A stretch of DNA of 64,000 nucleotides from an uncultured Holophagales bacterium (lineage in GTDB: Bacteria; Acidobacteriota; Thermoanaerobaculia; Multivoradales; UBA5704). A program made the translations under genes and the position numbers. The notes beneath the pieces were generated by a model. It was not told the origin of the DNA and made no database searches. It saw nothing but the letters and a program-made list of their open reading frames with translations. This document shows positions 1 through 64,000 of this stretch, piece by piece. How positions within the stretch are numbered: the first letter of the stretch is position 1; each line of letters starts with the position of its first letter. The stretch is taken from positions 1,434,260 through 1,498,259 of the forward strand of contig CAVUHL010000003.1 of the NCBI GenBank assembly GCA_963741305.1, written 5' to 3'.

Positions 1-200
1 TTAGAAGAAGTAATCTCTGGTGCGACGATTTTGCAGATATCGATGGCCACTCCAAGATTCTCCGTTCCGGTCGCTTTGGAGTTGGGGCACTCGCAAGCTT
101 CCTGCTGGGAGACGAAATTGAGGTTTCTACGCGACATATTACGGCCCGACCCGATCACGGACTTTTCTTTACCGCAAGACTAGACACGCATGCGATCGAA

Positions 201-1571
201 ATGCGGTACACGAATCGCCCGGTCGGCACAACGGTCCGGGTTAGAGTAACTGATGCTGTCGCGCGCGAACTGATTAAGAAGCCCGAAGCCTGGGACTGGT
301 ATTGCTTGGGCCACCCCAGGGTTGTCCGCCTCGTCGGAATCGAAGCGGCCGAGATTAAACAAAAAGTTTTTTTCGAAAAACCTGGACAAGAGCTTTCCGC
401 TGGATGGCGTCGTGCGCATGACGCTCGATTTGAAGATATTCACTGGACCTTTGACGACGACTACCCTTATAGCCTTCCTTGCCTAACCTGCAACGGCATT
501 ATCATTCAGAAGAATTGGGCTAAGGTACCTCAGGCCCGTTGGCAGGGGATGAATAAGATCCCGATGTCATTCCCCTGTGTCTCTGTTTTTGACCGAGATA
601 TGTTGATGCCGCTTAGCCTTACCAGGGACGGACTGGACGGCGACTCATACCCCTTCGCCGATGCCTTGTTGAAATCAGTCATGATCGACATCATCTCATT
701 TTTATTGGCCGACCCGCAGATTACTATCGGACATCCAGATGAATACTACTATCCGTATCCTAAACGTAATTCTTCGCCGTCACCGAATTCTCTGAGGAAT
801 AGTAAAAGCCATTTTTTTTCGACGAATATGGGATTTGCGCCTGTCACTCCAAGCCTTCTTCGCCAAGCGGGTGCAGGTGTTATTCGCTTATTATTCGGCG
901 GGGGATTCTACCCTCAGGCAATGTGTGCAAAATTGAATATGTCCCCCGGGGAGATTCCAATGCTCCACTGGTGCGCAAACTGGAGTCCACTCGACCCCGA
1001 GTCAAGCAATGATGATGATGACAAGGACACGCCTTTGAGGCAAATGCTGTGCACCATAGCGGCATCATTGGGGCTCCAGATAGCAAGCAGCAATTACGGC
1101 AGCTTTTTTGGCTGCCGATACAATGGCATGAGAATTCTTTCTAGTGAAGCGACTACTCCTCTCATGCCAGATTGGCTGAATCGTCTACCAGAAATCGCTG
1201 TTCGACGCGAACGCGCACAAGAGCGATTTGATGTCTTTGCCGTCGGAGACTGCCCTTCGACATTCACCGATTGGAACTCAATCGTCTCCGTCTTGGCTGG
1301 GGACAGCGATCTGAGATTGCTATGGGGAAGGCCGTTTGATGATGGCGTCTGCAATAGGGAGGGCCAGCAATTTTGCGTGGTAATTGAGCTTTACCTCGAT
1401 GAGTCAACCCCCCTTGAAGAGGATAGATTCAGCGAGCTTTGGCTAGAAATTTTGGGGGTTCCCCTGGTGCCGTTTGATGAAAATCAGCGTCGAACACGGC
1501 TAGACGAAGTTCTCAGTCGACTGCGAGGGTGTGACGTCGCCAATCGGAATAATGCACGTGCCTCCGAATAA
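201..1571 (+). CDS. hypothetical protein (456 aa) in low-GC accessory segment
   Basis: Long ORF with no antisense competitor; GC clearly lower than rest of window (about 50%); no domain I can recognise; adjacent to transposase. Confidence 0.5.
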   Translation: MRYTNRPVGTTVRVRVTDAVARELIKKPEAWDWYCLGHPRVVRLVGIEAAEIKQKVFFEKPGQELSAGWRRAHDARFEDIHWTFDDDYPYSLPCLTCNGIIIQKNWAKVPQARWQGMNKIPMSFPCVSVFDRDMLMPLSLTRDGLDGDSYPFADALLKSVMIDIISFLLADPQITIGHPDEYYYPYPKRNSSPSPNSLRNSKSHFFSTNMGFAPVTPSLLRQAGAGVIRLLFGGGFYPQAMCAKLNMSPGEIPMLHWCANWSPLDPESSNDDDDKDTPLRQMLCTIAASLGLQIASSNYGSFFGCRYNGMRILSSEATTPLMPDWLNRLPEIAVRRERAQERFDVFAVGDCPSTFTDWNSIVSVLAGDSDLRLLWGRPFDDGVCNREGQQFCVVIELYLDESTPLEEDRFSELWLEILGVPLVPFDENQRRTRLDEVLSRLRGCDVANRNNARASE

Positions 1572-1576
1572 GTTCC

Positions 1577-2410
1577 CCGAATACGTTCCGCTTCCGAATA
1601 CGTTCCAGGGGAGTGTAGCGGGAATGTAGAAGAGAACCAGGAAAATCAATCCCACACGTAGTCATGCGCGGTCCTGCTGCGTTTTTCTGGCGGCGTTTTG
1701 GGGCGCTCGGCGCGTAGATTCACCCTGAACGTGGACTCCCATACAAGTTTTTCGAGCTCATTCTCGGCACTTGGACGTAACCTCTCCCTTCCTGGAGTCG
1801 TCCAGCCCTCAAAAGCCTTGACCAGAATCGCTCGGTGACGCCGATCACCGCCTGCTGCGGTGCGGTCGCTCACGCACGGACGAATGGCAGGCCCGGCGGA
1901 AAGCAGCCGTTAGGAAATCTCGCCGTGCGATCGCCGGCTTTGAGCCTCTCCGCGGCTTCACGGAAGGCCGCAAGGAAGAGGCCGTAGGCCTTCAGCCCGA
2001 ATACGTTCCAGGGGAGTGTAGAAGGAATGTAGAAGAGAAACCAGGAAATCAATCCCACACGTAGTCATGCGCGGTTCTGCTGCGCCTTTCAGGCGGCGTT
2101 TTGGGGCACTCGGCACGTAGATTCGCCCTGCACGTGGACTCCCATCCAAGTTTTTGGAGCTCTTTCTCAGCATTCGGACGTACCTCTCCCTCCTGGAGTC
2201 GTCCAGCCCTCGAAAACCTTGATGAGTATCGCTCGGCGACGGCGATCACGGCCTGCTGCGGTGCAGTCGCTCACACACGGACGAAGGGCAGACCCGGCGG
2301 AAAGCAGCCGTTGGGGAATCTCGCAGTGCGATCGCCGGCCTTGAGCCTCTCCGCGGCTTCACGGAAGGCCGCAAGGAAGAGGCCGTAGGCCTTTCGAAAG
2401 GCCTCGCGGG
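1577..2410. repeat. tandem direct duplication, two units of about 415 bp, including the 3' end of the transposase gene
   Basis: Sequence ccgaatacgttccaggggagtgtag...gaatgtagaagagaaccagg at 1578 recurs at 1997; ORF pairs 1646-1873/2049-2249 and 1870-2058/2271-2388 encode near-identical peptides (KAYGLFLAAFREAAERLKAGDRTARFPNGCFPPGLPFVR). Confidence 0.85.
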
Positions 2411-3191
2411 CTGCCTTGCTGGCTGCATGGAAGCGCGGAGCGGGTGACTTCTTCGTCTTGTTGGGACAGGTATGCGGGTGTTGGCGCAGGATGGCCGTCG
2501 TGCCGAGTGGCTCACGGCCTGTGCGCTTCCGTTCCGCCGCGGCATCGGCATCGATCTCGTTCACCAGCCCTGCAACCAGCTCCCGGTACACCTCCGGGCT
2601 GAGGTGACGCCAGCAAGGGAGCTGCGAGAGCACGACGGTCTCCTCCGTCGCATAGCGCCGAGGCTCGAAGTCCTCTCCCCGAAGCCGGGCCCGGTATTCT
2701 GCGGTCCGGTTGAACCAGGTGCCGCGAACGGGCTCGCCGCTGAGCACGGACTTCACCAAGCTGATGCCCGGCCAGTCCTCGACTCGGGCCACCAGCCCTT
2801 CCTTGACCCCGTTGGCCAGCACATAGCGCAGGCGGTCGACCTGCGCCGCGGGCTCGTCGCTGATCACGATCGCCTCGTAGCGCCGCGACCAGATCTTGTC
2901 CCGCCACTTCCTCAGACGGGCGACCTCGCGGGCCACGTTGGTCTGGAAGTAGCCCATGAAGTCGGCCATGCGCTCGGCGTCCGGAACCCGGATCAGGAGA
3001 TGGTAGTGGTTCGAGGCGACAAAGAAGGCCGAGATCTCGACCGGGTGGAGCCGCTGAGCCTGGCCGAGGACGCCGAGCAGGATCTCATTCAGCACTGGGT
3101 CGGGCCGGAGAAGGTAACGGCTCTGGATGGTGCGGCAGGTGATGTCGACGAGGGAGCCTTCTTCTGGGATGAAGCGGGGTGGTCTTGACAT
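2271..3191 (-). CDS. IS200/IS605-family Y1 (HUH) transposase, long RAYT-like form
   Basis: 306 aa; HYHLL (HuH) motif, conserved Y-containing C-terminal region; size and architecture of REP-associated tyrosine transposases; low-GC context. Confidence 0.7.
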   Translation of the reverse strand: MSRPPRFIPEEGSLVDITCRTIQSRYLLRPDPVLNEILLGVLGQAQRLHPVEISAFFVASNHYHLLIRVPDAERMADFMGYFQTNVAREVARLRKWRDKIWSRRYEAIVISDEPAAQVDRLRYVLANGVKEGLVARVEDWPGISLVKSVLSGEPVRGTWFNRTAEYRARLRGEDFEPRRYATEETVVLSQLPCWRHLSPEVYRELVAGLVNEIDADAAAERKRTGREPLGTTAILRQHPHTCPNKTKKSPAPRFHAASKAAREAFRKAYGLFLAAFREAAERLKAGDRTARFPNGCFPPGLPFVRV

Positions 3192-3493
3192 GATGCCCGG
3201 GTAGAGACGGAAAACGGGTCCAAAATGTCATTCCTGGAAATTCTTCAGGATACATCTGACCTGATGAAAGATTGGCCGGAGCTTTGACAGCGCTGGTTTT
3301 CCGCCAGCAGGGCCAGGAGTGGACCGCTGTCAAGGTTCCCTAGACCCGGTTGCGCACGGTAGAATCAGCCGGCAGACCGGAGGGCGACCCGATTCCCTCC
3401 CAACGAAGAAAAGCGTAAACTAGACGTTAGGCTGAAGCTGGTCTTGTTTCGGGTGCCCGCTCGTTGTCGCGCCCCCACGGAGATTTTCCCATC

Positions 3494-4618
3494 ATGAAGA
3501 AACGGATGTTCTTGATGCTGTTGGCCACGGCCATCTTCATTGCCGCCATTGGCGTGGTGAAGATGCGCCAGATCAAGACGGCCAGCGCGCAGGGGGCTTC
3601 GTTCCAGCCGCCCCCTGAAGCCGTGACCACGGTCGTCGCCAAGCAGGATGTCTGGCCGGCGACGCTGCGCTCCATCGGCACCGTGGTCGCCTCCCAGGGA
3701 GTCATGGTCAGCGCCGACACGCCCGGCATCGTCGAGAGGATTTCGTTCACCTCCGGTAGGGCGGTGCGCGCCGGCGAGGTGCTGGTCGTGCTCGACACCA
3801 GCCAGGAGCGGGCGCAGCTCACCGCCGCCGAATCGCAGCGCGACCTCGCCAAGCTGAACCTCGACCGCATGCGCGACCTGTCGGAGAAAGGGATCATCTC
3901 GCGCTCGGAGTACGACCGGGCCGCCGCCGAGTCCGCCCAGGGCGTAGCCCGGGTGGGCGAGATCCGCGCCACGATCGACCGCAAAGTCATCCGGGCGCCG
4001 TTCTCCGGCGTCCTGGGCATCCGCAAGGTCAACCTCGGCCAATATCTGGCGGGCGGCGACCCGGTCGTCTCCCTTCAGTCCCTGCGCCCGGTCTTCGTGA
4101 ACTTCTCCGTGCCGCAGCAGGCCGTGGGCCGGCTGCAGATGGGCACCGAAGTGAGCGTGACCGCCGAGGGCCAGCCTCTCCTGGAGTCGGGGAAGATCAC
4201 CGCCGTCGACGCCGTCGTCGACGAGGCCACCCGCAACATCCAGGTCCAGGCCACGTTCGCGAACCAGGACGGGCGGCTGCGTCCGGGCATGTTCGTAGAG
4301 GTGCAGGCCAGCCAGGGCGAGAGCACTCCGGTGATCGCGCTGCCGGCTTCCGCGATCAGCTACTCGCCCTACGGCGACTCGGTCTTCATCGTCGAAAACG
4401 TCAAGGGGCCGGACGGCAAGAGCTTCCGCGGCGTCCGCCAGCAGTTCGTCAAGCTGGGCGGCGCGCGCGGCGATCAGGTCGCGGTGGTCACGGGGGTCAA
4501 GCCCGGTGAAGAGGTGGTCAGCTCGGGCGTGTTCAAGCTCAGGAACAACGCCCCCGTCCAGGTCAACAACAAGATCCAGCCAGCGAACAGCGCCACGCCC
4601 CGGCCGGAGGACAGTTAA
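3494..4618 (+). CDS. efflux RND transporter periplasmic adaptor subunit (HlyD/AcrA family membrane fusion protein)
   Basis: N-terminal TM anchor, coiled-coil and beta-barrel regions typical of MFP; stop TAA immediately followed by GTG start of RND pump. Confidence 0.85.
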   Translation: MKKRMFLMLLATAIFIAAIGVVKMRQIKTASAQGASFQPPPEAVTTVVAKQDVWPATLRSIGTVVASQGVMVSADTPGIVERISFTSGRAVRAGEVLVVLDTSQERAQLTAAESQRDLAKLNLDRMRDLSEKGIISRSEYDRAAAESAQGVARVGEIRATIDRKVIRAPFSGVLGIRKVNLGQYLAGGDPVVSLQSLRPVFVNFSVPQQAVGRLQMGTEVSVTAEGQPLLESGKITAVDAVVDEATRNIQVQATFANQDGRLRPGMFVEVQASQGESTPVIALPASAISYSPYGDSVFIVENVKGPDGKSFRGVRQQFVKLGGARGDQVAVVTGVKPGEEVVSSGVFKLRNNAPVQVNNKIQPANSATPRPEDS

Positions 4619-7600
4619 GTGAAAATCACTGACATCTTCATCCGCCGGCCCGTGCTGGCGGTGGTCGTCAACCTGATCATCCTGATCGGCGGCCTGCAAT
4701 CCGTCCGCTCGCTCAGCATCCGCCAGTACCCGCGCAGCGACGTCGCGGTGATCAACGTGACCACTGCCTATGTCGGAGCCAACGCCGACCTCGTGCGCGG
4801 CTTCATCACCACGCCGCTCGAGCGGGTGATCGCGAGCGCCGACGGCATCGACTTCGTGGAGTCCTCGAGCGCCCAGAGCCTGAGCACGATCACGGTCCAC
4901 CTGAAGCTCAACTACGACACCAACGCCGCCCTCACCCAAATCCAGTCCAAGGTGGCGCAGGTGCGCAACACGCTGCCGCCGGAGGCGGAAGCGCCGGTCA
5001 TCAACCTCGCGACGGCGGACAGCGACTTCGCGGCCATGTACATCGGCTTCTCGTCGCCCGACCTCGATGCGAACCAGGTCACCGACTACCTCACGCGCGT
5101 GGTGCAGCCCAAGCTCACCGCGATCAGCGGGGTGCAGCGCGCCGACATCTTCCCCGAGCGCGCATTCGCCATGCGGATCTGGCTCAAGCCCGAGCAGATG
5201 GCCGCTCACGGCATCGCGCCTTCCGCGGTGCGCGACGTGCTGGCGTCGAACAACTACCTCTCCGCCCTTGGCAGCACCAGGGGGTCGATGGTCTCGGTCA
5301 ACCTGACCGCCAACACCGACCTGCAGACGGTGGAGGAGTTCCGCCAGCTCGTGGTCAAGGAAGAGGACGGCGTGGTCGTCCGGCTCGGCCAGATCGCGGA
5401 CGTGGTGCTCGGTGCCGAGAGTTACGACACGGACGTCCGCTTCAACGGCGAGAACGCCACCTTCATGGGCCTCTGGGTGCTGCCCACGGCCAACACCCTG
5501 GACGTGATGGACCGGGTGCACGCGGCCATCCCTGAAATCGAGGCGCAGCTCCCGGCAGGGATGAAGGTCGGCGTCCCCTACGACTCGACGGTGTACATCC
5601 GGGATTCCATCCGCGAAGTCCTGAAGACGCTCACGGAGACGCTGCTCATCGTCATCGTGGTCATCTTCCTCTTCCTGGGCTCGGTGCGCTCGGTGATCAT
5701 CCCGGTGGTGGCCATCCCGATTTCGCTCGTCGGCGCGATCTTCCTCATGCAGACCGCGGGCTTCACGATCAACCTCCTGACCCTCCTTGCCATCGTGCTC
5801 TCGGTCGGCCTGGTCGTGGACGATGCGATCGTGATGGTGGAGAACGTCGAGCGCCACCTGCACGAGGGCAAGAGCCCGTTCCAGGCTGCGATCGATGCGG
5901 CGCGCGAGCTGGTGGGCCCGATCATCGCCATGACGATCACGCTCGCGGCGGTCTACACGCCGGTGGCGATCCAGGGCGGCCTGACCGGCTCGCTCTTCCG
6001 CGAGTTCGCCTTCACGCTCGCCGGCGCGGTTCTCGTCTCCGGCGTGGTGGCGCTGACCCTCTCGCCGATGATGAGCTCGAAGCTGCTGCGCGAGGGTGAC
6101 ACCGAGCGCGGCTTCGCTGGCTTCGTCAACCGGCGGTTCGAGACCGTGCGCAACGTCTACTCGCGCATCCTGGAAGGGACGCTGGCCTACCGGCCGGTCG
6201 TGATCACGCTATGGGTGATCGTCCTGCTGATGATCGTGCCGCTCTACATGTTCTCGCAGAAGGAGCTGGCTCCGGCCGAGGATCAGGGCATCGTCTTCGG
6301 GTTCATCCAGGCTTCCGCGAACTCGACGATCGACCAGACGCGGCTCTTCACGGACGAGATCTACAAGGTCTTCCACTCGTTCCCGGAGACGGACGCCTCC
6401 TTCCTGATCACCTTCCCGACGGGCGGGTTCGCGGGCATGACCATCAAGCCTTGGAGCGAGCGCGAGAAGAGCAGCGCGGAGCTTCAGATGGCAGTGGGGG
6501 CGGAGCTGTCGAAGATCGCGGGCGTGCGGGTCATCCCGATCACGCCGCCTGCCCTCCCGGGCGGGGGAGGAGGGATGCCGGTCGACTTCGTGATCGCCTC
6601 GACGGCCGAGCCCCAGCAGCTCATCGAGATCGGTAATCAATTCGTGCAGAAGGCTTTCGCGAGCGGCAAGTTCATGTTCGCGGACGCCGACCTGAAGTTC
6701 GACCAGCCGCAGACGGAAGTGGTCTTCGATCACGACAAGCTGCGCTCGCAGGGAGTCGACCTGGCGCAGGCCGGCCGCGACCTCTCGGCGCTCCTGGGCG
6801 GCAACTACGTGAACCGCTTCAGCATCCAGGGCCGGAGCTACAAGGTCATCCCGCAGCTCAAGCGCAGCGAGCGCCTGACGGCGGACCAACTGTCCGACAT
6901 CTACGTCACGGGGCCGGAGGGGAGGCTGGTGCCGCTCTCGACCTTCGCGACGCTGAGGACCACGACCGAGCCGCGCGAGGTGAAGCGGTTCCAGCAGCTC
7001 AACGCGGTGCGCATCCAGGGTGTGCCGATGGTCCCGCTCGACGAGGCGCTGACCTTCCTGGAGGACGAGGCGAAGCGCAGCCTGCCCCAGGGTTTCACCT
7101 ACGATTACGCTGGCGAGTCGCGGCAGCTCCGCACCGAGGGCGGCAAGTTCCTGGGCACGTTCCTGCTGTCTGCAATCCTGATCTACCTGGTGCTCGCGGC
7201 GCAGTTCGAGAGCTTCCGCGATCCGTTCATCATCCTGGCCGGCTCGGTGCCGCTGGCGCTGGCCGGAGCGCTGGTCTTCTCCTTCCTGGGCTTCACGACG
7301 CTCAACGTCTACAGCCAGGTGGGGCTGATCACCCTGGTCGGCCTGGTGGCGAAGAACGGCATCCTCATCGTCCAGTTCGCGAACGAGCTGCAGCAGACGG
7401 GGATGGACAAGATCCGCTCGGTCATGGAGGCGTCGTCGACCCGTCTGCGCCCGATCCTGATGACCACCGCGGCCACGGTGATGGGCCACATGCCGCTGAT
7501 CTTCGCGAAGGGGCCGGGAGCCGGCGCGCGCAACAGCATCGGTATCATGCTGGTTAGCGGCATGATCATCGGCACGGTCTTCACGCTCTTCGTGGTGCCC

Positions 7601-7684
7601 TCGATCTACGTGCTCGTGGCGCGGACGCACCGGCCCGAGCAGGTCGAAGGGGAGGTAGGGGAGGGCGAGGCGGTCCCGGCTTAG
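4619..7684 (+). CDS. efflux RND transporter permease subunit (AcrB/HAE1 family)
   Basis: 1021 aa, N-terminus MKITDIFIRRPVLAVVVNLIILIGG..., 12-TM/two large periplasmic loops pattern characteristic of AcrB family. Confidence 0.9.
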   Translation: MKITDIFIRRPVLAVVVNLIILIGGLQSVRSLSIRQYPRSDVAVINVTTAYVGANADLVRGFITTPLERVIASADGIDFVESSSAQSLSTITVHLKLNYDTNAALTQIQSKVAQVRNTLPPEAEAPVINLATADSDFAAMYIGFSSPDLDANQVTDYLTRVVQPKLTAISGVQRADIFPERAFAMRIWLKPEQMAAHGIAPSAVRDVLASNNYLSALGSTRGSMVSVNLTANTDLQTVEEFRQLVVKEEDGVVVRLGQIADVVLGAESYDTDVRFNGENATFMGLWVLPTANTLDVMDRVHAAIPEIEAQLPAGMKVGVPYDSTVYIRDSIREVLKTLTETLLIVIVVIFLFLGSVRSVIIPVVAIPISLVGAIFLMQTAGFTINLLTLLAIVLSVGLVVDDAIVMVENVERHLHEGKSPFQAAIDAARELVGPIIAMTITLAAVYTPVAIQGGLTGSLFREFAFTLAGAVLVSGVVALTLSPMMSSKLLREGDTERGFAGFVNRRFETVRNVYSRILEGTLAYRPVVITLWVIVLLMIVPLYMFSQKELAPAEDQGIVFGFIQASANSTIDQTRLFTDEIYKVFHSFPETDASFLITFPTGGFAGMTIKPWSEREKSSAELQMAVGAELSKIAGVRVIPITPPALPGGGGGMPVDFVIASTAEPQQLIEIGNQFVQKAFASGKFMFADADLKFDQPQTEVVFDHDKLRSQGVDLAQAGRDLSALLGGNYVNRFSIQGRSYKVIPQLKRSERLTADQLSDIYVTGPEGRLVPLSTFATLRTTTEPREVKRFQQLNAVRIQGVPMVPLDEALTFLEDEAKRSLPQGFTYDYAGESRQLRTEGGKFLGTFLLSAILIYLVLAAQFESFRDPFIILAGSVPLALAGALVFSFLGFTTLNVYSQVGLITLVGLVAKNGILIVQFANELQQTGMDKIRSVMEASSTRLRPILMTTAATVMGHMPLIFAKGPGAGARNSIGIMLVSGMIIGTVFTLFVVPSIYVLVARTHRPEQVEGEVGEGEAVPA

Positions 7685-9534
7685 GTCTGGCCGAGCAGCT
7701 CACGAAGGATCCGTCCGCGCCGCTCGTCCAGCATCATGCGGCGGCAGCGGTCCCCCGTGTCCCAGGCCTCTTCCCGCTTGGCCAGGGCGATCTGGACCCG
7801 CACCAGATCAAGGCAGGCATTGGGCAATGCCGGCATTTCCTCCAGGGCATCCTGGAGGAAAGCCTCGGCGTCCGGCAGGTTGTTGCGGGCGATCTCCCGC
7901 CGTGCCAAGGCCAGCGAGCGGTGAGCCGACGGCCGGGTTGCCGTCATCGGCTGCGGAGGGCGGACATCCGAGCGCGCCAGCAGCACCGAGACGGAGTCGC
8001 CGTAGAGGAAGCGCCACCGGCCCGAGCCCAGCAACGTGGAGATGAGCCTGCGCCAGTTCTCCTGGTCGTGGGGCCACAGGACGTAGTCCGCCCCCGCCGC
8101 GTCGATCACGCCTTCCCATCCCGGCCGCAGCCCGTGGACCTGCATGTAGCTCATCTGGGTCTGCGGCGTGAACACCGTCTCGGAGCGTGGGTCGATGTAG
8201 ACCTGAAGACGGCCCTCCGTGCGGTAGTCGACGTAGCCGGCCCAGAGGAAGTAGGAGAAGACCCGTCCCTCGAGCCGGTTCACCTCCGTGAAGTTGAGCA
8301 CCTCCACCGGGATGTTCTCCATGCGGACGAGGAGGGGAAAGGCACGGGGCGTGAGGGGATGGGGAGCCAGCCGGACGAGCCCGGCTGCCAGCGCGAGCAA
8401 CGGCACGGCGATCCGCAACCAGCGCCGCTCCGCAAGCCGGCGCAGGAGCGGCCACTGCAGAAGCCGGGCTCCGGCCAAGCCCAGGAGCAGGGTGTGCGAT
8501 ATGGCGAAGAGAGGGATGAACCGGCGGCTCTGGAGCGACATGGCCAGGGTCAGCGCTCCCAGGGCAAGGCTCAGCCAGGCGGTCCGCTGTGGCGGCTTCC
8601 GAAACAGGACCAGGGCCGAGACGGCGAAGAGCCCGATGGCCAGGGGGTACAGGGGTGACTGGATACCGCCGGGCATGAACGGCGGCAGCCACTCCGTCAG
8701 GGTGGTCCGCGAAGGGGAGTCCGCTTCCAGGGCCAGCTTGAAGGGGTAGAGCAGGGCATCCAATCCGAAGGGGTTGACCAGGCAGGCCAGGAGGCAGGCG
8801 GCCCAGATCCCTGCGAGCTCCAGGAGATGGGTCCTCCTCGCCTGCTGCCCGGGCGGCCCGGGCTCCAAGTCGGGGCCGGGGCTTGGCAGGAGGGCGCAGC
8901 TCGCCAGGCCCAGGGTCAGCACCATCAGGCCGAACACCGCACCGCCGTGCAGGTTGATCCAGAGCAGGAAGAGCAGCGGCAGCGCGCGCGAAGGAGACCG
9001 GCGCAGGAGCATCTGCTGGAGGAGGACGGCATAGAAGAGGAGCGAATACAGGTGCGGCCGGGTGTCGAAGAAGGGGGCTGCGACCACGGCGGCGAACGCC
9101 GTCAGCAGGAAGCTGGTCGGGAAGCTGCCGGACAGCCGCGCCAGGATCCGGAACAGGAGCAGGAAGGTCGCGACGGTGAGCCCCCACTGCCAATAGACCA
9201 GGGAATCGACGCCGAACGCTTGCGCCCAGGAGTGATAGACGACGTCGGAGAGCCACTCGTGATTGTGCCAAGGCTGCCCCGCGGCGGTGAACGACCAGGA
9301 GTCCACGCTGGGGATGGCGCGGTCCGCCAGGATCAGGCGGCCCGCGGCCAGATGGAACCACAGGTCGCTGTTGAGCATGACCGTGAAGCCGGCCAGGCAC
9401 AGGGCCGCGATCCCTGCCGCCAGGTACCAGACCCAGGCCAGCGCCGGCGGAGGGAGCGTGGCCGAGACGGACGGGCGGCCTCCGGCCTGGATGTCAGGGC
9501 CTGCCTGCTTCCGCCGCTCCTTTCGTGGCTTCAC
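7681..9534 (-). CDS. polytopic membrane protein with C-terminal soluble/TPR-like region (possible glycosyltransferase-39/83-like)
   Basis: 617 aa; >10 predicted TM helices in N-terminal 400 aa, C-terminal helical repeat region; 4-nt convergent overlap with RND pump. Confidence 0.45.
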   Translation of the reverse strand: MKPRKERRKQAGPDIQAGGRPSVSATLPPPALAWVWYLAAGIAALCLAGFTVMLNSDLWFHLAAGRLILADRAIPSVDSWSFTAAGQPWHNHEWLSDVVYHSWAQAFGVDSLVYWQWGLTVATFLLLFRILARLSGSFPTSFLLTAFAAVVAAPFFDTRPHLYSLLFYAVLLQQMLLRRSPSRALPLLFLLWINLHGGAVFGLMVLTLGLASCALLPSPGPDLEPGPPGQQARRTHLLELAGIWAACLLACLVNPFGLDALLYPFKLALEADSPSRTTLTEWLPPFMPGGIQSPLYPLAIGLFAVSALVLFRKPPQRTAWLSLALGALTLAMSLQSRRFIPLFAISHTLLLGLAGARLLQWPLLRRLAERRWLRIAVPLLALAAGLVRLAPHPLTPRAFPLLVRMENIPVEVLNFTEVNRLEGRVFSYFLWAGYVDYRTEGRLQVYIDPRSETVFTPQTQMSYMQVHGLRPGWEGVIDAAGADYVLWPHDQENWRRLISTLLGSGRWRFLYGDSVSVLLARSDVRPPQPMTATRPSAHRSLALARREIARNNLPDAEAFLQDALEEMPALPNACLDLVRVQIALAKREEAWDTGDRCRRMMLDERRGRILRELLGQT

Positions 9535-9623
9535 TAGAGGCTATTTTAGCAAAATTCCAGTACGAAGAGCCGGCCTCGCCGTATCCTGCCCCGGCTTGTT
9601 TATAAGTTAAGATAGGGTCAGAA

Positions 9624-12600
9624 ATGACCCGATTTGTGTTGGTTCGTTGGCAGGCTGCGAAGCCGGGCTGGCTGGGGGCTCTTCTGCTCCTCTGCCCGAT
9701 CCTCGCGGCGGCGCTCAATCCGTCGCTCGCGGTCACCCAATACCGCCACGACCACTGGACCCGCCGTGAAGGTCTGCCGCAGATGAGCGTGAACGCCGTG
9801 CTGCAGGACCGCGCCGGCTTCCTCTGGCTCGGCACCCAGGAGGGGCTCGCCCGCTTCGACGGCGTCTCGTTCCGTGCGTTCAAGTTCGAAGACACTCCGG
9901 CGCTCGGCAACAGCTTCGTCGGGGCTCTCTTCGAGGACCGCCGCGGCCGGCTCTGGATCGGCGCGGGCGCGGGAAACATCTCCTGGTTCGACGGGGAGAC
10001 CATCGTCGGGCTCCCGCGCGGCGGCACGCTGCGCGGGGTCGCCTTCGGCTTTGCAGAGGGGTCAGAGGGCGAGCTGTTCGTGGTATTCCGCGGCGCCGGG
10101 CTCCACCGCATCGTGGGAGACCGGCTCGAAGCGGTCGTGGACCGCGACGGACGTCCGCTCGGCCAGATCGGCTCTCTCCTGCAGGGCCGGAACGGCGAGG
10201 TCTGGGCGGGCGGGGAAGGCAGGCTGTTCCGCTATCACCAGGGAGGTTGGACCCGCTACGACTTTCCGGGGTTGCCGGAGAGGCGTGTGACCGCCCTCGC
10301 CGTCCACCCGGATGGCGAGGTCCTGTTCAGCGAGGAGACCCAGACCGTGCGCCGGATGCGTGTGAAGGGCCGCTCCCTCGAGGACTCACTGGAGGAGATA
10401 CAGCCGGGCTGGCAGCTTCCCGCCGCCGTGCGCACGCTCTTCGTCGACCGCGACCGGACGGTCTGGATCGGCACCGAGAGCGGCGTGGCGCGCCGGCGCG
10501 CCGATCCTAAAGGCAGTATGGAGCTCTGGCCCCAAGGGCCGAGATCGACGGCCAACACCTTTTTCGAAGACCGGGAGGGAGGGCTCTGGGTCGGCACGAA
10601 CCTGGAGGGCCTCCAACGGTTGCGGGCGGACGAGGTCGTCCCCCTCGGCGCCAAGGAGGGCCTTCCGGACGACAAGGCCTGGAACGTCATGGCGGCTTCC
10701 GACGGCGCGCTCTGGGTGACCACCGACGGCGGTCTGGCACGGATCGTCGACGGCCGCATCGAGCGCGTCTCGGTGCCGGGGCTGCCGGGTGGGGACGGGG
10801 TCGCCCTGGGCGAGCGGCGCGACGGCTCGGTCTGGGTCGGAACCTACCGCTATGGGTTGTTCCGGCTGCCCCGTGACGATCGCGACGATGAGCCGCTCCT
10901 CCGGTTCACGGCTGATGAAGGGGTGCCGCCCGGGCCGGTCACCGTGGTCTTCGAGGATTCGCGGGGCAGGCTCTGGGTCGGCAGCCGCGAGGGCCTGGCG
11001 GTCGAGACAGGCAGACGATTCCAGGCGGTGCCTCTGGTCAAAGGCGGTACCCAGCCGTACATCTCGGCGATGGTCGAGGATCGGAAAGGGACGCTCTGGA
11101 TCGCCACCAACGTCGGCCTGTTCGCACAAAGTCCCGCGGGCGGGATCCGGCGCTACGGCCACGTCGATGGTTTGGCGAGCACGGCGATCTACGCGTTACT
11201 GCTCGACCGCGACGGCCGGCTCTGGATCGCGACCGGCGGCCAGGGGGTCCAGATCCTCGACGCCGGCCGGTTCCTGACGGTCGACCGCCGCCACGGCCTG
11301 CCCACCGGCTCGGTGACCTGGATGGTGGAGGACGACCGCGGCGGGCTCTGGTTCTCCTCGAACTTGGGCCTTTTCAGTGCCGGCCGGCAGGCTCTGCTGC
11401 GGACCGCGAGGGGGGAGACGAAGAGTGTCGAGTTCCGGCGCTTCGGCCTTGGCGATGGCATGCTCGAGGAGGAGTGCGCCGGCACCGGTCAGCCAGCCGG
11501 AGCGCGGACCCGCGACGGCCGCGTCTGGTTCCCGACCGCGGCCGGGTTGGTCTCCGTCGATCCCTCGCGGCTCACGCAGCCCGTCCCGCCCCCGGCCGTC
11601 TTCAAGGCCCTCGTCGTGGATGGCCGCTCGGCGCCGCTTCACCGGGGCCTGGGGGAGATACCGATCGAGCTCGCGCCTGGCCGCGGCGACATCGAGGTCC
11701 GCTTCACCGCGCTCGGCCTCGACGAGGCCCAGGGTACGCGGTTCCGCTACCGGCTGGACGGCTACGACGACACCTGGATCGAGGCCGGCCAGCGCCGGTC
11801 GGCGTTCTACACCCGCCTCGCCCCCGGCTCTTACGGTTTCGAGGTCCAGGCGCTCCACGACGACGGCGGCGCCTGGAGCGCTCCGGCATTGCTCGCGTTC
11901 CGGTTGCGCCCTCATTTTTTTGAGACGGCCTGGTTCCGCTCGCTCCTCGCGGCCGCCGCCGTTCTGGTGCTGTACGGCGGCATGCGCTGGCGGAGCCGGC
12001 GCCTTGAACGGCGGGCGGACGAGCTGTCGCTGGCCAACCGGAGCCTCGCGGAGGCGGCCGAGCGGCAGACGGCGCTGAGGCAGGAGGCCGAGGGCGCGCG
12101 GCGGCGGGCCGAGCAGGCGCAGCTCGAGGCCGAGCATCACGCGCGCGAGGCGCGCCGCGCCGAGGAGGCAAAGGGCGCGTTCCTGGCCACGATGAGCCAC
12201 GAGCTGCGGACGCCGCTCAACGGCGTTCTGGGCTTCTCCAGCCTGTTGCTCGATTCGACGCTCGATCCGCGCCAGCGCGAGTTCATCGAGATCATCCGGA
12301 CCAGCGGCCAGACCCTGCTGTCGCTCGTCAACCAGGTCCTCGACCTCTCGCAGAGCGACCGGGGCAAGCTCACGCTCGCGGCCGAGCCGTTCTGGGTGCC
12401 CGACTGTTTCGAGGAAGCCGTGGAGCTGGTGGCGCCCGCCGCCGCCGAAAGGGGGCTCGACCTCGCGCTCGCGATCGATACGGACGCCTGCCGCTTCGCG
12501 GTCGGCGACCGGACCCGCGTGCGCGAGATCGCCACCAACCTGCTCGCCAATGCGGTCAAGTTCACCGAGTCGGGCGGGGTCCTGGCCAAGGTCTCCGCGC

Positions 12601-13568
12601 GCATCGAGGAGAGCCGTCTCGCCGTCATCCTGGAGGTCTCCGATACCGGCATCGGCATCGCTGCCGAGAACCTCTCGCGGATCTTCCAGCCGTTCGAGCA
12701 GGTGGATGCGAGGCTCGCGCGGCGTTACGGCGGCGCCGGGCTCGGCCTGGCGATCGCCAGCCGGCTCTGCTCGTGGATGCAGGGGACGCTGACCGTGGAC
12801 AGCGAGCCGGGCAAGGGCTCGACCTTCACGGCCACGGTCCGGCTCGACCTCGACTCTGCGGCCGACGCACCTGTGGGCATCCGTCTGGACGGCCGGGCCG
12901 TCCTGCTCGCCGGCCTTTCCTGCCAGACCCTGGAGGCGCTCGAGCGGCAGCTCCGATCCTGGGGCGCCGTGGTTTCGCCGTCCTCTGGGGAAGCGGACTT
13001 TGGCATCACTGCCGCGGAGCATGGGAATGAGATCCCCTGGATACGGCTGGTGCCGCAGGACGCGCCGCCCGTCTCCTCGGAAACCGTCCTGCGCCGCCCC
13101 CTCCGGCCGAGCCGCCTCGCGGCCGCGGTCCTTGACGTTCTCGCACCGGCCCCGGAGGCCGTGCCTGCCGGCTCGCCCGCGATGTCTACCTCCATCCTTC
13201 CCTCCATCCTGATCGTGGAGGACGATCCGGTGAGCCGGCAGTTGGTGCATGCATGCCTCGTCGGCCTCGGCTGCATCCCCGACGCCGTCGAAAGCGGCGA
13301 GGCTGCGCTGGAGGCCCTCGAAACCAAGCGGTACGACCTCCTCCTGCTCGACATCCAGATGCCGGGAATGGACGGCTACGAGGTGGCGCGCCGGGTGCGG
13401 GCCCGGTTCGGGAGCCATCCCTGGATGGTCGCCCTCACCGCGGCGACCAGGGAAGGGGACCGCGAGCGCTGCCTCGCGGCGGGGATGGACGACTACCTGA
13501 GCAAACCCATGCGCTTCGAAGAGCTCGCCGCGGTGGTGGCGGAGCGCAGCGAGTGGGCAGCGCATTGA
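9624..13568 (+). CDS. hybrid sensor histidine kinase/response regulator with periplasmic two-component-regulator-propeller (Reg_prop) and Y_Y_Y domains
   Basis: Signal/TM N-terminus; repeated W..G..GL..FDG motifs; TM helix about aa 770; coiled coil; HisKA ([15 protein letters not shown]), HATPase_c, C-terminal REC ([13 protein letters not shown]...[14 protein letters not shown]). Confidence 0.85.
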
Positions 13569-16500
13569 AGTTTATCAAGCCAGGCTGGCTGTGGATTCTT
13601 CTGCTCCTCTGCCCGGTCCTGGCGGCGGCGCTCGATCCGTCGCGCGCGATCACCCAGTACCGCGCCGACCGGTGGACCCGCCGCGAAGGCCTGCCCCAGA
13701 TGAGCGTGCTCTGTGGGCTGCAGGACCGCGCCGGCTATCTCTGGCTCGGCCTGCAGGAAGGCCTCGCCCGTTTCGACGGCATCTCGTTCCGCACGTTCAA
13801 GGTCGAGGACACTCCGGCGCTCGCCAGCAATTATGTCTCGGCGCTGTTCGAGGACCGCCGCGGCCGGATCTGGGTCGGCAGCGACACGGGAGACCTCTCT
13901 TACTTCGATGGCGAGGCGCTCGTCGCACTGCCGCGCAGCAAAGTGCTGCGCGGGCTCGTCGTCGGTTTCGCGGAGAGCCCCGGCGGCGACCTCTTCGTCG
14001 CATTTCGCGGCGCCGGGCTCCAGCGCCTCGCAGGAGACCGGCTCGAACCGGTTGCGGACCGCGGCGGAGGCCAGATCGACAACCTCAGCTCTCTGGCGCA
14101 GGGCCGGGACGGCGAGGTCTGGGCCGGTGGGGAAGGCGAGCTCTTCCGTTTTCTCCGCGGCGGTTGGACCCGATTCGACCTGCCCGGGACGTCGGGACGG
14201 CCGGTGACGGCCCTCGCCGTCCATCCGGACGGCGAGCTCCTGTTCAGCGAGGACGGCCAGACGGTGCGCCGTGTACGCCTGAAGGGCCTCTCCCTGGAGC
14301 CGGTGCAGCCGGACTGGCAGTTGCCCGCTCGCGTGCTCGCACTCTTCCTCGACCGCGAACGGACGCTCTGGATCGGCACCGGGAGCGGCGTGGCGCGCCT
14401 GCGCGCAGAGGCAGGCATCGCCGGCATCGAGCCCTGGAGCGCCGGACCGCGCTCGGCGGTCGCCGGCTTTTTCCAGGACCGCGAGGGCGGGCTCTGGATC
14501 GGCACGAACCTGGAAGGGCTCCTGCGGCTGCGGGCGGACGAGGTCGTCCCCTTCGGGACCGCGGAAGGCCTGCCGGACGACAAGACCTGGAATGTCATGG
14601 CGGCCTCCGGCGGCGGGCTCTGGGTGACGACCGAGAGCGGCCTCGCGCGGATCGCCGGCGGCCGCGTCGAGCGCATCTCGGTGCCGGGGCTGCCGGGCGG
14701 GGACGGGGTCGCCCTGGGCGAGCGGCGGGACGGCTCTATCTGGGTCGGGACCTACAGTTACGGGCTGTTCCGCCTGCCCCGCCACGATCGCGACGATGAG
14801 CCGCTCCGCCGGTTTACGGCCGCCGAAGGGCTGGCGGCCGGGCCGATCGCCGTGGTGTTCGAGGATTCACGGGGCAGGCTCTGGGTCGGCAGCCGCGACG
14901 GCCTGGCCCGCGAAAGTGAAACGCATTTCCAGGGTGTCCCCCTGGTCGAAGGAGACGTTCAGCCGTACATCGGGTCGATCATCGAAGACCGGGAGGGGAC
15001 GGTCTGGATTGCCACCAGCGCCGGCCTGTTCGCGCAGGGCTCAAGAGGTAAATGGCGCCGCTACGGCGACAGCGACGGCCTGGCGAGCGCGTCGCTCAAC
15101 GCTCTCCTGCTCGACCGGGATGGACGGCTCTGGATCGCCACCAACGGCCAGGGGCTCCAGGTGCTCGACGGCGGCCGCTTCCTCACGGTTGACCGCCGCC
15201 ATGGACTGCCGACGGGCACGCTGTCCTGGATCGTGGAGGACGACCGCGGCGGGCTCTGGATCTCCTCGAACCTGGGCCTTTTCCGTGCAGACCGGAGGGC
15301 GTTGCTGCGGGCCGCGAAGGGCGTCGCGCAGCGCGTCGAGCTGCGGCGCTTCGGCATCGGAGACGGCATGGGCGAGGGGGAGGCTGCCGGCACCGGGCAG
15401 CCTTCCGGAACGCGGACCCGCGACGGGCGCGTCTGGTTCGCGACCGGCTCCGGCCTGGTCTCGGTCGATCCCGCACGGCTCGTGCGGCCCATCCCGCCCA
15501 AATCCGCCCTCGAGACGGTCGTCGTGGACGGCCGCTCCTCGCCGCTCACCCGGAAGACGCCGCTCGTTTTCGCGCCCGGCCGCGGCAACGTCGAGATCCG
15601 GTTCACCGCGCTCGGCCTCGACGAAGCCGCGGGCACGCGCTTCCGCTATCGGCTGGACGGTTACGACAAGGCCTGGATCGAGGCCGGCCAACGCCGGTCG
15701 GCCTTCTACACCCGTCTCGCCCCTGGCTCATACCGTTTCGAGGTCCAGGCCCTCCACGACGACGGCGGGGCCTGGAGCTCGCCGGCAACGGCCGTGTTCC
15801 GGCTGCGCGCCGATTTCTACGAGACGGCCTGGTTCCGCTCGCTCCTCGCGGCCGCCGCCCTTCTGGCGCTGTACGCTGGCGTCCGCAGGCGGAGCCGGAG
15901 CCTCGAACGGCGGGCGGCCGAGCTGTCGCTGGCCAACCGGAGCCTCGCAGAGGCAGCGCAACGGCAGGCGTCCCTTCGGGAAGAGGCCGAGGGCGCGCGC
16001 CGGCGGGCGGAGCAGGCGCAGCTCCAGGCCGAGCAGGCGCAGATCCAGGCGGAGCAGGCGCAGCTCCAGGCCGAGCACCACGCTCGCGAGGCGCGCCGCG
16101 CCGCGGAGGCCAAGGGAGCGTTCCTGGCCACCATGAGCCACGAGCTGCGTACGCCGCTCAACGGCGTTCTGGGCTTCTCCAGCCTCCTGCTCGATTCATC
16201 GCTCGATCCGCGCCAGCGCGAGTTCATCGGAATCATCCGGAGCAGCGGCGAGACCCTGCTGTCGCTCGTCAACCAGGTCCTCGACCTCTCGCAGAGCGAC
16301 CGGGGCAAGCTCACGCTCGCGGCCGAGCCGTTCTGGGTGCCCGACTGTTTCGAGGAAGCCGTCGAGCTGGTGGCTCCCGTGGCCGCCGAAAAGGGCCTCG
16401 ACCTCGCGCTCGCGATCGACACCGAGGCCTGCCGCCTCGCGGTCGGAGACCGGACCCGAATGCGCGAGATCGCCACCAACCTGCTCGCCAACGCCGTCAA

Positions 16501-17521
16501 GTTCACCGAGTCGGGGGGCGTCCTCGCCAAGGTTGGCGCACGCATCGAGGAGAGCCGCCTCACCGTCGTCCTTGAGGTCTGCGACACCGGCATCGGCATT
16601 GCTGCCGAGAACCTCTCACGGATCTTCCAGCCGTTCGAGCAGGTGGACGCGAGGCTTGCGAGGCGTTACGGCGGCGCCGGGCTCGGTCTGGCGATCGCCA
16701 GCCGGCTCTGCTCGTGGATGCAGGGGACGCTGAGCGTGGAGAGCGAGCCGGGAAAGGGCTCGACCTTCACGGCCACGGTCCGGCTCGACCTCGACTCTGA
16801 GGGCGACGCACCCACGGGCATCCGTCTGGACGGCCGGCTCGTCCTGCTCGCCGGCCTTTCCGGCCAGACCCTGGAGGCGGTCGAGCAGCAGCTTCGATCG
16901 TGGGGAGCCGTGGTTTCGTCGTCCTCCGGGCCTTCAGGGGAGGCCGACCAGGACTTCACGTTCGGAATCGTTGCGGATGCCGTGGAGCACGGAGGCGCGA
17001 TCCCGTGGATACGGCTCGTATCCCAGGACGCGACCCCTGCCTCAGCGGAGCCCGTCCTGCTCCGTCCGGTCCGGCCGAGCCGGCTTGCGGCCGCGGTCCT
17101 GCGCGTACTCGCGCCCGTCACCGAGGCCGCCGGCTCGCCCGCGGGATCCACCTCCATCCTTCCCTCCATCCTGATCGTGGAGGACGACCCGGTGAGCCGT
17201 CAGCTGCTGCGCGCATGCCTGGTCGGCCTCGGCTACACCCCCGATACCGCCGAAAGCGGCGAGGCGGCGCTCGAGGCCCTCGAAGCCCGGCGCTACGACC
17301 TCCTCCTGCTCGACATCCAGATGCCGGGAATGGACGGCTACGAGCTGGCGCGCCGGGTGCGGGCCCGGTTCGGGAGCCGTCCCCGGATGGTCGCCCTCAC
17401 CGCGGCGACCATGGAAGGGGACCGCGAACGCTGTCTCGCGGCGGGGATGGATGCCTACCTGAGCAAGCCCATGCGCTTCGAAGAGCTCGCCGCGGTGGTG
17501 GCGGAGCGCACTCTCCGATGA
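13565..17521 (+). CDS. hybrid sensor histidine kinase/response regulator, tandem paralogue of preceding gene
   Basis: Same architecture, about 75-80% identical protein; probable TTG start at 13565 overlapping stop of upstream gene (ATTGA); contains expanded QAEQAQ coiled-coil repeat. Confidence 0.85.
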
Positions 17522-17566
17522 GAGCCGATGCTTGTGGTATGTTCCCGCGCCGGGATCATCTCTCTT

Positions 17567-18277
17567 ATGTCTCCGAAAACTCAGGGCTTGGCTGTAGTTA
17601 GCGGCGGCGGGACCGGCATTGGCCGCGAGATCGCGCTGGAGCTTGGACGCCGCGGGTTTGACCTCGCTCTGCTCGGCCGGCGCGAGGAGCCGCTCCGCCA
17701 GACCCTGGAGGAGTCCGGAGCCGATGGCCTCGCCCTGGTCTGCGACGTGCGCGACGCTTCCCGGCTCCACCAGGCCGCGGATCAAATCCACTCCCGCTGG
17801 GCGGCAGCCGAGGTGATCGTCCCGGCCGCCGGGGTCGCTCACATCTCCCCTTTGACGGATCTGACGGCAGAGGCTTTCGCGGAGACCGTGGACGTGAACC
17901 TCACCGGCACGGCGCTCCTGGTCCGCGCCTTCCTGCCCGGCATGAAGGGGAGGGGACGGGGATGGATCTTCCCTCTCCTCTCCGTGGCGGCCCGCCGGGG
18001 CTTTCCAGGGTGGTCTGCATATTGCGCCAGCAAGTGGGGACTGGCTGGGCTCGTGGCCGCCCTGCGGGAAGAGCTGGCCGGGACGGGCATCCGCATCACC
18101 GCGCTCTACCCGGGGGCCACCGACACTCCCATCTGGGACACGGCTCCGGGCAAGTGGGACCGCTCCAGGATGGTGCCGCCGCACGAGGTCGCCCGCGCCG
18201 TGGGCTTCGCCCTCGACGCCGATCCTTCCACCTTGGTGGAGGAGATCCACCTCGGCCCCGCGGGAGGCGCGCTGTGA
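17567..18277 (+). CDS. SDR-family short-chain dehydrogenase/reductase
   Basis: TGxxxGIG Rossmann motif (VVSGGGTGIGREIA), YxxxK catalytic motif (YCASK); alternative start 17528. Confidence 0.75.
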   Translation: MSPKTQGLAVVSGGGTGIGREIALELGRRGFDLALLGRREEPLRQTLEESGADGLALVCDVRDASRLHQAADQIHSRWAAAEVIVPAAGVAHISPLTDLTAEAFAETVDVNLTGTALLVRAFLPGMKGRGRGWIFPLLSVAARRGFPGWSAYCASKWGLAGLVAALREELAGTGIRITALYPGATDTPIWDTAPGKWDRSRMVPPHEVARAVGFALDADPSTLVEEIHLGPAGGAL

Positions 18278-18987
18278 AGAAGACCTGGCTCCTGCTCCTG
18301 ACTCCCTTCCTGCCGCTCCTGGTGCTGCTGCCGGGCGGCGGCTGGCTGCTGGGCCTGCTCTCGCCGCTGACGGTCTATCCCGGGTTCGCAGCCCGGGTGC
18401 GGGAGCGCGACTACTGGGGCGCCTGGCGGCTCGGCATCTTCTGGGCGCTGCTCCTGAGCATGGGGGTGATCCTCCTGGTCTTCCTGATGCCGGAGGCGGC
18501 GCGCGACGGGATCGTCGCGGGCGAGCGCTACCGCCAGGAGATGTTCGGCTGGATCGCGACCGGCGAGGGCAAGGAGAACGAGTGGCGCCAGTTCCTCCCC
18601 GAGCACCTGCTTCATCTGGCGGTCTTCCTGCTCCTCACCTGGGCGAGCGGCGGCTACCTCGGGCTGGTCCTGGGCGCGGTCCTCACCGCCTACATGAGCT
18701 ACTTCGTCGGGAGCTACGCCGCGGCGAGCGGGCATCCGCTGCTGGGGTCCTTTGCCGCCTGGGTCCCGTGGTCCGTGATCCGGGTGTGCGCGTTCGTCCT
18801 GTTCGGCGCGGTGTTCGCCCGGCCGCTCCTGGTCCGCAAGGCGTGGCCGTTCGATAGGTTAGAGTACCGGCTGATGGCTGTGGCCGCGTCCGGCATTGCG
18901 GCGGATATCCTGATCAAAATCATCGTCGCCCGTCCCTACGGGCTCTTCCTGCGGCAGATGGCCCGGAGCATGATGGCCCTGCTTTAG
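18274..18987 (+). CDS. hypothetical integral membrane protein
   Basis: GTG start overlapping SDR stop (GTGA); about 6 predicted TM helices; no recognised family. Confidence 0.45.
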   Translation: MKKTWLLLLTPFLPLLVLLPGGGWLLGLLSPLTVYPGFAARVRERDYWGAWRLGIFWALLLSMGVILLVFLMPEAARDGIVAGERYRQEMFGWIATGEGKENEWRQFLPEHLLHLAVFLLLTWASGGYLGLVLGAVLTAYMSYFVGSYAAASGHPLLGSFAAWVPWSVIRVCAFVLFGAVFARPLLVRKAWPFDRLEYRLMAVAASGIAADILIKIIVARPYGLFLRQMARSMMALL

Positions 18988-18999
18988 AGGACCCATCCC

Positions 19000-19476
19000 A
19001 TGAGCGAGATTCGAGAGATCCAGGGATCGTTGAGCGCGGCCGGCCGCCGGTTCGCGGTCGTGGCGTCGCGCTTCAACTCCCGCGTCGTCGAGCTGCTGGT
19101 CTCCGGCGCGGTCGACTGCCTGCGCCGGCACGGGGCCGACGACATCACCATCGTCCGGGTGCCCGGCGCGTGGGAAATCCCGCAGGCGGCCGAGGAGCTG
19201 GCTGCCGGCGAGCCGAGGTACGACGCCATCGTCGCCCTCGGGGTGGTGATCCGCGGCGAGACCCCGCACTTCGACTACATCTGCTCCTCGTGCAGCCGCG
19301 GCCTCGCGTCGCTCTCCAAGCGCCACCGCATCCCGGTCGGCTTCGGCGTCCTCACCTGCGACACCTCCCAGCAAGCGGAGGAGCGGGCCGGCGGCAAGGC
19401 CGGGAACAAGGGGTGGGAAGCGGCCCTCGCGGCCCTGGAGATGGCCGATCTTTTCGCCCAGCTGCATTCCTCCTAG
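19000..19476 (+). CDS. ribH: 6,7-dimethyl-8-ribityllumazine synthase
   Basis: 158 aa; conserved lumazine synthase sequence ([10 protein letters not shown]..., [21 protein letters not shown]); followed by nusB as in canonical ribH-nusB pair. Confidence 0.9.
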
Positions 19477-19552
19477 CGGAGCGGTCCCGGGCCGGCTATG
19501 ATTGCCGGCTCTTGAGACCCCCATCCCCCCGGGGTCCTTTTGAGGCGAGGCA

Positions 19553-20062
19553 ATGAATCCGGCACGACGTCGTATATCCCGCGAGATGGCGGTCCAGATG
19601 CTCTATCAGAGCGATCTGGGCGGCAGTACGCTTCCCCAGATCTTCCATAACTTCGACCTGGCCGAGTACCTGGCGCGGGAAGAGCTGGGCAGCGAGCAAA
19701 GGGTTTTGACCCGCGAGGAGGAGCGCGCCGAGCACCAGCGCCGCAAGCGCCAGGCCGAGGAGGCGTTCGCCTTCGCCCAGGGGCTGGTGACGGGCACCAT
19801 CGACCACCGCGAGCAGGTCGATGCCCTCATCCGCGAGCAGGCCGACAACTGGCGCCTGGAGCGCATGCCGCCGGTGGACCGCAACGTCCTGCGCCTGGCT
19901 GTCTTCGAGATGCTTTACGAGACCGACACGCCCAAGCTCGTGATCGTGGACGAGGCCATCGAGCTGGCCAAGAAGTTCGGCTCCGAGCAGTCCGGGCGGT
20001 TCGTCAACGGCCTCCTCGACGGGCTCCTCAAGCAGCACACCTTCCCCGGCAGCCTCACATGA
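19553..20062 (+). CDS. nusB: transcription antitermination factor NusB
   Basis: 169 aa; NusB family sequence and position after ribH. Confidence 0.85.
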
Positions 20063-22446
20063 CCCACTATGACCATAAGGCCGTCGAGGCCAAATGGCAG
20101 GACCGGTGGGAGAAGCAGCGGACCGCCGAGGTAGACCTCCGCCAGGCGCGGCAGAAGTACTACATGCTCATGATGTTCCCCTACCCCTCGGGGGACCGCC
20201 TCCACGTCGGGCACGGGCGCAACTACATCCTCGGCGACGCCCTTTACCGCTACCTGCGCATGAACGGCAAGCGGGCCTTCAACCCGATGGGCTGGGACGC
20301 CTTTGGCCTGCCCGCCGAGAACGCCGCCATCCAGCGCGGAGTCCATCCCAAGGACTGGACCTTCGGCAACATCAAGGTCATGAAGGAGCAGTTCAAGCGC
20401 TGGGGGATCCTCTTCGACTGGAGCAAGGAGCTCGCCTCCTGCACCCCCGAGTACTACCGCTGGAACCAGTGGCTCTTCCTGCGCATGCTGGAGAAGGGGC
20501 TGGCCTACAAGAAGAAGGCCCCGGTCAACTGGTGCCCGAGCTGCCAGACCGTGCTCGCCAACGAGCAGGTGGTCGAGGGCGCCTGCGAGCGCTGCGGCAC
20601 CCCGGTCGTCCAGCGCGACCTGGAGCAGTGGTTCTTCCGCATCACCGGGCACGCCGACCGCCTGATCGCCGGGCTCGACGGCCTCGAGGGCTGGCCCGAG
20701 AAGGTCAAGGTGATGCAGCGCAACTGGATCGGCCGCTCCGAGGGCGCCGAGATCGACTTTGCCGTCCAAGGCCTCAAGAAGAAGATCACCGTCTTCACCA
20801 CCCGGCCGGACACGCTCCACGGCGCCACCTTCCTGGTCCTCGCACCCGAGCACCCGCTGGTCCCGAAGCTGATCGAGAAGCACCCCGGCCTGCCGGAGCT
20901 GGAGGAGTGGATCGAGATGACCCGCAATACCCCCCGCATTCAGCGGGAAGGGGAGGGGACTCCGAAGGAGGGCAGGGACACCGGGCGCAAGGCGATCAAC
21001 CCCGCGACCGGCGAGCCGATCCCGATCTGGATCGCCAACTACGTCCTGCCCGACTACGGGACCGGCGCGGTCATGGGCGTGCCTGCCCACGACGACCGGG
21101 ACCTGGCCTTCGCCCAGCAGGAGGGGCTCGCCATCCGCCAACTCGACGAGCTGGAGTCCTCGCCCGAGGCGGTGGGGAAGTTCATCCAGTGGATCGAGGA
21201 GAAGGGCTTCGGCCGGGCCAAGGTGACCTACCGGCTGCGCGACTGGCTGATCTCCCGCCAGCGCTACTGGGGGACGCCGATCCCGGTGGTCTACTGCGAG
21301 AAGTGCGGCGTGGTGCCGGTTCCCGACGACCAGCTTCCGGTCGAGCTGCCCTATGACGTGGAGCTGACCGGCCGCGAGGGCAACCCGCTCGCCCGCCACA
21401 AGGGATTCGTCGAGACCGCCTGCCCGAAGTGCAAGAAGCCGGCGCGGCGGGAGACGGACACGATGGACACCTTCGTGGACAGCTCCTGGTACTACCTGCG
21501 CTTCCTCTCGGCCAAGGACCCCAACCGCATCTTCGATCCCGAGCTGGCGGAGAAGTGGGCGCCGGTGGACCAGTACATCGGCGGCATCGAGCACGCCATC
21601 CTCCACCTGCTTTACGCCCGCTTCATCTGCCGGGTGCTCCACGACATGGGTTTGGTCGGCTTCGAGGAGCCGTTCAAGAACCTCTTCAACCAGGGGATGA
21701 TCACCCGCCTCTCGGAGAAGTCCGGGCGGATCGAGAAGATGTCCAAGTCGCGGGGGAACACGGTCTCGCCGGACGAGCTGATCGAGGAGATGGGCGCGGA
21801 CACGGAGCGCGTCTATACCCTGTTCCTCGGCCCGCCGGAAAAGGAAGCCGAGTGGAGCGACGACGCGGTCGCGGGTGCCTGGCGCTTCCTCCTGCGTGTC
21901 TGGCGGATCGCGGAGAAGATCCCCGGCGCGCCGCCGATCGGGCCCTCCGACGCCGAGCTGGAGCGCGAGCGCCACGCCACGATCCAGCGGGTGACGCACA
22001 GCTTCGAGCGCTTCTCGTTCAACACCGCGGTGGCGGCGCTGATGGAGCTGTCCAACTCCCTGGCCCGGGCGCTGGACGACCTGACCGCGACGCGCCTGCA
22101 GTGCGAGAGGACCTATGAGACCCTGCTCCAGCTCCTGCACCCCATGGCTCCGCACATGACCGAGGAGCTCTGGGAGCGGATGAATCACGTCGAGGGGCTC
22201 CTCGATACGTCCTGGCCGGAGTACGATGAAGCGAAGCTCCGCCGCGCGCGCATCGAGCTCGTGGTGCAGGTGGACGGCAAGCTCCGCGACCGGGTCGAAG
22301 TCGATGCCGGCGCGGGGGACCGCGAGGTGAGGGAGGCCGCCCTGGCGAGCGCCAAGGTGCGGGAGCATCTGGCCGGCCGCGAGCTGGCCAAGGCCGTGGT
22401 GGTCCCCGGCCGGTTGATCAACCTGGTGACCCGGAGGTCCGCATGA
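20059..22446 (+). CDS. leuS: leucine--tRNA ligase
   Basis: 795 aa; HIGH motif ([16 protein letters not shown]), KMSKS (KMSKSRGN), CP1 editing domain; ATGA overlap with nusB. Confidence 0.95.
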
Positions 22447-22964
22447 ACCCCAAGCGCTCGGCCGCCCTCGGCCTTCTACTTTTAACTCTTACCGGCTGCG
22501 GCTACGCCCTGGTGGGGCGGGCTAGCAGCAACGTCCCGGAGGACGTCCGCGAGGTCTACATCCGCCCGCTGGTGAACCAGACCCAGCGCACACAGGTGGA
22601 GCAGGCCCTGACCCGCGCCATCGCGGACGAGATGGTGACGCGCAACCGCTTCTCGGTAGTGGGAACTGCCGAAGGGGCGGACGCCGAGCTCTCCGGCACG
22701 GTGGTTGGCTTCGACGTCCGTCCGGTGACCTTCGATGCCTCCGGCCGCGCCACGCAGTACGAGATCGTGGTCCTGGCCCAGATCGCCTTCAAGCGCGTGG
22801 GCTCCGACGATGTGATCTGGAGCAACGACCGCTACGTCTTCCGCGAGAGCTACGAGGTCGAGGCCACCGAGACCGCCTACTTCGACCGTGAGGACACTGC
22901 CATCGAGGAAGCCGCGGAGAAGTTCGCGGAGACGATGGTGAGCGATCTGCTGGAGGGGTTCTAG
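22443..22964 (+). CDS. lptE: LPS-assembly lipoprotein LptE
   Basis: 173 aa lipoprotein (lipobox LTGC) directly after leuS with ATGA overlap, the conserved leuS-lptE arrangement. Confidence 0.7.
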
Positions 22965-22972
22965 GGAGAGCC

Positions 22973-23150
22973 CCCCGCAGGGGGCGGCATGTAATAGCCC
23001 GGCACGTGAGTGCCGGGTTTGGGAGATCCAACGCAGTCCAGCCCCGTAGGGGCGGCATACCCGGCATGCCGCCCCTACGGGGCTGGACTCTGTTCCTGCG
23101 CAACGACCCGGCGCTCACGCGCCGGGCTATTTCATGTCGCCCCTGCGGGG
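22973..23150. repeat. compound nested palindrome containing a GTAGGGGCGGC REP-type element; probable bidirectional terminator region between convergent lptE and rpsT
   Basis: Outer 30-bp inverted repeat ccccgcagggggcggcatgtaatagcccggc / gccgggctatttcatgtcgcccctgcgggg; inner hairpins cccggcacgtgagtgccggg, cccggcgctcacgcgccggg; central perfect palindrome ccagccccgtaggggcggcatacccggcatgccgcccctacggggctgg. Confidence 0.8.
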
Positions 23151-23161
23151 CTTAAGACGGC

Positions 23162-23434
23162 TTACGCCGCCTGCTTCATCTCGGCGACGCGCTTGGCGAG
23201 GCGGGCCTTGTAGCGCGAGGCGGCGTTCCGGTGGATGATCTTCTTCTGGGCAATCTTGTCGATCACGCTGAAGGTCGTGGGCAGCAGGGCCTCTGCCGCC
23301 GAAGCGTCGCCACTGGACACGGCGATGCGGAGGTTCTTGATCGCGGTGCGGAGGCGCGAGCGGTGAGCCCGGTTGCGTGCCCGTTGCTGCAGGTTCTGAC
23401 GGTGCCGCTTCTCGGCAGACTTCGTGTTCGCCAT
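23162..23434 (-). CDS. rpsT: 30S ribosomal protein S20
   Basis: 90 aa, MANTKSAEKRHRQNLQQRARNRAHRSRLRTAIKN... is canonical S20. Confidence 0.9.
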   Translation of the reverse strand: MANTKSAEKRHRQNLQQRARNRAHRSRLRTAIKNLRIAVSSGDASAAEALLPTTFSVIDKIAQKKIIHRNAASRYKARLAKRVAEMKQAA

Positions 23435-23453
23435 AGTTCCTCGATGCTGTTCT

Positions 23454-23490
23454 GTTGAAAAAACGAAGTCGCACCGCGCAGAGGTGCGAC
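23454..23490 (-). terminator. intrinsic terminator of the tol-pal-cpoB operon
   Basis: Minus-strand hairpin gtcgcacctctgcgcggtgcgac followed by TTCGTTTTTTCAAC immediately after cpoB stop. Confidence 0.6.
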
Positions 23491-23511
23491 GGGAATTTAT
23501 ACCACCAGGGG

Positions 23512-24402
23512 CTAGGTCGCGTCAACTCCGATTTCGCGCAGGCGCTGGCGGGCCAGGTTCGCCTCGTCGCTCGTCGGGTACTGCCGGATCACGTGCCGGA
23601 GCTGGACCACGCCCTGGGAGCGCTCGCCCAGCTCGAGGTGGGCGTAGCCCTTCTTGAGCGTGGCCGCCGCCACCTTGTCGCTGCGCGGGTAGCGCTTCAG
23701 CACCGCGTCGAACTGGTCGACCGCCTGCCGGAACCGCCGTTGGCGGTAGTAGCACTCGCCGATCCAGTACGTCGCGTTGTCGGCCAGGTCGGTCGCCGGG
23801 AAGTTGTCCAGGTACTCCTGGAACTCCCGCAGAGCGATGTCGTAGCTGCCCTTCAGGTAGTCGTTGTAGGCGGAGTTGTAGAGCGTCTGGGGATCGGCCC
23901 CGGAGCCGGCGCCGGGGTTCTGCTGCTGCTGCGGCGGCGTCTGGGCCGGCGGCTGCGGATCCCCTCCAACCCCGCCGGTCCCTTCAGGGACGGTGGCCGG
24001 CGGCAGCGATGGCATCGAACGGAACGTCTTCAGCTCCTGGTTCGTGGCCGCGATCTGCTGGGAGAGCTGCGCCAGGCGGTAGTTCGTGTCCTCGAGCTTC
24101 GCCTGGAGCTCGTCGATCTGGCTCGACAGGTCCTGCAGCTTGACCTGCATGTCGGCCTCGGTCTTGAGGAGGGACTCCATCTGCCGGCCCATGTTGCTAC
24201 CCAGGGTCGTCATCTGGCTGGAGACTTCCTCCTTGCTCGGGGCCTGTTTCTGGATCTGCAGGACCTGGCGCTGGATGTCGGCGAGCTGCGTGTTCAGCCC
24301 CTCGATGTCCTGCGGGGTGACGCACCCCGTGACGAGTATCGCCACGGGGGCCACGAGGCAAACGGCGAAGGAGAGGGTGCGGCGCAGCATGTTCCGGCTC
24401 AA
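23512..24402 (-). CDS. cpoB: Tol-Pal system protein CpoB/YbgF (coiled-coil plus TPR)
   Basis: 296 aa; lipoprotein-like signal, long Q-rich coiled coil, C-terminal TPR (YNDYLKGSYDIALREFQEYL...); position after pal. Confidence 0.8.
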   Translation of the reverse strand: MSRNMLRRTLSFAVCLVAPVAILVTGCVTPQDIEGLNTQLADIQRQVLQIQKQAPSKEEVSSQMTTLGSNMGRQMESLLKTEADMQVKLQDLSSQIDELQAKLEDTNYRLAQLSQQIAATNQELKTFRSMPSLPPATVPEGTGGVGGDPQPPAQTPPQQQQNPGAGSGADPQTLYNSAYNDYLKGSYDIALREFQEYLDNFPATDLADNATYWIGECYYRQRRFRQAVDQFDAVLKRYPRSDKVAAATLKKGYAHLELGERSQGVVQLRHVIRQYPTSDEANLARQRLREIGVDAT

Positions 24403-24992
24403 CCGACGTTGGCCCGTCCGGTGATGATCATGTGGGCGCGGCGGTTCTGCGACCAGCAGCTATCCGCGGACTCGGTGCAGACCGGGCGCTCCTCGCCGTA
24501 GGTGATGATGCGCAGGCGGCCGCTGTCGACACCCAGGGAACCCAGGTAGTCGCGGACCGCATTGGCGCGCCGGTCGCCCAGGGCCAGGTTGTACTCATTG
24601 GTGCCGCGCTCGTCGGCGTGGCCTTCGATCGTCACCTGGAACGTGGTCTGCGCCTTGAGCAGCTCGGCATTGCGGGCCAGCCGCTCGCGGGTCTCGTCCG
24701 AGAGCGAGATCTCGTCATACTCGAAGAACACGTCCGGGCTGAATCCGCGGCGCCGCAGCTCGTCGTTCACGACCTGCAGGTCGGCGGACAGCATCGGGTC
24801 CTCGGTCTCGTCCTCGGTCGCCGCCGCCGGGGTCTGCACGACCTCCTCGACGATCGTGGTCGGCGGCGGCTGCACGACTTCGGTCTCGACCGGAAGGTCG
24901 GTCGGCGGCGTTGCCGGCTTCTTCTTCGGGCAACCGGTCAGGAACGTCACCAGAAACGGGACCACCATCCATATCATCAGCTTGCGGTTCAT
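24399..24992 (-). CDS. pal: peptidoglycan-associated lipoprotein Pal (OmpA-family)
   Basis: Lipobox LTGC, OmpA C-terminal domain (TIEGHADERGTNEYNLALGDRRANAVRDYL); RBS GGAGAGG upstream of ATG at 24992. Confidence 0.85.
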   Translation of the reverse strand: MNRKLMIWMVVPFLVTFLTGCPKKKPATPPTDLPVETEVVQPPPTTIVEEVVQTPAAATEDETEDPMLSADLQVVNDELRRRGFSPDVFFEYDEISLSDETRERLARNAELLKAQTTFQVTIEGHADERGTNEYNLALGDRRANAVRDYLGSLGVDSGRLRIITYGEERPVCTESADSCWSQNRRAHMIITGRANVG

Positions 24993-25044
24993 GCTCTTCC
25001 TCTCCATGTCAAAACAACGGGACCTCTCGGGGTTTTTCACTTTA

Positions 25045-26406
25045 TCACGGCTCAACCGGGATTCTCGACCAGTCGGGCATGTCGTTGTTGCCTTCCTGGG
25101 TTACCTGCTGCACGTTTCCGCCTGTGACGTCCATGACATAGATCTGTTTGCGCCCGCTGCGGCGCGAGACGAAAGCGATCTTTCGCGCATCCGGCGAGAA
25201 GGTCGGCGCCTCGTTGTCACCCGGCCCGGAGGTCAGCACCCGGGTGGCCAGGGTAACCACGTTGGTGACGGCGATCTGGAAGCGTCCGCCGCGCCGGCTG
25301 CTGTAGACGACCAGGTCCCCCTCGGGGCTCCAGGACGCGCCGTCGTTGTAATCCCCGTCGAAGGTCAGGCGCCGCTGGTCCGTCCCCTCGGGGTCCATGA
25401 CATAGATGTGCGGGTTGCCCCCCCGGCCCGAGGTAAAGGCGATCTGGCTGCCGCGCGGGCTCCAGGCCGGGTTCGTGTCGATCGCGTTCGAGTGGGTCAA
25501 CCGCCGCATGCCCTTACCGCTCCGGTCGGTGCTGAAGATCTCCACGTTCCCCTCCACCGAGCGGGCGAAGGCCACGCGGCCGCCATCCGGCGAAAAGCTG
25601 GGGGTGGTGTTCATCGAGCCGGAGGTCACCACGGGCTGCTTGCGGTTCGTGGCCATGTCGGCCACGTAGATCGAGGGTGGGCCGTTGAAGAAAGAGGTGT
25701 AGGCCAGGGCGTCGCCGCTCGGGCTCCAGGCCGGGGACATGGAGGTCGAACGGTGGCCGGTGATCCGGCGCTGGTTCTGGCCGTCGTAGTCCATGACCCA
25801 GATCTCCTTGTGGCCGGAGCGGTCGCTGGTGAAGGCGATGCTCGACAGCGAGATCCCGGGCCTGCCGACCAGGTAGCGGATGACCTCGTCGGCGAAGGTA
25901 TGTCCGATGCGGCGCGACACGGTGACGCTGCCTCGGTAACGCTTGGCCAGGATCGGCTGGGCGCTGGCGATGTCGAACAGCCGGCCCTCGAAGACGATCC
26001 TGTCCCCCTCGGCGCGGATGTCGCCGAGGAGAAGGGTCTCGGCGCCCAGGGCGCGGAACGGCTCGACGTCGCGCTGCATGTCGCCGCTCCACTTGACCGC
26101 GCCGATCCGGTCAGGGCCGATGATCTCGAAGTAGCCCGAGTTCTCCAGGTCCCGGCGCACGGTCTGCTCCATCTCGCGGGCCGCGGTGGCCGCCGGGCCG
26201 GAGAGGGTCTGGGTGCCGCGGAAAGGCGGCATCGCCAGCTTCATGGGCGGCCGCTGGCCCCGGTTCAGCTCCAGGGTGACCTCGGGGGCCTGCTCAGGCG
26301 GGTTACCGGTAGGAGGAGGCTCCTGGGCGAAGATCCGCGGCAGGGAGAGGCCTGCCACGAAGAGGACGGCGGAGGCGGTCAGGGCCAGGGCTTTCGATTT
26401 CATCAT
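25045..26406 (-). CDS. tolB: Tol-Pal system beta-propeller protein TolB
   Basis: 453 aa; signal peptide, TolB N-domain then repeated ...SPDG..IAF.S.R.G...IY.M propeller blades. Confidence 0.9.
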   Translation of the reverse strand: MMKSKALALTASAVLFVAGLSLPRIFAQEPPPTGNPPEQAPEVTLELNRGQRPPMKLAMPPFRGTQTLSGPAATAAREMEQTVRRDLENSGYFEIIGPDRIGAVKWSGDMQRDVEPFRALGAETLLLGDIRAEGDRIVFEGRLFDIASAQPILAKRYRGSVTVSRRIGHTFADEVIRYLVGRPGISLSSIAFTSDRSGHKEIWVMDYDGQNQRRITGHRSTSMSPAWSPSGDALAYTSFFNGPPSIYVADMATNRKQPVVTSGSMNTTPSFSPDGGRVAFARSVEGNVEIFSTDRSGKGMRRLTHSNAIDTNPAWSPRGSQIAFTSGRGGNPHIYVMDPEGTDQRRLTFDGDYNDGASWSPEGDLVVYSSRRGGRFQIAVTNVVTLATRVLTSGPGDNEAPTFSPDARKIAFVSRRSGRKQIYVMDVTGGNVQQVTQEGNNDMPDWSRIPVEP

Positions 26407-26428
26407 TCCCCTAGAGTCATCGGATGGT

Positions 26429-27283
26429 TTAGCGGACGATCAGGTGTACGCCGAGGTCCTCGTTCTTGTAGGCCCTCGGCAGAGGAGGAAACGGAGCGGC
26501 GTTCTGCACGGCGCGGAGGGCTGCGAGGTCGAACGAATTGTACCCGGAAGACTGCTCGACGGTCAGGTCGGTCATGGCGCCGTCGCGGCTGATACGGAAG
26601 AAGACCACCGCCTTGACGCCGCTGCCCATGGACGGGCGCGTCCACTGGGCGTCGATGAGCGACAGCATCCGGTCCAGGTAGTAGGCGTAGGTGAAGTCCG
26701 GGTTGTCGAGGCCGCCCACCTCGGAGCCGAAGGCGGTGGTGCCGAGCGGGTTGCCCTGGGGACCGCCCCGCCGGCCGAGCTGGTCGCCCGTCTCTCCCGG
26801 AGCGGTGCCGGAGGTTCCTTCCTCGGTCTTTCCCGATCCTGCGCGCGAAGTCGCCCCCTTGTCCGGGGTCGGGCTGGACGCTTCAGGAGGCTTGGGCGTC
26901 GGCTTGACCGGCTCCGGCTTCTTTTTCTTGTCGCTTTCCGGATCTGGGAGGCTGGGCACGTCGTCCGCGGGCTCCGGCTTCGGGGGAGCGGCTTCCGGTT
27001 CGGGCGGTGTCTCAGGGGTGGGCGCCGGGGTCTCGGCCGCGGGCGCGGGGGGTGTCTTGCGCCGCGGCGGAGCGGGGCGGCGGACGCCCAGCGCCTGGGC
27101 CGGGATGATCTGCACCGGCACGAACTCCAACGGCGGCGGGGGGGTCTTGAGGCGCGGCGCCAGCAGGACGACCGCGAGCAGAAGCCCGTGCAGCGCCAGG
27201 GCGGCCAGGAAGCTGCGCGCCGCGGCGTTGCGCCCAAATTGCCTGGAGCGGTCGGCCAGGACTCCGTTCACCTCGCGGCTCAC
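26429..27283 (-). CDS. tolA: TolA (TonB-family C-terminal domain) protein
   Basis: N-terminal TM anchor, Pro/Lys/Glu-rich linker, TonB_C-like C-terminal domain; located between tolR and tolB. Confidence 0.65.
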   Translation of the reverse strand: MSREVNGVLADRSRQFGRNAAARSFLAALALHGLLLAVVLLAPRLKTPPPPLEFVPVQIIPAQALGVRRPAPPRRKTPPAPAAETPAPTPETPPEPEAAPPKPEPADDVPSLPDPESDKKKKPEPVKPTPKPPEASSPTPDKGATSRAGSGKTEEGTSGTAPGETGDQLGRRGGPQGNPLGTTAFGSEVGGLDNPDFTYAYYLDRMLSLIDAQWTRPSMGSGVKAVVFFRISRDGAMTDLTVEQSSGYNSFDLAALRAVQNAAPFPPLPRAYKNEDLGVHLIVR

Positions 27284-27284
27284 G

Positions 27285-27719
27285 TCAGCTCCGTCCCTCC
27301 TGAGGAGGCCGCTCGGTGATCATCCCCACGCGGACGATCCCGCCGCGGTGGAGGATGTCGAGCACCTCGATGATCTTGCCGTACGGCACTTCTCGGTCCC
27401 CTTTGAGGAAGACGCTCTCGTCCCCCCGGCTCTTGATCTGGTCGCTGACCCGCTCCACGAGGTCCTCGGTCGCGACCCGGCTCTCCTGGAGATAGACGTT
27501 GCCATCCCGGTCAATGGAAACCACGAGCGGATCCTCGACCCGCATCGGCAGGTTCGTGGCATCGGCGCGGGGGAGGGCGACCTCGACCCCCTGGTGGAGC
27601 ATGGGCGCCGCGATCATGAAGATGATGAGGAGCACCAGCATCACGTCCACCAGGGGCGTGACGTTGATGTCCGCCAGCACCGGATCGTCGTCATCTCCTC
27701 CGCCTATATTGAAGGCCAT
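27285..27719 (-). CDS. tolR: TolR (ExbD/TolR family)
   Basis: 144 aa; INVTPLVDVMLVLLIIFM motif typical of ExbD/TolR. Confidence 0.85.
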   Translation of the reverse strand: MAFNIGGGDDDDPVLADINVTPLVDVMLVLLIIFMIAAPMLHQGVEVALPRADATNLPMRVEDPLVVSIDRDGNVYLQESRVATEDLVERVSDQIKSRGDESVFLKGDREVPYGKIIEVLDILHRGGIVRVGMITERPPQEGRS

Positions 27720-27728
27720 ACCATCCTC

Positions 27729-28445
27729 CTAGGTGAAGTTCCGCTCGGCCAGGTTGAGGAACTCCAGGATGAAGTCCTCCAGCCGTCCGCGGAGCACGCG
27801 CACCCGGTGCGAGAAGTAGTTGTAGCCGATCAGGGCGGGGATGGCGGCGGCCAGTCCCGCGGCGGTGTTGATGAGCGCCTCGGAGATGCCGGGGGCCACG
27901 GCCACAATGGAGGTCGAGCCGGTGAGGCCGATGTCGCCGAAGGCGCCCATGATGCCCCAGACCGTGCCGAAGAGGCCGATGAACGGGGTCGCGGCGGCGG
28001 TGGTGGCGAGGAACGTGGTCCAGGCGGCGATGTTCTGCAGCTCCACATGGGCGGAGCGGCCGAGGGTGCGCTGCAGCGCCGGAATTGAGGTAATGCGGTA
28101 GACCTTGCGGTCGCCCTCGGGAGCCTGGGCCTTGATCTGGCTGTCGATCTCGGCGTAGCCGGCCTGGAAGATGCCCACCAGGGGAGAGGCCCGGAGCTTG
28201 CCCGCCTGGGCGTTGACCTCGCTGAAGCGCTGGCTGCGGTGGAAGGCCTCCAGGAACTTCTCGCTCTGCTGGTCGGCGCGGCGGAGCTGGACAAGCTTGC
28301 CGATCATGACGGCCCAGGAGCCGAGGGAAAAGAAGACCAGGATGGCGAGGATGACCTTCGCCATGGGCCCGGCATCCCAGAAGCGGTCGAGCAGGCTCTG
28401 GCCCTGCTCGGGGCCGAGCTGAAACATGAATGCAATCAAACCCAT
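27729..28445 (-). CDS. tolQ: TolQ (MotA/TolQ/ExbB proton channel)
   Basis: 3-TM protein with conserved ExbB/TolQ C-terminal helices (TVWGIMGAF...LINTAAGL); alternative start 28472. Confidence 0.85.
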   Translation of the reverse strand: MGLIAFMFQLGPEQGQSLLDRFWDAGPMAKVILAILVFFSLGSWAVMIGKLVQLRRADQQSEKFLEAFHRSQRFSEVNAQAGKLRASPLVGIFQAGYAEIDSQIKAQAPEGDRKVYRITSIPALQRTLGRSAHVELQNIAAWTTFLATTAAATPFIGLFGTVWGIMGAFGDIGLTGSTSIVAVAPGISEALINTAAGLAAAIPALIGYNYFSHRVRVLRGRLEDFILEFLNLAERNFT

Positions 28446-28458
28446 CACTCTCTCTTCC

Positions 28459-29295
28459 TTATACGGAGCCAAGCGGCTGATTGTCCACCGCCGCCGGCTC
28501 TTCGGCGACCGGGGGCAGGATGACTTTGTGGCGGCGGAGGAAATCGTCCCGCGCGGCCTCGACGACCGCGAGGGCCTCGTCCAGGGTATCCACCCAGACA
28601 GCCGCGTCGATGTCCGCGGGGGAGGCGTAGCCTCGGGCGATGATCTCGTGCTCGATGAAGCTGCGCAGGCCGCGCCACATGGGGCCGACGAAGATCAGGG
28701 GCCGGTCCTTGAGCATCTTGACCTGGAGGAGCTGGAACACCATCAGGGCTTCCAGGGTGGTGCCGATGCCGCCGTCCACGACGAGATAGGCATGGGAGAG
28801 CCGGATGAACTGGTGGAGCCGGGAGAAGAACGTGCTGTGCTGGGCGACCTCGTCCAGGAACGGGTTGGGTTGCTCCTCCATGGGGAGGAGGATGGTGAGG
28901 CCGAACGACCGCGTCTTGTAGCGGTAGGCGCCGGCGCGGGCCCCTTCGTTGGCGGCGCGCATGAGCCCGGGCCCGCCGCCGGTCACGATGTCGCACCCCA
29001 TGTAGGACAGGCGCCGGGCTAGCTCCTTGACCTCGCCGTACATGGCGTCGCTCTCCTGCAGGCGGGCGGACCCGAAGATGGCCACCCGGAAGTACCGGCG
29101 TTCCATGGGGGCCCTGCGGTCGAGCCAGTTGATGATCCTGTAGGCCGCGAGGATGCTGCGGTCGAACGCGCGCAGGGCATAGGTCCGGCCTTTGCGGCGC
29201 CACCTCTGGGCCGGGGTTTCGCCCTGGGGGGCGGCCGGCTGGGGGTAGGCGAGAGGACGGCGCTGAGGCGGAGTTTTGGGGGTCGGCGGCATCAC
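28459..29295 (-). CDS. LOG-family protein (cytokinin riboside 5'-monophosphate phosphoribohydrolase-like, TIGR00730)
   Basis: Motifs VAIFGSARL, IVTGGGPGLM, GGIGTTLEAL typical of LOG/YvdD; GC3-rich N-terminal extension suggests the long start, alternative ATG at 29106. Confidence 0.7.
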   Translation of the reverse strand: MMPPTPKTPPQRRPLAYPQPAAPQGETPAQRWRRKGRTYALRAFDRSILAAYRIINWLDRRAPMERRYFRVAIFGSARLQESDAMYGEVKELARRLSYMGCDIVTGGGPGLMRAANEGARAGAYRYKTRSFGLTILLPMEEQPNPFLDEVAQHSTFFSRLHQFIRLSHAYLVVDGGIGTTLEALMVFQLLQVKMLKDRPLIFVGPMWRGLRSFIEHEIIARGYASPADIDAAVWVDTLDEALAVVEAARDDFLRRHKVILPPVAEEPAAVDNQPLGSV

Positions 29296-29312
29296 GTTGT
29301 AAATCGAGGCGC

Positions 29313-29594
29313 TCAGCGCGAGGGAATCCAGATCTTCTGCGCCGCCACGATTTCGGCGCCTTCGGGGAGGGTCAGGGGCTTGGGGGAGTTGGTGAAAAAG
29401 CCGATCCCCTTGTAGCTGGTGAGGTAGTCGTGCCCGCCGGACAGGTATCCACCGAGGGCGGAGATCACCAGGGGATCCGTGCTCCGTCCCAGGATCTTGA
29501 GGAAGTCGTCCGGCTCCACCCGCACGATCGTACCCGAAGCCTTGATGGCCTGGACAACCTGCTCTGCCACAACCGCCGCCCCTTCTGGACCCAT
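29313..29594 (-). CDS. small conserved hypothetical protein (93 aa)
   Basis: Clean ORF with high GC3, occupying the slot upstream of tolQ where ybgC usually lies; no family recognised. Confidence 0.4.
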   Translation of the reverse strand: MGPEGAAVVAEQVVQAIKASGTIVRVEPDDFLKILGRSTDPLVISALGGYLSGGHDYLTSYKGIGFFTNSPKPLTLPEGAEIVAAQKIWIPSR

Positions 29595-29718
29595 CGCCCC
29601 ATTCTCCTTTTCAGCCGCGCCCCGACACCGGGCCGTCCCGGGTATCTTATTGGATTTGTTGGATGAGTGCAGGTGGGCGGTGTCCTGCTAGACTATGCGG
29701 CATAGGAGCTCCGCCATC

Positions 29719-30141
29719 ATGGTGACCCGAAAAGTCGAGCTGACCGAAGAACAGAACGAGACGCTCGAGCAGATCGCTGCCTCTCAGGGCCGGTCCGTCG
29801 CGGACCTGATCCGGACCGGCGTGGACGTGCTGCTCAAGGACGTGACCAGGAGCGGCTCCGGGCGGGCACGAAGCCTTTCCCAGAGAGAGTCCGAGCTCCT
29901 GCTCGGCATCAACCGGGGTCTGCCCGGCGACCAGGAGGAGAGATACCGGGAGCTCATGACCCGGCGCCGGACCGGCAGCCTGGCTGCCGAGGAACACCAG
30001 GAGCTTCTACGGCTGACTGACGAAGCGGAGCGGTTGCAGGCCGAGCGCATCGAACGTCTTGCCGAGCTTGCGCGCCTCCGGGCCAAGCCGCTCGTCGCCT
30101 TGATGGAGGAGTTGGGGGTCCAACCCTCTCCGAATGCCTGA
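29719..30141 (+). CDS. ribbon-helix-helix-like small protein (possible antitoxin/transcription regulator)
   Basis: N-terminus VELTEEQNETLEQIAASQGRSVADLIRTGV fits RHH beta-strand/helix pattern; coiled C-terminus; no partner toxin adjacent. Confidence 0.4.
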   Translation: MVTRKVELTEEQNETLEQIAASQGRSVADLIRTGVDVLLKDVTRSGSGRARSLSQRESELLLGINRGLPGDQEERYRELMTRRRTGSLAAEEHQELLRLTDEAERLQAERIERLAELARLRAKPLVALMEELGVQPSPNA

Positions 30142-30301
30142 GGGCCGCCCCGGGAGCGAGCAGAGGGAGGCGGTCCGGCTGAACCGGCCCGGGCTCGTCA
30201 ACCTCCGTCGGGCTCTTGTCCGATGCGGCGAGCACCCGCCCCGGGAGCTTGCCGCCCCGGGCTAGTACCTCGTCAGAGTCCGAGTGACGGATAGCGTTCA
30301 T

Positions 30302-30359
30302 GTAGGGGCGGCCCTTGTGGCCGCCCTCCGGAAGGGCACCCACAAGGGGCGCCCCTACA
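30302..30359. repeat. REP-type palindrome (GTAGGGGCGGC family)
   Basis: gtaggggcggcccttgtggccgccc ... ccacaaggggcgcccctac, near-perfect inverted repeat beginning with GTAG. Confidence 0.7.
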
Positions 30360-30404
30360 GAGGGACGATCCATCTTTTCCGGCGTGACAGGGTACTAGGG
30401 TGCG

Positions 30405-30680
30405 CATGGCGCTCCCCGGCGTGCGCACGCCGTTTTCGTCGGGGAGAAGACGCCCCCCTGCGTTGACGACGCGCTCCCCGATGTCCGCATGCAGCCAACG
30501 CAGGGGAGAGAGGCTTTCCCCCACGCCTACGGCGCGCTCCCTGACGTCCGCGGGCCGCCAACACTGGGGAGAGGCTCCTCCCCGCGAGGGAGAACACCGC
30601 TCCCGTACGTGTGCAAGCCGCCAGCTCGGGGGCTGGCGCGCTCCCCGACGTGCCCGAGCTGCCCGCCTGGGCCTCTCACC
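30405..30680. repeat. tandem degenerate repeats (about 60-100 bp units, four copies) sharing GCGCTCCCYGAYGTSCGC
   Basis: Units begin at about 30405, 30470, 30533, 30636 with shared gcgctccccgatgtccgc / gcgctccctgacgtccgc / gcgctccccgacgtgccc and ggggagag segments. Confidence 0.6.
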
Positions 30681-30865
30681 CAACCCGCGGGTAGAACGTT
30701 GCAACCCGGCTCCGGAATGTTTCAACCGGCGGGTTGAACGTTGTAACCCGCCGGTTGGCCGTCCCAACCCGCGGGTTGAATCATTCCAGCCGGCTCCCGA
30801 ATGATTCCGGAACGTTCGCGAATGATTCCACCCGGCGGTTTGCCTCCTCAACCCGCGGGGGGAAT
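30680..30865. promoter_or_regulatory. array of at least five AACCCGCGGGTT-like palindromes upstream of the EamA/GNAT-aminotransferase operon
   Basis: caacccgcgggtagaacgttgcaacccgg, caaccggcgggttgaacgttgtaacccgccggttgg, caacccgcgggttgaatcattcc, cacccggcggtttg, caacccgcggggggaatgttgcc; spacing about 28-45 bp. Confidence 0.4.
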
Positions 30866-30917
30866 GTTGCCGGTCCCGGGTTTGGCGTCCCGCGGACACG
30901 GTAGAATGCTTCCCCGG

Positions 30918-31832
30918 ATGTCCATAGCCAATCCCGAGCCGGGTCGCTCGCGCGCCGGGGCGATCCTGGCGGCGCTGTTCGCGGTCGTGGTGTGGGGCGC
31001 CTCGTTCATTGCGACCAAGATCGCGGTGGGGGAGGCCGCCCCGCTCACGGTCGTGTGGCTGCGCTTTGGAATGGGCGTGGCGGTGATGGGAGTCGTCGTG
31101 CTCGCCCGCCGGCAGCTCTCCCTGCCCGCGAAGGGGGACCTCGCCTACTTCGCCCTGCTCGGCTTCCTCGGGATCGCCTTCCACCAATGGCTCCAGTCCA
31201 ACGGGCTGGTGACCTCCCAGGCGAGCACGACTTCCTGGATCGTGGCCTCGACTCCGATCTTCATGGCCATCCTGGGCTGGATGGTGCTGGGTGAGGGGGT
31301 GAAGCCTCTGGCCGCCGTGGGGATCGCGGTGGCGGCCTTCGGAGTGCTGGTGGTGGCCACGCGCGGCAACCTCTCCTCGCTGGCTGCGGGCCGCCTCGGC
31401 GCGCCGGGGGACTGGCTGATCGTTGCCAGCGCTCCCAACTGGGCGGTCTTCTCGGTGCTCTCCCGGCGGGGGCTCAAGCGCTACCCCTCGGCGGGCATGA
31501 TGTTCTGGGTGATGACGTTCGGCTGGCTGCTGAGCGGTTTCCTTTTTTTGGCCGGTCCGGGGATCTCGGACATTTCGCGGCTGACCACACGCGGGTGGAT
31601 GGCCGTGGTCTTCCTTGGCGTTTTCTGCTCGGGGCTGGCCTACGTCTTCTGGTACGACGCGCTCAGCCGGCTGCCTTCCTCGCAGGTAGGGACCTTCCTC
31701 TACATCGAGCCGCTGGTCACGGTCGCGATCGCCGCCTCGATGCTCGGCGAGAAGCTGACCGTCCCCACCCTGGCCGGCGGCCTCGCGATCTTGATAGGAG
31801 TATGGATGGTGAGCTTGCGGAGCCCGTCATGA
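30918..31832 (+). CDS. EamA/DMT-family transporter (metabolite exporter)
   Basis: 10-TM protein with duplicated EamA domains; ATG at 30918 (M40 of longer ORF) preceded by the repeat region. Confidence 0.8.
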   Translation: MSIANPEPGRSRAGAILAALFAVVVWGASFIATKIAVGEAAPLTVVWLRFGMGVAVMGVVVLARRQLSLPAKGDLAYFALLGFLGIAFHQWLQSNGLVTSQASTTSWIVASTPIFMAILGWMVLGEGVKPLAAVGIAVAAFGVLVVATRGNLSSLAAGRLGAPGDWLIVASAPNWAVFSVLSRRGLKRYPSAGMMFWVMTFGWLLSGFLFLAGPGISDISRLTTRGWMAVVFLGVFCSGLAYVFWYDALSRLPSSQVGTFLYIEPLVTVAIAASMLGEKLTVPTLAGGLAILIGVWMVSLRSPS

Positions 31833-33400
31833 CTGCCATTCGGTTCAAAATTGCGAGCGAGGCGTCCGAGCTCGAGCAGATCCACCGGCTCAACCACGCC
31901 ACGTTCGCCGAGGAGATCCCGCAGCACCCCCGCAACGGCGACGGGGTCCTGATCGACAGGTTCCACGACCAGAACACATACGTGATCGCCCTCGACGGAG
32001 ACCAGCTGTCCGGCATGCTCGCGGTGCGGACGAACCGCCCGTTTTCGCTCGACACGAAGGTCCCGGAGCTCGACAGCCATCTTCCCGAAGGCCGTTCCGT
32101 TTGCGAGGTCCGGCTCCTTGCCGTCGCGAGCGAGCGCCGGAGGGGGTCCGTGTTCCGCGGGCTGATGCGCCTCGTGACGCAGCACTGCCTCAGCCAGGGT
32201 TTCGACACGGCCGTGATCTCCGCGACGGTCCGCCAGCTCAAGCTGTATGGCCACATGGGCTTCAAGCCATTCGGTCCCCTGGTGGGCACGCCGGAGGCGC
32301 AGTTCCAGCCGATGTACCTGACGCTCGAGGACGCGCGGGAGCGCTGGCGTGCCTTCGAGCCCGCAAGGGTGCGGCTCCTGCCCGGCCCTTTGAGCGTCCA
32401 TCCCACCGTCCGGCGGGCTCTCGCAAGGCCATCCATCCCGCACCGCTGCGGCGAGTTCGCCGCGATGCTGCGCGAGGTGAAGGCGCGGCTGCGCGAGCTG
32501 GCTGGAACGGAGCGGGTCAGCCTGCTCTTCGGCAGCGGCACCCTCGCGAACGACGCCGTGGCCGCACAGATCTCGCGGGAGGGCCGTATCGGAGACATTG
32601 GCTTGATCCTCGTCAACGGCGAGTTCGGCGAACGGCTGTGCGACCACGCCCGCCGCTTCGGGCTCGCTCATTCGGCCCTGCGGACGGAGTGGGGGAGCGT
32701 GTTCGACTATGAGCACGTGGACGACCTCGTGGCACAGGCGGATTGCGGCTGGGTCTGGGCCGTCCACTGCGAGACGTCGACCGGGGTCCTCAACGATCTC
32801 GACATCCTGAGGAGCATCTGCCGGCACCGGGGCAAGCGGCTGTACCTGGACTGCATCAGCTCGATCGGCACGGTGCCCGTGAATCTTTCCGGCGTCCGTC
32901 TCGCCTCGGGCGTCAGCGGCAAAGGGCTCGGGTCCTTCGCCGGGGTGTCGATGGTGTTTCACGACCACGCGATCGAGCCCGCGCCGGACCTGCCCAGGTA
33001 CCTGGACCTCGGCTGTTATGGACAGGAGGACGAAGTCCCGTACACCGTCTGCTCGAACCTGATCGCAGCGCTGCGGGCGGCGCTCGACCGCCAACGGTTC
33101 GAAGAAAGGTTCTCCCACGTCGCTGGCCTGGCGTCATGGCTCCGCGCCTCTCTTCGGGACCGAGGCCTGTGCATCCTGGCTCCGGACGCCCATGCCTCAC
33201 CGGCGGTCACGACGATCGTGCTCCCTCCCGAGGTGCGGTCGTGCCGGGTCGGCAGCGCTCTGGAGGAAAGGGGGTACGAGCTCAGCTACTCCAGCTCCTA
33301 CCTCCGCGAGCGGAACTGGATCCAGATCTGTCTCATGGGAGAGCACGGGCGCGAGGAGCTCGCGTCCTTGCCCCGGCTTCTGAAGGCCGCGGCAGAATGA
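31829..33400 (+). CDS. fusion protein: N-terminal GNAT-like acyltransferase domain plus C-terminal class V (PLP-dependent) aminotransferase
   Basis: ATGA overlap with EamA gene; residues 1-170 acyl-CoA N-acyltransferase-like, residues 180-524 aminotransferase class V fold (SLLFGSGTLANDAV..., lysine region SGVSGKGLGSFAGVSMV). Confidence 0.7.
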   Translation: MTAIRFKIASEASELEQIHRLNHATFAEEIPQHPRNGDGVLIDRFHDQNTYVIALDGDQLSGMLAVRTNRPFSLDTKVPELDSHLPEGRSVCEVRLLAVASERRRGSVFRGLMRLVTQHCLSQGFDTAVISATVRQLKLYGHMGFKPFGPLVGTPEAQFQPMYLTLEDARERWRAFEPARVRLLPGPLSVHPTVRRALARPSIPHRCGEFAAMLREVKARLRELAGTERVSLLFGSGTLANDAVAAQISREGRIGDIGLILVNGEFGERLCDHARRFGLAHSALRTEWGSVFDYEHVDDLVAQADCGWVWAVHCETSTGVLNDLDILRSICRHRGKRLYLDCISSIGTVPVNLSGVRLASGVSGKGLGSFAGVSMVFHDHAIEPAPDLPRYLDLGCYGQEDEVPYTVCSNLIAALRAALDRQRFEERFSHVAGLASWLRASLRDRGLCILAPDAHASPAVTTIVLPPEVRSCRVGSALEERGYELSYSSSYLRERNWIQICLMGEHGREELASLPRLLKAAAE

Positions 33401-33406
33401 GCGGCA

Positions 33407-33542
33407 TTTTTCCTGGGACCGCCGGCATCCTGCCGGCATTGTCCGGAGGAATCAGCCGGAACGGCCGACAATGCAAGAAGGACGGGCCTTCGGCCCGATG
33501 TCTCAAGAATGCCGGCAGGATGCCGGCGGTCCCAGGAAAAAA
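33407..33542. repeat. hairpin element: 34-bp perfect inverted repeat flanking a conserved AAGAAGGNCGGGCCTTCGGCCCNATGT core
   Basis: tttttcctgggaccgccggcatcctgccggcatt ... aatgccggcaggatgccggcggtcccaggaaaaaa; second family member at 58057-58160. Confidence 0.8.
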
Positions 33543-33569
33543 CCCCTGGTTTGCCATAAAGGTCAGTCT

Positions 33570-34412
33570 ATGAATCGCCGCCAGTTCCTCCGCTTGAGTG
33601 CCACCGCGGCCGCCGCCGCGGCCGGGGTCGGGATGTATACGTGGCAGGTCGAGCCGCATTGGGTGGAAGTCGTGAAGCGGGATCTCCCGATCGGCGGGCT
33701 GCCGCCGGAGCTGGCCGGGGCGCGCATGGTGCAGATCAGCGACATTCACGTGGGGCCGCGAGTCAGCGACGAATACCTGATCGATTGCCTCCGGAGGGTG
33801 GCGGACCTCCGGCCTGACTTGCTTGTGATCACCGGCGACTTCCTCAGCTACAGCCATGAGGCGGGGGAGGCTCAGTACGAGCAGCTCCGGCGCGTGCTCT
33901 CGCATCTTCCTCATGGACGTCTGGGGACGGTGGGAATCCTCGGCAATCACGATTACGGCCGGGCGTGGTCCGAGCCCGATGTGGCTTTGCGCGTGATGGC
34001 CGAGGCGGAGCGGGCGGGGATCCGGATGCTCCGCAACTCGTGCGCCACGGTGCAGGGGCTCGACCTCATCGGCGTCGACGACCTCTGGGCGGAGCATTCC
34101 GACACAAGGCGGGCCTTGGAGCAGCGCCGCAGCGAGGCGGCGGTAGTCCTCTGCCACAACCCCGACGCCATGGACGAGCTGGACTGGGGCGGCTACCGCG
34201 GCTGGATTCTCGCCGGCCATACTCACGGCGGGCAGTGCAAGCCGCCCTTCCTACCGCCGCCCATGCTTCCGGTCCGGAACGCCCGCTACACCGCGGGCGA
34301 GATTCCCCTCTCCGAAGGCCGCCGCCTTTACATCAACCGCGGGCTCGGGCATCTCCTCCAGGTGCGTTTCAACGTGCGCCCGGAGATCACGGCGTTCACG
34401 CTGGTGAAATAG
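33570..34412 (+). CDS. Tat-signal metallophosphoesterase (calcineurin-like phosphoesterase)
   Basis: MNRRQFLRLSATAAAAAAG twin-arginine signal; motifs DIHVG, GDF, GNHD, GHTH of metallophosphatases. Confidence 0.75.
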   Translation: MNRRQFLRLSATAAAAAAGVGMYTWQVEPHWVEVVKRDLPIGGLPPELAGARMVQISDIHVGPRVSDEYLIDCLRRVADLRPDLLVITGDFLSYSHEAGEAQYEQLRRVLSHLPHGRLGTVGILGNHDYGRAWSEPDVALRVMAEAERAGIRMLRNSCATVQGLDLIGVDDLWAEHSDTRRALEQRRSEAAVVLCHNPDAMDELDWGGYRGWILAGHTHGGQCKPPFLPPPMLPVRNARYTAGEIPLSEGRRLYINRGLGHLLQVRFNVRPEITAFTLVK

Positions 34413-34534
34413 ATCTGTCAATCCTTCCGTAGGGAATACTCGCTTTTGCGGAAACGTTGATTGGAGCGAGCCGCCGGGAAGGTCTGCGGCTCTCATTCGA
34501 ACAACGAAGCACTTCTCAGAAGGAGAGCAACTCC

Positions 34535-35512
34535 ATGAAGAGACTCCTTGGGCGAAAGCTCGCCCTGACGGCTGTCCTCTGTGCCTCCCTGCCCGGCGCG
34601 CTCCACGCCGGTACCCCCTACACCGACACGCTCGACGCCAACCGCAACCGGCTCTTCGCTGATTGGGCTGCCCGGCACGGCCAGTCCGGAAACCTTTGCC
34701 AAGCGTGGGAAAACATGAACTGTACCGCCAAGGGCGCCTTCCTCACTCTCACGCACCGTCTCCAGGTCTCTTACATGCCGGACAACAAGACACCGCTCGA
34801 TCATGTGGATGGCATGTATGGCATCGTCGGCTACGACGGCCAGTGCCACGGCGATGGAAACCGGATCTTCGTGTCCACGGACGACTACCTCTGGTACGCC
34901 ATGGCCTACGCCAACATGGGTTACGTCATGCACCTTGACCAGAACGGCAACAATTACTGGACGGTCAGCGACGACATCATGGGGCCTCACGATCCGTTCG
35001 ATGCCAGCAACATGACGTCCTACGGCCACCCGCGGGGCCAGCTGCACTTCTGGGGCTCCGATTACGGCTTCTGGGTGGAGGTCCAGCGCGACGGTGTTCC
35101 CCCCGGCGTCGTCGACGAAAACATGATGGAGTTCGATCAGGACTACGACTGGAACCATCCGTCGAGCACCGAGTGCACCTACGACACGGACGGTTGCGAC
35201 ACTTGCGAGTCGGGGTACAACAAAGCCGGCTTCTCGGATGGAACGGGGCGGATGATCTATGCCCGGCAGCATCCCCACATCGAGGGCTGGTTCGCCGGTC
35301 CCGATTACGAGTGGGCTCCCGCGGGCTGCGAGCGCAAGTGGTGCGGCGGCTGCGGAAGCTGCGAGGCACAGACTTCCTGGGGATATCAGGCGGGACACCC
35401 GGCCTGGACCTGCTCGCAGGTCCCCTGTGGCCCGAACACCAATTACTCCTGCACGCTGGACGGCTACAAACAGCGCTGCGACTATCCCAACGGCTGGGTC
35501 CCGGCCAACTGA
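34535..35512 (+). CDS. secreted cysteine-rich hypothetical protein
   Basis: RBS AGGAGAG 8 nt upstream; signal peptide MKRLLGRKLALTAVLCASLPGALHA; about 20 Cys, Trp/Tyr/Asp-rich, no family recognised. Confidence 0.55.
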   Translation: MKRLLGRKLALTAVLCASLPGALHAGTPYTDTLDANRNRLFADWAARHGQSGNLCQAWENMNCTAKGAFLTLTHRLQVSYMPDNKTPLDHVDGMYGIVGYDGQCHGDGNRIFVSTDDYLWYAMAYANMGYVMHLDQNGNNYWTVSDDIMGPHDPFDASNMTSYGHPRGQLHFWGSDYGFWVEVQRDGVPPGVVDENMMEFDQDYDWNHPSSTECTYDTDGCDTCESGYNKAGFSDGTGRMIYARQHPHIEGWFAGPDYEWAPAGCERKWCGGCGSCEAQTSWGYQAGHPAWTCSQVPCGPNTNYSCTLDGYKQRCDYPNGWVPAN

Positions 35513-35605
35513 TCAATCAGCCCCGGCGCCCAACGCCCATGCCAAGCCGCGTTCATGCTGTAGCGAAGTGCAGGCATGAACGCGGCTTGAGCGCCTTGTC
35601 AGGTG

Positions 35606-36292
35606 TCATTTATTCGCGTGTGGGTGAGGAAGATCTTGCACCCACCATGTCGGGTGCTGAGGCCAGCCGGGTGGTGAGTCCGCCCAGCCTTCCTGACGCC
35701 CGAATGGCAACAGGTCTCGCATGGTGTTGGCGAAGACCAGCCGGTCAACCCCGCGTTGCGAGGTGGTGTAGGTGCGGTAAACCTCGTCGCCATCGCGGAG
35801 GAACACGCTAAGCAGGAAGCCGTCGCCAGCTCCACAGTCGGCGGAGAACGTCGTGCCTCGCGAGGACGCGAACGGCACGTGCATCCAACCCTGCCGCTCC
35901 CACACCCTCCGCAACTGCTCCAGCTGCATGTCGGACACTGTTGCCCAACTCACGCCAGCTTGGGCGAGCCGTGTGAGGCCATTCGCCGGGATGCCGTCGG
36001 TGACCCACGTGCAACCTGGACAAAGGTGGTCCGGGCCGAGGTCCATGAACTGGTAAAGCAGCAACTGGTCATGCCCGGCGAAGAGGTCGAGTAACGAGAC
36101 CGGGCCGCTCGGAGCCGCGAACGCGTAGTCGGATCGAAACCGAACCATCGGCAACCGGCGACGCTGAGCCGCCACTGCGTCCTCGGCGTGGGTAACCTTC
36201 TTCTCGGCGGCAAGGAGTTCCGCGTGGGCCTGAGCCCACTCTTCGGCACTGACGACGTTTGGCTTCGCGCCCGTAGCATGTGGTGTGTTCAT
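35606..36292 (-). CDS. DUF899 thioredoxin-like family protein
   Basis: Pattern EEWAQAHAELLAAEKKVTHAEDAVAAQRRRLPMVR...YAF..PSGPVSLLDLF.G...LLLYQFM.....CPGC matches DUF899; alternative start 36331. Confidence 0.6.
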   Translation of the reverse strand: MNTPHATGAKPNVVSAEEWAQAHAELLAAEKKVTHAEDAVAAQRRRLPMVRFRSDYAFAAPSGPVSLLDLFAGHDQLLLYQFMDLGPDHLCPGCTWVTDGIPANGLTRLAQAGVSWATVSDMQLEQLRRVWERQGWMHVPFASSRGTTFSADCGAGDGFLLSVFLRDGDEVYRTYTTSQRGVDRLVFANTMRDLLPFGRQEGWADSPPGWPQHPTWWVQDLPHPHANK

Positions 36293-36482
36293 AGTTCTCT
36301 TCTCAATCAGCGGAAACGCCCGCGATGACACCTACGCCTGGGGGCCTGCAGCGCGCACCTGGGCACGCGCCCAGCCGTCCTGTGCAGCGCACGACCGAAC
36401 TAAAGCTTCCTACATGGAACATGCCTATGACTCTACTCTGCCGTCTCTACCGTTGTACAGTGGGTTCTTTCCCAATGGCGCC

Positions 36483-37085
36483 CTACTGACTAGCGCCTAG
36501 GTAAGTTCCAAATAGCTGAAGACTGAACCCTGCAACAAGAAGAAGAAAGCCGAGAACGCCGACCGTGCCATCGGGCGTGCGAGCCTCGACAAACTCAAGA
36601 ACGCGAATTGGCAACTTGATCGTACCGGTAATCAGCATGTGCACCAGTTCCCCGAGGCCCCATAGCCCGATACCACCTCCAAAAAGCAACGCGAATAACA
36701 CTAATGGTATGCTGAAGTATAGGGGCTTTTCCCAGAGCCATATACCAGCCTGCGATAGCCACGCAACGAGACGCCCGTCAAACAGTTGATTAGCAAGTAC
36801 AAGCACGAAAAAGCCAGCGACGTAATGTAGGGTTATGAAGAGACCTGCATACCTTTCGCTGGGTATTTCACCATCTTCCCAAGCTTCCGGAGGAGTTGCC
36901 TCTGTCTCCTCATCGACAACCCGAATGCGCCGAATGCGTGGCGAGAGAGTATATCTGTAGGCACTCCGAAATACTCTCTCGCGTAGCACACGGAGGTTTT
37001 CGAGTTTGATCGCCTCGACAGCTACAAAGAAAGCTCCAATGATATCCAGCACTAGCCCAATCATCGTGAAGTGGTACGACTCCAT
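36483..37085 (-). CDS. hypothetical 4-TM membrane protein (200 aa), lower-GC islet
   Basis: ORF with four hydrophobic segments, GC about 52%. Confidence 0.45.
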   Translation of the reverse strand: MESYHFTMIGLVLDIIGAFFVAVEAIKLENLRVLRERVFRSAYRYTLSPRIRRIRVVDEETEATPPEAWEDGEIPSERYAGLFITLHYVAGFFVLVLANQLFDGRLVAWLSQAGIWLWEKPLYFSIPLVLFALLFGGGIGLWGLGELVHMLITGTIKLPIRVLEFVEARTPDGTVGVLGFLLLVAGFSLQLFGTYLGASQ

Positions 37086-37119
37086 AGATGTCGCTCAAGA
37101 CGGCCAACGGAGGTGCTGC

Positions 37120-37434
37120 TCAGCGGCCGTAAAGCGAAGCTTTTCGGTCCGCTAGAGCTGCCGGGCTGTTAGGCTCATCCCCTACGGACGTCGGCGGGAT
37201 AAGCACCCAAGCGTCTTGCTGGGCCACCGGTAACGCTTGCGTGCCCGGGGGATCACCAACATGCAAGAGTATGTAAGTCGGTTCTTCGTGCCTGTTGGTG
37301 ACCTGAGAAACCTCGTAAGAGACTCGAGTCTCGCCGACGCGGCGAATCCGATCGCCCTTCTTAAACTTCGGTGTGAACACTTCGGCCATATGCGTGCCCC
37401 CTGAGTTACTGTCGTGATGGTAACCGAATGTCAT
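37120..37434 (-). CDS. hypothetical small protein (89-104 aa)
   Basis: ORF in lower-GC islet, possible start at MAEVFTPKFKKGDRIRR. Confidence 0.35.
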   Translation of the reverse strand: MTFGYHHDSNSGGTHMAEVFTPKFKKGDRIRRVGETRVSYEVSQVTNRHEEPTYILLHVGDPPGTQALPVAQQDAWVLIPPTSVGDEPNSPAALADRKASLYGR

Positions 37435-37481
37435 AGTTTAAGAAACGTTACACAGGTCACCTAAGACGTTGAAATGATGAA

Positions 37482-37871
37482 CTATCTAATGAACGCCAAG
37501 GCGAGTGCAGTGAAGAGCATAGCACCAAGAAGCTGGTGACCCTTAAGCGCCAACTCAGGTGCTTCAGGGACGCGCCCCCGGACAAAGACGTCGGCGAGAA
37601 TCGCGCCGAACCCAGCAATTAGGTACAGCAGCATCATGCCCAAGTACGCTCCGAGAATGCTGGCGACGTGCCCGAGTAATCCAGGAACTTCAGGCTCCAG
37701 CTCCGCTCGGAAGACACCGTAAAGGACGATACCAGCTACCAACCAAAGGATCACTTTCCTCCCGGTTGTGGGCGTGCGTCCGTGGTAACCGTCCAAGGCA
37801 ACTCTGAGCGTGGGACTTGGCTCAGGTGTACTGTAGAGATGCTTGTTCAGGAGACGAGTGAGCAGGTTCAT
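37482..37871 (-). CDS. hypothetical 3-TM membrane protein (129 aa)
   Basis: ORF in lower-GC islet, hydrophobic segments. Confidence 0.4.
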   Translation of the reverse strand: MNLLTRLLNKHLYSTPEPSPTLRVALDGYHGRTPTTGRKVILWLVAGIVLYGVFRAELEPEVPGLLGHVASILGAYLGMMLLYLIAGFGAILADVFVRGRVPEAPELALKGHQLLGAMLFTALALAFIR

Positions 37872-38005
37872 CGGAGGTTCTCCATACTAGAGCCTGATCA
37901 ACAGCTAGCCATTGTTGCCAGACGCCTAACGGTGTATGAGTTCAGATGCAACACGAGCGCGAACGCGCGAGTGTTGTCCGCTACGACGAGGAGTTAGGCG
38001 ACCAG

Positions 38006-38584
38006 TCAATTCCGGGCCGACTGAGCTTCTTGTGGACAGGGAATGTTTCGCCAGCGACTCGGCGGACGGTAGAGGTCGGCGTTGACGTAGTAATCTGTCA
38101 GGAAGCCGAGGGATGTAATGACCACGATGTTGGCGCAGAGCGCTTCGTCGGGCACTTGACTTTCGTCGAGGGCTGCAACAAAGACCTCGACTTGCTTTGG
38201 CGCAAGCCTGATGGCTCCCTCTGGAGGTGGCTTCACTTGAATCCCGCCGTCGCGAAGCGTATTGCCCCGCTCATCAATGAAATTAATTCGTATGGCGCGC
38301 AACCAAATTTCCTTGCGGCTCGTGTTGACAATTCCTACGGACACCTCGGCTACACCGCTGGTGGGTTGTACCTCGACCGACTCCGCGTCTTCCCTGAGCC
38401 TGTCGTTGAGCTGAATGCCTAGCGATAGCACGGCGAGTAGCAGGCCTGCGGTGGCCACGATGCTATTGAGCACCTCGTGGGAAGATGCCTTCCTCTTGTC
38501 CGGTTCTTCGGGCATCGGGTTCGCTCCGATGGGCGCCTCTAGATCAGGATTCGACGAATTTCTGCCTTGCCGACAATCGAGCAT
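38006..38584 (-). CDS. hypothetical single-pass membrane protein (192 aa)
   Basis: ORF in lower-GC islet; one TM helix (VLNSIVATAGLLLAVLSLGI). Confidence 0.4.
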   Translation of the reverse strand: MLDCRQGRNSSNPDLEAPIGANPMPEEPDKRKASSHEVLNSIVATAGLLLAVLSLGIQLNDRLREDAESVEVQPTSGVAEVSVGIVNTSRKEIWLRAIRINFIDERGNTLRDGGIQVKPPPEGAIRLAPKQVEVFVAALDESQVPDEALCANIVVITSLGFLTDYYVNADLYRPPSRWRNIPCPQEAQSARN

Positions 38585-38885
38585 GCCCGGTGACTTATGA
38601 GAGCATGTCGATAAGCTTTTCGTTTCTGCACTTTAGCCTATGGTACGCCTAAGCCATGATCAGGTCAACTCAGCCAGGGTGTCGCGTAAGCCTTCTCCCT
38701 TTCGGAACGGGGCAGGACGCTTATGCGGCGTACTTCGGCCTGAGTCGCGGTCGTAAGTGGCTGATTCGAGAGCGGTGGCCCTGGAGCGGGCCATCCTTGC
38801 AGAAAGACGAGATCCCTGTCGCGGAGCCCGAAGGTGCGGCGACTTCTGCGTCAGAAGCGTGACAGATAAGCTGCCGGAGGCCTCG

Positions 38886-39404
38886 TCACGAATGGCTCTC
38901 TTTCTTCCTGGCAGGCGGCGGCTCCTTGGTGTAGAGGGCCTCTTGGTTCGCCTTGCCCGCCCGGACTTGATGGATGCGCCGCGCGGCGCTCATGCGGCGG
39001 AGGATCAAGGAGACGGCGGGCGGCTCTGCCGGCTGGCGCAGCGCCTGGGGGAAGCGGCGGTTGACCTCGTTGACCACGAGCCTCGTACCGAACCGCTCTC
39101 CGTCCGGACGGTCGGCCACGACCCGCTCCACCATCCCGGCCAGCGTCGGATGGCGTCCGAGGTCCTCTGCCGGTGGAGGCGCGGCCGATACCGGGACCGG
39201 AAAGTCGAGATCCGCCGCCACTGCCGCTACCGACCGGAACGACTCGAGGTGCGTCGTCGCATGCTCGAGCTCGGCCTCGCGCAGAGCCCGCTGCTCCCGG
39301 TGGTGCTCCTCCTGCCGGGCGTGCAACCCTATCTGCTCCTGCAGGGACTCGATTTGTCTCTCCAGGTTGACCAGAATCTCGGACAGCGAAAGGTTCAGGG
39401 CCAT
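38886..39404 (-). CDS. hypothetical coiled-coil protein (172 aa)
   Basis: ORF with heptad-like N-terminus (LSEILVNLERQIESLQEQIGLHARQEEHHREQRALREAELE); directly downstream of the 21-bp array. Confidence 0.4.
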   Translation of the reverse strand: MALNLSLSEILVNLERQIESLQEQIGLHARQEEHHREQRALREAELEHATTHLESFRSVAAVAADLDFPVPVSAAPPPAEDLGRHPTLAGMVERVVADRPDGERFGTRLVVNEVNRRFPQALRQPAEPPAVSLILRRMSAARRIHQVRAGKANQEALYTKEPPPARKKESHS

Positions 39405-39529
39405 CGTCCATCCTCATCGTCGAGACAGCCAGCCGGAACGCTACCCGTCAGGAGCCGCAAGTCGCGTCATCCTTTCCGATAAGCTCCACAGGCCGGGGGT
39501 TTCTGATGCGACGATAGCACAGGACGCGC

Positions 39530-40125
39530 GGTGGACCCTATCGGTGATGCGACCAGGAGCTGCGCGCGCGAGACAAACCCATCGCCGTCGCGGCAATCCC
39601 CATTCTGCCGCGACTTTGCCTTAAGTCGCGTCAGAAAGACCCATGGTGCCGCGACTTCAGCCAAAGTCGCGTCACCACAGCCTATCGGTGCCGCGACGAA
39701 ACCTGGAGTCGCGTCAGCAAAAGGATTCGTGACGCGACTATACCCTTCGTCGCGTCACTGTAATTCATCGTCGCGTCACCAAAGCCTATAGTCGCGTCAC
39801 GAAGCTTATGGTCGCGTCAGAAAAGCCTTGAGTCGCGTCATCAATGCTTATGGTCGCGTCGGCAAAGTCTTGAGTCGCGGCAGGAAAACCCGTAGTCGCG
39901 TCGCGAAGCTTATCGCTGACGCGACGATGGGTTGGGTCGCGGCAAAAAAGTCCAGAGTCGCGTCGGCAAAGGCCGGAGTCGCGTCAAAATGCCTTTCGGC
40001 GGGACGCCGAAGCTCTTGCGGCAGACGGCGAAGCCTTGGGTCGCGGCAGAAATGGCCCGGGTCGCATCACGAGAGCTTCGCGCAAGGCGGCGAAGCGTTG
40101 AGTCGCGACAGAAAAGCTCGTTGGC
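39530..40125. repeat. tandem array of about 27 copies of a 21-bp unit with conserved core AGTCGCGTCA (consensus GTCGCGTCANNAAAGCNTTNN)
   Basis: gtcgcgtcaccaaagcctata gtcgcgtcacgaagcttatg gtcgcgtcagaaaagccttga gtcgcgtcatcaatgcttatg gtcgcgtcggcaaagtcttga ...; constant 21-bp period, variable 3' half. Confidence 0.85.
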
Positions 40126-40132
40126 CTGGAGG

Positions 40133-41821
40133 TCAGTTCTTTTTCCAGCCCGTCCAACCCGGTCCCCGAACCACCCGTCCCGGCTTGGCGCCCGTGTGCT
40201 CGCCATCCTTGAGCACCTGCACGCCGTTGACCCAGACGTGGCGGACGCCCGTCGAGTACTGGTGCGGCTTTTCATAGGTGGCGTGGTCCTGCACCTTGGC
40301 CGGATCGAACACGGCGAGGTCCGCGAAAAACCCTTCCTTGAGCGTGCCACGCTCGCGGATCTTCAGGTTCTCGGCGGGCAGGGAGGTGAGCTTGCGCACG
40401 GCTTCTTCCAAGGGGATCACCTTCTCGTCGCGCACGTACTTGCCGAGCATGCGGGCGAAGTTGCCGTAGGCCCGCGGGTGCGGGTTGGACTTGAGGAAGG
40501 GGCCCTCGGGTGCCAGCGCTTCGCCGTCGGAGCCAAAGCTCATGTAGGGGAGCGCGACCTGGCGCTTGACGTTCTCCTCGGACATCACGAAGTAGATCGT
40601 TCCCACCCGGCTGTCGTCCTCGATGACCAGGTCCATGGCGGTCTCCTCGGGCGACTTGCCGCGCATCTTGGCGATCTCAGCGAGGGACTTGCCCGTGAGC
40701 GGCTTGAGCTTGTCGTTCTTGAAGGCCACCAGCAGGGTGTTCTCCGGCCCCGCGGCAAGAAAAAGGTTTTCCCACTCGTTGGTCGGGGTGGACATTTCCT
40801 TCTTCAGGCGCTCGCGGATGGCGGGGTCCTGCATGCGCTCTTTCCAGGCCTTGAGGCCGCCTTCCTGGACCCACGGCGGCATGGCGGCGTCGAGCCCGGT
40901 CGCGCCGGCCGTGTAGGTGTACATGTCCGTGGTGATCCGCATGCCGTTGGCGCGTGCCTTCTCGATCTTCTCGAGCACCTGGTCGAGCTTGCCCCAGTTC
41001 TGTTTGCCGGCTGCCTTGAGGTGGTAGATCTCGGCCGGGATCCGCGCCCGCCGCGAGATGTCGATGAGCTCGTCCACGGCTTCGAGCAGGCGGTTGCCTT
41101 CGCTGCGCATGTGGGAGATGTACATGCCGCCGTACGGGGAGGCCTCCTGGCACAGGGCCACGAGCTCCTCGGTGCCGGCGTAGAAGGCGGGCGCGTAGAT
41201 CAGGGAGGAGCCCACGCCCAGGGCGCCCTCTTCCATGGCCTGCCGCACCAGGGCCCGCATGCGCTGCAGCTCGTCGGGCGTGGGGGGCCGGTTCTCGTAG
41301 CCCAGCTCGTGGACGCGCACGGTGGTCGCTCCCACGAAGCTGGCCACGTTCGGCGAGGTCCCGCGCTTTTCCAGGTGCTCCAGGTACTCGCCGAGGGTGG
41401 TCCAGGTGATGGGAAACTTGATGTCCCCCTGCTGCTCGACGTACTCCTTCTTCATGGCCTCGTTGAGCGGTCCCATGGACCAGCCCTCGCCCATGACTTC
41501 CAGGGTCACGCCCTGCCGGATGTCGCTCTGGCCGCGCCCGTCGTGGATCAGGGAGTCGGTGGCCCAGCTCAGCATGTTGATGAAGCCGGGCGCCACGGCC
41601 AGGCCTTTGACGTCGACCTCGCTCTTGCCTGTGGCTTTGCCCAGGTCTCCGACCTTGGCGATGCGGTCGCCCTTGATGGCGACGTCGCCCACGTAGGGCT
41701 TACCGCCGCTGCCGTCGTAAATCGTGCCGCCGCGGAGGATCACGTCGTACTCTTCAGCGGCGAGGGGGAGGGCGAAAAGGACCAAGGCGAGAGATAGGCG
41801 GCTTAAGAGGCGGATTGTCAT
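40133..41821 (-). CDS. D-aminoacylase (N-acyl-D-amino-acid deacylase), amidohydrolase family, secreted
   Basis: Signal peptide; YDVILRGGTIYDGSG...VAIKGDRIAKVG...GLAVAPGFINMLSW metal-binding HxH-type start and overall length typical of D-aminoacylases. Confidence 0.8.
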   Translation of the reverse strand: MTIRLLSRLSLALVLFALPLAAEEYDVILRGGTIYDGSGGKPYVGDVAIKGDRIAKVGDLGKATGKSEVDVKGLAVAPGFINMLSWATDSLIHDGRGQSDIRQGVTLEVMGEGWSMGPLNEAMKKEYVEQQGDIKFPITWTTLGEYLEHLEKRGTSPNVASFVGATTVRVHELGYENRPPTPDELQRMRALVRQAMEEGALGVGSSLIYAPAFYAGTEELVALCQEASPYGGMYISHMRSEGNRLLEAVDELIDISRRARIPAEIYHLKAAGKQNWGKLDQVLEKIEKARANGMRITTDMYTYTAGATGLDAAMPPWVQEGGLKAWKERMQDPAIRERLKKEMSTPTNEWENLFLAAGPENTLLVAFKNDKLKPLTGKSLAEIAKMRGKSPEETAMDLVIEDDSRVGTIYFVMSEENVKRQVALPYMSFGSDGEALAPEGPFLKSNPHPRAYGNFARMLGKYVRDEKVIPLEEAVRKLTSLPAENLKIRERGTLKEGFFADLAVFDPAKVQDHATYEKPHQYSTGVRHVWVNGVQVLKDGEHTGAKPGRVVRGPGWTGWKKN

Positions 41822-41830
41822 CCGCGGAGC

Positions 41831-43654
41831 TTACCACTCGCCGGAAAGGGGGATGCGGCCTGCCGCGGGCGGGCCGAAATGGATTTCCCAGTCGGCTGGG
41901 CCCTGGTCGAAGGCGTCCTTGAGGAGGAACACGGAGGTGGCGGGGATGTAGAGGCCAATGCCGTCCTTGCCGTCACCGTCCCAATCGCCGGCGATCGGAA
42001 TCCAGCCGGCCTTGGGCAGGCCGAAGCGGACGAAGATGTCCGCGTCTCCACTCATGAGCTGGTTCTTCAGACGGAAGGCGCCCCGGGCCGGATCGTAGAA
42101 GCCGGCGCTGTCCCGGCCGTCACCATCCCAATCGCCCGTGACCGGCAGCAAGCGGCTGTGCGGCGGGCCGAAGCGGAAGGAGAGCTCGGTCCCATCCCCC
42201 TGCATCCGAAAGGTCGAGGTGGCGCGCTCGTAAAAGCCGACCGTGTCCCGGCCGTCGCCGTCCCAGTCGCCGGTCAGGGGCACCGCTCCCTGCTTCGTCG
42301 ATTTCCGCGCATCGTACAGCTTGACCGTGGTGCGTCCATCGCCGTCCCAGTCGCCCGCGAGCGGGAGCCAGCCTTTTCCTGGGAGGCCCATCTTCACGGT
42401 GCGGTCCTCGGGTCCGGAGAGGTGGAGGTCTTTGACCAGGAGGCGCGCGGCAGAGGGCTCATAGAGCGCCACCGTATCGACCGGGTGAGCCGGGGCGAGG
42501 CGGAGCAGGCGGCCGGCCAGGGTGGTCAAGACCAGCTCGCCGTGCGAGTCCTCCCCGAAGGAGGTGACGTAATCGGCCCGCACTGGCAGCTCGCGCACCT
42601 GCCATTGATCGGATTTCCGCTCCGCTGCCCAGAGCTGGCCATTGCAAGTGTCACCGAAGATGTAGGCCCCGTGGAGGTGGGGGAGGGCGGTGCCGCGGTA
42701 CACATAGCCGCCCGTGATCGAGTAGCACGGGTCGTCCTCGTGGGCGTACTCCAGGATTGGAGAGGTGTAGAGCGGCGAGTCGCAGGGGGGCGTGTCCTCG
42801 GGGCAGCCTTCGGAGGTGTAGCAGACGGTCCCCTCGAGGACGTTCCAGCCGTAGTTGCGCCCTCCGGGGCTCCCCGCCGGCTCGAAGTCGATCTCCTCCC
42901 GCAGCTCTTCCCCTACGTCGCCGATGTAGAGGTCGCCGGTCTGCCGGTCGAAGGAGAAGCGCCAGGGGTTGCGCAGGCCCGTGGCCCAGACTTCCTCCCT
43001 CATGGATGTACTGCCGCGGAAGGGATTGCTGGGCGGGATGGCATACGGGGATCCGGAGTCCACGTCGAGGCGCAGGATCTTGCCGAACAGCGTCGCGCCT
43101 TGCTGGGCAAAGCACATCGGATCGCCGCCTACATGCCCTTCGCTGCCGCCGTCTCCGATGCTGGCATAGAGGTAGCCGTCCGGCCCGAACTGGAGCTGCC
43201 CGCCGTTGTGCTCCTGGTAGGTCTTGGGAACGCGGAGCAGGATCTCGCCGCTCGCGGGGTCGGCCCGGTTGGGATCGGGGGACACCCGGTAGCGGGCGAT
43301 GACCACCGCGCCTTCGAGGTCCGTGTAGCAGACGAAGAAGAGGCCGTTGTGCCCATAGTCCGGATGGAAGGCAAGGCTCAGGAGGCCGCGCTCGCCGCCG
43401 GTGCTGACCAGGGCTTGGAGGTCCAGGAAGGGCTCGGAGCGGAGCGCGCCTCCGGAGAAGACATGGATCACGCCCTTCTGCTGTGTAAGAAAGAGACGAT
43501 CATCATCAGCGCTCGTGACCGAGGTGAGCCGGAACAGGTCGGTGCCCAGGTCGATCAATGCTGCAGCCGGCGGCGGCCCCACCGGCTGGAAGACCGCCGC
43601 CGTGGAAGTTAGAGGCAAAAGCCAGAGCAGCGCCGCAGCGCAGAGCTTACCCAT
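41831..43654 (-). CDS. PQQ-dependent sugar dehydrogenase (soluble glucose/sorbosone dehydrogenase beta-propeller) with C-terminal FG-GAP/VCBS-like GDWDGDG repeats
   Basis: Signal peptide; GSDH-like segment (RGLLSLAFHPDYGHNGLFFVCYTD, HNGGQLQFGPDGYLYASIGDGG); four GDWDGDG repeats at C-terminus. Confidence 0.7.
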   Translation of the reverse strand: MGKLCAAALLWLLPLTSTAAVFQPVGPPPAAALIDLGTDLFRLTSVTSADDDRLFLTQQKGVIHVFSGGALRSEPFLDLQALVSTGGERGLLSLAFHPDYGHNGLFFVCYTDLEGAVVIARYRVSPDPNRADPASGEILLRVPKTYQEHNGGQLQFGPDGYLYASIGDGGSEGHVGGDPMCFAQQGATLFGKILRLDVDSGSPYAIPPSNPFRGSTSMREEVWATGLRNPWRFSFDRQTGDLYIGDVGEELREEIDFEPAGSPGGRNYGWNVLEGTVCYTSEGCPEDTPPCDSPLYTSPILEYAHEDDPCYSITGGYVYRGTALPHLHGAYIFGDTCNGQLWAAERKSDQWQVRELPVRADYVTSFGEDSHGELVLTTLAGRLLRLAPAHPVDTVALYEPSAARLLVKDLHLSGPEDRTVKMGLPGKGWLPLAGDWDGDGRTTVKLYDARKSTKQGAVPLTGDWDGDGRDTVGFYERATSTFRMQGDGTELSFRFGPPHSRLLPVTGDWDGDGRDSAGFYDPARGAFRLKNQLMSGDADIFVRFGLPKAGWIPIAGDWDGDGKDGIGLYIPATSVFLLKDAFDQGPADWEIHFGPPAAGRIPLSGEW

Positions 43655-43682
43655 ACGGATGCTGAATTTATAAGCAATTCTC

Positions 43683-45604
43683 TCACCAGGGGAAGCTGCC
43701 GAAGGCTTTCTCTTTTGGCCATAGCTCGTCGAGGGTGTCCGCCTCGTAGAGCCGGCCTCCCTTCATCACCCAGCGCAGGCTGGTGGTGTTGAGGATGTCC
43801 TCCAGCGGGTTCTTCTCCAGGACGAGCAGGTCGGCGAGCTTGCCGGCGGCAGCCAGCGGCGGAGCTTGCGCTGGTCCTCGGGCCTGAGGCGCGAGAGGAA
43901 GAGCTCCTTGTTGGCCGTCCCCGGGCCGCTGACGCCGAGGGTCGGCGAGTAGAAGTAGCCGGCCTGGCCAAGGAGAAGACCGGGTCGCCGCTGGTGAAGA
44001 CACGCGGCCCGGTCATCCCTCCGGCCTCGAGCGTCTCGGAGGAGGAGAACGTGTTCTGCGAGCCGGAGTCCGGATCGAAGGTGGTCGTCACTCCATAGGC
44101 GAGGTACGCCGCCGCCTCGTAGTTGTGCCAGGGGATGATCTCGGCCTGCCCTTCGTTGTGGTGAGCATGCATGTCGACGAAGCCCGGGATCACGGTCGTC
44201 CCGGCCGCGTCGAGGACGCGGTCCACCCCTCGGACGTCGCAGTCTCCGAGGCAGGAGATGCGTCCGTCGCGCACGACCACGGTCCCCTTCTCGATGACCT
44301 TGCGGCCCTCCAGGGTGACGAGCCGCGCTCCGGTGAGAGCGATGCTTCCCCGGGCGCGGGCTCGCGGGCTCTCCAGCCTCACGTCTCGCGCCTCCAACTT
44401 GCAGTTCGGAGGATTCCTGCAGAGGTAGAACCGGTCGCCATCGCCAATCCCAAGGGTGGTGGAGTCGATCCAGCGCGGGGAAAGGCCGCCGTCGGTTGTG
44501 AGCCGCCGGCCGGCGAAACCCTCGGCCTCGTAGTCGAGGAACGGCGGCTTGCCATCCGGCCCGGGCTGCGGGAAGGCATGGACGAATACCTCGTCCCCCT
44601 CTTCCCAGGCGAGCCAGCGGCCATCGGGCGAAGGGGTGACCTCGTCGGCGTTGCGGAAGGCCGCATGCACCCGCCGATCGCCGCCATTGCGGTCGACCGA
44701 CACCAGGTCGGTGAGGAACCAGCCCTCCTCTTCACGGTGCTCGGGGAAGTAGATCCTTCCCTCGGGGCCGAACGAGGGGCGGACGATCTCGCGCCGGTGG
44801 CTGTAGGGCTCGTAGACGAACCGCGGCCGGCTGACTTTGGTTAGAAGACGGGGTTTTCCTCCATCAGAAGGGAGCAGGGCGATCTCGTAGCCGGTATTGT
44901 CCGCCCAGGTGAGCGCGGAACCTTCCCGATTACCGCGAACGATCAGCAGCTCGCGGCCATCGGGGGTCCAGACCGGGTGCAGGTACGGCCGTCCAGCAGG
45001 TCGCCGCGGATTTCATTGGAGTCTTCGAGCGGAGTCAGGGCCTGGTAATAAAGATAGCGGCGTCCCGGGAAGGGGAGGGCCACTCCACCGTCCCCTCCAC
45101 CAGCAGCTCCTCTTTTGCGTCTTTCGCGTCGGGACCGTCGAGCGGGATCCGGAACAGGCCATCCCCGCGCTTGGCAAAGAGGTGCTTGCCGTCGGTGCTC
45201 CAGGCAGGCTGGAGGAGGCGGTATCGGGGATCGGTGGGGACCCGCCGGGGGGCCGAGCCGTCCGCGTTCATGATCCAGAGGTGGGGATGGCCGGCGCGGT
45301 CGGAGACGAAGGCGATGCGCTTGCCGTCCGGGGAGAAGCGGGGATGGATGTTGAGCGCCACTCCGCTCGACTGAGTCAGGCACTCGGCCTCGCCTCCGGA
45401 GGCCGGAAGGCGGTAGACGTGGCCAAGCAGGTCGAAGACGATCCACTTGCCATCCGGGGATAGGTCGAGGGACATCCAGGTCCCTTCGCGGGTGGTGAAG
45501 TCGATCTTCCGGACCTTGCCGCGGGGCTGAGACACGTCCCAGGGCGATTCCGCCATTGCTGGGGCTGCAAGCAGGGCAATCAGGGCGAGCGCTTTCAAGG
45601 TCAT
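43683..45604 (-). pseudogene. amidohydrolase with N-terminal TolB-like beta-propeller, disrupted by at least four frameshifts
   Basis: Protein-like translation continues across four reading frames (45035-45604 ...EELLVEGTVEWPSP | FPGRRYLYYQALTPLEDSNEIRGDLLDG | RPYLHPVWTPDGRELLIV...GFVDMHAHHNEG...VFTSGDPVFS | GQAGYFYSPTLGVSGPGTANKELFLSRLRPEDQRKL | AAAGKLADLLVLEKNPLEDI...); signal peptide present. Confidence 0.55.
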
Positions 45605-45624
45605 CTGCTAAAGTCTCCCCATCG

Positions 45625-46440
45625 ATGAGAAAGATCGTCCTGATCGCTCTCGGGATTTTGGCCGCCTTCCTATTACTCCTGAACATGCTCGACGGTTTCG
45701 TTCGTCAATCCATCTATCCGGCCCCTCGGGTGAGGGTGCCTCCGGCTCCGGCGCCGCTGGAAGAGGTGGTCTTCGACCTCGCCACGGGTGAGCGGATCGT
45801 GGCCTGGGCCCACTCCGATCCGGCGCTGCCGCCCGGCCGGCCGGCGGTGGTTTTCTTCCATGGCAACGGGGAGAACCTGGAGACGATGAGGATGTCCGGG
45901 ACCTTCGACGAGCTCGCCCGGCTGCGGGTCGCCTGGATCGCCGTGGATTACCCGGGCTACGGCCGTTCCACCGGAGACCCATCCGAACAGGGGGTGATGG
46001 CGGGAGCTGACGCCGCGGTCGCTTGGCTGAGGGAGCGTCACCCCAGCCGGCCGCTGGTCCTCTGCGGCTGGTCGCTCGGCGCGGCAACGGCCATCGGCAC
46101 GGCGGCGCGGCATCCGGAGGAGCACATCCGCGGACTGATCGCCCTGAGCCCGTGGACCTCGCTGCCCGACGTGGCCCGCATCCACTTCCCCGGCATCATG
46201 GTCAAGTCGATCCTGAAGGAGAAGTACGACTCCCGGGCCGCGGCGAAGAAGGTCCGGGTGCCCTCTCTGGTGATCCACGGCGAGCTGGACAACCTGATCC
46301 CGGCGGAGCAGGGCAAGGAGGTCGCCGCCGCTCTCTCGGCGCGGTGGGTGCCTGTCCCCTCGGCCGGGCACAACGATCTGCTGGCCAAGGACGAGGTGTG
46401 GATGGAGATGGAGCGGTTTTTGGATGGGTTGGTGAAGTAG
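45625..46440 (+). CDS. alpha/beta-fold hydrolase
   Basis: N-terminal TM/signal, GWSLG nucleophile elbow, HG oxyanion motif (VVFFHGNGEN), C-terminal D/H. Confidence 0.7.
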   Translation: MRKIVLIALGILAAFLLLLNMLDGFVRQSIYPAPRVRVPPAPAPLEEVVFDLATGERIVAWAHSDPALPPGRPAVVFFHGNGENLETMRMSGTFDELARLRVAWIAVDYPGYGRSTGDPSEQGVMAGADAAVAWLRERHPSRPLVLCGWSLGAATAIGTAARHPEEHIRGLIALSPWTSLPDVARIHFPGIMVKSILKEKYDSRAAAKKVRVPSLVIHGELDNLIPAEQGKEVAAALSARWVPVPSAGHNDLLAKDEVWMEMERFLDGLVK

Positions 46441-46653
46441 CCCTCACCCCCGACCCCTCTCCCGGCCGCACACCCGGACCCCCGGGAGAGGGGAGGCCTC
46501 GAGATCCACCGGCGTCGCCATCCGTGGCTTGTAGCAGGGGATAACCTGGTTCACCAGCCACGTATGGCCACGTATGGCGATGACGCTGGATCTTGCGCGC
46601 CCCCCTCTCCCGGGGGTCCGGGTGTGCGGCTGGGAGAGGGGCTGGGGGTGAGG
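46441..46653. mobile_element. MITE-like element copy A (about 210 bp, 53-bp terminal inverted repeats)
   Basis: Left arm ccctcacccccgacccctctcccggccgcacacccggacccccgggagaggggag, right arm cccctctcccgggggtccgggtgtgcggctgggagaggggctgggggtgaggg; internal about 100 bp bounded by gagatccac / ggatct. Confidence 0.75.
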
Positions 46654-46656
46654 GTT

Positions 46657-47373
46657 TTACCCAACCAGCCGTAGCCCCGCCCGCACATACTCCCGCACCC
46701 GCTCCGAATCCAACCGGTCTTCCTCATCCCGCAGACAGGTCTCCGCGTCGAAGCTCAGCTCCGGGAACTCGGCGAGCAGAGGCTCGAGAAGGTGGAGGTT
46801 CGAGGCGCTCAGCCCTCCAGCCACGCCGAGCCCGAGCCCCGTGTCCGCCAAGGCGCGCAGGAAGGGGAGGAGGGCCGCGGGATCGAGCGGGCGGCCCTGG
46901 CCTCCGCTCGCGTCGAGGAGGAGATCATCGGCCAGGCCGGCGATCTCCCTCGCACGGCGGGCGGCTTCTTCCGGCGGGCCCGCCAGCATGCCGGCGTCCA
47001 TCTGGATCACGATCCGCAGCCCTCGGAGGGCCTCAAGATCGTCCCGCGAAGGCCAGACCCCGTTGATCTGGAAGCCGTGGAGGTTCGGCCCGCATCTCTC
47101 GGCCACAGCGGCGAGCTGGCGGCCGAGCGTGGCGGGCTCGTCGGTGTAGTAGTGGACGAGGTTGAGGGCGATCGGATGGTCCGGGAAGATCTCCGGGATC
47201 GCCTCCACCGTAGGAAGGCGCCTGGGGCTCCTCTCCGGCAGGCCCGCGCAGGTCCGCCGGCTCGCGAGCACGCCCACCATGAGGAGACGGCGCGAGGTGA
47301 GAGGGACGAGAGCGAGGGCCTCGCTCACCTGGGCCGCGGTGGTGAAGCCCGTCACTCCGATGTAGGGACTCAT
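46657..47373 (-). CDS. hypothetical protein, possibly phosphoribosylanthranilate-isomerase-like TIM barrel; last gene of cytochrome operon
   Basis: 238 aa; MSPYIGVTGF... N-terminus and Gly-rich phosphate-binding-like C-terminus; 4-nt overlap with upstream gene. Confidence 0.35.
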   Translation of the reverse strand: MSPYIGVTGFTTAAQVSEALALVPLTSRRLLMVGVLASRRTCAGLPERSPRRLPTVEAIPEIFPDHPIALNLVHYYTDEPATLGRQLAAVAERCGPNLHGFQINGVWPSRDDLEALRGLRIVIQMDAGMLAGPPEEAARRAREIAGLADDLLLDASGGQGRPLDPAALLPFLRALADTGLGLGVAGGLSASNLHLLEPLLAEFPELSFDAETCLRDEEDRLDSERVREYVRAGLRLVG

Positions 47374-48680
47374 GAACCTCCGAAGCGCACGCCGAGCTTC
47401 TTGAGGAAGTCGAACGGGGGGACGCCGCCGGCGAAGACGAAGACCCAGTCGTTGGGGAGCTCGACCTCCTGCTCCTTGACCTTGAGCTTGACGCGGCCGG
47501 GGCCGATCTCGACCGGCTGCGAGCCGAAGAGCGGCTTGACCTTGCCGGCGGCGAGGAGCGCGTCAAGGGCGTCCTGGTTCTTCTTCTTGAGCCGCACGAG
47601 CTTGTCCCGGCGATAGGAGAGGGTCACCACGTTTCCTGTCTGGCAGCTCAGGCCGATGGCGGCTTCCGCGGCGCTGTCCCCGCCTCCCACCACCAGGATT
47701 TTCTGTCCCCGGTACCCCTCGGCATCGATGAGACGATACATCACCTTCGACAGCTCCTCTCCGGGCACTCCGAGCTTGCGCGGCGTGCCGCGGCGGCCCA
47801 GGGCGAGCACGACCGCCCGCGTCCGGACTTCCTCCCCGCGCGCCGTGCGCAGGGTAAATATACCGTCCTCCTCTCTTTGCACTTCCCTCCGGATGTCAAT
47901 AACCGCCTCGCCGAAGCGCACATCCAGAGTGTGGTCGCGGACCAGCCCTTCGAAGAGATCGAGGAGGACTTCCTTGCTGTACTCCTCCCGGTCCAGCGCT
48001 CCCCAGGGCGGAAGCTCGACCTTTTGAGTGAGGACCATCTTGCGCCGCGGGTAATGGAGGAGGCTCCCGCCGAGAGTCTCCTCGCGCTCGAAGACGGCGT
48101 AGGAGAGGCCGGAGGTCGCGGCGGTGAGGCCGGCGCTCAGCCCGGCTGGTCCGGCTCCGACGATCGCGACATCCAGGATGCCGGGCGTCTTCTCGGTCCG
48201 TGGCAGATGCTCGATAACCCGGCGTCCCTGGAAAGCCGCGTTGCGGACGAGGGAGAGGCCGCCTAGCTCGCCTACGATGTAGATACCGGAGACGGTGGTC
48301 TGGTAATGATCGTCGAGGAGGGGAACGTCCTCCCTCGATTTGAGGTCGCCGAGGCCGACCTGGATGGCGCCGACCGGGCAGGCTTCTTCGCAGCGGCCAT
48401 GCCCCACACAGCGCAGGCCATTGACCACCACCGCCGTGCCCCCTACGACTCCGAGCACATCCCCCTCAGGGCAGGCTTTGACGCAGGCTCCGCAGCCGAT
48501 GCAGCGGCTCGGATCGATGTAGGGGAACTGGGCCGCGGGCTTGTCGATGCCCAGGGCCGCGGCTTCCTCCTTGCGCTCGCGGTCCAGCTTCACCCGCCGA
48601 CGGAAACGGAGCAGGTAGGGGAGGACGATCAGGCCCGCGATCAGGAGGGCCGCGCCCCAGACGAGGACCGGCTCCGTCAA
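47370..48680 (-). CDS. membrane-anchored FAD/NAD(P)-binding oxidoreductase with 4Fe-4S dicluster ferredoxin domain
   Basis: Probable TTG start overlapping upstream stop; N-terminal TM; two CxxCxxCxxxCP motifs (CIGCGACVKACPEG, CVGHGRCEEACPVG); GxGxxG dinucleotide motifs (VAIVGAGPAG, ILVVGGGDSAAE). Confidence 0.7.
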   Translation of the reverse strand: MTEPVLVWGAALLIAGLIVLPYLLRFRRRVKLDRERKEEAAALGIDKPAAQFPYIDPSRCIGCGACVKACPEGDVLGVVGGTAVVVNGLRCVGHGRCEEACPVGAIQVGLGDLKSREDVPLLDDHYQTTVSGIYIVGELGGLSLVRNAAFQGRRVIEHLPRTEKTPGILDVAIVGAGPAGLSAGLTAATSGLSYAVFEREETLGGSLLHYPRRKMVLTQKVELPPWGALDREEYSKEVLLDLFEGLVRDHTLDVRFGEAVIDIRREVQREEDGIFTLRTARGEEVRTRAVVLALGRRGTPRKLGVPGEELSKVMYRLIDAEGYRGQKILVVGGGDSAAEAAIGLSCQTGNVVTLSYRRDKLVRLKKKNQDALDALLAAGKVKPLFGSQPVEIGPGRVKLKVKEQEVELPNDWVFVFAGGVPPFDFLKKLGVRFGGS

Positions 48681-50428
48681 AATCGGTATCCCAGCCCCAG
48701 GGTCATGCGCTGCCCTTCGATCTCGTCTCCGGTGAGGACTTCCAGCTCGGCCTGGCCGAAGAGGTCCAACGGTAGCTCCAGCCAGAGCGAGGCGCGGGCC
48801 CATTGGGTGGTGGTCTCCTCGTCGACGAGCAGCGACTGCCGCGACAGGGTACCGCCCAGGCCGAGGCTCAGTTCGTGCCCGCCGCCGAAACGCCGGCCGA
48901 CCCGAGTGGTGACGAGCAGGCCGTCGGTGGTCGGATTGGTGAAGCCAAGCACGTCGGCGCCCACGAACAGCTTCAAGCCGGACAGCTCCGGGTGCCAGGC
49001 GCCCACGCCGAGGGAGAAGCTCGTCTCGGAGTCGGCGCCCTCGATCCCCTCATCGCGGGCATCCAGGGCATGCGCGCCCGCGGTCACGGAGAAGTTGAGC
49101 CCCCGCGCCGGACCGGTCTGATAGCTGACCCGCAGCCCCTGCCGCGTCAGGTCGTCGAACAGCTCCGTGGGGATGAAGCGGCTCTCCTCGGTGAGGAAGC
49201 GCTCGAAACGGTCGTAGGAGATCACCAGGCGGCTGCGCTCCGAAAGGCGACCCAGGGCGGTGAGCGAGAGTTGGGAGAGCTGCGAGGTGCTGCCGGCGGC
49301 CTCCTCCCTCCAGCCGGTGTTGAGGTCCAGCTCGGCGTGCTGAAAGAAGGTCCAGCGCTGGCCGGGGTCGTAACGGGTCTCGATGGCCACGAACTCGCGG
49401 CTGATGTCGGTCTCTCCCTCTTCGCGGACTCCGGCCACGAAAAGCTCGAGTCCGTTCGACTCCGGGGCGATGCGGACGAAGGCGCCGTACTTGGATCCGG
49501 AGCCGTCGAAGCCCAGCTCCTCGATGTTGGGCCGGCGGCCGTAGAAGCCGCCCACCTCGAGCGGTCCGAGGACGCGCACCTTGCCGAGGCCGCCATCCAG
49601 GTAGCCGATGCCCACGAACGGGCCAGCGCCGAGGCGGCCGACCCGGAAGCCATAGCGGGCGTCCTCCGGCTCATAGATCAAGGACAGCTCGTAGAGCCGG
49701 TCGCGGCTCGTGGATTCGGGAATGCCGCCGATACTGCTCACGAGCCGACGCTCGCGCTCCTCGTCGAGGCTGCGCATCCGGAGCCGGAGTTGGAGCGGAG
49801 TACCGACGATGTCCCGCACCCGCACGTTGAGCCGTGCGGCCGTGCGGTTGAAGTCGCGGCGGCTCTCGGTGCCATCCGAAAAGACCTCGCTCTCCAGGGA
49901 GACCGCGCCGGTCACGCGGGTCCGGGTTGGACGCGGGCTTTCCGTTCGCGGGATGGGCTTCTCGGTCCGAGGAGCTTCCGCCGGCGGGGGAGCAGGAACG
50001 GGAGCGGGAGCCGCCTCGCCGATCCGCCGCACGCGGTCATCCGCCTGGATTGCCTTGCGTTCGTTCAGGACGCGGCAGGAAGCCGAGTGCTCCGCCGTGA
50101 AGAGAACCTCGATCTCCGCGATGACTTCACTCCCGCGGACGACCTCCAGCCGGTCTCCCACCTCGATCCCCGAAGCCCGGCCATTGTTCAGATAAATCGT
50201 ATCCGCGGACCTGTAGCGCACCGCGAGGGGGTTCTGAGCCATCAACGGCACGGCAATCAGCAGGAAAATGTAGGGGCGGGTCTTGTGCCCGCCCGGGAGG
50301 GGGAAGATCCCGCTCCAAGATCCTGCCGAATTTCGTTCCCGGACGTTTCCCCCACCCGGGCGGGCACAAGACCCGCCCCTACAGACGAGGGCCACGAGAT
50401 GGACGAGATAAAAGAAGTGCCTTTTCAT
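48677..50428 (-). CDS. outer-membrane beta-barrel (porin-like) protein
   Basis: 583 aa, alternating amphipathic beta-strand pattern, C-terminal ...LGLGYRF (terminal Phe); N-terminal region reads through a REP palindrome so true start may lie near 50270. Confidence 0.55.
   Translation of the reverse strand: MKRHFFYLVHLVALVCRGGSCARPGGGNVRERNSAGSWSGIFPLPGGHKTRPYIFLLIAVPLMAQNPLAVRYRSADTIYLNNGRASGIEVGDRLEVVRGSEVIAEIEVLFTAEHSASCRVLNERKAIQADDRVRRIGEAAPAPVPAPPPAEAPRTEKPIPRTESPRPTRTRVTGAVSLESEVFSDGTESRRDFNRTAARLNVRVRDIVGTPLQLRLRMRSLDEERERRLVSSIGGIPESTSRDRLYELSLIYEPEDARYGFRVGRLGAGPFVGIGYLDGGLGKVRVLGPLEVGGFYGRRPNIEELGFDGSGSKYGAFVRIAPESNGLELFVAGVREEGETDISREFVAIETRYDPGQRWTFFQHAELDLNTGWREEAAGSTSQLSQLSLTALGRLSERSRLVISYDRFERFLTEESRFIPTELFDDLTRQGLRVSYQTGPARGLNFSVTAGAHALDARDEGIEGADSETSFSLGVGAWHPELSGLKLFVGADVLGFTNPTTDGLLVTTRVGRRFGGGHELSLGLGGTLSRQSLLVDEETTTQWARASLWLELPLDLFGQAELEVLTGDEIEGQRMTLGLGYRF
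50269..50390. repeat. REP-type palindrome (GTAGGGGCGGG ... CCCGCCCCTAC) with about 65-bp loop, inside 5' end of the beta-barrel ORF
   Basis: gtaggggcgggtcttgtgcccgcccgg ... ccgggcgggcacaagacccgcccctac; arms closely resemble the REP at 30302. Confidence 0.7.
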
Positions 50429-50430
50429 CT

Positions 50431-51300
50431 CTACTCCCTCCCCTGCGGATGGCAGGACAGACAGGCGTTGCTCTCATAGCGGTAGCCGCGGACGTCGTCG
50501 TCGTCGTGCTCCTCGTCCATCTCTCTCCGATTGTGCTCGTGGCAGTTGAGGCAGGAGAAATTCTGGAAGCTCCCCTGGTTGACCGACGTGTGGCAGTCCG
50601 AGCAACTGTTCCAGACCCCGCGGTGCGGGCCGGAGAAGATGGGGAAGAACCGCGCGTCGTGCGCCCGGAAGTCCGCGTCCGAGAAGTCCGAGGTGGTGTG
50701 ACAGGTCTCGCAAGTCGTCGGGAACCCGGAGCGGACGTGGTCGGGCTGCGCCCGGCGGTAATCCTCGGCGTGGCAGGAGAAGCAATCCATCGGCGTGCCG
50801 CGGAACTCGAAGGGCGGGCTCCCCCGGTGGCAGGAGCCGCAATCCACCGCCGCGTGGGCTCCGGTCAGCGGGAACAGGCTCGCGTTGTGGATCTCGAACA
50901 CCCGGCGCCGGCTGTCCCAGCCATGCGGCGAGTGGCAGCTCTCGCACGAGAGCCCCAACTCGCCCTGGTGCGGGTCGCGGTGGCAGTCCGCGCACGCCGA
51001 GGCCACGCGCTGGAACCGGAGATCCTGGTGGCACCCCAAGCAGGCGACCTTCTGGTGGCTCTTGATCAGGGCGAACCCGGTCTCCTTGCCATGATCGAAG
51101 GGCAGGGGCTCGCGCAGCGGGCGCCATCCCTCGGGGGAATGGCAGTGCTCGCAGCCCCAGCGCAACGGGCCATGCGGATTGCCGCCGGTGGTCTCCTGGC
51201 CCTGAGCCCGGCCTCGAGTCTGGCCCTGCGCCGTTCCCAGGATGGCTGCGGTCAGGAATCCGGCAGCCAGCAGGAGTTGTAGGAGCAGCCGTTTCTTCAT
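50431..51300 (-). CDS. decahaem c-type cytochrome (periplasmic/secreted)
   Basis: Signal peptide MKKRLLLQLLLAAGFLTAAILGTAQG; ten CxxCH motifs (CEHCH, CLGCH, CADCH, CESCH, CGSCH, CFSCH, CETCH, CSDCH, CLNCH, CLSCH) in 290 aa. Confidence 0.85.
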   Translation of the reverse strand: MKKRLLLQLLLAAGFLTAAILGTAQGQTRGRAQGQETTGGNPHGPLRWGCEHCHSPEGWRPLREPLPFDHGKETGFALIKSHQKVACLGCHQDLRFQRVASACADCHRDPHQGELGLSCESCHSPHGWDSRRRVFEIHNASLFPLTGAHAAVDCGSCHRGSPPFEFRGTPMDCFSCHAEDYRRAQPDHVRSGFPTTCETCHTTSDFSDADFRAHDARFFPIFSGPHRGVWNSCSDCHTSVNQGSFQNFSCLNCHEHNRREMDEEHDDDDVRGYRYESNACLSCHPQGRE

Positions 51301-52973
51301 GTGGTTCTCCCGTGACAACCTTCGCAGGTGATCGGAAGCGGTTTGAAGCGGACGACCCGGCCTTCAGATCGATGACACGCGCTACAGGGCAGGCGGGCGT
51401 GGGCTCCCACCAGCTTGAAGCGCGAGTGCCGGTCGTGATCGAACGTGACGCGGGCCCAGCTCTGCACCGAGTGGCACGATTGGCAGCCCGCCTGGACGAG
51501 CTGCCCCTCATGGGGATCGCCATGGCAGGCATTGCAGGCTTTGGGAGTGCCTTGAAACTTCCCCTGCTTGTGGCATTGGCCGCAGGACACCTTCTGATGC
51601 CCGCCTTCCAAGGGGAAGCCGGTCTTCGTGTGATCGAAGGCCGCGAGATGCGTCCAGCCCTCGATCGAGTGGCACGTCCGGCACCCCTGCGGACCCTGGA
51701 CGCGGCTCACCTGCCCTTTGTGGGGATCGCCGTGACAGGCCTGGCACTCGGTGGACTCCCACTTGAAGCGGATCACCCCGGAGGCGTTCTTCTTGTGACA
51801 GGAGATGCAGGGCACCGCGAGGTGAGCCCCCTGAAGAGGGAAGCGGGTCTTCTGGTGCCGCTCCAGGGGGAAGGTCGAGGGAGAGAAGCCCGACAGCGTG
51901 TGGCAGCTCTCGCAGGCCGAGCTTGCGATCTGTCCCGCGTGGACGTTCTTGTGACAATCCGCGCACGCCTGGAACTTTGCGAAGCGCAGGCTCCGGCCAG
52001 AGGTGTGGCAAGACTGGCAGCTCACCTTCTGATGCTGCCCGCGCAGGGGGAAGCGGGTCTTGTCGTGATCGAACTTTGCGCTGCTCCCCACCTTCCATCC
52101 GGCGGTGGAGTGGCACTGCTGGCAAGTCGTGCCGAGCCGCCCCTGGTGCGGGTCCTTGTGGCAATCGGTGCACCGCTGGTGCGCCAGCTTCGTGAACTTT
52201 CCCGATTTGTGACAGCTCGCGCAGGCCACGGCCTTGTGCTGGCCGGTGAGCGGGAAGCCGGTGCGGTCGTGATTGAAATTGGCCATGGCACCCGTCTTCC
52301 ACCCGGCAGTGGAGTGGCACTGCTGACAGGTAGCTCCGAAGCGTCCCTGGTGCGGGTCCTGGTGGCAGCTCGCGCAGCTCTGGTGCTGGATTCCCTTAAA
52401 CTGCCCGCTCGGGTGACAGCTCGCGCAAGCGACCTTCTGATGCAGTCCGGTGAGAGGAAAGACCGAATGGTCGAGCTTCGCAAGCGGCTTCCAAGCCACC
52501 GTCGTGTGGCAGGAGACGCAGGCCTTTTGAGCGAACTGGCCGCGGTGCTCGTCCCGGTGGCAGGAACGGCAGGTGGGGGAGAGCCCGAGAAAGGTTTTCT
52601 TCGGCGGACGGTGGCAGGACTGGCAAGCCTGCTTCGCGTGCGCTCCTTGCAGCGGCCATCCGGTCGAGCGGTGATCGAATCCAGCCTGTCCCTTCTTCCC
52701 CCAATCGATGAGCTTGAACTCCCGTCCGTGGTGCTCGATGTGGCAGGTCTGGCAGGCGCGGTACTCGGGCCGGGCGTGAAGCCGGCTGGACTTGATGGCG
52801 GTGTGGCAGTCGAGGCACTTCGAGGGCGCCACACCCTGGCCGGCCTGGTGGCACTTCAGGCAGTTGGCGCTCCCTTCCAGCTTGGCGTGCGGCTGGCTGA
52901 GCTTGCCGGGGGAGAGCTGGGCCGCGAGGGGGGCCGAAGCGAGGAACAGCGCCAGGATGATCCCCTTTCGCAT
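51297..52973 (-). CDS. large multihaem c-type cytochrome (about 23 CxxCH motifs)
   Basis: Signal peptide MRKGIILALFLASAPLAAQ; CxxCH repeated about every 22-25 residues through 558 aa. Confidence 0.85.
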   Translation of the reverse strand: MRKGIILALFLASAPLAAQLSPGKLSQPHAKLEGSANCLKCHQAGQGVAPSKCLDCHTAIKSSRLHARPEYRACQTCHIEHHGREFKLIDWGKKGQAGFDHRSTGWPLQGAHAKQACQSCHRPPKKTFLGLSPTCRSCHRDEHRGQFAQKACVSCHTTVAWKPLAKLDHSVFPLTGLHQKVACASCHPSGQFKGIQHQSCASCHQDPHQGRFGATCQQCHSTAGWKTGAMANFNHDRTGFPLTGQHKAVACASCHKSGKFTKLAHQRCTDCHKDPHQGRLGTTCQQCHSTAGWKVGSSAKFDHDKTRFPLRGQHQKVSCQSCHTSGRSLRFAKFQACADCHKNVHAGQIASSACESCHTLSGFSPSTFPLERHQKTRFPLQGAHLAVPCISCHKKNASGVIRFKWESTECQACHGDPHKGQVSRVQGPQGCRTCHSIEGWTHLAAFDHTKTGFPLEGGHQKVSCGQCHKQGKFQGTPKACNACHGDPHEGQLVQAGCQSCHSVQSWARVTFDHDRHSRFKLVGAHARLPCSACHRSEGRVVRFKPLPITCEGCHGRTT

Positions 52974-52974
52974 C

Positions 52975-53802
52975 CTATTGCCAGGCGTAGCCGGTCATGA
53001 TCGCGACCGCGATGTGGAGGATCATGAAGACGTACATCACGACCGCGAAGGGTTTGTGCAGGACGTGCCAGTGATGAAACAGCTCCTGAAGCCGGCTCCA
53101 CAGCAACAGCCGCCGCTGGAGGAGCGCCTTCTGGCGGATTGTCCGCAGCAGCTCGGCGGATCCCCGATGGCGGGACAATCGGTGGAACGAGCGCAGCCGC
53201 CAGCGCAGGCGGATCCCGTCCAGAGGCATGCGGAAGAGGGACGGCGACAGGTCCGCCGCGAGAGCCTCCAGCTCCTTGAGCGGCCCCTCTCCCAGCTCTT
53301 CTTTCAGCCGCAGGGAGAGCTCCGCATTCAGCTCCTCGACCTCCTTGAGGCTGAGCTGATCGCCGGCCCGCGTGCGTGGGATCTGGAGGTAGAGGTAGCG
53401 CCCAAGGACCCCCGAGAGCGCCACCACCACCATCGACCAGAAGCTGAGCGCCACCAGCCCGTGCACCTTGAACGAGCTGTGGAGCACCACCAGCAGCGGC
53501 CCGATCACGCCGCAGAAGATGTGGAAGTCGAGCCAGTCGCGGAGCTTGCCCGCGCCGCGTAGCGCCTTGGTCCGCTTGCGCACCGAGTAGACGAGCATCA
53601 CGACCATCAGCGACGAGCCCACGATGCCGAGCAGGTGCCCGCGCGAGCCGCCGGGCTTGAGCGTCCAATAGTCCTCGTGCCGCGGACGCTCGATCAGGGG
53701 GGTGCCGTAGTACGAGCTGCCCTCCCACGCGAGGACGGCAATGACCGCCAGCGCGGCGGCGTAGACCGTGGTCAGGACGAGCTTGCGGACGGGCAGCTTC
53801 AT
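52975..53802 (-). CDS. integral membrane protein with intramembrane histidines, putative dihaem cytochrome b (quinol-interacting)
   Basis: 5 TM helices with His in helices (DFHIF, VVLHSS, HHWHVLH, MILHIA); first gene of the cytochrome operon. Confidence 0.45.
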   Translation of the reverse strand: MKLPVRKLVLTTVYAAALAVIAVLAWEGSSYYGTPLIERPRHEDYWTLKPGGSRGHLLGIVGSSLMVVMLVYSVRKRTKALRGAGKLRDWLDFHIFCGVIGPLLVVLHSSFKVHGLVALSFWSMVVVALSGVLGRYLYLQIPRTRAGDQLSLKEVEELNAELSLRLKEELGEGPLKELEALAADLSPSLFRMPLDGIRLRWRLRSFHRLSRHRGSAELLRTIRQKALLQRRLLLWSRLQELFHHWHVLHKPFAVVMYVFMILHIAVAIMTGYAWQ

Positions 53803-53844
53803 ACCAATAGAGGTAAGACAGGCGCGGGGGGCGGTTTGGAACAG

Positions 53845-54054
53845 GCCTCACCCCCGGCCCCTCTCCCGGCCGCACACCCGGACCCCCGGGAGAGGGGAGC
53901 GCGCGAGATCCACAGACATCGCCATATATCGCTCGCCCGGTAGAAACCCGGTCCTGCTGTGGACAAGCCACTTATGGAGTTGCGGTTGGATCTGGAGGCC
54001 TCCCCTCTCCCGGGGGTCCGGGTGTGCGGCGGGAGAGGGGCTGGGGGTGAGGGG
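53845..54054. mobile_element. MITE-like element copy B (internal segment inverted relative to copies A and C)
   Basis: Same 53-bp terminal inverted repeats; internal gcgcgcgagatccac...ggatctggaggcc is reverse complement arrangement of copy A. Confidence 0.75.
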
Positions 54055-54092
54055 CCGCGGAAGGTCCGGTCTAAACCAGGTCTAAACCGGAC

Positions 54093-54488
54093 CTAAACCG
54101 GCTTCGGAGCCCACGCGTGGAAGAAGCTGACGATCTCGGCCACGGAGAGCAGCGCATTGGCATTCCGGAACTCGCCGTCCGTCTGCGCCTTGACGAGCGT
54201 GCCATCGGGCTCCAAGATCGCAATCGCCGGGATGCCGCGCACGACGTCCATGCCGTAGTCGGCCATGATGTCGAGGTTCTGGTTGCGGTTGCCCACCGTG
54301 ATCTTCACCACGATGTAGCTCGGTTCGAGGATGGGCGTGACGAGCCGGTGGGTGAGCGCCCGGTTCAGGGCGTAGCAGTCGGGGCACCAGTCGGCGCCGA
54401 ACACGACCGCCACGCGCTTGCCCTCCCTACCGGCAAGCTTCAAGGCGGCGTCGATGGCCGCGTGGGCATCGGCCTCGTAATCGTTCAT
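54093..54488 (-). CDS. thioredoxin-fold protein (WCPDC active site)
   Basis: CxxC motif WCPDC about 40 residues from N-terminus, length 131 aa. Confidence 0.7.
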   Translation of the reverse strand: MNDYEADAHAAIDAALKLAGREGKRVAVVFGADWCPDCYALNRALTHRLVTPILEPSYIVVKITVGNRNQNLDIMADYGMDVVRGIPAIAILEPDGTLVKAQTDGEFRNANALLSVAEIVSFFHAWAPKPV

Positions 54489-54502
54489 GCTGTCTTCCTC
54501 CC

Positions 54503-55411
54503 TCATTCATAGGATCGGATGGTGGCCAGGGTCAGGCGCCCGGCCCAGTCCAGGGTCTCCGGAGTGACTTTCTCCGGAGTATCCAAAGGTGAATGATAGG
54601 ACGGTTCGACGCCGGTCCAAAGCCAGCCCGTCTCGATCCCCCGGCTGGCGAAGGGCACGGAGTCCGAGATCTGGGGGGTGAAATGCTCCCGCACAGGCAC
54701 GCCGAGCCCGCTGGCGAGGCCGAGCATCCGCTGGTGGACGCCGCGCTTCATGTTGATGCGAAGGGTGGAGAGAAGAGCATCCCCGCGGCCGATCATGTCC
54801 AGGTTGATCATGGACACGAGGTTGCGCGCCGCCTCGGGAGAGAGGCTCTGGGCATAGTACCGGGAGCCGACGACGGACTGTTGCTGAGGCCCGGGCCGCC
54901 CCTCCTCGGCCCCGAACGCCACGAACACCACCGGCAGCCGGGCAGGGCGAGCCGCCAGCACCCGGGCCAGCTCCAGGAGGACCGCCACACCCGAAGCGTT
55001 GTCATTGGCCCCCGGGCTCCCCACGACCGTGTCGTAGTGCGCGCCGACCAGGAGGTAGCGGTCCACCGCCGGATCGAATTCCGGGCCGGAGGGCAGAGCC
55101 ACGACATTGGCGGAATCCCCGCCGCCGGGAAGGGGCACCGGCTGGCGCTCGACCCGGTAGCCCGCCGCCGCCAGGGCCTTTTCGACATAGGCCGCAGCGC
55201 GAGCCTCCGCAGGGCTGCCGGTGGGCCGGGGACCTGACGCGAGCGCCCGCAGGTGGGCCATGGCCTTTTGGAGGTCGATCGCCTCCCCTTGGACACGCAC
55301 CACGGGCCGGGGGGTTGGGGGCGGCGGGGGCTCAGGCTGCTCGCGGCAGGCGGCGAGCAGCAGGGAGACCGTTAGGACGGAAACCCATCGCTTGGACAGG
55401 GCGGAGAGCAT
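54503..55411 (-). CDS. M28-family zinc aminopeptidase lipoprotein
   Basis: Lipobox LLAAC; HxD...D...EE...H metal-ligand pattern (GAHYDTV, NDNASGVAVLLE, GAEEGRPG). Confidence 0.75.
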   Translation of the reverse strand: MLSALSKRWVSVLTVSLLLAACREQPEPPPPPTPRPVVRVQGEAIDLQKAMAHLRALASGPRPTGSPAEARAAAYVEKALAAAGYRVERQPVPLPGGGDSANVVALPSGPEFDPAVDRYLLVGAHYDTVVGSPGANDNASGVAVLLELARVLAARPARLPVVFVAFGAEEGRPGPQQQSVVGSRYYAQSLSPEAARNLVSMINLDMIGRGDALLSTLRINMKRGVHQRMLGLASGLGVPVREHFTPQISDSVPFASRGIETGWLWTGVEPSYHSPLDTPEKVTPETLDWAGRLTLATIRSYE

Positions 55412-55435
55412 TGGGGACAGTTTACCCGCGGAAGG

Positions 55436-55639
55436 CCCTCACCCCCGGCCCCTCTCCCATCCGCACACCCGGGCCCCCGGGAGAGGGGAGGCCTCTAGAT
55501 CCAGCTTCCATCTCCACCTGCGGCTTGCCCTGTCTCGTTTCTCCGGGCGAGCCCCGTACGGTGATGTCGGTGGATCTCGCGCGCCCCCCTCTCCCGGGGG
55601 TCCGGGTGTGCGGCCGGGAGAGGGGTTGGGGGTGAGGGC
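55436..55639. mobile_element. MITE-like element copy C
   Basis: Same terminal inverted repeats (cccctctcccatccgcacacccgggcccccgggagagggg ... cccctctcccgggggtccgggtgtgcggccgggagagggg), internal ggcctctagatcc...ggtggatctcgcgcgc. Confidence 0.75.
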
Positions 55640-55677
55640 CGGTAACTTCCCCCACCCACTTCCGTAAACTACCCCTG

Positions 55678-57759
55678 ATGAAGATTCGCACCCAGCTCGT
55701 CCTGGCCTTCCTGCTGCTCTCCGTATTACCCCTCACCGGGATCGTCCTCTACTCCTACGCCTCCTCCCAGCGGGCCGTGCGCAAGGTGGTGGAGGCCGAG
55801 GCCGAGGAGCTGACGCAGCAGATGAACGGCCGCATGTCCACGATCCGGGCGGAGCTGGGGCGCAGCGCCGAGCGGGTGGGCGAGATGCAGATGGCCTCGC
55901 TGCTGGATCGGCAGACGGAGGAGGAGCTGGAGAAGGATTTCCCCGAAGTGCTCCGGGCCATGGGCGAATCGGCTTCCCTGGTGGACTCCCTGGAATTCAC
56001 GCCGTCCGTGCCCGCCGCCCCGCCCGCGCCTTCAGCAAAAGCTCCTCCCGCTCCCGAGCTTCCCACTCCCCGCGTGTCCGGCGACCCGACAGCTCTTCCC
56101 GCTTCGCCTGCTCCGCCCGCCCCGCCGCCGATGGTCATCGACGTCCGGGAGATCCTGGCAGAAGTCGAGAGGGCCCATGGAGAGGTCGGAGCCATCCAGG
56201 ACGACCCGGAGATCCAGCGGGTGATCGAGCAGGCGAACCGGATCGCAGCCGAGGCGGTGGCTGGCGGCCGGGTCATCGTCCACTCGACGCCGGAAATGCC
56301 GGACACGTCTGAGAAAAGGGCGGAGCTGGAGAGGAAGGTTCGCCAGGCCGAGGCGCGCAACCGGGAGCTGGAGGCCCGGCTCGAGAAGCAGCGCAGGGAG
56401 ACCCGTCTCCTCATCGGCAAGGACATCGGGGCCCCGGTCAAGGAAGAGGGAGGGCGCGTGGTCGGCTGGGTCCGCGTCCAGGTCCGTCCCGAGGAGATCC
56501 TCAGCCGGGTGCTCGGAAGGACCCAACGCGAGCGAGGGGAGATCCCGTTCGCCGTCGACGCCGAGGGCAACGTCCACACCGCGAACGAGGAAGACCTGCA
56601 GAAGATCAAGGCCCTCCCGATCACCCGGAGCCTGGTCGATTCCTCCCGGCAGATCCTCGACGGCTGGGTCGTCGTGACCTCCAACAAGGACGAAGAGAGC
56701 GGGCTCACCCTCGGCGTGGCGCGGCCGATCCGGCAATCCCTCGAAGAGCTCAGGCGCACCGCGGCGCGCAACTTCGGCTACGGCCTGGCCCTGATCGCCT
56801 TCGCCCTGGTTGGCATCCTGCCGCTGTCGAACCGGATGACCCGGGACGTGGGCGTCCTGCAGCAGGGCGCGGAGCGGATCGCGCAAGGGGACCTGGCGAC
56901 GCGGGTCTCCGTGCGGTCGCGCAACGAGATCGGCGCCCTGGCCACGGCGTTCAACCGCATGGCCGGGGACCTGCGCACCAACCAGGAGAAGCTCGTCGAG
57001 CAGGAGACCGAGCAGCGCCTCCTGCGCAGCGAGTACGAGCGCAAGACCCGCGAGCTGGAAGAGGCCCGCACCTTCCAGCTCTCCCTCCTGCCCAAGACCC
57101 TGCCCGCCCATCCGCGCTTCGAGATCGCCGTCTCCATGCAGACCGCGACCGAGGTCGGAGGCGACTACTACGACTTCCACCTGTCCGAGGACGGCATCCT
57201 GACCACCGCGGTGGGGGATGCCACGGGGCACGGCGCCCGGGCCGGGACGATGGTGACGGTGGTGAAGAGCCTGTTCTCCGCCGACTCCGGAAGGTCCGCG
57301 CCGAGGGACTTCCTGGCCGAGGCCGCCGTGGCCGTGAAGCGCATGGAGCTGGAGCGGATGGCCATGAGCCTGACCCTCGCCCGCATGGATGGGAAGACCC
57401 TCACGCTAGCCGCCGCCGGCATGCCCCCCGCCCTGCTGTACCGCGCCGCATCCCAAGAGGTGGAAGAGATCGCCCTGGAGGGGATGCCGCTGGGCGGTCT
57501 CGCCTACGACTACCAGGAGCTGAGCCTGAAAGTGGCCTCTGGAGACACTCTGCTCCTGATGAGCGACGGTCTCCCCGAGCTGCAGGACGAGCAGGGCGAG
57601 CCCTTCGGCTATCCCCGGGTGCGCCAGGGCTTCCAGGAGCTGGGAAGCTGGACTCCGGAAGAGATCATCGCCGGTCTGGGTGACGCAGCGCGCACCTGGA
57701 CCGGCGGAAAACCCCCCAACGACGACGTGACGTTCGTAGTGCTGCGCTTTAGAGCGTAG
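55678..57759 (+). CDS. membrane sensor with HAMP domain and PP2C-type (SpoIIE/RsbU-like) serine phosphatase domain
   Basis: Two TM helices flanking periplasmic region, HAMP (LQQGAERIAQGDLATRVSVRSRNEIGALATAFNRMAGDL), coiled coil, PP2C motifs (GGDYYDF, GDATGHG, SDGLPE, NDDVT). Confidence 0.8.
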   Translation: MKIRTQLVLAFLLLSVLPLTGIVLYSYASSQRAVRKVVEAEAEELTQQMNGRMSTIRAELGRSAERVGEMQMASLLDRQTEEELEKDFPEVLRAMGESASLVDSLEFTPSVPAAPPAPSAKAPPAPELPTPRVSGDPTALPASPAPPAPPPMVIDVREILAEVERAHGEVGAIQDDPEIQRVIEQANRIAAEAVAGGRVIVHSTPEMPDTSEKRAELERKVRQAEARNRELEARLEKQRRETRLLIGKDIGAPVKEEGGRVVGWVRVQVRPEEILSRVLGRTQRERGEIPFAVDAEGNVHTANEEDLQKIKALPITRSLVDSSRQILDGWVVVTSNKDEESGLTLGVARPIRQSLEELRRTAARNFGYGLALIAFALVGILPLSNRMTRDVGVLQQGAERIAQGDLATRVSVRSRNEIGALATAFNRMAGDLRTNQEKLVEQETEQRLLRSEYERKTRELEEARTFQLSLLPKTLPAHPRFEIAVSMQTATEVGGDYYDFHLSEDGILTTAVGDATGHGARAGTMVTVVKSLFSADSGRSAPRDFLAEAAVAVKRMELERMAMSLTLARMDGKTLTLAAAGMPPALLYRAASQEVEEIALEGMPLGGLAYDYQELSLKVASGDTLLLMSDGLPELQDEQGEPFGYPRVRQGFQELGSWTPEEIIAGLGDAARTWTGGKPPNDDVTFVVLRFRA

Positions 57760-57769
57760 GCAGCGAGCG

Positions 57770-58045
57770 GGGCGGGCTCCGCCCCACTTGGGGGAGCATC
57801 CGCCCTAAATGGGGCGGCGTCCGCCCCGTATGGGGGAGCGATTGCCCCACATGGGGCGAGAGTCGCCCAAAAAAGGGCGAACGCTCCCCCAAGTGGGGGA
57901 GTTACTCCCCCAGCTAGGGCGATGACTGCCCCACATGGGGCGAGCGTTGCCCCATCTGGGGGGAGAGCTCCCCTTTTTGGGGCGGACGTTCCCCCATCTG
58001 GGGCGGACGCTGCCCCACAAAGGGCGAAGACCGCCCCAGATTCCC
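57770..58045. repeat. tandem array of about 13 copies of a 21-bp unit, each containing a GCCCC-N4-GGGGC mini-hairpin
   Basis: ccgccccacttgggggagcat ccgccctaaatggggcggcgt ccgccccgtatgggggagcgat tgccccacatggggcgagagt cgcccaaaaaagggcgaacgct ...; strict 21-bp phase. Confidence 0.85.
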
Positions 58046-58056
58046 GAGCTACTCCC

Positions 58057-58160
58057 CTGGGAGCGCCGGCGTCTCGCCGGCCCACGCTCCCCGCCCCCGA
58101 AGAAGGTCGGGCCTTCGGCCCAATGTTTTTTAGGAAGCCGGCGAGACGCCAGCGCTCCCA
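58057..58160. repeat. hairpin element, second member of the GGGCCTTCGGCCC-core family; includes probable intrinsic terminator for the PP2C gene
   Basis: 25-bp inverted repeat ctgggagcgccggcgtctcgccggc / gccggcgagacgccagcgctcccag flanking cgaagaaggtcgggccttcggcccaatgttttttagg. Confidence 0.75.
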
Positions 58161-58205
58161 GGGGGCTCGCGCGAGCAGAGGAGGAGGGCCGATGCGCGTG
58201 ATATC

Positions 58206-60191
58206 TTGAGAGAAACCTACGACGAGCCCGAATCCATGCCCTCCCACCCCTACGCGCCGAGTCGTTCCCAGAGCGCGCGCCTAGCGATCGACTTGGTCGC
58301 CCCCAAACGCTCGGCTCACGCTTCCATCCGAGGCTATCTGTACCAAGCTTGCGTAGGGGTGGAGCGCTGGCTGTCTCTGAAAGAGGGAGAGGTGCTGCTG
58401 TGTGAGGGCGATGAAGACTTGGACAGACTGCTCTTAGAGGAGGGTTTAGGCGTTATTGAGCAGGTAAAGGTGCGATCTCGGCCGGTCGAAGATCGAGTGC
58501 TGAGGGAGAGCTTGCAACGCTTCGCCGAGACCTTTGTGGCCCTGCGCCAGAGGGGGGAGGACCGCCAATTCGTCTTCATCTGCACAGCAGAGCGGGCCCG
58601 AGCGGGCCGTCGCTTCGACGGGATTGATCCAATGTCGTATTGGCTGGAGGGCGGGGAGAAGCGCTCGGAAGTGGAGCAGGAGACCGCCCGGGGAGCGGTG
58701 CGCCGGTGGCTTGCCCTAGAGACGGAATCGGCTACCAAGGACGGCGGTAACCTCCGGCACCTAGAGGGGGCCCTTGCTTGGCTGGACGGAGAGGTGGGGC
58801 GCTGGAGGGCGTTTCTTGACCGAGTTGAGTGGCGCTTCGGAGCGCCGGACATAGACGGAGTACGGGCCGTGATCGAGGAACGCCTGCAGCAGCGCTCCGA
58901 CGCCAACTCCCTACCCTTGGGTGAGGTCTTGGTGGACTGGCTGGTGAGCCGCGTCTTGAAGGCCTCGAGCCATCCCGGGCCAGTGGAGCGGGTGCTCACC
59001 CGGGAGGGGTTGAACGAACTCTTGGTCGAAGTGGCCGGGGAATTGACGGATTGGAGCCGTCGCCAGGGCTTTAACATCCGACAGGCTTTCAAGGAACTCG
59101 CCGGTCTGGGACCTCTCCTCACGCCAGGCGTTGCCTCGCTGCCTCTAGTGCATACAGACCACGGACAAAGTGGCCTTGTGCCCCCCGGCAAGCTACTGAC
59201 CGCCGCCTATGAGGTGGTTCCATTCGAGGAGGAAGCCCGCGCCGGGGAACTGGGTGAGTTAGAGGCTTGGTGCAACGAGAAGCGGTCTCGGATGGCTTGG
59301 TTATGGACGGGCGAACTAGGTGCTGGTAAAACGCGTTTGGCGATTGAGCTCTGTAGACGCCTAGCTGCCATTGGATGGGAGACAGGATTTCTCCGCTTGG
59401 ACGTGAGGACCGACGACTTGGAATCCCTGGTCCGGGGAGTCCTCCCTCGTTTAGTTGTCGTAGACAATGCTCAGACCCGCCTGGAGCTGTTGAAGGCGGT
59501 GCTCACGCGGGTCGGAGAGGCCCAGGGGCCGCCGAAGTTGCGGCTGCTTCTGCTCGCGCGACAGGCGGGCGCTTGGTGGGGGCTGCTCAAGCTAGCTAGT
59601 AGGGATGCAGAAGATTTGCTCTTGAGTTCCCCCATCGCCAGATCTCTGGGTCCCTTGGTGAAGAACGAAAGGGAGATCCTGGAAGCCTATCGACGAGCAC
59701 TCATCTCTTTTCACGAAATAACACACCAAGCAATGCCGGAGGATTTTTCTCCGCCCGTTTTTTCAGCCGAAGAGGCTCGATTGCCCCTTCTCCTTCACAT
59801 GCGGGCACTGGAGTCTAAAGACGTTGGCACCCTTCCGGGTGCTGACGGCTTGCTTTCCCGCCTTGTTAACCGTGAGAGGATGATCTGGGGAGCTGCCCTT
59901 CAAGATCTTAGGATTCTTTATGGCTCTATCCCTGCTTGTGCAGAGGGGATGATCGAGAAAACGATGGCATCTATTACGATGCTAGGTGGAGTGAGCAATC
60001 AAGTAGAGGCGGAGGCCGTTGCGGAGGCGGCGGGGTCGCATTCACCTGCTGAAAGGCGAGTTATCATAGAAGTGCTTCATCGTCTCTATTCTGGTCCAGA
60101 AGTTGGGGGGCAATTTGTGCAGGCGCTTCAACCGGACCGTCTCGGTGAGGAACTAGTCGCCCAGGTTCTGGGAGGACGCCATGACCGATAA
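58206..60191 (+). CDS. STAND-class P-loop NTPase with about 330-aa N-terminal domain of unknown function (possible PD-(D/E)xK-like nuclease effector)
   Basis: Walker A GELGAGKTRLAIELCRR, Walker B RLVVVDNAQ, helical C-terminus; N-domain motif ...VLLCEGDEDLD...VIEQVKV; GC about 58%, lower than backbone. Confidence 0.6.
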   Translation: MRETYDEPESMPSHPYAPSRSQSARLAIDLVAPKRSAHASIRGYLYQACVGVERWLSLKEGEVLLCEGDEDLDRLLLEEGLGVIEQVKVRSRPVEDRVLRESLQRFAETFVALRQRGEDRQFVFICTAERARAGRRFDGIDPMSYWLEGGEKRSEVEQETARGAVRRWLALETESATKDGGNLRHLEGALAWLDGEVGRWRAFLDRVEWRFGAPDIDGVRAVIEERLQQRSDANSLPLGEVLVDWLVSRVLKASSHPGPVERVLTREGLNELLVEVAGELTDWSRRQGFNIRQAFKELAGLGPLLTPGVASLPLVHTDHGQSGLVPPGKLLTAAYEVVPFEEEARAGELGELEAWCNEKRSRMAWLWTGELGAGKTRLAIELCRRLAAIGWETGFLRLDVRTDDLESLVRGVLPRLVVVDNAQTRLELLKAVLTRVGEAQGPPKLRLLLLARQAGAWWGLLKLASRDAEDLLLSSPIARSLGPLVKNEREILEAYRRALISFHEITHQAMPEDFSPPVFSAEEARLPLLLHMRALESKDVGTLPGADGLLSRLVNRERMIWGAALQDLRILYGSIPACAEGMIEKTMASITMLGGVSNQVEAEAVAEAAGSHSPAERRVIIEVLHRLYSGPEVGGQFVQALQPDRLGEELVAQVLGGRHDR

Positions 60192-63100
60192 AAGGCATGA
60201 GGGAGCCACACTCCCGAGTAAGCTCCTCCAGGTTGGAGGTCCGGCTGGCAGAAAACATCTCCTCACTTCTCTCACTCGTCTTGCCGCAAGGCGCCCTGAA
60301 GCGCGAGGTTGGTTGAAGAGCGCTCTATCGGAAAATTTAAAGGAACTAATGGAACCAGCCGTCTTAGTCGCATTCGAGACAGGCGATCCTATAGGCCAAG
60401 TTCTGGCGGAACTGATTGAGGAGCAAGGGGACGAGCAGATTGTTCGACAGCTGCAAGAACTCTGTGATCAGCCGCAATTTGAGAATTCCATACCTCTGCT
60501 CGAATTAGGCGTGATAGTAACAAAGAAGGTCCTAGAGAGTTACGGGTTAGATTTTTCCTCTGAACCTGCCGATAGGGTGCGGGCTTATGCTCATCTCTTG
60601 GAGAATCTTGCTACCCGCCTTGGAGCCCTGGGTCGACTGGAGGAAGCGCTAGAGCACGCTGAGCATGCCGTGGGTCTCTTTCGGGGTCTGCCCCCCGAGA
60701 CTCCTGATGTAGCAGCCGATTTGGGGAGAAGCTTAACCAACTTGGGCCTCCGTCTCAGTGCTTTAGGTCGTGTAGAGGATGCACTTTCAGCGAGCGAGGA
60801 GTCGATAAGTCTGGTTCGGCAGTCGTCTCGCCTTCAGTTCGCAAATCACGTCAATGTTCAGATCCTGGGTGATAACAACGTCGTCCTCATCGGCAGATCC
60901 CGCCTCGACCTTACGCTCTACCGCGGGCGGAGGGGGGCGGCTTTTTCCTCTCCTGGGGAGGCGGGCGAGGCAGCCGAGGTCCTCAGCCCCTATGCCATGG
61001 CGGTCCCTCTCGTAGGCCGGGAGCGGGAATGGTCCGATCTCTGGACTTGGCTGAACAGCGGCTTGTCTGTATCCATCCGTGTCGTCACCGCGCCTGGCGG
61101 TGGCGGCAAGACGCGCCTTGCACTGGAACTCTGCGAGGAGGCTGTCCGCCGGGGGTGGTACGCCGGCTTCGTGAAGACTACAGCGCCCTTGGACTCTGTT
61201 GCAGGAAAGTTGCCGCGCCCGACGCTCGCTGTGGTGGACTACGCCGCCGCCCGGCTCCCCTGGCTGCGGGAGTGGTTGGCCGACCTCGCCAGTTCGCCGC
61301 CCGTCGGCGGTCCGCTGCGCATCTTACTCCTCGAACGGAACGCTGATCCGGCGTTGGGTTGGTGGGCGGAGACGTTCCGGAGGGGGAGTTGTGGAGATGC
61401 AGCAGTCCGGCACCTGCTGGATCCTGCCGATGGTCCCTACCCACTCCCACCACTTCGCCAGGTGGAACAACGGCGGGCTATCCTAGAAGCAACGCTCCGG
61501 AGCATCGGGAGCGATTTACGGCTACCGACGCGCGAGGAGCACCCGGACTTCGACCGCCAGTTGGCGACGCTGAGTTGGGGTGGCGAGCCGCTCTTTCTTA
61601 TGATGGCTGCCCTTACCGGAGCGAAGTGCGGTCTGGGGCACGTCCTCTCCTTGAATCGGGCAGACCTAGCCTTCGAGGTCGCTCAGCGGCGCGAGTTGAA
61701 CCGGATTAGTCAGATCGGGATGAGCCGCCTAATCTCAGAGTCTTTGGTCTGCCACATGGCGGCCTACGTGACCCTCTGCCAAGGACTTACGCGCGAGCAA
61801 GCGGAGGTAGCAATTGTAGTTGAGGACGAGGCATTGCGGCACGATCGTCTCAGTGATCCGCTGGTGATCTACGGGGCTCTGTACAACGCCCTTCCTGGAG
61901 CCGGGAATGCCATCGCGCCCATTCTGCCTGATGTGGTCGGGGAGGCTGCAATCTTGATGGCGCTCGGCGAGATGGATTTGGCAAAGGCTAGCGAGGCGGT
62001 CGTCCGAGCAGCAAACCAGGCACCGGAAAGGGTAGCAGCGACTGTGATGCGGATGGTCCAGGACTTCGGTGATTACGATAGCCGGCCAATAGAATGGCTG
62101 AACCGACTGACCGAAGACGTTATCGATTTAGAGGGATTGAAGAGGCTCGTTGGTCAGTTGCCAGAGAAGACTATAGTATTACGCGAGTTCTCTGCTAAAG
62201 TGATGGCGGCGCTGCTCGAGCGACTCCGTGGGGAAGGCGAAAAGGAAGGCATAGCTCTAGCCAGCAATAATCTTTCTATATATCTGGCCTCCCTTGGCCG
62301 TAGAGAAGAGGCGTTGGAGGCAGTGCAAGAGGCGGTTTTCCTATACCGTGATTTAGAGCAGTTCCGTCCTGATGTGTTCGGCCCCGACCTTGCAACATCG
62401 CTCAACAACCTATCCAATAGTCTGAGCGAACTTGGCCATAGTGAAGAGGCTTTGGTGGCGGTGCAAGAGGCGGCTTCCCTATACCGGAATCTAGCGCAGT
62501 CGCGTCCTGATGCGTTCGGGCCAGACCTCGCAACATCTCTCAACAACCTGTCCAACCGTCTGAGCGATCTCGGACGTCGTGAAGAGGCTTTGGAGTCAGT
62601 GCAAGAGGCGGTTGCCCTATACCGGAATCTAGTGCAGTTCCGTCCTGATGCATTCGGTCCGGATCTCGCGACATCTCTCAGCAACTTGTCCAACCGCCTG
62701 AGCGATCTCGGTAGGCTGGAGGAGGCTTTTAACTCGGTACAGGAGGCTGTAGATCTGTACCGTGAGCTGTCGTTTTTGCGACCCGATGCTTACCGTCCAG
62801 ACTTTGCGACGTCTCTCAACAACCTATCCAACCGCCTAAGCGCCCTTGGCCATCGCGAAGAGGCATTGGCGGTCGTGCAGGAGGCGGTGGATGTGTACCG
62901 CGAGCTTTCGCAGGCTCGTCCCGACGCGTTCTATCCGAATCTTGCGCTATCACTCAACAACCTTTCCAATCATCTGAGCGCTCTTGGCCGTCAAGAAGAG
63001 GCTCTGGAGGCCGTGCAGGAGGCATTAGCTGTATATCGTGAGCTTTCTCAGTCTCGTCCCGACGCGTTCCGTCCGGACACGGCGAAGTCGCTCAACAACT

Positions 63101-63765
63101 TGTCGAATTATCTGCGCGCTCTTGGCCGTCCTGAAGAGGCTCTAAGGGCTGTCGAGGAGTCGGTGGCTGTATACCGTGAGCTTGCGCCATTGCGTCCGGA
63201 GGCATTTCGTCCGTACTTGGCAATTTCGCTCAACAACCTATCTGTTCATCTGAGCGCTCTTGGCCGACGTGAAGAGTCGCTGGAGACAGTAGAGGAGGCA
63301 GTGGATGTCTATCGCGAACTTTCGCGGTCCCGTCCTGATGCGTTCCGGACGGATCTTGCGACGTCGCTCAACAATCTTTCCAATCGGCTGAGCGATCTTA
63401 GCCGCCGTGAAGAGGCTCTGGCGGCAGTGCATGAGTCAGTGGCCATCCGGCGCGAGCTTTCGCAGTCCCGTCCTGATGCGTTCCGGCCGGACCTTGCCTC
63501 CTCTCTCCACAACGTTGCCCTCCGGCTGCAGGAACTTGGCAGGCTTGGTGAAGCGCTGGAGGCCTCGGAAGAGGCCGTCCGCATGCTCCTGCCTTTCTTC
63601 CAAGCGCTTCCGGCAGCTTTTCGGGGCTGGATGACATGGATGACCAGCTTGTATCAGAAGTTATCGGTGGAGAATGGCCGACAACCCGATCCCGAGCTGA
63701 TCCAAGCGATCGCCTCTTCATCGGAGCGAGTCGAGCCTTCTTCTGACCCAGGGAGCCCATCATGA
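60181..63765 (+). CDS. STAND-class P-loop NTPase with two N-terminal and about eleven C-terminal TPR (TPR_10/12-like) repeats
   Basis: ATG overlapping upstream stop by 11 nt; Walker A VVTAPGGGGKTRLALELCEE, Walker B TLAVVDYAA; eleven 42-aa repeats SLNNLSNRLSxLGRxEEALxxVQEAVxLYRELSQSRPDAFRPDLAT. Confidence 0.7.
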   Translation: MTDKRHEGATLPSKLLQVGGPAGRKHLLTSLTRLAARRPEARGWLKSALSENLKELMEPAVLVAFETGDPIGQVLAELIEEQGDEQIVRQLQELCDQPQFENSIPLLELGVIVTKKVLESYGLDFSSEPADRVRAYAHLLENLATRLGALGRLEEALEHAEHAVGLFRGLPPETPDVAADLGRSLTNLGLRLSALGRVEDALSASEESISLVRQSSRLQFANHVNVQILGDNNVVLIGRSRLDLTLYRGRRGAAFSSPGEAGEAAEVLSPYAMAVPLVGREREWSDLWTWLNSGLSVSIRVVTAPGGGGKTRLALELCEEAVRRGWYAGFVKTTAPLDSVAGKLPRPTLAVVDYAAARLPWLREWLADLASSPPVGGPLRILLLERNADPALGWWAETFRRGSCGDAAVRHLLDPADGPYPLPPLRQVEQRRAILEATLRSIGSDLRLPTREEHPDFDRQLATLSWGGEPLFLMMAALTGAKCGLGHVLSLNRADLAFEVAQRRELNRISQIGMSRLISESLVCHMAAYVTLCQGLTREQAEVAIVVEDEALRHDRLSDPLVIYGALYNALPGAGNAIAPILPDVVGEAAILMALGEMDLAKASEAVVRAANQAPERVAATVMRMVQDFGDYDSRPIEWLNRLTEDVIDLEGLKRLVGQLPEKTIVLREFSAKVMAALLERLRGEGEKEGIALASNNLSIYLASLGRREEALEAVQEAVFLYRDLEQFRPDVFGPDLATSLNNLSNSLSELGHSEEALVAVQEAASLYRNLAQSRPDAFGPDLATSLNNLSNRLSDLGRREEALESVQEAVALYRNLVQFRPDAFGPDLATSLSNLSNRLSDLGRLEEAFNSVQEAVDLYRELSFLRPDAYRPDFATSLNNLSNRLSALGHREEALAVVQEAVDVYRELSQARPDAFYPNLALSLNNLSNHLSALGRQEEALEAVQEALAVYRELSQSRPDAFRPDTAKSLNNLSNYLRALGRPEEALRAVEESVAVYRELAPLRPEAFRPYLAISLNNLSVHLSALGRREESLETVEEAVDVYRELSRSRPDAFRTDLATSLNNLSNRLSDLSRREEALAAVHESVAIRRELSQSRPDAFRPDLASSLHNVALRLQELGRLGEALEASEEAVRMLLPFFQALPAAFRGWMTWMTSLYQKLSVENGRQPDPELIQAIASSSERVEPSSDPGSPS

Positions 63766-64000
63766 TCGATCCTGCAATCGTCGCAACAGCCGTCGTATCC
63801 GTACTCTCCCCCTACTTCGTAGAAGCCGCCAAGGCCGGTGCGAAGAAGATCGGGGAGGCGACCTTCGAGGGAGCCGGCAAGCTGTACAAGACGCTCAAGG
63901 AGCGTTTCACCGAGCCCGCCGAGGAGAAGGCCCTGGCCAAGCTGGAGGCCGCGCCCGAGAAGCCGGACGCCCAAGCGGCCTTGCGGCTGTTTCTGGAGGA
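63762..64000 (+). CDS. hypothetical protein, 5' partial (runs off window end), translationally coupled to TPR-NTPase gene
   Basis: ATGA overlap with upstream stop; MIDPAIVATAVVSVLSPYFVEAAKAGAKKIGEATFEG... open to end of window. Confidence 0.4.
   Translation, partial: MIDPAIVATAVVSVLSPYFVEAAKAGAKKIGEATFEGAGKLYKTLKERFTEPAEEKALAKLEAAPEKPDAQAALRLFLE

Follow-up and report, generated by a model that had tools for sequence, protein, structure and literature searches.

Repeats of the BoxC/PIT/triplex-motif type have been reported since the 1990s and are found in hundreds of bacterial genomes; the BoxC and PIT (potential intrastrand triplex) repeats of E. coli and other bacteria were reportedly described by Bachellier et al. 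in the 1990s and by Hoyne et al. in 2000. To our knowledge neither an origin nor a mobility enzyme has been named for them. For two other kinds of repeat, REPs and the TIRs of 'TIRtrons', Y1 HUH tyrosine transposases are the presumed movers, and cognate REPs normally flank their RAYT. The DUF559 family, in the Vsr-like branch of the PD-(D/E)XK nucleases, is very large and its members are small; as far as we know, hardly any function has been assigned to them. Holder et al. (2015) tied triplex motifs to local rearrangement and did not find mobility genes nearby (PMC4666352). A DUF559 protein of Caulobacter has been tied to a cytosine methyltransferase, with Vsr-type mismatch repair, not mobility, as the proposed role (PMC12907096).

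The 64-kb stretch of DNA analysed here (the window) contains three repeat copies, A, B and C, of 203-214 bp (Table 1), each within 1-2 nt of the position given in a preliminary description, which had called them MITE-like elements with self-palindromic terminal arms. A 52-nt arm pattern gave five matches with three or fewer mismatches in the window, where none is expected (100 shuffles). The sixth arm, at the right of copy B, is set apart by its 1-nt deletion, and the left arm of the same copy begins with G, not C. Each arm does form a hairpin by itself, with a 12-bp stem and an unpaired 13-nt tail in DNA folding (dG -16.6 to -16.8, z -3.4 to -4.3). With folding programs that consider Watson-Crick pairs only, whole copies A, B and C give one hairpin of about 100 bp each (RNA MFE -172 to -194 kcal/mol, z about -14.6), implying that the element is a near full-length palindrome, beyond TIRs flanking an unrelated core. 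Pairwise identity among the copies is 78-82% overall and 62-71% in the interiors, which are bounded, as described before, by GAGATCCA/TGGATCT boxes. The interior of copy B may be inverted relative to the others, as had been claimed; identity shows a weak preference for the opposite orientation (69-71%, versus 62% for the same one), in keeping with the AGGCCTC/GCGCGC markers.

Table 1. Positions of the repeat copies, their neighbouring genes and the RAYT-like gene in the window.
Feature	Position	Strand	Remarks
RAYT-like gene	2271-3191	-	Pfam Y1_Tnp 2.8e-7; NCBIfam REP_Tyr_transpos 2.7e-18
Alpha/beta-hydrolase gene	45556-46440	+	TAG stop immediately before copy A
Copy A, 214 bp	46441-46654		left arm 46441-46493, interior 46494-46601, right arm 46602-46654
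238-aa ORF	46657-47373	-	its stop adjoins copy A
First gene of multihaem cytochrome operon	52975-53802	-	copy B 42 nt upstream
Copy B, 209 bp	53845-54053		left arm 53845-53897, interior 53898-54001, right arm 54002-54053
Thioredoxin-like gene	54093-54506	-	copy B downstream
M28 peptidase gene	54503-55411	-	diverges from phosphatase gene across copy C
Copy C left flank (M28 gene leader)	55412-55435		CATTGGGGACAGTTTACCCGCGGAAGG
Copy C, 203 bp	55436-55638		left arm 55436-55488, interior 55489-55585, right arm 55586-55638
HAMP-SpoIIE phosphatase gene	55678-57759	+	other side of copy C

Comparison with the neighbouring genes places all three copies in intergenic DNA. Copy A adjoins the stop codons of two convergent genes, copy B separates the thioredoxin-like gene from the leading gene of the cytochrome operon, and copy C makes up 203 of the 266 bp that separate two divergent start codons. 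The possibility had been raised that copy B supplies a promoter or terminator to the operon; no sigma-70 promoter or intrinsic-terminator consensus was found in or beside copies A, B and C. The flanks of copy C are related to each other: CATTGGGGACAGTTTACCCGCGGAAGG, on the left, is by direct reading an inverted, imperfect copy of the flank on the right (55639-55680, ...CTTCCGTAAACTACCCCTGATG), and this sequence is missing at the empty site of the relative L046. Copy A presents a similar case, with GGTTGGTGAAGTAG ending at the element versus the reverse complement of TTTTACCCAACC, which begins at its other end. An inverted duplication of flanking DNA thus appears to have accompanied copy C and, similarly, copy A. 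The elements also produce spurious ORFs (...PLSRPHTRTPGRGE...) and wrongly called gene starts, for example the M28 start in the relative L044.

On its G-rich strand the arm consists of CCCCTCTCCC, a 20-nt loop, GGGAGAGGGG, 3 nt and GGGGTGAGGG. The three 10-nt segments are invariant across 68 arms, with variation only at loop positions 12, 13, 24, 25, 30 and 32, a pattern subject to ascertainment bias at arm positions 26-53, which are partly set by the search pattern itself. The arm contains a 9-nt C-rich stem, the G-rich complement of this stem and a mirrored G-rich block (CCCTCNCCC...GGGNGAGGG N3 GGGNGAGGG), and a generic Y-R-R mirror-repeat detector recovered 6/6 arms together with one other match in the window. 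The stems match those of E. coli TMECO type B, CCCTCTCCCTGTGGGAGAGGGCCGGGGTGAGGGC (Table 1 of PMC4666352). As in the BoxC/PIT/TMECO class, the repeats are intergenic, lie on either strand, form inverted pairs and have stems more conserved than loops. The first loop, of about 20 nt with a 3-bp mini-stem, exceeds the 3-6 nt of the class, so the arm is a variant rather than a canonical member. By sequence, the 53-nt arm counts among the BoxC/PIT/TMECO triplex motifs, with a long loop. That this class is known and is not a MITE class (PMC4666352) speaks against a plain MITE terminus.

Arms occur at 42 loci in eight other Acidobacteriota MAGs, where they are 94-100% identical, and also in metagenomes, which argues for a dispersed family and settles against local duplication, the reading that the preliminary description had kept in reserve. 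Occupancy varies among relatives. At the site of copy C, L046 has no element and L044 has an unrelated palindrome, the site of copy A in L043 holds a different palindrome with only the terminal CTGGGGGTGAGGG left, and L024 is empty (955-968) where L029 is occupied. The L043 ortholog of copy C (9774-9976) is 97.5% identical, and that of copy B (11339-11545) is 90.4% identical when inverted and 78.8% when collinear (interior 59% collinear). Arms are conserved at every orthologous site examined, with 207 of 212 arm positions identical between the window and L043, whereas third codon positions in the genes nearby reach 82-89%. Some arms stand alone, and others are linked to different repeat modules or embedded in longer palindromes. 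A check for target-site duplications (TSDs) was negative: a direct flanking repeat of at least 2 nt is absent in 18 of 23 complete elements, the longest being 3 nt, and such repeats are commoner at random positions (35%) than at elements. The conserved flank, RG...CY, is an inverted, not a direct, repeat. Copies A, B and C are old and mutually divergent, hence recent movement is not seen in this genome.

A longer, gene-carrying relative with the same termini exists outside the window. In this element of about 577 bp, the arms and the same subterminal GCGCGAGATCC box surround a 115-aa ORF that encodes a DUF559 protein (Pfam PF04480, E 1e-38, 131.9 bits against a cut-off of 20.6) and matches the DUF559 structure PDB 3HRL (E 3e-19). 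A profile of 34 DUF559 sequences, all with D51, E62 and H68 and nearly all with D64, also matches the homing endonuclease I-Bth0305I (3R3P, 2.9e-5). The ORF is under purifying selection (dN/dS 0.08-0.17 at dS 0.4-1.7), and its flanking arms are 94-100% identical. The arm-ORF-arm unit occurs in at least four sequence-verified contexts (L024/L015/L047/L048, L006, L128 and L129/L130), between which homology stops exactly at the arm tips; P0111 adds a fifth neighbourhood on gene order only. The window copies retain 67-73 nt from each end of the 577-bp unit. Their common arms and subterminal box imply that the copies of about 205 bp relate to the DUF559 element as a REPIN does to its RAYT locus or a MITE to its IS. 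At the level of sequence, the doublets are gene-less forms of this element.

The association between motif and nuclease extends beyond these genomes. A triplex-motif pattern lies no more than 200 nt from the ORF in 55 of 78 distant DUF559 loci (41-58% aa identity) and occurs on both sides in 26, at a density of 2.83/kb near the ORF versus 0.34/kb farther off. These genomes are motif-rich everywhere, and the enrichment is smaller once restricted to intergenic DNA, where the motif occurs in 48 of 95 DUF559-adjacent versus 3 of 16 non-adjacent regions (p = 0.028, with a small control). An unrelated soil lineage carries a 410-440-bp motif-plus-DUF559 unit, 89-93% identical, in at least five contexts, with homology running from the motif edge. 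Other lineages have the motif in reversed orientation relative to the DUF559 gene, which fits independent modules as well as fixed termini. The E. coli gene ycjD is followed by a motif at 165 nt, and a motif remnant overlaps its stop codon. TMECO counts are 1-2 in B2 strains versus 19-30 in A/B1/C strains (supplement of PMC4666352), and ycjD is present in A/B1/C, with eefRABCD in its place in other phylogroups (PMC12817139). This correlation between TMECO count and ycjD presence, drawn from literature only and confounded by phylogeny, is suggestive.

We give roughly even credence to the view that copies A, B and C represent REPIN-like, non-autonomous doublets belonging to a triplex-motif element associated with DUF559, and we infer that the DUF559 nuclease mobilises them. 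In the proposed mechanism, nuclease from one or a few master copies would bind the structured arm, either as a hairpin plus mirror-repeat tail or as a doublet-extruded cruciform, and nick the conserved boundary between RG and CCCTCACC. Host replication or repair would then resolve the break, by which the unit would be copied or moved to an intergenic site without a TSD, sometimes carrying along or inverting a few flanking bases. Resident copies would keep near-invariant arms and a drifting interior, the palindromy of which may be upheld via exchange between its halves and which may flip by arm-arm recombination. The effect on neighbouring genes is probably that of a large symmetric DNA or RNA hairpin, independent of orientation, rather than that of a promoter or terminator. 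We know of no biochemical activity of DUF559 proteins on such DNA, nor of transposition by a nuclease of about 115 aa alone.

A more tentative proposal, possible though short of an even chance, is that BoxC/PIT/triplex repeats in general are the cis ends of widespread small elements, with DUF559 as the trans nuclease that creates, moves or maintains them. We found no paper linking DUF559 with triplex repeats. If the proposal is true, the system would be a nuclease-based counterpart of REPIN-RAYT, with the window doublets as non-autonomous members of its acidobacterial branch. Two orphans would then account for one another, DUF559 on one side and, on the other, BoxC/PIT/TMECO repeats, which are abundant, extremely conserved and tied to local genome instability, and near which their most detailed study reports no mobility function. 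From the physical link comes a hypothesis, open to testing, on the making and upkeep of the repeats; it would place a new, non-transposase class of enzyme behind REP-like genome 'symbionts'.

A different assignment of roles, in which a Y1 HUH tyrosine transposase of the RAYT/TIRYT type mobilises the arms and DUF559 is cargo or a hitch-hiker, appears unlikely. The window itself encodes a RAYT-like protein, one of a 306-aa family conserved in Thermoanaerobaculia, but the protein's NCBIfam score of 66 bits does not reach the curated cut-off of 80. Neither an arm within 4 kb nor a flanking inverted repeat accompanies the RAYT-like gene in the window or in three relatives, two of them arm-rich MAGs, and 621 kb of arm- or DUF559-containing loci yielded no further Y1-like ORF. 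The arm tail GGGGTGAG fits the GGGGWSAS shared by acidobacterial TIRYT TIRs (Di Nocera et al., PMC3733652), yet the GTAG/CGTC tag is absent at either arm end and the 53-nt arm is longer than the tagged 20-40-nt unit. Two inverted hairpin-forming units in many copies at orthologous sites, the missing TSD and long-term vertical persistence are REPIN-like; between the arms of every full-length copy, however, lies DUF559 and not Y1.

We regard as rather improbable a reading of the doublets as targets, into whose palindrome centre a free-standing, homing-type DUF559 gene enters, the doublets being spread by host processes such as fork stalling, template switching and recombination at triplex or hairpin DNA. 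The ORF does sit at a palindrome centre between imperfect inverted ends of about 98 nt, and the DUF559 profile detects a homing endonuclease. Homing, however, requires a homologous empty allele and one specific conserved target, whereas the full-length unit occupies at least four unrelated intergenic contexts. The rearrangement that Holder et al. tie to the motifs without mobility genes (PMC4666352), the inverted flank duplications, palindromes exceeding the arms in some loci and the different palindromes at the same sites in relatives all agree with host-driven spread. Template switching nevertheless leaves unexplained the spread of 53 nt to dozens of unrelated intergenic sites with sharp boundaries between RG and CCCTCACC, as well as arm identity of 94-100% across species.

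The notion that the copies are now-immobile host elements kept for a cis function (protein binding, mRNA 3'-end protection, attenuation or supercoil/cruciform control), with a merely historical DUF559 link, is improbable; the interior of copy B, for one, evolves neutrally and has been inverted. Copy C, conserved at 97.5% against a neutral expectation of about 85%, spans the control region of two divergent genes, copy A adjoins two stop codons, and the arms are conserved at the orthologous sites examined. Sites that are empty or hold unrelated palindromes in relatives (86-89% M28 protein identity) nonetheless mark the elements as dispensable, and no promoter or terminator consensus was found; E. 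coli PIT elements, too, are without promoter or terminator activity in the passage of PMC4666352 that cites this. A classical MITE, namely a deletion derivative of a DDE-transposase IS moved by cut-and-paste with a TSD, is scarcely credible, for although size, long terminal inverted repeats, intergenic multi-copy spread and presence/absence polymorphism agree with it, it is already contradicted by the TSD test on 23 elements, and no locus has a transposase ORF between arms, solo arms and mosaic combinations occur, and the longer relative encodes DUF559 only.

In comparison with known systems, the DUF559-associated doublets share with MITEs a short non-coding, multi-copy, intergenic unit with TIRs and a longer coding relative with the same ends. 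The name MITE-like thus holds for their form and fails for the TSD and the transposase partner, neither of which was found, and the arms, unlike MITE ends, also occur alone or inside longer palindromes. The nuclease shares the D...E-x-D...H core with Vsr, I-Bth0305I (3R3P) and 3HRL. Its ORF differs in lying outside any intron or intein and in having no methyltransferase gene next to it in the loci read. Any target that it has would be a structured repeat, in place of a conserved gene or T:G mismatch.

Compared by description, TIRtrons/TIRYTs (Di Nocera et al. 2013, PMC3733652) likewise have acidobacterial hosts, the GGGGWSAS motif and long, partly self-complementary TIRs in moderately abundant families with dimers; unlike these and class 3 TnpA-Y1 (Quentin et al. 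2018, PMC6006769), no examined locus has a Y1 gene beside or between the arms. With the E. coli BoxC/PIT/TMECO repeats the arm has in common the segment order (C-rich stem, loop, G-rich stem, 3-nt loop and mirror G-rich stem), near-identical stems (CCCTCTCCC / GGGAGAGGG / GGGTGAGGG), loops variable against conserved stems, a strictly intergenic location, frequent inverted doublets and rearrangement-prone loci without a transposase nearby. It differs in a first loop of 20 nt (GGGGGTCCGGGTGTGCGGCC) rather than 3-6 nt, so that the published pattern would miss it, in an acidobacterial rather than proteobacterial or cyanobacterial host, and in doublets with a conserved-to-variable palindromic interior of about 100 nt; the DUF559 link is also absent from the BoxC/PIT/TMECO study, which has no mention of ycjD or endonuclease (PMC4666352). 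With REPIN-RAYT (Bertels & Rainey 2011, PMC3116915; PMC3337134) the likeness lies in inverted hairpin doublets that form a long hairpin without a TSD, in an enzyme gene of low copy number that the repeat of the many gene-less copies also flanks, and in persistence at orthologous sites across species. The unit here is 53 nt (doublet about 205 bp) versus 20-40 nt (about 100 bp), and the gene it flanks encodes a PD-(D/E)XK/Vsr-like DUF559 nuclease in place of a Y1 HUH transposase.

Direct reading of the three stretches showed an arm-bounded copy at each of the places named in the preliminary description. The 52-nt arm given there found five matches at up to 3 mismatches against none expected, the sixth arm carrying a 1-nt deletion, and the further claim that each arm is a hairpin by itself holds as well, folding of single arms giving a 12-bp stem with a 13-nt tail left unpaired. 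Each whole copy folds into one hairpin of ~100 bp (RNA MFE -172 to -194 kcal/mol, z about -14.6). Hence inverted symmetry spans almost the whole element; in copy A it was measured as 88-nt arms at 86%. Pairwise identity among copies A, B and C is 78-82% overall and 62-71% in the interiors, and they are not recent duplicates of one another. Copy B had been described as carrying its interior in reverse. The markers beside the GAGATCCA box (AGGCCTC vs GCGCGC) do group A+ with C+ and B-, but, the interior being a palindrome too, identity differs little from one orientation to the other.

Positions and settings of the window copies, of the gene-carrying relatives and of other features in the window
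Feature	Position or locus	Setting or description
Copy A	46441-46654	flanked by the stop codons of a convergent gene pair
Copy B	53845-54053	a thioredoxin-like gene on one side, a cluster of five multihaem cytochrome/ferredoxin-oxidoreductase genes on the other
Copy C	55436-55638	occupies 203 of the 266 bp separating two divergent start codons
Arm-ORF-arm, context 1	L024, L015, L047, L048 (one orthologous site)	beside an 838-aa gene
Arm-ORF-arm, context 2	L006	beside a 648-aa ORF
Arm-ORF-arm, context 3	L128	beside an ABC-transporter gene
Arm-ORF-arm, context 4	L129/L130	beside a DUF2281 gene
DUF559 protein P0111		between PIG-L and DUF2255 genes, seen from gene neighbours alone, not DNA
RAYT-like gene	2271-3191 (-)	Y1 HUH transposase, 306 aa
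Tandem duplication, ~401 bp	1594-2393	two units, 89-92% identical; overlaps the 3' end of the RAYT-like gene
Paralogous segments, ~3.9 kb	9660-17386	two, adjoining, 82-92% identical; internal ~123-126-nt periodic repeats
Acido-Lenti-1 RNA (Rfam RF01687)	22969-23017 (-), 23107-23152 (+)	two inverted matches, 49 and 61.7 bits
Palindrome, 32-nt arms	23030-23094	between the Acido-Lenti-1 matches
Palindromic repeat cluster	57782-58173, 33407-33541	CCCCACNTGGGGCG-type units at 57782-58040; CTGGGAGCGCCGGC...GCCGGC family at 58045-58173 and 33407-33541
Array of a ~21-nt unit	39662-40048	contains AGTCGCGTCA; at least 9 copies, orientation partly alternating, lower-GC; resembles an iteron or binding-site array
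Cytochrome/ferredoxin-oxidoreductase cluster	47370-53802	five genes
Palindrome, 37-nt arms	50269-50383	TGTAGGGGCGGG... type, 97% complementary, within the cytochrome cluster
Tandem 138-nt units	62265-63539	nine, 62-79% identical, probably coding repeats

The arms are dispersed well beyond the window, in keeping with the mobility that the preliminary description had implied. A scan of one genome per species found a 27-base arm core at 42 loci in eight Acidobacteriota MAGs (1-14 in each), which are labelled Thermoanaerobaculia or Holophagales. Rfam at gathering thresholds placed no family over the element (at permissive E-values only generic microRNA-hairpin matches) and the plasmids and viral contigs searched gave 0 matches. 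Whole-arm BLAST recovered 68 ungapped arms comprising 27 distinct sequences, variable only at positions 12, 13, 24, 25, 30 and 32; positions 26-53 were partly fixed by the search pattern, and positions 1-25 and all partner arms, which were free, are conserved equally. The outer boundary is sharp: a G precedes the arm in 54 of 65 distinct flanks, with a purine one base further out in 61 of 65, so the ends read RG|CCCTCACC...GGTGAGGG|CY. Target-site duplications are absent: 18 of the 23 complete elements lack a flanking direct repeat, and flanking repeats are fewer than at random positions. The label 'MITE-like' was a fair first description, but the tests that define a MITE came out against it. 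Arms also occur as solo copies, inside outward-extending palindromes (GGCGTCCGYGGCCTGCGG|arm) and fused to the CTGGGAGCGCCGGC... family, which is present twice in the window; in other MAGs this family is fused to solo 53-nt arms at L004, L011, L014, L018, L027, L033 and L038.

The window holds other palindromic repeats. Its two Acido-Lenti-1 matches and the palindrome between them make up a ~190-bp palindromic doublet, which suggests that the Acido-Lenti-1 'sRNA' motif here belongs to a dispersed palindromic repeat rather than being a gene of its own. The GAGATCCA box was considered as a module common to that palindrome and rejected as too weak (9 matches vs 2.8 expected, with 1 of 100 shuffles reaching 9).

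Orthologous sites in relatives show presence and absence of the copies. Over 11 kb the window and the JGI contig L043 are syntenic (90.4% DNA identity), and copy C of L043 is 97.5% identical (5 differences in 204), compared with 82-89% at third codon positions of neighbouring genes. Copy B has been inverted in place: the arms are 94-100% identical in L043, the interior is only 59% identical when collinear, and the whole element reaches 90.4% in inverted orientation, so that the inversion took in either the interior alone or the entire element. The four orthologous arms agree at 207 of 212 positions; they are under constraint, and the interior of copy B drifts at about the neutral rate. Site A in L043 holds another palindrome, with the last 13 nt of the arm as the sole remainder. 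That replacement is of the same TGTAGGGGCGGG... type as the 37-nt-arm palindrome within the cytochrome cluster, which is 89.7% identical to L043 inverted and 79.8% collinear and seems, like copy B, to have flipped in place.

Copy C lies between the M28 peptidase and SpoIIE genes. M28 homologues of up to 91% identity occur in soil metagenomes and in MAGs of Thermoanaerobaculia, the acidobacterial class to which the window's organism belongs, and an exact-protein look-up of two window genes flanking the element recorded neither. Site C in the relative L046 (M28 identity 86%) is empty and reads GGAAGTTCC|TTTATCCTTCCCGGAATG. In the relative L044 (M28 identity 89%) an unrelated palindrome of ~105 nt, built of CAAGGACA-like units, stands at 9936-10045, exactly at the position of copy C; as a result the publicly annotated M28 gene begins ~100 nt too early. 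A second empty and occupied pair, its junction read by eye, is L024:955-968 vs L029:6234-6478. Read by eye, one host flank of the element at site C, and likewise at site A, repeats the opposite flank in imperfect inverted form, and the inverted flank sequence is missing from the empty site. We infer that the host flanks at these two sites may have been imperfectly inverted-duplicated.

The cytochrome cluster is present in the window and L043 and missing from L044 and L046. In L044 the interval bounded by these thioredoxin-like and hydrolase genes contains a 114-aa gene, and in L046 that 114-aa gene together with a copper amine oxidase; downstream of the thioredoxin-like gene, at the spot of copy B, L046 has yet another palindrome. 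A composite transposon around the cytochrome operon, with copies A and B as its ends, was rejected, the 238-aa gene beside A being shared with operon-less L046 (86% aa identity), which leaves only copy B at a boundary of the variable segment. A promoter or terminator role for the copies was rejected, as no sigma-70-type promoter or intrinsic-terminator consensus was found in or beside any of the three.

Some arm pairs lie 552-578 bp apart with a conserved 115-aa ORF between them. The ORF is DUF559 (Pfam PF04480, 131.9 bits, E 1e-38; PDB 3HRL 'endonuclease-like protein', E 3e-19), and a profile of 34 such proteins further matched 3R3P (2.9e-5), the Vsr-like homing endonuclease from a mobile group I intron, and PvuRts1I. 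All 34 sequences have D51, E62 and H68, and nearly all have D64. Between copies of the gene dN/dS is 0.08-0.17 at dS 0.4-1.7 with adjoining arms still 94-100% identical; the gene is therefore functional, and its copies are old. The unit is found intact in several contexts, and in all four read as DNA homology ends at the arm tips. Furthermore, the window copies keep 67-73 nt from each end of the unit, including the GCGCGAGATCC box, and hence the ~205-bp copies correspond to both ends of a DUF559 element minus the gene. Either an element lost its gene through internal deletion or the gene inserted into the middle of a doublet; both histories fit the sequence.

DUF559 genes often adjoin triplex motifs in other lineages as well. 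A metagenome scan with the DUF559 alignment gave 80 loci, of which the closest two (94% and 87% aa identity) have full arms. A generic three-block motif detector, which in the 64-kb window returned the six arms and one other match, was applied to the other 78 (41-58% identity). It called a motif no more than 200 nt from the ORF in 55 of them, and one on each side in 26, at a density of 2.83/kb near the ORF vs 0.34/kb farther off, and many of the pairs around distant DUF559 genes are clear inverted repeats. The genomes carrying these loci are motif-rich in general, and the contrast is weaker in intergenic regions alone (48 of 95 DUF559-adjacent vs 3 of 16 non-adjacent, p = 0.028, with a small control set). 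The strongest support for a general link is a 410-440-bp unit of an unrelated soil lineage, comprising an E. coli-type motif and a DUF559 gene, which is 89-93% identical in at least five contexts with homology beginning at the motif's outer edge. Five of the 80 metagenomic ORFs (L058, L082, L088, L101 and L109) contain in-frame stop codons; these copies are decaying, as expected for a family that includes selfish or dispensable members.

Y1 HUH transposases are the usual explanation for REP-like repeats, and one of them might mobilise the arms, possibly in trans. The arm tail fits the GGGGWSAS shared by the TIRs of acidobacterial 'TIRtrons' (Di Nocera et al., PMC3733652), and the RAYT-like gene of the window is the sole phmmer match to E. 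coli RayT in the 621 kb searched (Pfam Y1_Tnp 2.8e-7; NCBIfam REP_Tyr_transpos 2.7e-18, 66 bits vs a cut-off of 80). However, in the window this gene has no arm within 4 kb and no flanking inverted repeat, and the same holds in three relatives, of which two come from arm-rich MAGs; the explanation is weakened accordingly. The 306-aa protein family, highly conserved in Thermoanaerobaculia, numbers 1,910 homologues at E <1e-30; among the relatives homology comprises the gene plus about 50-190 nt in differing contexts, and no cognate repeat was found. A regex for HUH/Y motifs gave 0 matches in the loci, the same regex being blind to the window Y1 gene that phmmer detected.

We therefore regard the window copies as very probably gene-less doublets of a DUF559-associated, BoxC-type element. 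That DUF559 is the enzyme that mobilises or maintains it is a tentative proposal, to which we give slightly less than an even chance; the identity and the enzyme's role, stated together, we judge evenly balanced. The nuclease would recognise the structured arm and nick at RG|CCCTCACC, and host repair or replication would then copy or relocate the unit. Exchange between the two halves would keep the interiors palindromic and might sometimes push the symmetry into the flanks.

The E. coli K-12 DUF559 gene ycjD (L127, NC_000913 1351200-1351830) has CCCCTCACCCTAACCCTCTCCCCAGAGGGGCGAGGGG 165 nt downstream. A motif remnant lies over its stop codon and encodes the last codons, with a duplicated 3' gene fragment between the remnant and the downstream motif. 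Across 5,426 E. coli genomes the 56-nt stretch is found at 16 places per genome at the median. This motif is the BoxC, PIT or 'TMECO' repeat of Holder et al. 2015 (PMC4666352), published as CCCTCNCCC N3-6 GGGNGAGGG N3 GGGNGAGGG. In MG1655 there are 23 copies, always intergenic and in inverted pairs at five sites; the loops are less conserved than the stems, the loci are rearranged more between strains than control loci, and transposases or integrases were 'never found' nearby (PMC4666352). Counts are 19-30 in phylogroups A, B1 and C and 1-2 in B2 (PMC4666352 supplement), and in A, B1 and C ycjD stands in place of the eefRABCD efflux operon (PMC12817139). B2 lacks ycjD, and Salmonella lacks the motif.

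The unexpected part of our data is the consistent physical link of such repeats to DUF559 endonuclease genes. Full-text literature searches, incomplete in coverage so that a prior description is possible, returned no paper tying triplex repeats to this family. If the link is causal, it would assign an enzyme to repeats that have been without one for three decades, and a role to a very large protein family of unknown function.

Read along the G-rich strand, the window arm is CCCCTCTCCC-[GGGGGTCCGGGTGTGCGGCC]-GGGAGAGGGG-YYG-GGGGTGAGGG. It shares all three stems and the short second loop with E. coli type B, its first loop is expanded to 20 nt (published 3-6), and the variable positions among the 68 arms coincide exactly with loop positions. 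The arm is thus a variant of this known repeat class and, because of its loop length, no canonical member. In the soil-lineage unit the hairpin is outermost with the tail toward the gene, the reverse of the acidobacterial arrangement. Among the BoxC/PIT triplex-motif repeats, the element of the window is an acidobacterial variant with a long loop and REPIN-like organisation.

What the first reader, a model, noticed from the sequence alone, without database searches (positions are those of the whole stretch)
46657..53802. Candidate porin-cytochrome extracellular electron-transfer conduit operon
Six minus-strand genes are tightly coupled, with 4-nt overlaps or 1-3-nt gaps:
- a His-rich 5-TM putative cytochrome b
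- a cytochrome c with about 23 haems
- a decahaem cytochrome c
- a 530-580-aa outer-membrane beta-barrel ending in ...GLGYRF
- a membrane-anchored FAD/NAD(P) oxidoreductase with a 2x[4Fe-4S] ferredoxin domain
- a TIM-barrel protein

An inner-membrane quinol-oxidising cytochrome b, periplasmic multihaem wires and an OM barrel together make the logic of Geobacter/Shewanella Pcc/Mtr-type conduits. This gene order, with the very large 23-haem protein, does not match the named systems that I know. It could be a new trans-envelope electron conduit, possibly for metal, humics or interspecies electron transfer.
Basis: partly seen in the sequence, partly recalled or inferred. Interest (0 to 1): 0.7.

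Follow-up and report, generated by a model that had tools for sequence, protein, structure and literature searches.

The report
PCC3-type porin-cytochrome electron conduit operon
This is a real, tightly packed gene cluster for a chain of haem proteins that could carry electrons from the inner membrane to the cell surface; it belongs to an already named but untested type (PCC3), here with an extra conserved NAD(P)H-type flavoprotein that suggests the chain is fed from the cytoplasm rather than from the quinone pool.

Summary
There are six translationally coupled minus-strand genes. They encode a 5-TM protein with two invariant His pairs, a 23-CxxCH cytochrome, a 10-CxxCH cytochrome, a 22-strand outer-membrane barrel, a membrane-anchored FeS flavoprotein and a small unassigned protein.

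The cluster does match a named type. The first four genes fit "PCC3" (He et al. 2017) in gene order, in the inner-membrane-protein motifs (WX3HX13H twice, plus SGXXG), in the ~66-residue repeat of the ~21-haem cytochrome and in a 22-strand porin. PCC3 is defined only bioinformatically and has never been tested.

The fifth gene is the new element. This FeS flavoprotein co-occurs with the module in 13 of 14 evaluable metagenome loci. It is also present on a plasmid of the cultured Bacteroidota Emticicia oligotrophica. On a Methylophaga plasmid an unrelated FAD/NAD/2Fe-2S reductase takes its place.

My preferred reading is NAD(P)H → FAD/FeS → two b haems across the inner membrane → 23-haem periplasmic wire → 10-haem cytochrome and barrel → outside. 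That would be a ferric-reductase-like export line that bypasses quinones. Direction, partners and substrate are inferred, not shown. The sixth gene is lineage-specific.

Verdict: a new variant of a known kind, of moderate to good interest.

The parts
52975..53802 (-). g1: inner-membrane protein (275 aa), a predicted dihaem b-type cytochrome and the 'IMP' of PCC3-type clusters
51297..52973 (-). g2: periplasmic 23-haem cytochrome c (558 aa), made of seven c7-like trihaem repeats plus a dihaem unit
   Evidence: There are 23 CxxCH at 24.3 aa per haem, and the trihaem units recur every 66-75 residues. Cytochrome_C7 matches seven times, E 1e-28. The N-terminus MRKGIILALFLASAPLAA/QL reads as a Sec signal without a lipobox. 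A ~20-24-haem gene directly follows the g1 homologue in 35 of 36 evaluable metagenome loci.
50431..51300 (-). g3: decahaem cytochrome c (289 aa from the ATG at 51300; an upstream TTG at 51318 is less likely). It corresponds to the variable second MHC of the module.
   Evidence: It has 10 CxxCH and a signal peptide, MKKRLLLQLLLAAGFLTAAILGTAQG, with no lipobox Cys. Its N- and C-terminal parts align with the two ends of the 40-haem Emticicia cytochrome. Orthologous positions in other loci hold 10-46 haems. The match to DmsE/MtrA TIGR03508 is only 30 bits against a cutoff of 192.
48677..50428 (-). g4: outer-membrane protein. A small N-terminal beta domain (residues ~69-135) and a Pro-rich linker precede a 22-strand beta-barrel (residues ~171-583). 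The true start is uncertain.
47370..48680 (-). g5: inner-membrane-anchored, cytoplasm-facing FeS flavoprotein (436 aa from the TTG at 48680). It has an N-terminal TM helix, the motifs CxxCxxCxxxCP and CxxHxxCxxxCP, and a TrxR/YpdA-type FAD + NAD(P)H domain without a redox-active CxxC.
   Evidence: Domains come from Pfam, NCBIfam and PDB matches. Among the 120 closest homologues, 110 have the TM helix, with 0.03 K/R in the 15 aa before it and 7.6 in the 15 aa after. The His in the second FeS motif is invariant. All but one Cys lie in the FeS motifs. g5 is found in 13 of 14 g1-seeded loci with at least 8 kb downstream and in Emticicia (E 2.9e-104).
46657..47373 (-). g6: a 238-aa protein of unknown family, translationally coupled to g5. 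It is a lineage-specific add-on and not part of the conserved module.
   Evidence: It overlaps g5 by 4 nt. Only sub-threshold family hits were found. Homologues appear only in the three closest loci, L001, L004 and L005.
53846..54052 (.). A ~210-nt MITE/REP-like element with ~60-nt terminal inverted repeats. It ends 44 nt upstream of the g1 start codon.
   Evidence: The arms are exact 27-mer matches, against 0 expected by chance.
46441..46654 (.). A second copy of the same inverted-repeat element, lying 3 nt downstream of the g6 stop codon.

Best explanation
Genes g1-g5 form a conserved five-gene module. The window copy sits in a Thermoanaerobaculia-like (Acidobacteriota) genome.

Four of the genes correspond to the predicted 'PCC3' porin-cytochrome cluster:
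- an inner-membrane dihaem-b protein;
- a ~21-haem periplasmic cytochrome;
- a second multihaem cytochrome of variable length;
- an OM barrel.

The fifth gene, g5, encodes a flavoprotein anchored in the inner membrane by one N-terminal helix. Its FAD/NAD(P)H domain and its two FeS clusters (one His-ligated) face the cytoplasm.

Most likely mechanism: NAD(P)H reduces FAD in g5. Electrons then pass through the two FeS clusters to the cytoplasmic-side b haem of g1 (H94/H249) and on to the periplasmic-side b haem (H108/H263). They travel along the 23-haem wire g2 across the periplasm, enter the 10-haem g3 held in or at the 22-strand barrel g4, and leave to an extracellular acceptor such as Fe(III)/Mn(IV) minerals, humics or a partner cell. 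In effect this is a split ferric-reductase/NOX-like transmembrane dehydrogenase prolonged by a c-haem wire, and it bypasses the quinone pool.

Shown here: gene content, motifs, predicted folds, topology signals and conservation of the gene set across phyla.
Inferred: cofactor binding, protein contacts, direction of flow, independence from quinones and the substrate.

g6 is an unrelated lineage-specific passenger.
For: Match to PCC3:
- The g1 motifs and its 5 TM helices match the IMP definition in PMC5566968.
- The order IMP, periplasmic MHC, second MHC, porin equals Slit_1446-1449.
- g2 has 23 haems, 24 aa per haem and a ~67-aa repeat. PCC3 periplasmic MHCs have 21-24 haems and 66-aa repeats, and the L. 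cholodnii PCC3 porin has 22 TM strands. The g4 model has 22 strands.

Conservation of the module:
- The full g1-MHC-MHC-barrel-g5 order appears in L002, L003, L012 and L013 and in many g1-seeded metagenome loci.
- Among g1-seeded loci, 35 of 36 have an MHC right after g1. Of the 14 with at least 8 kb downstream, 13 have g5 and 12 have the barrel.
- Rearranged loci keep g5 in the set: L007 has barrel-g5-g1-MHC20, and L033, L069 and L080 have g1-MHC20-g5.
- The Emticicia oligotrophica plasmid carries ccsA-g1-g5-MHC23-MHC40-barrel, and all five proteins are homologous to the window's.

Link to NAD(P)H:
- The Methylophaga plasmid has an unrelated FAD_binding_6 + NAD_binding_1 + Fer2 reductase translationally coupled to an IMP homologue and a 7-haem cytochrome. 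An NAD_binding_1 protein also sits next to g1-MHC20 in L009.
- He et al. noted 'another redox protein' of 412-805 aa beside related IMP-MHC pairs.

Topology and cofactors:
- Positive-inside statistics place the g5 domains in the cytoplasm.
- g5 has no CxxC disulphide, so it is not a disulphide reductase.
- The SYRR motif follows GGGDSA in 112 of 120 homologues. It resembles the HRR NADPH motif of TrxR; that comparison rests on my own knowledge.
- DUF4405-type proteins bind haem b (PMC11334425).
- The top fold hit of g1 is a dihaem cytochrome b561.
Against: - Nothing has been tested experimentally for any member.
- PCC3 genes of Sideroxydans ES-1 were down-regulated on Fe(II) and their role is unknown.
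- Published proteobacterial PCC3 clusters are described as four genes with a hypothesised quinone link. I could not check whether they have a g5 neighbour.
- The best fold match of g1, CybB, is a quinone-reactive cytochrome. A quinone site is therefore not excluded.
- The linkage is not absolute. L011 has MHC-barrel-g5 without g1 within 9 kb, and L030 has g1-MHC20 without g5 or the barrel in 10 kb.
- Direct export of NAD(P)H electrons would conserve no energy at the inner membrane.
- Neither cytochrome has a lipobox, so how g3 would be held at the surface is unclear.
- Barrel lumen occupancy and the g3-g4 fit were not modelled.
Confidence: 0.5

Rival explanations
1. This is a quinone-linked PCC3, as in the published model. 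g1 is a quinol oxidase or quinone reductase that connects the menaquinone pool to the cytochrome wire, in either direction. g5 is an accessory, for example a redox sensor, a repair reductase or a second input.
For: He et al. proposed exactly this for the IMP. The top fold hit of g1 is the quinone-reactive CybB, and FdnI also appears in the list. All experimentally established EET inner-membrane modules are quinol or quinone enzymes (PMC6295460). L030 and the published four-gene PCC3 clusters lack g5.
Against: No quinone-site motif was identified. g5 is retained through several gene rearrangements and across phyla. In Methylophaga it is replaced by a non-homologous NAD(P)H-flavo-FeS reductase, which is hard to explain if g5 were an accessory.
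Confidence: 0.25
2. The same hardware runs inward. Electrons from Fe(II), a cathode, Fe(0) or a syntrophic partner enter through g4/g3/g2 and cross g1. g5 then uses them to reduce NAD(P)+ for biosynthesis.
For: PCC3 was discovered in Fe(II) oxidisers and proposed for electron uptake. The PCC3 copy-2 IMP of Sideroxydans CL21 was up-regulated when cells oxidised iron. Like PioAB/MtoAB, the cluster has no lipoprotein surface cytochrome.
Against: Moving electrons inward against the membrane potential and uphill to NAD(P)+ (about -320 mV) from typical Fe(II) couples needs an energy input, and no component for that is encoded here. This point is an inference from established bioenergetics. ES-1 PCC3 genes were down-regulated on Fe(II).
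Confidence: 0.1
3. This is not a trans-outer-membrane conduit. The cytochromes act in the periplasm as an electron store or as a reductase for a soluble compound that enters through an ordinary diffusion barrel.
Against: The barrel is strictly syntenic with the MHCs in a family of more than 2400 cluster representatives. A 22-strand barrel is much larger than is needed for solute diffusion. Haem density of 24-29 aa per haem and bis-His-sufficient His counts fit wires rather than catalytic sites. There are no CxxCK or catalytic-haem signatures.
Confidence: 0.08

Closest known systems
PCC3 porin-cytochrome c gene cluster (He et al. 2017, PMC5566968), e.g. Sideroxydans lithotrophicus ES-1 Slit_0867-0870 and Slit_1446-1449, and Leptothrix cholodnii SP-6
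   Same: Four components appear in the same order: IMP, ~21-27-haem periplasmic MHC, variable second MHC and porin. The IMP is about 300 aa with 5 TM helices, two WX3HX13H motifs and SGXXG. The periplasmic MHC has ~66-aa repeats at ~25 aa per haem. The porin has 22 strands, as in L. cholodnii.
   Different: PCC3 was reported only in Alpha-, Beta- and Gammaproteobacteria and as four genes feeding the quinone pool. Here the host is Acidobacteriota (with a Bacteroidota counterpart), and a fifth conserved gene, the NAD(P)H-type FeS flavoprotein, belongs to the set. Sequence homology to the proteobacterial proteins could not be tested. PCC3 itself has no experimentally shown function.
MtrCAB / MtoAB / PioAB
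   Same: A decahaem cytochrome gene lies next to a large OM barrel gene. As in MtoAB/PioAB, there is no surface lipoprotein cytochrome.
Eukaryotic and bacterial ferric-reductase/NOX-type systems (FRD domain; MsrQ-Fre) and DUF4405 cytochromes
   Same: Two His pairs spaced by 13 residues on two TM helices would stack two b haems across the membrane, and the electron input is a cytoplasmic NAD(P)H flavoprotein.
   Different: The dehydrogenase is a separate TrxR-type flavoprotein with two FeS clusters, not a fused FNR-type domain. Pfam scores for Ferric_reduct and DUF4405 fall below the cutoffs. The acceptor would be a 23-haem cytochrome c rather than O2, Fe(III) or MsrP.
Tmc/Hmc transmembrane redox complexes of sulfate reducers
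   Same: They share the working logic of a periplasmic multihaem cytochrome c, a membrane cytochrome b and a cytoplasmic FeS protein, passing electrons across the inner membrane without an obligatory quinone step. This comparison rests on my own knowledge. g2 and g3 give weak HmcA hits (E ~4e-4 and ~9e-4, far below cutoff).
   Different: There is no HdrD-like CCG protein, and the cytochrome b family differs. The system is NAD(P)H-linked and coupled to an OM barrel.
Geobacter c7-polymer 'nanowire' cytochromes (GSU1996 type) and OmbB-OmaB-OmcB / Ext clusters
   Same: g2 is built of tandem c7-like trihaem units (Pfam Cytochrome_C7 seven times). The clusters share porin-plus-MHC logic.
   Different: There is no PDB sequence match, no lipoprotein OM cytochrome, and a different inner-membrane module. 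Homology of the porin to OmbB, ExtB or ExtI could not be tested.

Membership tests
PCC3 (He et al. 2017) | A conserved inner-membrane protein of about 300 aa with five TM helices | tested here: met
   g1 is 275 aa. The AF2 model has TM helices at 5-27, 53-77, 87-108, 116-140 and ~240-270.
PCC3 (He et al. 2017) | WX3HX13H on TM3 and on TM5, and SGXXG on TM4 | tested here: met
   The motifs are W90..H94..H108, S130-G-V-L-G134 and W245..H249..H263. They are invariant in the 35-sequence alignment. The same motifs also occur in PCC4 IMPs, so on their own they do not separate PCC3 from PCC4.
PCC3 (He et al. 2017) | A periplasmic MHC with ~21-27 haems, a low aa-to-haem ratio and ~66-aa repeats | tested here: met
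   g2 has 23 CxxCH at 24.3 aa per haem and a repeat period of 66-75 residues.
PCC3 (He et al. 2017) | A second MHC with a variable haem number (10-85) that is predicted extracellular | tested here: inconclusive
   g3 has 10 haems, and its orthologous positions hold 10-46. Extracellular location cannot be tested with these tools. The protein has a Sec signal and no lipobox.
PCC3 (He et al. 2017) | An adjacent OM beta-barrel porin, with the gene order IMP, MHCp, MHCe, porin | tested here: met
   The barrel has 22 strands. The gene order equals Slit_1446-1449.
PCC3 (He et al. 2017) | Sequence homology of the IMP and porin to the proteobacterial PCC3 proteins | not testable with these tools
   No Slit_ or Lcho_ sequences were reachable.
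MtrAB/MtoAB/PioAB | A porin of the MtrB/PioB family (PF11854 / TIGR03509) | tested here: not met
MtrAB/MtoAB/PioAB | A decahaem cytochrome of the DmsE/MtrA family (TIGR03508) | tested here: not met
   g3 scores 30.1 bits against a cutoff of 192.2, and the match is partial.
OmbB-OmaB-OmcB / Ext clusters (Geobacter) | An outer-surface lipoprotein multihaem cytochrome | tested here: not met
   Neither g2 nor g3 has a lipobox Cys after the signal peptide. Porin homology is not testable.
CymA / CbcL / ImcH quinol oxidases | An inner-membrane protein that itself carries c-type haems | tested here: not met
   g1 has 0 CxxCH and 1 Cys.
Pfam DUF4405 / Ferric_reduct (dihaem cytochrome b clan) | A score above the Pfam gathering threshold | tested here: not met
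   DUF4405 scores 23.1 against 26.7, and Ferric_reduct 15.2 against 28. A few homologues carry precomputed hits to PF14358, PF01794 or PF01292. The resemblance is therefore at clan level only.
Thioredoxin / bacillithiol-disulfide reductases (TrxR, YpdA) | For TrxR, a redox-active CxxC in the NADPH domain. For either family, a score above the equivalog cutoff. | tested here: not met
   The only CxxC in g5 lies in the first FeS motif. YpdA scores 140.5 against 339.9, and TrxR 78 against 343.
Nitrite / hydroxylamine reductase modules (NrfA, HAO) | A CxxCK or catalytic-haem signature, or a family match | tested here: not met
   There is no CxxCK. The Pfam and NCBIfam hits are only to c7/c3 wire-type domains.
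TonB-dependent receptors | An N-terminal plug domain and a TonB_dep_Rec match | tested here: not met
   There is no Pfam hit. The N-terminal domain is a ~65-aa beta domain joined by a Pro-rich linker.

The most novel reading that the evidence does not exclude
The five-gene module is a complete electron wire from the cytoplasm to the cell surface that does not use the quinone pool. An NADPH-type flavoprotein with a His-ligated exit FeS cluster docks on a dihaem-b membrane protein, which feeds about 33 c haems and an OM barrel. If so, the previously unexplained 'IMP' of PCC3, PCC4 and related clusters is the membrane half of a bacterial split ferric-reductase/NOX analogue. That would be a new class of inner-membrane EET module, widespread in Acidobacteriota and Bacteroidota and, with a swapped reductase, in Proteobacteria.
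Probability: 0.4. Interest if true: 0.8.

Novelty: new variant of a known kind. Interest (0 to 1): 0.58.

Why it matters
- PCC3-type clusters carry some of the largest multihaem cytochromes known. They are widespread in iron-cycling bacteria, yet eight years after they were named their function and their inner-membrane link remain unknown.
- This window extends the type to Thermoanaerobaculia, a class that includes metal reducers. The barrel family has more than 2400 cluster representatives in metagenomes.
- The conserved and sometimes non-orthologously replaced NAD(P)H flavo-FeS partner gives a concrete, testable alternative to the assumed quinone link.
- A plasmid-borne copy in a cultured strain, Emticicia oligotrophica DSM 17448, offers an experimental entry point.
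- If correct, the idea changes how electron budgets of soil and sediment Acidobacteriota are modelled. NAD(P)H could be disposed of directly to minerals or humics. It would also add a new inner-membrane module to the EET toolbox.

Tried and rejected
Searches that gave nothing or little:
- PDB sequence searches gave nothing for g1, g2, g3, g4 or g6.
- The exact-sequence look-up of g2 found no record.
- The genome-contig scan with the barrel found only two close Thermoanaerobaculia MAGs and one N-terminal-domain hit.
- tblastn of the barrel against plasmids found nothing, because the Emticicia barrel is only 21% identical. It was recovered instead with the family HMM.
- The AFDB Foldseek library was unavailable, so the intended test against Sideroxydans and Leptothrix proteins could not be run.
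- Literature searches for Emticicia + multiheme and for PCC3 + Acidobacteriota returned nothing.
- A 2026 preprint on Acidobacteriota porin-MHC clusters describes other architectures, with 8-13 haems in Terriglobia.

Readings considered and rejected:
- Nitrite or hydroxylamine reductase module.
- TonB receptor.
- MtrAB, Pcc or Ext membership.
- CbcL, ImcH or CymA membership.
- g5 as a disulphide reductase.
- g6 as a module component.
Reasons for each are given in the membership table.

The first-listed starts for g3 (TTG 51318) and g5 (ATG 48803) were rejected in favour of the ATG at 51300 and the TTG at 48680. The rejected starts would overlap the upstream genes by 22 and 127 nt, and the gene callers and homologues use the shorter forms.


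Full report
OBSERVATION

| gene | coordinates | product |
|---|---|---|
| g1 | 52975-53802 | 275 aa |
| g2 | 51297-52973 | 558 aa, 23 CxxCH |
| g3 | 50431-51300 | 289 aa, 10 CxxCH |
| g4 | 48677-50428 | ORF of 583 aa |
| g5 | 47370-48680 | 436 aa |
| g6 | 46657-47373 | 238 aa |

No other ORF in the 64-kb window has even two CxxCH. With the starts used by an independent gene call on an identical metagenome contig, and by homologues, the junctions are +1, -4, +2, -4 and -4 nt. The genes are therefore translationally coupled.

Flanking genes are unrelated to electron transfer: a GSDH-like dehydrogenase, an alpha/beta hydrolase, a thioredoxin-like protein, an M28 peptidase and a HAMP-SpoIIE sensor. 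The nearest homologues are from Thermoanaerobaculia MAGs, and the barrel protein is on record from an 8.38-Mb contig.

THE PARTS

**g1.** It has no curated family. DUF4405 and Ferric_reduct both score below threshold, and NCBIfam and PDB sequence searches give nothing.
- An alignment of 35 homologues shows invariant H94/H108 and H249/H263, plus H42 and H246.
- The AF2 model (pLDDT 81.6) has five TM helices and a ~100-residue helical insert between TM4 and TM5.
- Basic residues cluster in the N-terminus, in the TM2-TM3 loop and in the insert. This puts H94/H249 near the cytoplasmic face and H108/H263 near the periplasmic face. I read this from the sequence using the positive-inside rule.
- A DUF4405 protein has been shown to bind haem b (PMC11334425).

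**g2.** It is a Sec-exported protein without a lipobox, built of seven c7-like trihaem units plus a dihaem unit.
- The units recur every 66-75 residues, at 24 aa per haem.
- There are 28 additional His, enough for bis-His ligation of every haem.

**g3.** It is a Sec-exported decahaem cytochrome without a lipobox. It is not a member of the MtrA/DmsE family.

**g4.** The AF2 model (pLDDT 79.9) shows three regions:
- a small beta domain at residues 69-135;
- a Pro-rich linker;
- a 22-strand barrel ending in the usual C-terminal Phe.

**g5.** It has an N-terminal TM helix, then CxxCxxCxxxCP and CxxHxxCxxxCP, then a TrxR/YpdA-type FAD/NAD(P) domain.
- Among the 120 closest homologues, 110 have the helix. 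On average there are 0.03 K/R in the 15 residues before it and 7.6 in the 15 after it, so the redox domains face the cytoplasm.
- The His in the second FeS motif is invariant.
- There is no redox-active CxxC, so the protein is not a disulphide reductase.
- An SYRR motif after GGGDSA resembles the NADPH-binding HRR of TrxR. The analogy rests on my own knowledge.

**g6.** It has no family.

CONSERVATION

Loci reached from the barrel, from g1 or from g5 show the same set:
- L002, L003, L012 and L013 have g1-MHC-MHC-barrel-g5 at 42-68% identity.
- L007 has MHC37-barrel-g5-g1-MHC20.
- L010 has g1-MHC20, with g5 4 kb away.

I then scanned metagenome contigs with the g1 alignment, which gave 80 loci. 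I labelled all their ORFs with HMMs for g1 and the barrel, with phmmer for g5 and g6, and with CxxCH counts.
- Of 36 loci with at least 2 kb downstream of g1, 35 have a multihaem cytochrome immediately after it. That cytochrome nearly always has 20 haems, and 23-24 in the closer relatives.
- Of 14 loci with at least 8 kb downstream, 13 contain g5 and 12 contain the barrel.
- The second cytochrome varies from 10 to 46 haems.
- g6 occurs only in the three closest loci.

tblastn against plasmids found the module in a cultured organism, Emticicia oligotrophica DSM 17448 (Bacteroidota), on plasmid pEMTOL02. The order there is ccsA, g1, g5, a 23-haem MHC, a 40-haem MHC and the barrel. All five proteins are homologous to the window's.

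| protein | similarity to the window's protein |
|---|---|
| g1 | HMM E 1.5e-74 |
| g5 | E 2.9e-104 |
| g2 | 36% identity over 95% of its length |
| g3 | matches both ends of the 40-haem protein |
| barrel | HMM E 4.5e-29 |

WHAT IS KNOWN

He et al. [quoted passage not shown] That protein has five TM helices, WX3HX13H on TM3 and TM5, and SGXXG on TM4.
- g1 carries all three motifs at the right helices.
- The published PCC3 examples have periplasmic MHCs with 21-24 haems and 66-aa repeats. L. cholodnii has a 22-strand porin.
- The ES-1 order Slit_1446-1449 is IMP, cyt-c(p), cyt-c(e), porin, identical to g1-g4.

The cluster is therefore a PCC3-type cluster by every architectural criterion I could test. 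Direct sequence comparison with the proteobacterial proteins was not possible.

PCC3 has been reported only in Proteobacteria and as four genes, with the IMP hypothesised to talk to quinones. Its function is untested, and ES-1 down-regulates it on Fe(II). I found no paper linking PCC3 to Acidobacteriota. A 2026 preprint on Acidobacteriota porin-MHC clusters describes other architectures.

MECHANISM

The new element is g5. Three observations argue that it works with g1:
1. It stays in the gene set through at least four different gene orders and across two phyla.
2. Its redox domains sit on the cytoplasmic face of the same membrane.
3. On a Methylophaga plasmid an IMP homologue with a 7-haem cytochrome is translationally coupled to an unrelated FAD_binding_6/NAD_binding_1/Fer2 reductase. 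An NAD_binding_1 protein also neighbours g1-MHC20 in L009. This is non-orthologous replacement of the same function.

He et al. had also listed an unnamed 'other redox protein' of 412-805 aa beside related IMP-MHC pairs.

The simplest reading is a split ferric-reductase/NOX-like unit: NAD(P)H, FAD, FeS, haem b, haem b. It would feed the periplasmic 23-haem wire and then g3 and g4. I put about 0.8 on 'PCC3-type trans-envelope module' and about 0.5 on the NAD(P)H-linked, quinone-independent, outward mechanism as a whole.

The main rival is the published quinone-linked model. It is supported by the CybB fold match and by loci without g5. Inward electron uptake and a purely periplasmic role are less likely, for the reasons given under the rival explanations.

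VERDICT

The conduit interpretation is reasonable, but the system is not unnamed: it is a PCC3-type cluster. The quinol-oxidase assignment is not supported, and g6 is a passenger.

What is new:
- the phylum;
- the fifth conserved component, with its His-ligated cluster;
- the cross-phylum and plasmid-borne distribution;
- the mechanistic hypothesis that follows from these.

I rate this a new variant of a known kind, with interest about 0.58.

Noticed in passing
window ~46441-46654, ~53846-54052, ~55440-55640: There are three copies of a ~210-nt element with ~60-nt near-perfect terminal inverted repeats (core CCTCTCCCGGGGGTCCGGGTGTGCGGC; 6 arms found, 0 expected by chance). Two copies bracket the six-gene cluster, one 3 nt after the g6 stop and one 44 nt before the g1 start. 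The element looks MITE/REP-like and could act as a terminator or insulator, or mark mobility.
   Followed up: partly
window 50280-50428 (N-terminus of g4): The predicted signal peptide of the barrel (…KTRPYIFLLIAVPLMA/QNP, residues ~49-64) has no canonical start codon just upstream. The only in-frame ATG adds a 50-residue extension that is shared only by the closest relatives. Other homologues start directly with a signal peptide. The true start, possibly a non-canonical codon, is unresolved.
   Followed up: partly
window 47370-48680 (g5), residues ~92-103: The second ferredoxin motif is CxxHxxCxxxCP, and the His is invariant in 120 of 120 homologues. This implies a Cys3His-ligated cluster. 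Such clusters sit at electron exit points in [NiFe] hydrogenases (that comparison rests on my own knowledge).
   Followed up: partly
L095 (Methylophaga pinxianii plasmid NZ_CP095734.1) 7073-10427: A 612-aa FAD_binding_6 + NAD_binding_1 + Fer2 protein is translationally coupled to a 252-aa IMP homologue and a 7-haem cytochrome c. No barrel is present. The cluster lies next to ccm genes and a heavy-metal P-type ATPase.
   Followed up: partly
L094 (Emticicia oligotrophica plasmid NC_018749.1) 5818-18402: The homologous module is preceded by a fused 1028-aa CcsA cytochrome c biogenesis gene and followed by a GW-domain protein. The same plasmid region also encodes a Rieske protein, a DUF5777 barrel, YceI and a c-type cytochrome on the other strand.
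   Followed up: no
L006 (Bacillota MAG) 1561-1803: The small N-terminal beta domain of the barrel protein (residues 70-134, 36% identity) occurs in a Bacillota MAG without the barrel.
   Followed up: no
window 43609-45604, minus strand: A PD40 (TolB-like beta-propeller) ORF and an amidohydrolase-fragment ORF lie in different frames. They look like pieces of one larger gene interrupted by a frameshift, which could be a pseudogene or a sequence error.
   Followed up: no
L010 9456-11486: The public gene call puts a 452-aa gene with no Pfam hit on the minus strand here. The plus strand carries a 20-CxxCH ORF right after the g1 homologue, so the multihaem cytochrome was probably missed by the caller.
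   Followed up: partly

Follow-up and report, generated by a model that had tools for sequence, protein, structure and literature searches.

A conserved array of 21-bp palindromic repeats at the 3′ end of a PP2C-type phosphatase gene in Thermoanaerobaculia

The PP2C locus and its repeat array

The window, by which we mean the whole 64-kb stretch of DNA that was analyzed, carries a HAMP-SpoIIE (PP2C-type) sensor phosphatase gene (PP2C below) followed by a tandem repeat array, a long hairpin and two low-GC ORFs (Table 1). Judging from homologs of the PP2C protein, the window belongs to Thermoanaerobaculia (Acidobacteriota). The array occupies 273 bp of intergenic DNA between the PP2C stop codon (57757–57759) and the next ORF, which begins at 58206, and the distance from the stop codon to the first unit is 10 bp. 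TRF reported periods of 21 and 42 for the array, and autocorrelation at lag 21 was 0.64, as compared with a background of 0.27 ± 0.09. Lattice patterns of four and five units gave 10 and 19 matches, all of them in the array, and none in 100 dinucleotide-preserving shuffles of the window. The units have a mean pairwise identity of 0.62 within the array, and a second sample (L001) carries an array identical to that of the window. An earlier note on this DNA had described 13 tandem, phase-locked units with a 21-bp period; the unit number, the period, the location and the context were all confirmed by the layout, TRF, autocorrelation and shuffles, and the spacing is exact over the 13 units.

Table 1. 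Positions of the array and neighboring features in the window
Feature	Position	Strand	Basis and remarks
HAMP-SpoIIE (PP2C-type) sensor phosphatase gene	55678..57759	+	Pfam; orthologs and loci
Tandem array, 13 units of exactly 21 bp, without indel	57769..58041	.	Layout, TRF, autocorrelation, shuffles
Unit 10, GGGGGGAGAGCTCCCC then TTTTT	57958..57982	+	Terminator scan; alignment columns 235–255
Conserved 3′ flank TTCCCGAGCTACTCC, 15 bp	58042..58056	+	Common to L002, L217 and L222
Long hairpin, 37-nt arms, 86% complementary	58045..58173	+	129 nt, −92 kcal/mol, z = −6.55
Terminator-like stem-loop and T-run	58105..58131	+	Terminator scan; inside the 58045–58173 hairpin
Low-GC STAND-like ORF	58206..60191	+	Pfam; island GC 0.55–0.64
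TPR ORF	60181..63765	+	Pfam; island GC 0.55–0.64

In the register of the window, the unit reads G-GGG-S-R-R-NNN-Y-Y-S-CCC-Y-A-NN-T, and both GGG (positions 2–4) and CCC (positions 14–16) are kept in 13 of the 13 units. Because every unit keeps the two triplets, a CCC-spacer-GGG inverted repeat is present at each junction. The GCCCC-N4-GGGGC hairpin previously assigned to every unit proved to be too strict a description: this motif is exact at 2 of the 12 junctions and CCCC-N4-GGGG is found at 7 of the 12, and it is the CCC-spacer-GGG form that holds at all of them. The array can also be written as 26 half-sites of 8 bp (T-R-GGG-S-R-R) in inverted orientation, with gaps of 3 and 2 free bases in alternation and a density of one half-site per 10.5 bp. 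The terminator scan picked out unit 10 as the only unit resembling an intrinsic terminator. L217 shares the GAGCTCCCCTTTTT unit, and the counterpart in L222 is GAGCTCCCCTTTGT. The array as a whole does not correspond to an intrinsic terminator, defined as a GC-rich hairpin with a U-tract, since a T-run is found in unit 10 only.

PP2C is the conserved neighbor of the array. Similarity to relatives stops just past TTCCCGAGCTACTCC, and the DNA from there on is specific to the window. The long hairpin is the sole copy in the window and sits at the junction with the low-GC island, and the stem-loop inside it, 3′ of the array, is the sole canonical terminator. The STAND and TPR ORFs form a variable island that is missing from most orthologous loci, and we regard them as context lying outside the element. 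Downstream of PP2C, ABC2/peptidase M1 genes are found in L002 and STAND/TPR in the window; L005 has a TA pair directly after PP2C, and L006–8 have TPR and TA genes 3′ of the array. A DUF8196-like gene is placed between PP2C and the array in L006–8 and L222. The terminator-like hairpin and the low-GC STAND ORF recorded in the earlier note do lie 3′ of the array, but the suggested link to a STAND operon is not upheld, since orthologous arrays adjoin ABC2/peptidase M1 or other genes. As most orthologous arrays have no STAND operon beside them, the array belongs to the 3′ end, or the locus, of PP2C. None of the neighboring proteins was suggestive as a candidate binder, no conserved partner gene adjoined the array in the loci examined, and no Rep or Par gene was found among the neighbors (PP2C, STAND/TPR, ABC2-peptidase M1 and thiC).

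Orthologous arrays, position constraints and base pairing

Arrays of the same kind follow PP2C in a series of relatives (Table 2). PP2C orthologs with less than about 70% identity had no such array in the flank examined. In a MAFFT alignment of the window, L217, L222 and L002, the arrays matched unit for unit, one to one, and the length differences were limited to a 1-nt deletion in L217 and two gaps, each exactly 21 nt long. The array evolves via gains and losses of whole units. The difference between L006 (10 units) and L007/L008 (16 units), whose flanks are nearly identical, may be explained by assembly collapse.

Table 2. Arrays at the 3′ end of PP2C orthologs
Locus	PP2C identity to the window	Array
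L002–4	88% (full length)	12 units
L217	94% (C-terminal domain)	14 units
L222	94% (C-terminal domain)	14 units
L218	93% (C-terminal domain)	about 11 units
L220	93% (C-terminal domain)	about 9 units
L219	93% (C-terminal domain)	alternating 20/21 nt
L006	72% (full length)	10 units
L007/L008	72% (full length)	16 units

Pairwise divergence was 0.00–0.03 at GGG/CCC, 0.23–0.29 at class-restricted positions and 0.38–0.45 at free positions; at third codon positions of the adjacent PP2C gene it was 0.13–0.21. Between the window and L002, 0 changes were found at 72 block (GGG/CCC) sites, where 9–27 were expected. Divergence of the triplets far below that of free sites and third codon positions indicates purifying selection on GGG/CCC and on unit length. 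Unit orthology across species and this selection point to maintenance over continual generation, and the lineage-specific mechanism previously suggested to generate such arrays is not shown by our data. The array is real and conserved, and it is functional or at least actively maintained.

We derived a consensus from 53 pooled units of one subtype (the window and three orthologs), numbered from the first base of GGG; units of one array are non-independent samples. It reads GGG-S-R-R-NNN-Y-Y-S-CCC-Y-A-NN-T-G. Among the 53 units, GGG and CCC are essentially invariant, positions 4 and 12 are C/G only, positions 5–6 are A/G only, positions 10–11 are C/T only, and positions 7–9 and 18–19 are essentially free. 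Both free centers are fixed in length, at 3 nt and 2 nt, in 53 of 53 units.

The consensus core GGGSRR-N3-YYSCCC is dyad-symmetric, and hairpins are possible in two registers, either with the G block first (GGGSRR-N3-YYSCCC) or as CCCC-loop-GGGG. All 13 window units fold singly, at −4.9 to −15.3 kcal/mol each, and the summed folding energy was −133.9 kcal/mol in the G-block-first register versus −94.6 kcal/mol in the CCCC-loop-GGGG register. Folding of the whole array was uninformative and was set aside, because long-range pairings dominate the prediction.

Compensatory stems, which we first suspected by eye, were not supported by permutation, Fisher or ortholog tests. When halves of the same unit were paired, 2.16 of 3 inner pairs were formed, versus 2.13 for halves of different units (permutation p = 0.17), and Fisher tests at (4,12), (5,11) and (6,10) were not significant in either register. 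At pair (4,12), 20 of 53 units (38%) have a mismatch, and one-sided changes broke the pair in 9 of 14 orthologous units. In the ortholog alignment, 85.1% of cells were paired in the G-block-first register, versus 84.1% in shuffles (52/500), and 9 double-sided pair changes were counted where 6.3 were expected (46/500 shuffles), a weak covariation trend. In the CCCC-loop-GGGG register the corresponding pairing was 83.4%, versus 83.5% in shuffles (331/500). The latter is the register chosen in the earlier note; it is without covariation and is the less stable of the two. Pairing in the G-block-first register dropped to 49–65% when the partner was slid by 1–3 columns, and both registers stand far above slid controls, which makes complementarity a property of the consensus.

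The states of pair (5,11) are GC, GU and AU, with AC rare (GT 22 vs AC 3), and some G·U pairs do not vary among four lineages. The G·T versus A·C asymmetry was considered as evidence for an RNA strand and rejected, because it runs in opposite directions at (5,11) and (6,10) and is explained by marginal base frequencies. From stems of 3–5 bp, we infer that the cruciform ladder proposed earlier is implausible. Base-class restriction, free mismatching and fixed center lengths fit a reading of duplex half-sites better than they fit selection for stem stability.

Family members, genome-specific subtypes and the 21-bp period

One genome per species was scanned with a three-unit pattern specific to the family, which matched at least 120 stretches. 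Among the matches listed, the clear family members are L113, L141, L159 (Thermoanaerobaculia) and L165 (gp7), all from Acidobacteriota; the remaining matches listed are near-identical tandem repeats from other phyla. L179, which looks similar, is from Streptomyces and was dropped from the family. A loose lattice pattern run against viral contigs gave 88 matches, mostly near-identical unrelated repeats, with a few palindromic arrays.

Family arrays abut the stop codons of thiC (L159), of an amine-oxidase gene (L165) and of convergent genes (L113). At the PP2C, thiC and L113 loci they begin 0–30 bp past the stop codon (9–23 bp for thiC), and at L113, L159 and L297 they lie between convergent genes. 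The polarity of the array relative to the upstream gene was also considered; it is ambiguous, since the thiC array sits between convergent genes.

Within the 64-kb window, GGGCGRNNNYYGCCC has no further copies, and GCCCCANNTGGGGC has a single one-mismatch match outside the array. Periodicity and TRF scans of about 450 kb from more distant Thermoanaerobaculia loci found no further array of the G3/C3 family. Two MAGs each have at least two family loci (PP2C and thiC). The G3/C3 repeat is a low-copy family, unlike REPs.

The two loci of a genome could be compared by subtype scoring, in which the reference matrices were built from independent arrays and which covers two genomes only. In GCA_034667225.1, the PP2C array (L002) scored +17.7 bits per unit and the thiC array (L297), which has 12 units and starts 9 bp past thiC, scored +16.1; both are subtype I. 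In the DATMER MAG, the values were −7.3 for the PP2C array (L006) and −10.7 for the thiC array (L159), and both are subtype II, with the consensus GGGCGG-ANR-CYG-TCCC-TCRAR. Concordant subtypes at unlinked loci in two MAGs point to a co-evolving trans-acting reader; gene conversion between the loci is a less likely source of this concordance.

The 21-bp period extends beyond the G3/C3 family. In 535 kb of Thermoanaerobaculia-like DNA, 16 of 19 TRF rows with a period above 12 fell at 21, 42, 63, 41 or 43, and in the controls, 842 kb of loci belonging to other phyla, the periods were spread over multiples of three. Among arrays unselected by search, 6 of 9 belonged to the 21-bp period family versus 7 of 59 in controls (Fisher p = 0.001), so the random periods that would have spoken against the earlier note are not what is seen, and 21 is clearly preferred in this lineage. 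The window itself has two more examples. As the earlier note had stated for an array near 39530, TRF found the same 21-bp period in unrelated sequence: the array near 39.6–40.0 kb has the motif GTCGCGTCA, mostly as direct repeats. A third 21-bp array is found at 30681–30860 (motif CAACCCGCGGGTTG + 7). Elsewhere, L257 has AGTGATCGATGACT + 7/8 with 21/22 alternation, and L264 and L223 are further sequence-unrelated families of the 21-bp theme. The units of the 39.7-kb window array and of L264 are partly non-palindromic. Since some 21-bp families are non-palindromic, the shared feature is the two-turn period, not the hairpin.

Possible modes of action

Our tentative preference, which we hold at somewhat less than an even chance, is that the array would serve an oligomerizing binder as a phased platform of duplex DNA, in which each helical turn offers one half-site. 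Base-class constraint without pairing is what a reading of duplex half-sites predicts, and it favors a DNA platform. Among the proposals of the earlier note, the helical-face binding platform is the best fit to the exact spacing and to base-class restriction without pairing covariation; we infer both the action on DNA and the binder. The array would be a cis-acting, low-copy element of Thermoanaerobaculia and related Acidobacteriota, placed just 3′ of stop codons. On its preserved lattice of invariant triplets, class-restricted neighbors and fixed 3- and 2-base centers, a dyad-symmetric oligomerizing protein may assemble cooperatively along one face of the helix, and the specificity of this binder would co-evolve or drift with the repeat. 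By analogy with gyrase on BIME-2, iteron initiators and parC centromere proteins, candidate binders would include a nucleoid, topology or roadblock-type factor. Judging from the position at gene ends, the complex may act as a transcriptional roadblock or boundary, as a gyrase or nucleoid platform, or as a titration site. Transcripts crossing the array would also fold into a string of GC-rich hairpins, and these may in addition protect the 3′ end of the mRNA or attenuate read-through.

Several systems give models for such a platform. In iteron and centromere arrays (R6K/pPS10-type, lambda ori, R1 parC, pSK41 parC and F sopC), sites are spaced by whole helical turns, at about 11, 20–22 or 43 bp; the sites are often palindromic, and dimers bind cooperatively on one face to form a higher-order nucleoprotein complex. 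The present array resembles them in having its sites at integral helical turns (exactly 21 bp over 13 units). It differs in being chromosomal, among housekeeping genes and conserved across species, in having no adjoining Rep, ParB or ParR gene, and, as compared with iterons, in its far more diverged units and in their number (10–16 versus the 3–7 typical of iterons). In a phage contig (L041), DnaB-like and DnaC-like genes flank a 21-bp palindrome array, which shows that such arrays can occupy sites where protein platforms are expected. In mouse rDNA, the Sal-box repeats bound by TTF-I are tandem boxes just 3′ of the transcription unit that act as roadblocks. The likeness to our array lies in the tandem boxes just downstream of a transcription unit, and the array may by analogy act as a roadblock; the mouse system is eukaryotic, and its boxes are not dyad-symmetric.

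Other observations weigh against the platform. The dyad arguments fit a hairpin of RNA or ssDNA equally well, and a tandem palindrome necessarily has two dyads per period. Candidate binders and conserved partner genes are missing among the neighbors. The G-block-first register has its weak covariation trend, and G·U-compatible states dominate (5,11). A position past the stop codon, including between convergent genes, is classic for RNA 3′-end elements. The alternation in L219 (20/21) and L257 (21/22) means that the period is not strictly 21. The subtype concordance comes from two genomes, and gene conversion could yield the same.

The close rival of the platform, possible if rather unlikely in our estimate, is an RNA element. 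The array would then be transcribed as 3′ UTR, belonging either to the upstream gene or to the two convergent genes together, and its 10–16 hairpins (GGGSRR-N3-YYSCCC) would block 3′–5′ exonucleases and/or attenuate read-through. Its position favors this reading, as arrays start 0–30 bp past stop codons (PP2C, thiC and L113) and some lie between convergent genes; with the only canonical terminator 3′ of the array, PP2C transcripts should cross it. The E. coli element REP325 is both terminator and stabilizer (bioRxiv 10.64898/2026.03.23.713779). The pairing data cut both ways. That 13 of 13 units fold (−4.9 to −15.3 kcal/mol), that 85% of cells are paired versus 49–65% in slid controls, that the (5,11) states are GC/GU/AU with AC rare and that some G·U pairs are invariant in four lineages all speak for RNA; however, covariation is not significant, 38% of units have a mismatch at the mid-stem pair (4,12) although both its positions are C/G-restricted, loop length never varies, and the wobble asymmetry at (5,11) is opposite to that at (6,10). 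Rfam gave nothing at the gathering threshold in the array, the sub-threshold matches, seen at permissive E-values, being spurious and to miRNA-precursor models only. A co-evolving RNA-binding protein would explain the genome-specific subtypes; the 21-bp period that sequence-unrelated and non-palindromic arrays have in common speaks against an RNA element.

As a kind of element, the array appears from its features to be an extragenic palindromic repeat array, nearest to REP/BIME-2 and fitting no described family. For REP/BIME, roles have been proposed both at the DNA level (gyrase and IHF) and at the RNA level (stabilizer and terminator) (PMC3333891, PMC3733652, bioRxiv 10.64898/2026.03.23.713779). 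Like REP/BIME-2 of E. coli and other Proteobacteria and the small tandem REPs of Thauera, the array consists of short GC-rich extragenic palindromes past gene 3′ ends or between convergent genes, in tandem runs that reach about a dozen units; the number of units at one and the same locus differs between relatives, and the sequence classes are genome-specific. The defining features of REP/BIME that it shares are thus the stem-loop palindrome, the extragenic 3′-end position and the variable tandem unit number; those that it lacks are a high dispersed copy number (as judged from the 64-kb window and from related loci totaling about 450 kb), the GTAG/CGTC tag and compensatory stems. Its 21-bp units are joined head to tail without a linker, whereas REPs measure 20–40 nt and have linkers. 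In place of GTAG or CGTC, the linkers of the window have sequences such as ACTT, AAAT, GTAT and ACAT, and GTAG-like linkers are sporadic in L141 and L219. The family is low-copy, without dispersed singles in the 64-kb window, as compared with tens to hundreds of REPs per genome. Units within an array are about 62% identical yet orthologous across species, compensatory variation of the stem is absent, and the host phylum is Acidobacteriota.

We therefore also weighed a selfish or domesticated element of REP/BIME type, which we consider improbable. Here, ssDNA hairpins would be recognized and tandemly amplified by an HUH (RAYT-like) enzyme, and conservation and subtypes would mirror the specificity of the enzyme, not a host function. 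The units are extragenic, palindromic and tandem, and their number does differ between relatives, by whole-unit gaps and between L006 (10) and L007/L008 (16); they are, however, old and orthologous, not the product of recent amplification. Genome-specific sequence classes are a signature of REP-RAYT systems (PMC3333891, PMC3733652), and in Thauera small REPs with 5-bp stems are clustered in tandem (PMC3733652). Next to the L002 array lies a GTAG-tagged, REPIN-like hairpin, and such systems may exist in these genomes, but the window units have neither a GTAG nor a CGTC tag, no single copies elsewhere in the 64-kb window and no compensatory variation in the stem, and the scanned loci of more distant Thermoanaerobaculia (about 450 kb) had no further family array.

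The chance that the array is a neutral minisatellite, or a hotspot of recombination or integration, is slim at best. Such an array would mark or make a fragile site for islands and have no sequence-specific function of its own, in keeping with the variability of the DNA that flanks it on either side (the window's STAND/TPR island, the DUF8196-like gene in L006–8 and L222, and TA pairs in L005–L008) and with the toxin-antitoxin genes that are also found 3′ of thiC in another relative. Neutrality is contradicted by the purifying selection on GGG/CCC and unit length (0 of 72 block sites changed, with 9–27 expected). Moreover, insertions occur at no fixed position within the array, and neither an integrase gene nor direct-repeat att scars were seen.

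There is hardly any chance that the array is a protein-coding heptad repeat (a read-through extension of PP2C or the minus-strand ORF at 57609–58247) or a CRISPR-like guide array: 21 bp do equal seven codons, one frame is open past the PP2C stop codon and the 212-aa minus-strand ORF spans the array, but the open frames are open by construction (CCA NNT GGG), the best open frame across the array has a GC3 of 0.60–0.62 versus 0.88 for PP2C, and the coding and read-through readings are effectively refuted by stops in 4 of 6 frames and by the frame-shifting 1-nt deletion in L217 and 20/21-nt alternation in L219, while, as compared with CRISPR (23–55 nt repeats, unique spacers and cas), there are no spacers, only 3 + 2 free bases per unit, and no cas genes or cas domains in the neighboring ORFs.

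Returning to the duplex-DNA platform, a broader proposal can be made with more reserve, and we regard it as doubtful: the 21-bp phase-locked arrays may constitute an undescribed chromosomal architectural class, with several unrelated families per genome, each having its own co-evolving oligomerizing readers and serving as a transcriptional or topological boundary at gene 3′ ends, or else they may be made by a dedicated lineage-specific mechanism. The G3/C3 family would be the best-conserved member of this class.

To our knowledge, the non-coding elements of Acidobacteriota are almost uncharted. The array described here is low-copy and positionally conserved, and selection has left unusually clear marks on it: the triplets are invariant, the spacing is exact, and unlinked loci carry the subtype specific to their genome. 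Read as duplex DNA by a protein, it would stand as the chromosomal equivalent of iteron and centromere platforms, and could represent a new kind of boundary or topology element at the ends of genes. Acting as RNA, it would extend REP-like control through the 3′ UTR to a distant phylum and to a very different repeat architecture. On either reading, the co-variation of subtype between loci offers a practical route to the trans-acting partner, via phylogenetic profiling in which gene families are compared with the subtype of the array.

Region 3' of the PP2C gene

The region 3' of the HAMP-SpoIIE (PP2C) gene is a variable hotspot. In the window it is occupied by the low-GC STAND/TPR island (58206-63765), and in relatives by ParE/antitoxin pairs, TPR genes or a DUF8196-like 189-aa gene (L005-L008 and L222); the relative at L002 has no extra genes at this position. 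A long hairpin, present as a single copy in the window, lies at the island boundary and encloses a terminator-like stem and a T-run (see table). This hairpin could represent either a scar or the terminus of the island that was inserted.

Coordinates of features in the window and in the other loci compared (L-numbers)
Feature	Location	Details
Tandem duplication, 401 bp	window 1594-2393	2.0 copies, 91% identity
Rfam Acido-Lenti-1 RNA motif, two copies	window 22969-23017 (-), 23107-23152 (+)	divergent orientation
Third 21-bp array	window 30681-30860	unit CAACCCGCGGGTTG + AACGTTG
21-bp-period array	window 39599-39989	~18 copies of GTCGCGTCA + A-rich spacer
Long hairpin, 129 nt	window 58045-58173	37-nt arms; -92 kcal/mol; z = -6.55
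REPIN-like long hairpin	L002 12325-12445	directly after 21-bp array
Non-coding arrays, 21-bp or 43-bp periods	L257 397-826; L264 3157-3431; L223 2107-2217	
Adjacent micro-array pairs	L240 5549-5643; L260 1495-1616; L276 5373-5481	8-9-bp units
Near-identical 21-bp arrays in phage contigs, built from 14-15-bp palindromes	L041 10834-10960 (viral contig); also L042, L047, L070, L090	
~126-aa gene, no Pfam match	L297 6035-6415 (-); L159 5044-5418 (+)	conserved in both MAGs

Other arrays and features of the window

Two further 21-bp arrays were found in the window. The larger, downstream of an amidohydrolase gene, contains inverted pairs in its left part; its sequence bears no relation to that of the array at 57769-58041. 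The other, whose unit comprises a 14-bp palindrome and a 7-bp spacer, is preceded by a small RHH-like ORF and sits just upstream of an EamA transporter gene, overlapping the start of that gene. Both Acido-Lenti-1 copies score above the Rfam gathering score of 37 (49 and 61.7 bits), and the tandem duplication falls within a lower-GC stretch at the window start.

Arrays and hairpins at other loci

Metagenome contigs encoding more distant PP2C homologues (55-67% identity) carry arrays with unrelated motifs: AGTGATCGATGACT... in L257, GGCATGCACAAGGGAGGCTCC x13 in L264, and ACCGTC...GCAAC in L223. In the micro-array pairs of L240 and L276, the units are nearly mutual reverse complements, as exemplified by GTTGGTCC x4.5 followed by GACCAACG x5. 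At the thiC locus of MAG GCA_034667225.1 (L297) and of the DATMER MAG (L159), the ~126-aa gene is convergent with thiC across the array; a third relative has a gene after thiC that matches it in size and orientation, and an inserted TA pair separates this gene from thiC.

The phage array in L041 is flanked by genes for a DnaB-like helicase and a DnaC-like loader, where an iteron-bearing origin would be expected. In L002, the arms of the REPIN-like hairpin start with CTGTAGGGGCGGG, the GTAG tag of extragenic palindromic repeats (REP); therefore, classical elements of the REP/RAYT type, in which such repeats are paired with a cognate transposase-like enzyme, may also be present in this clade.
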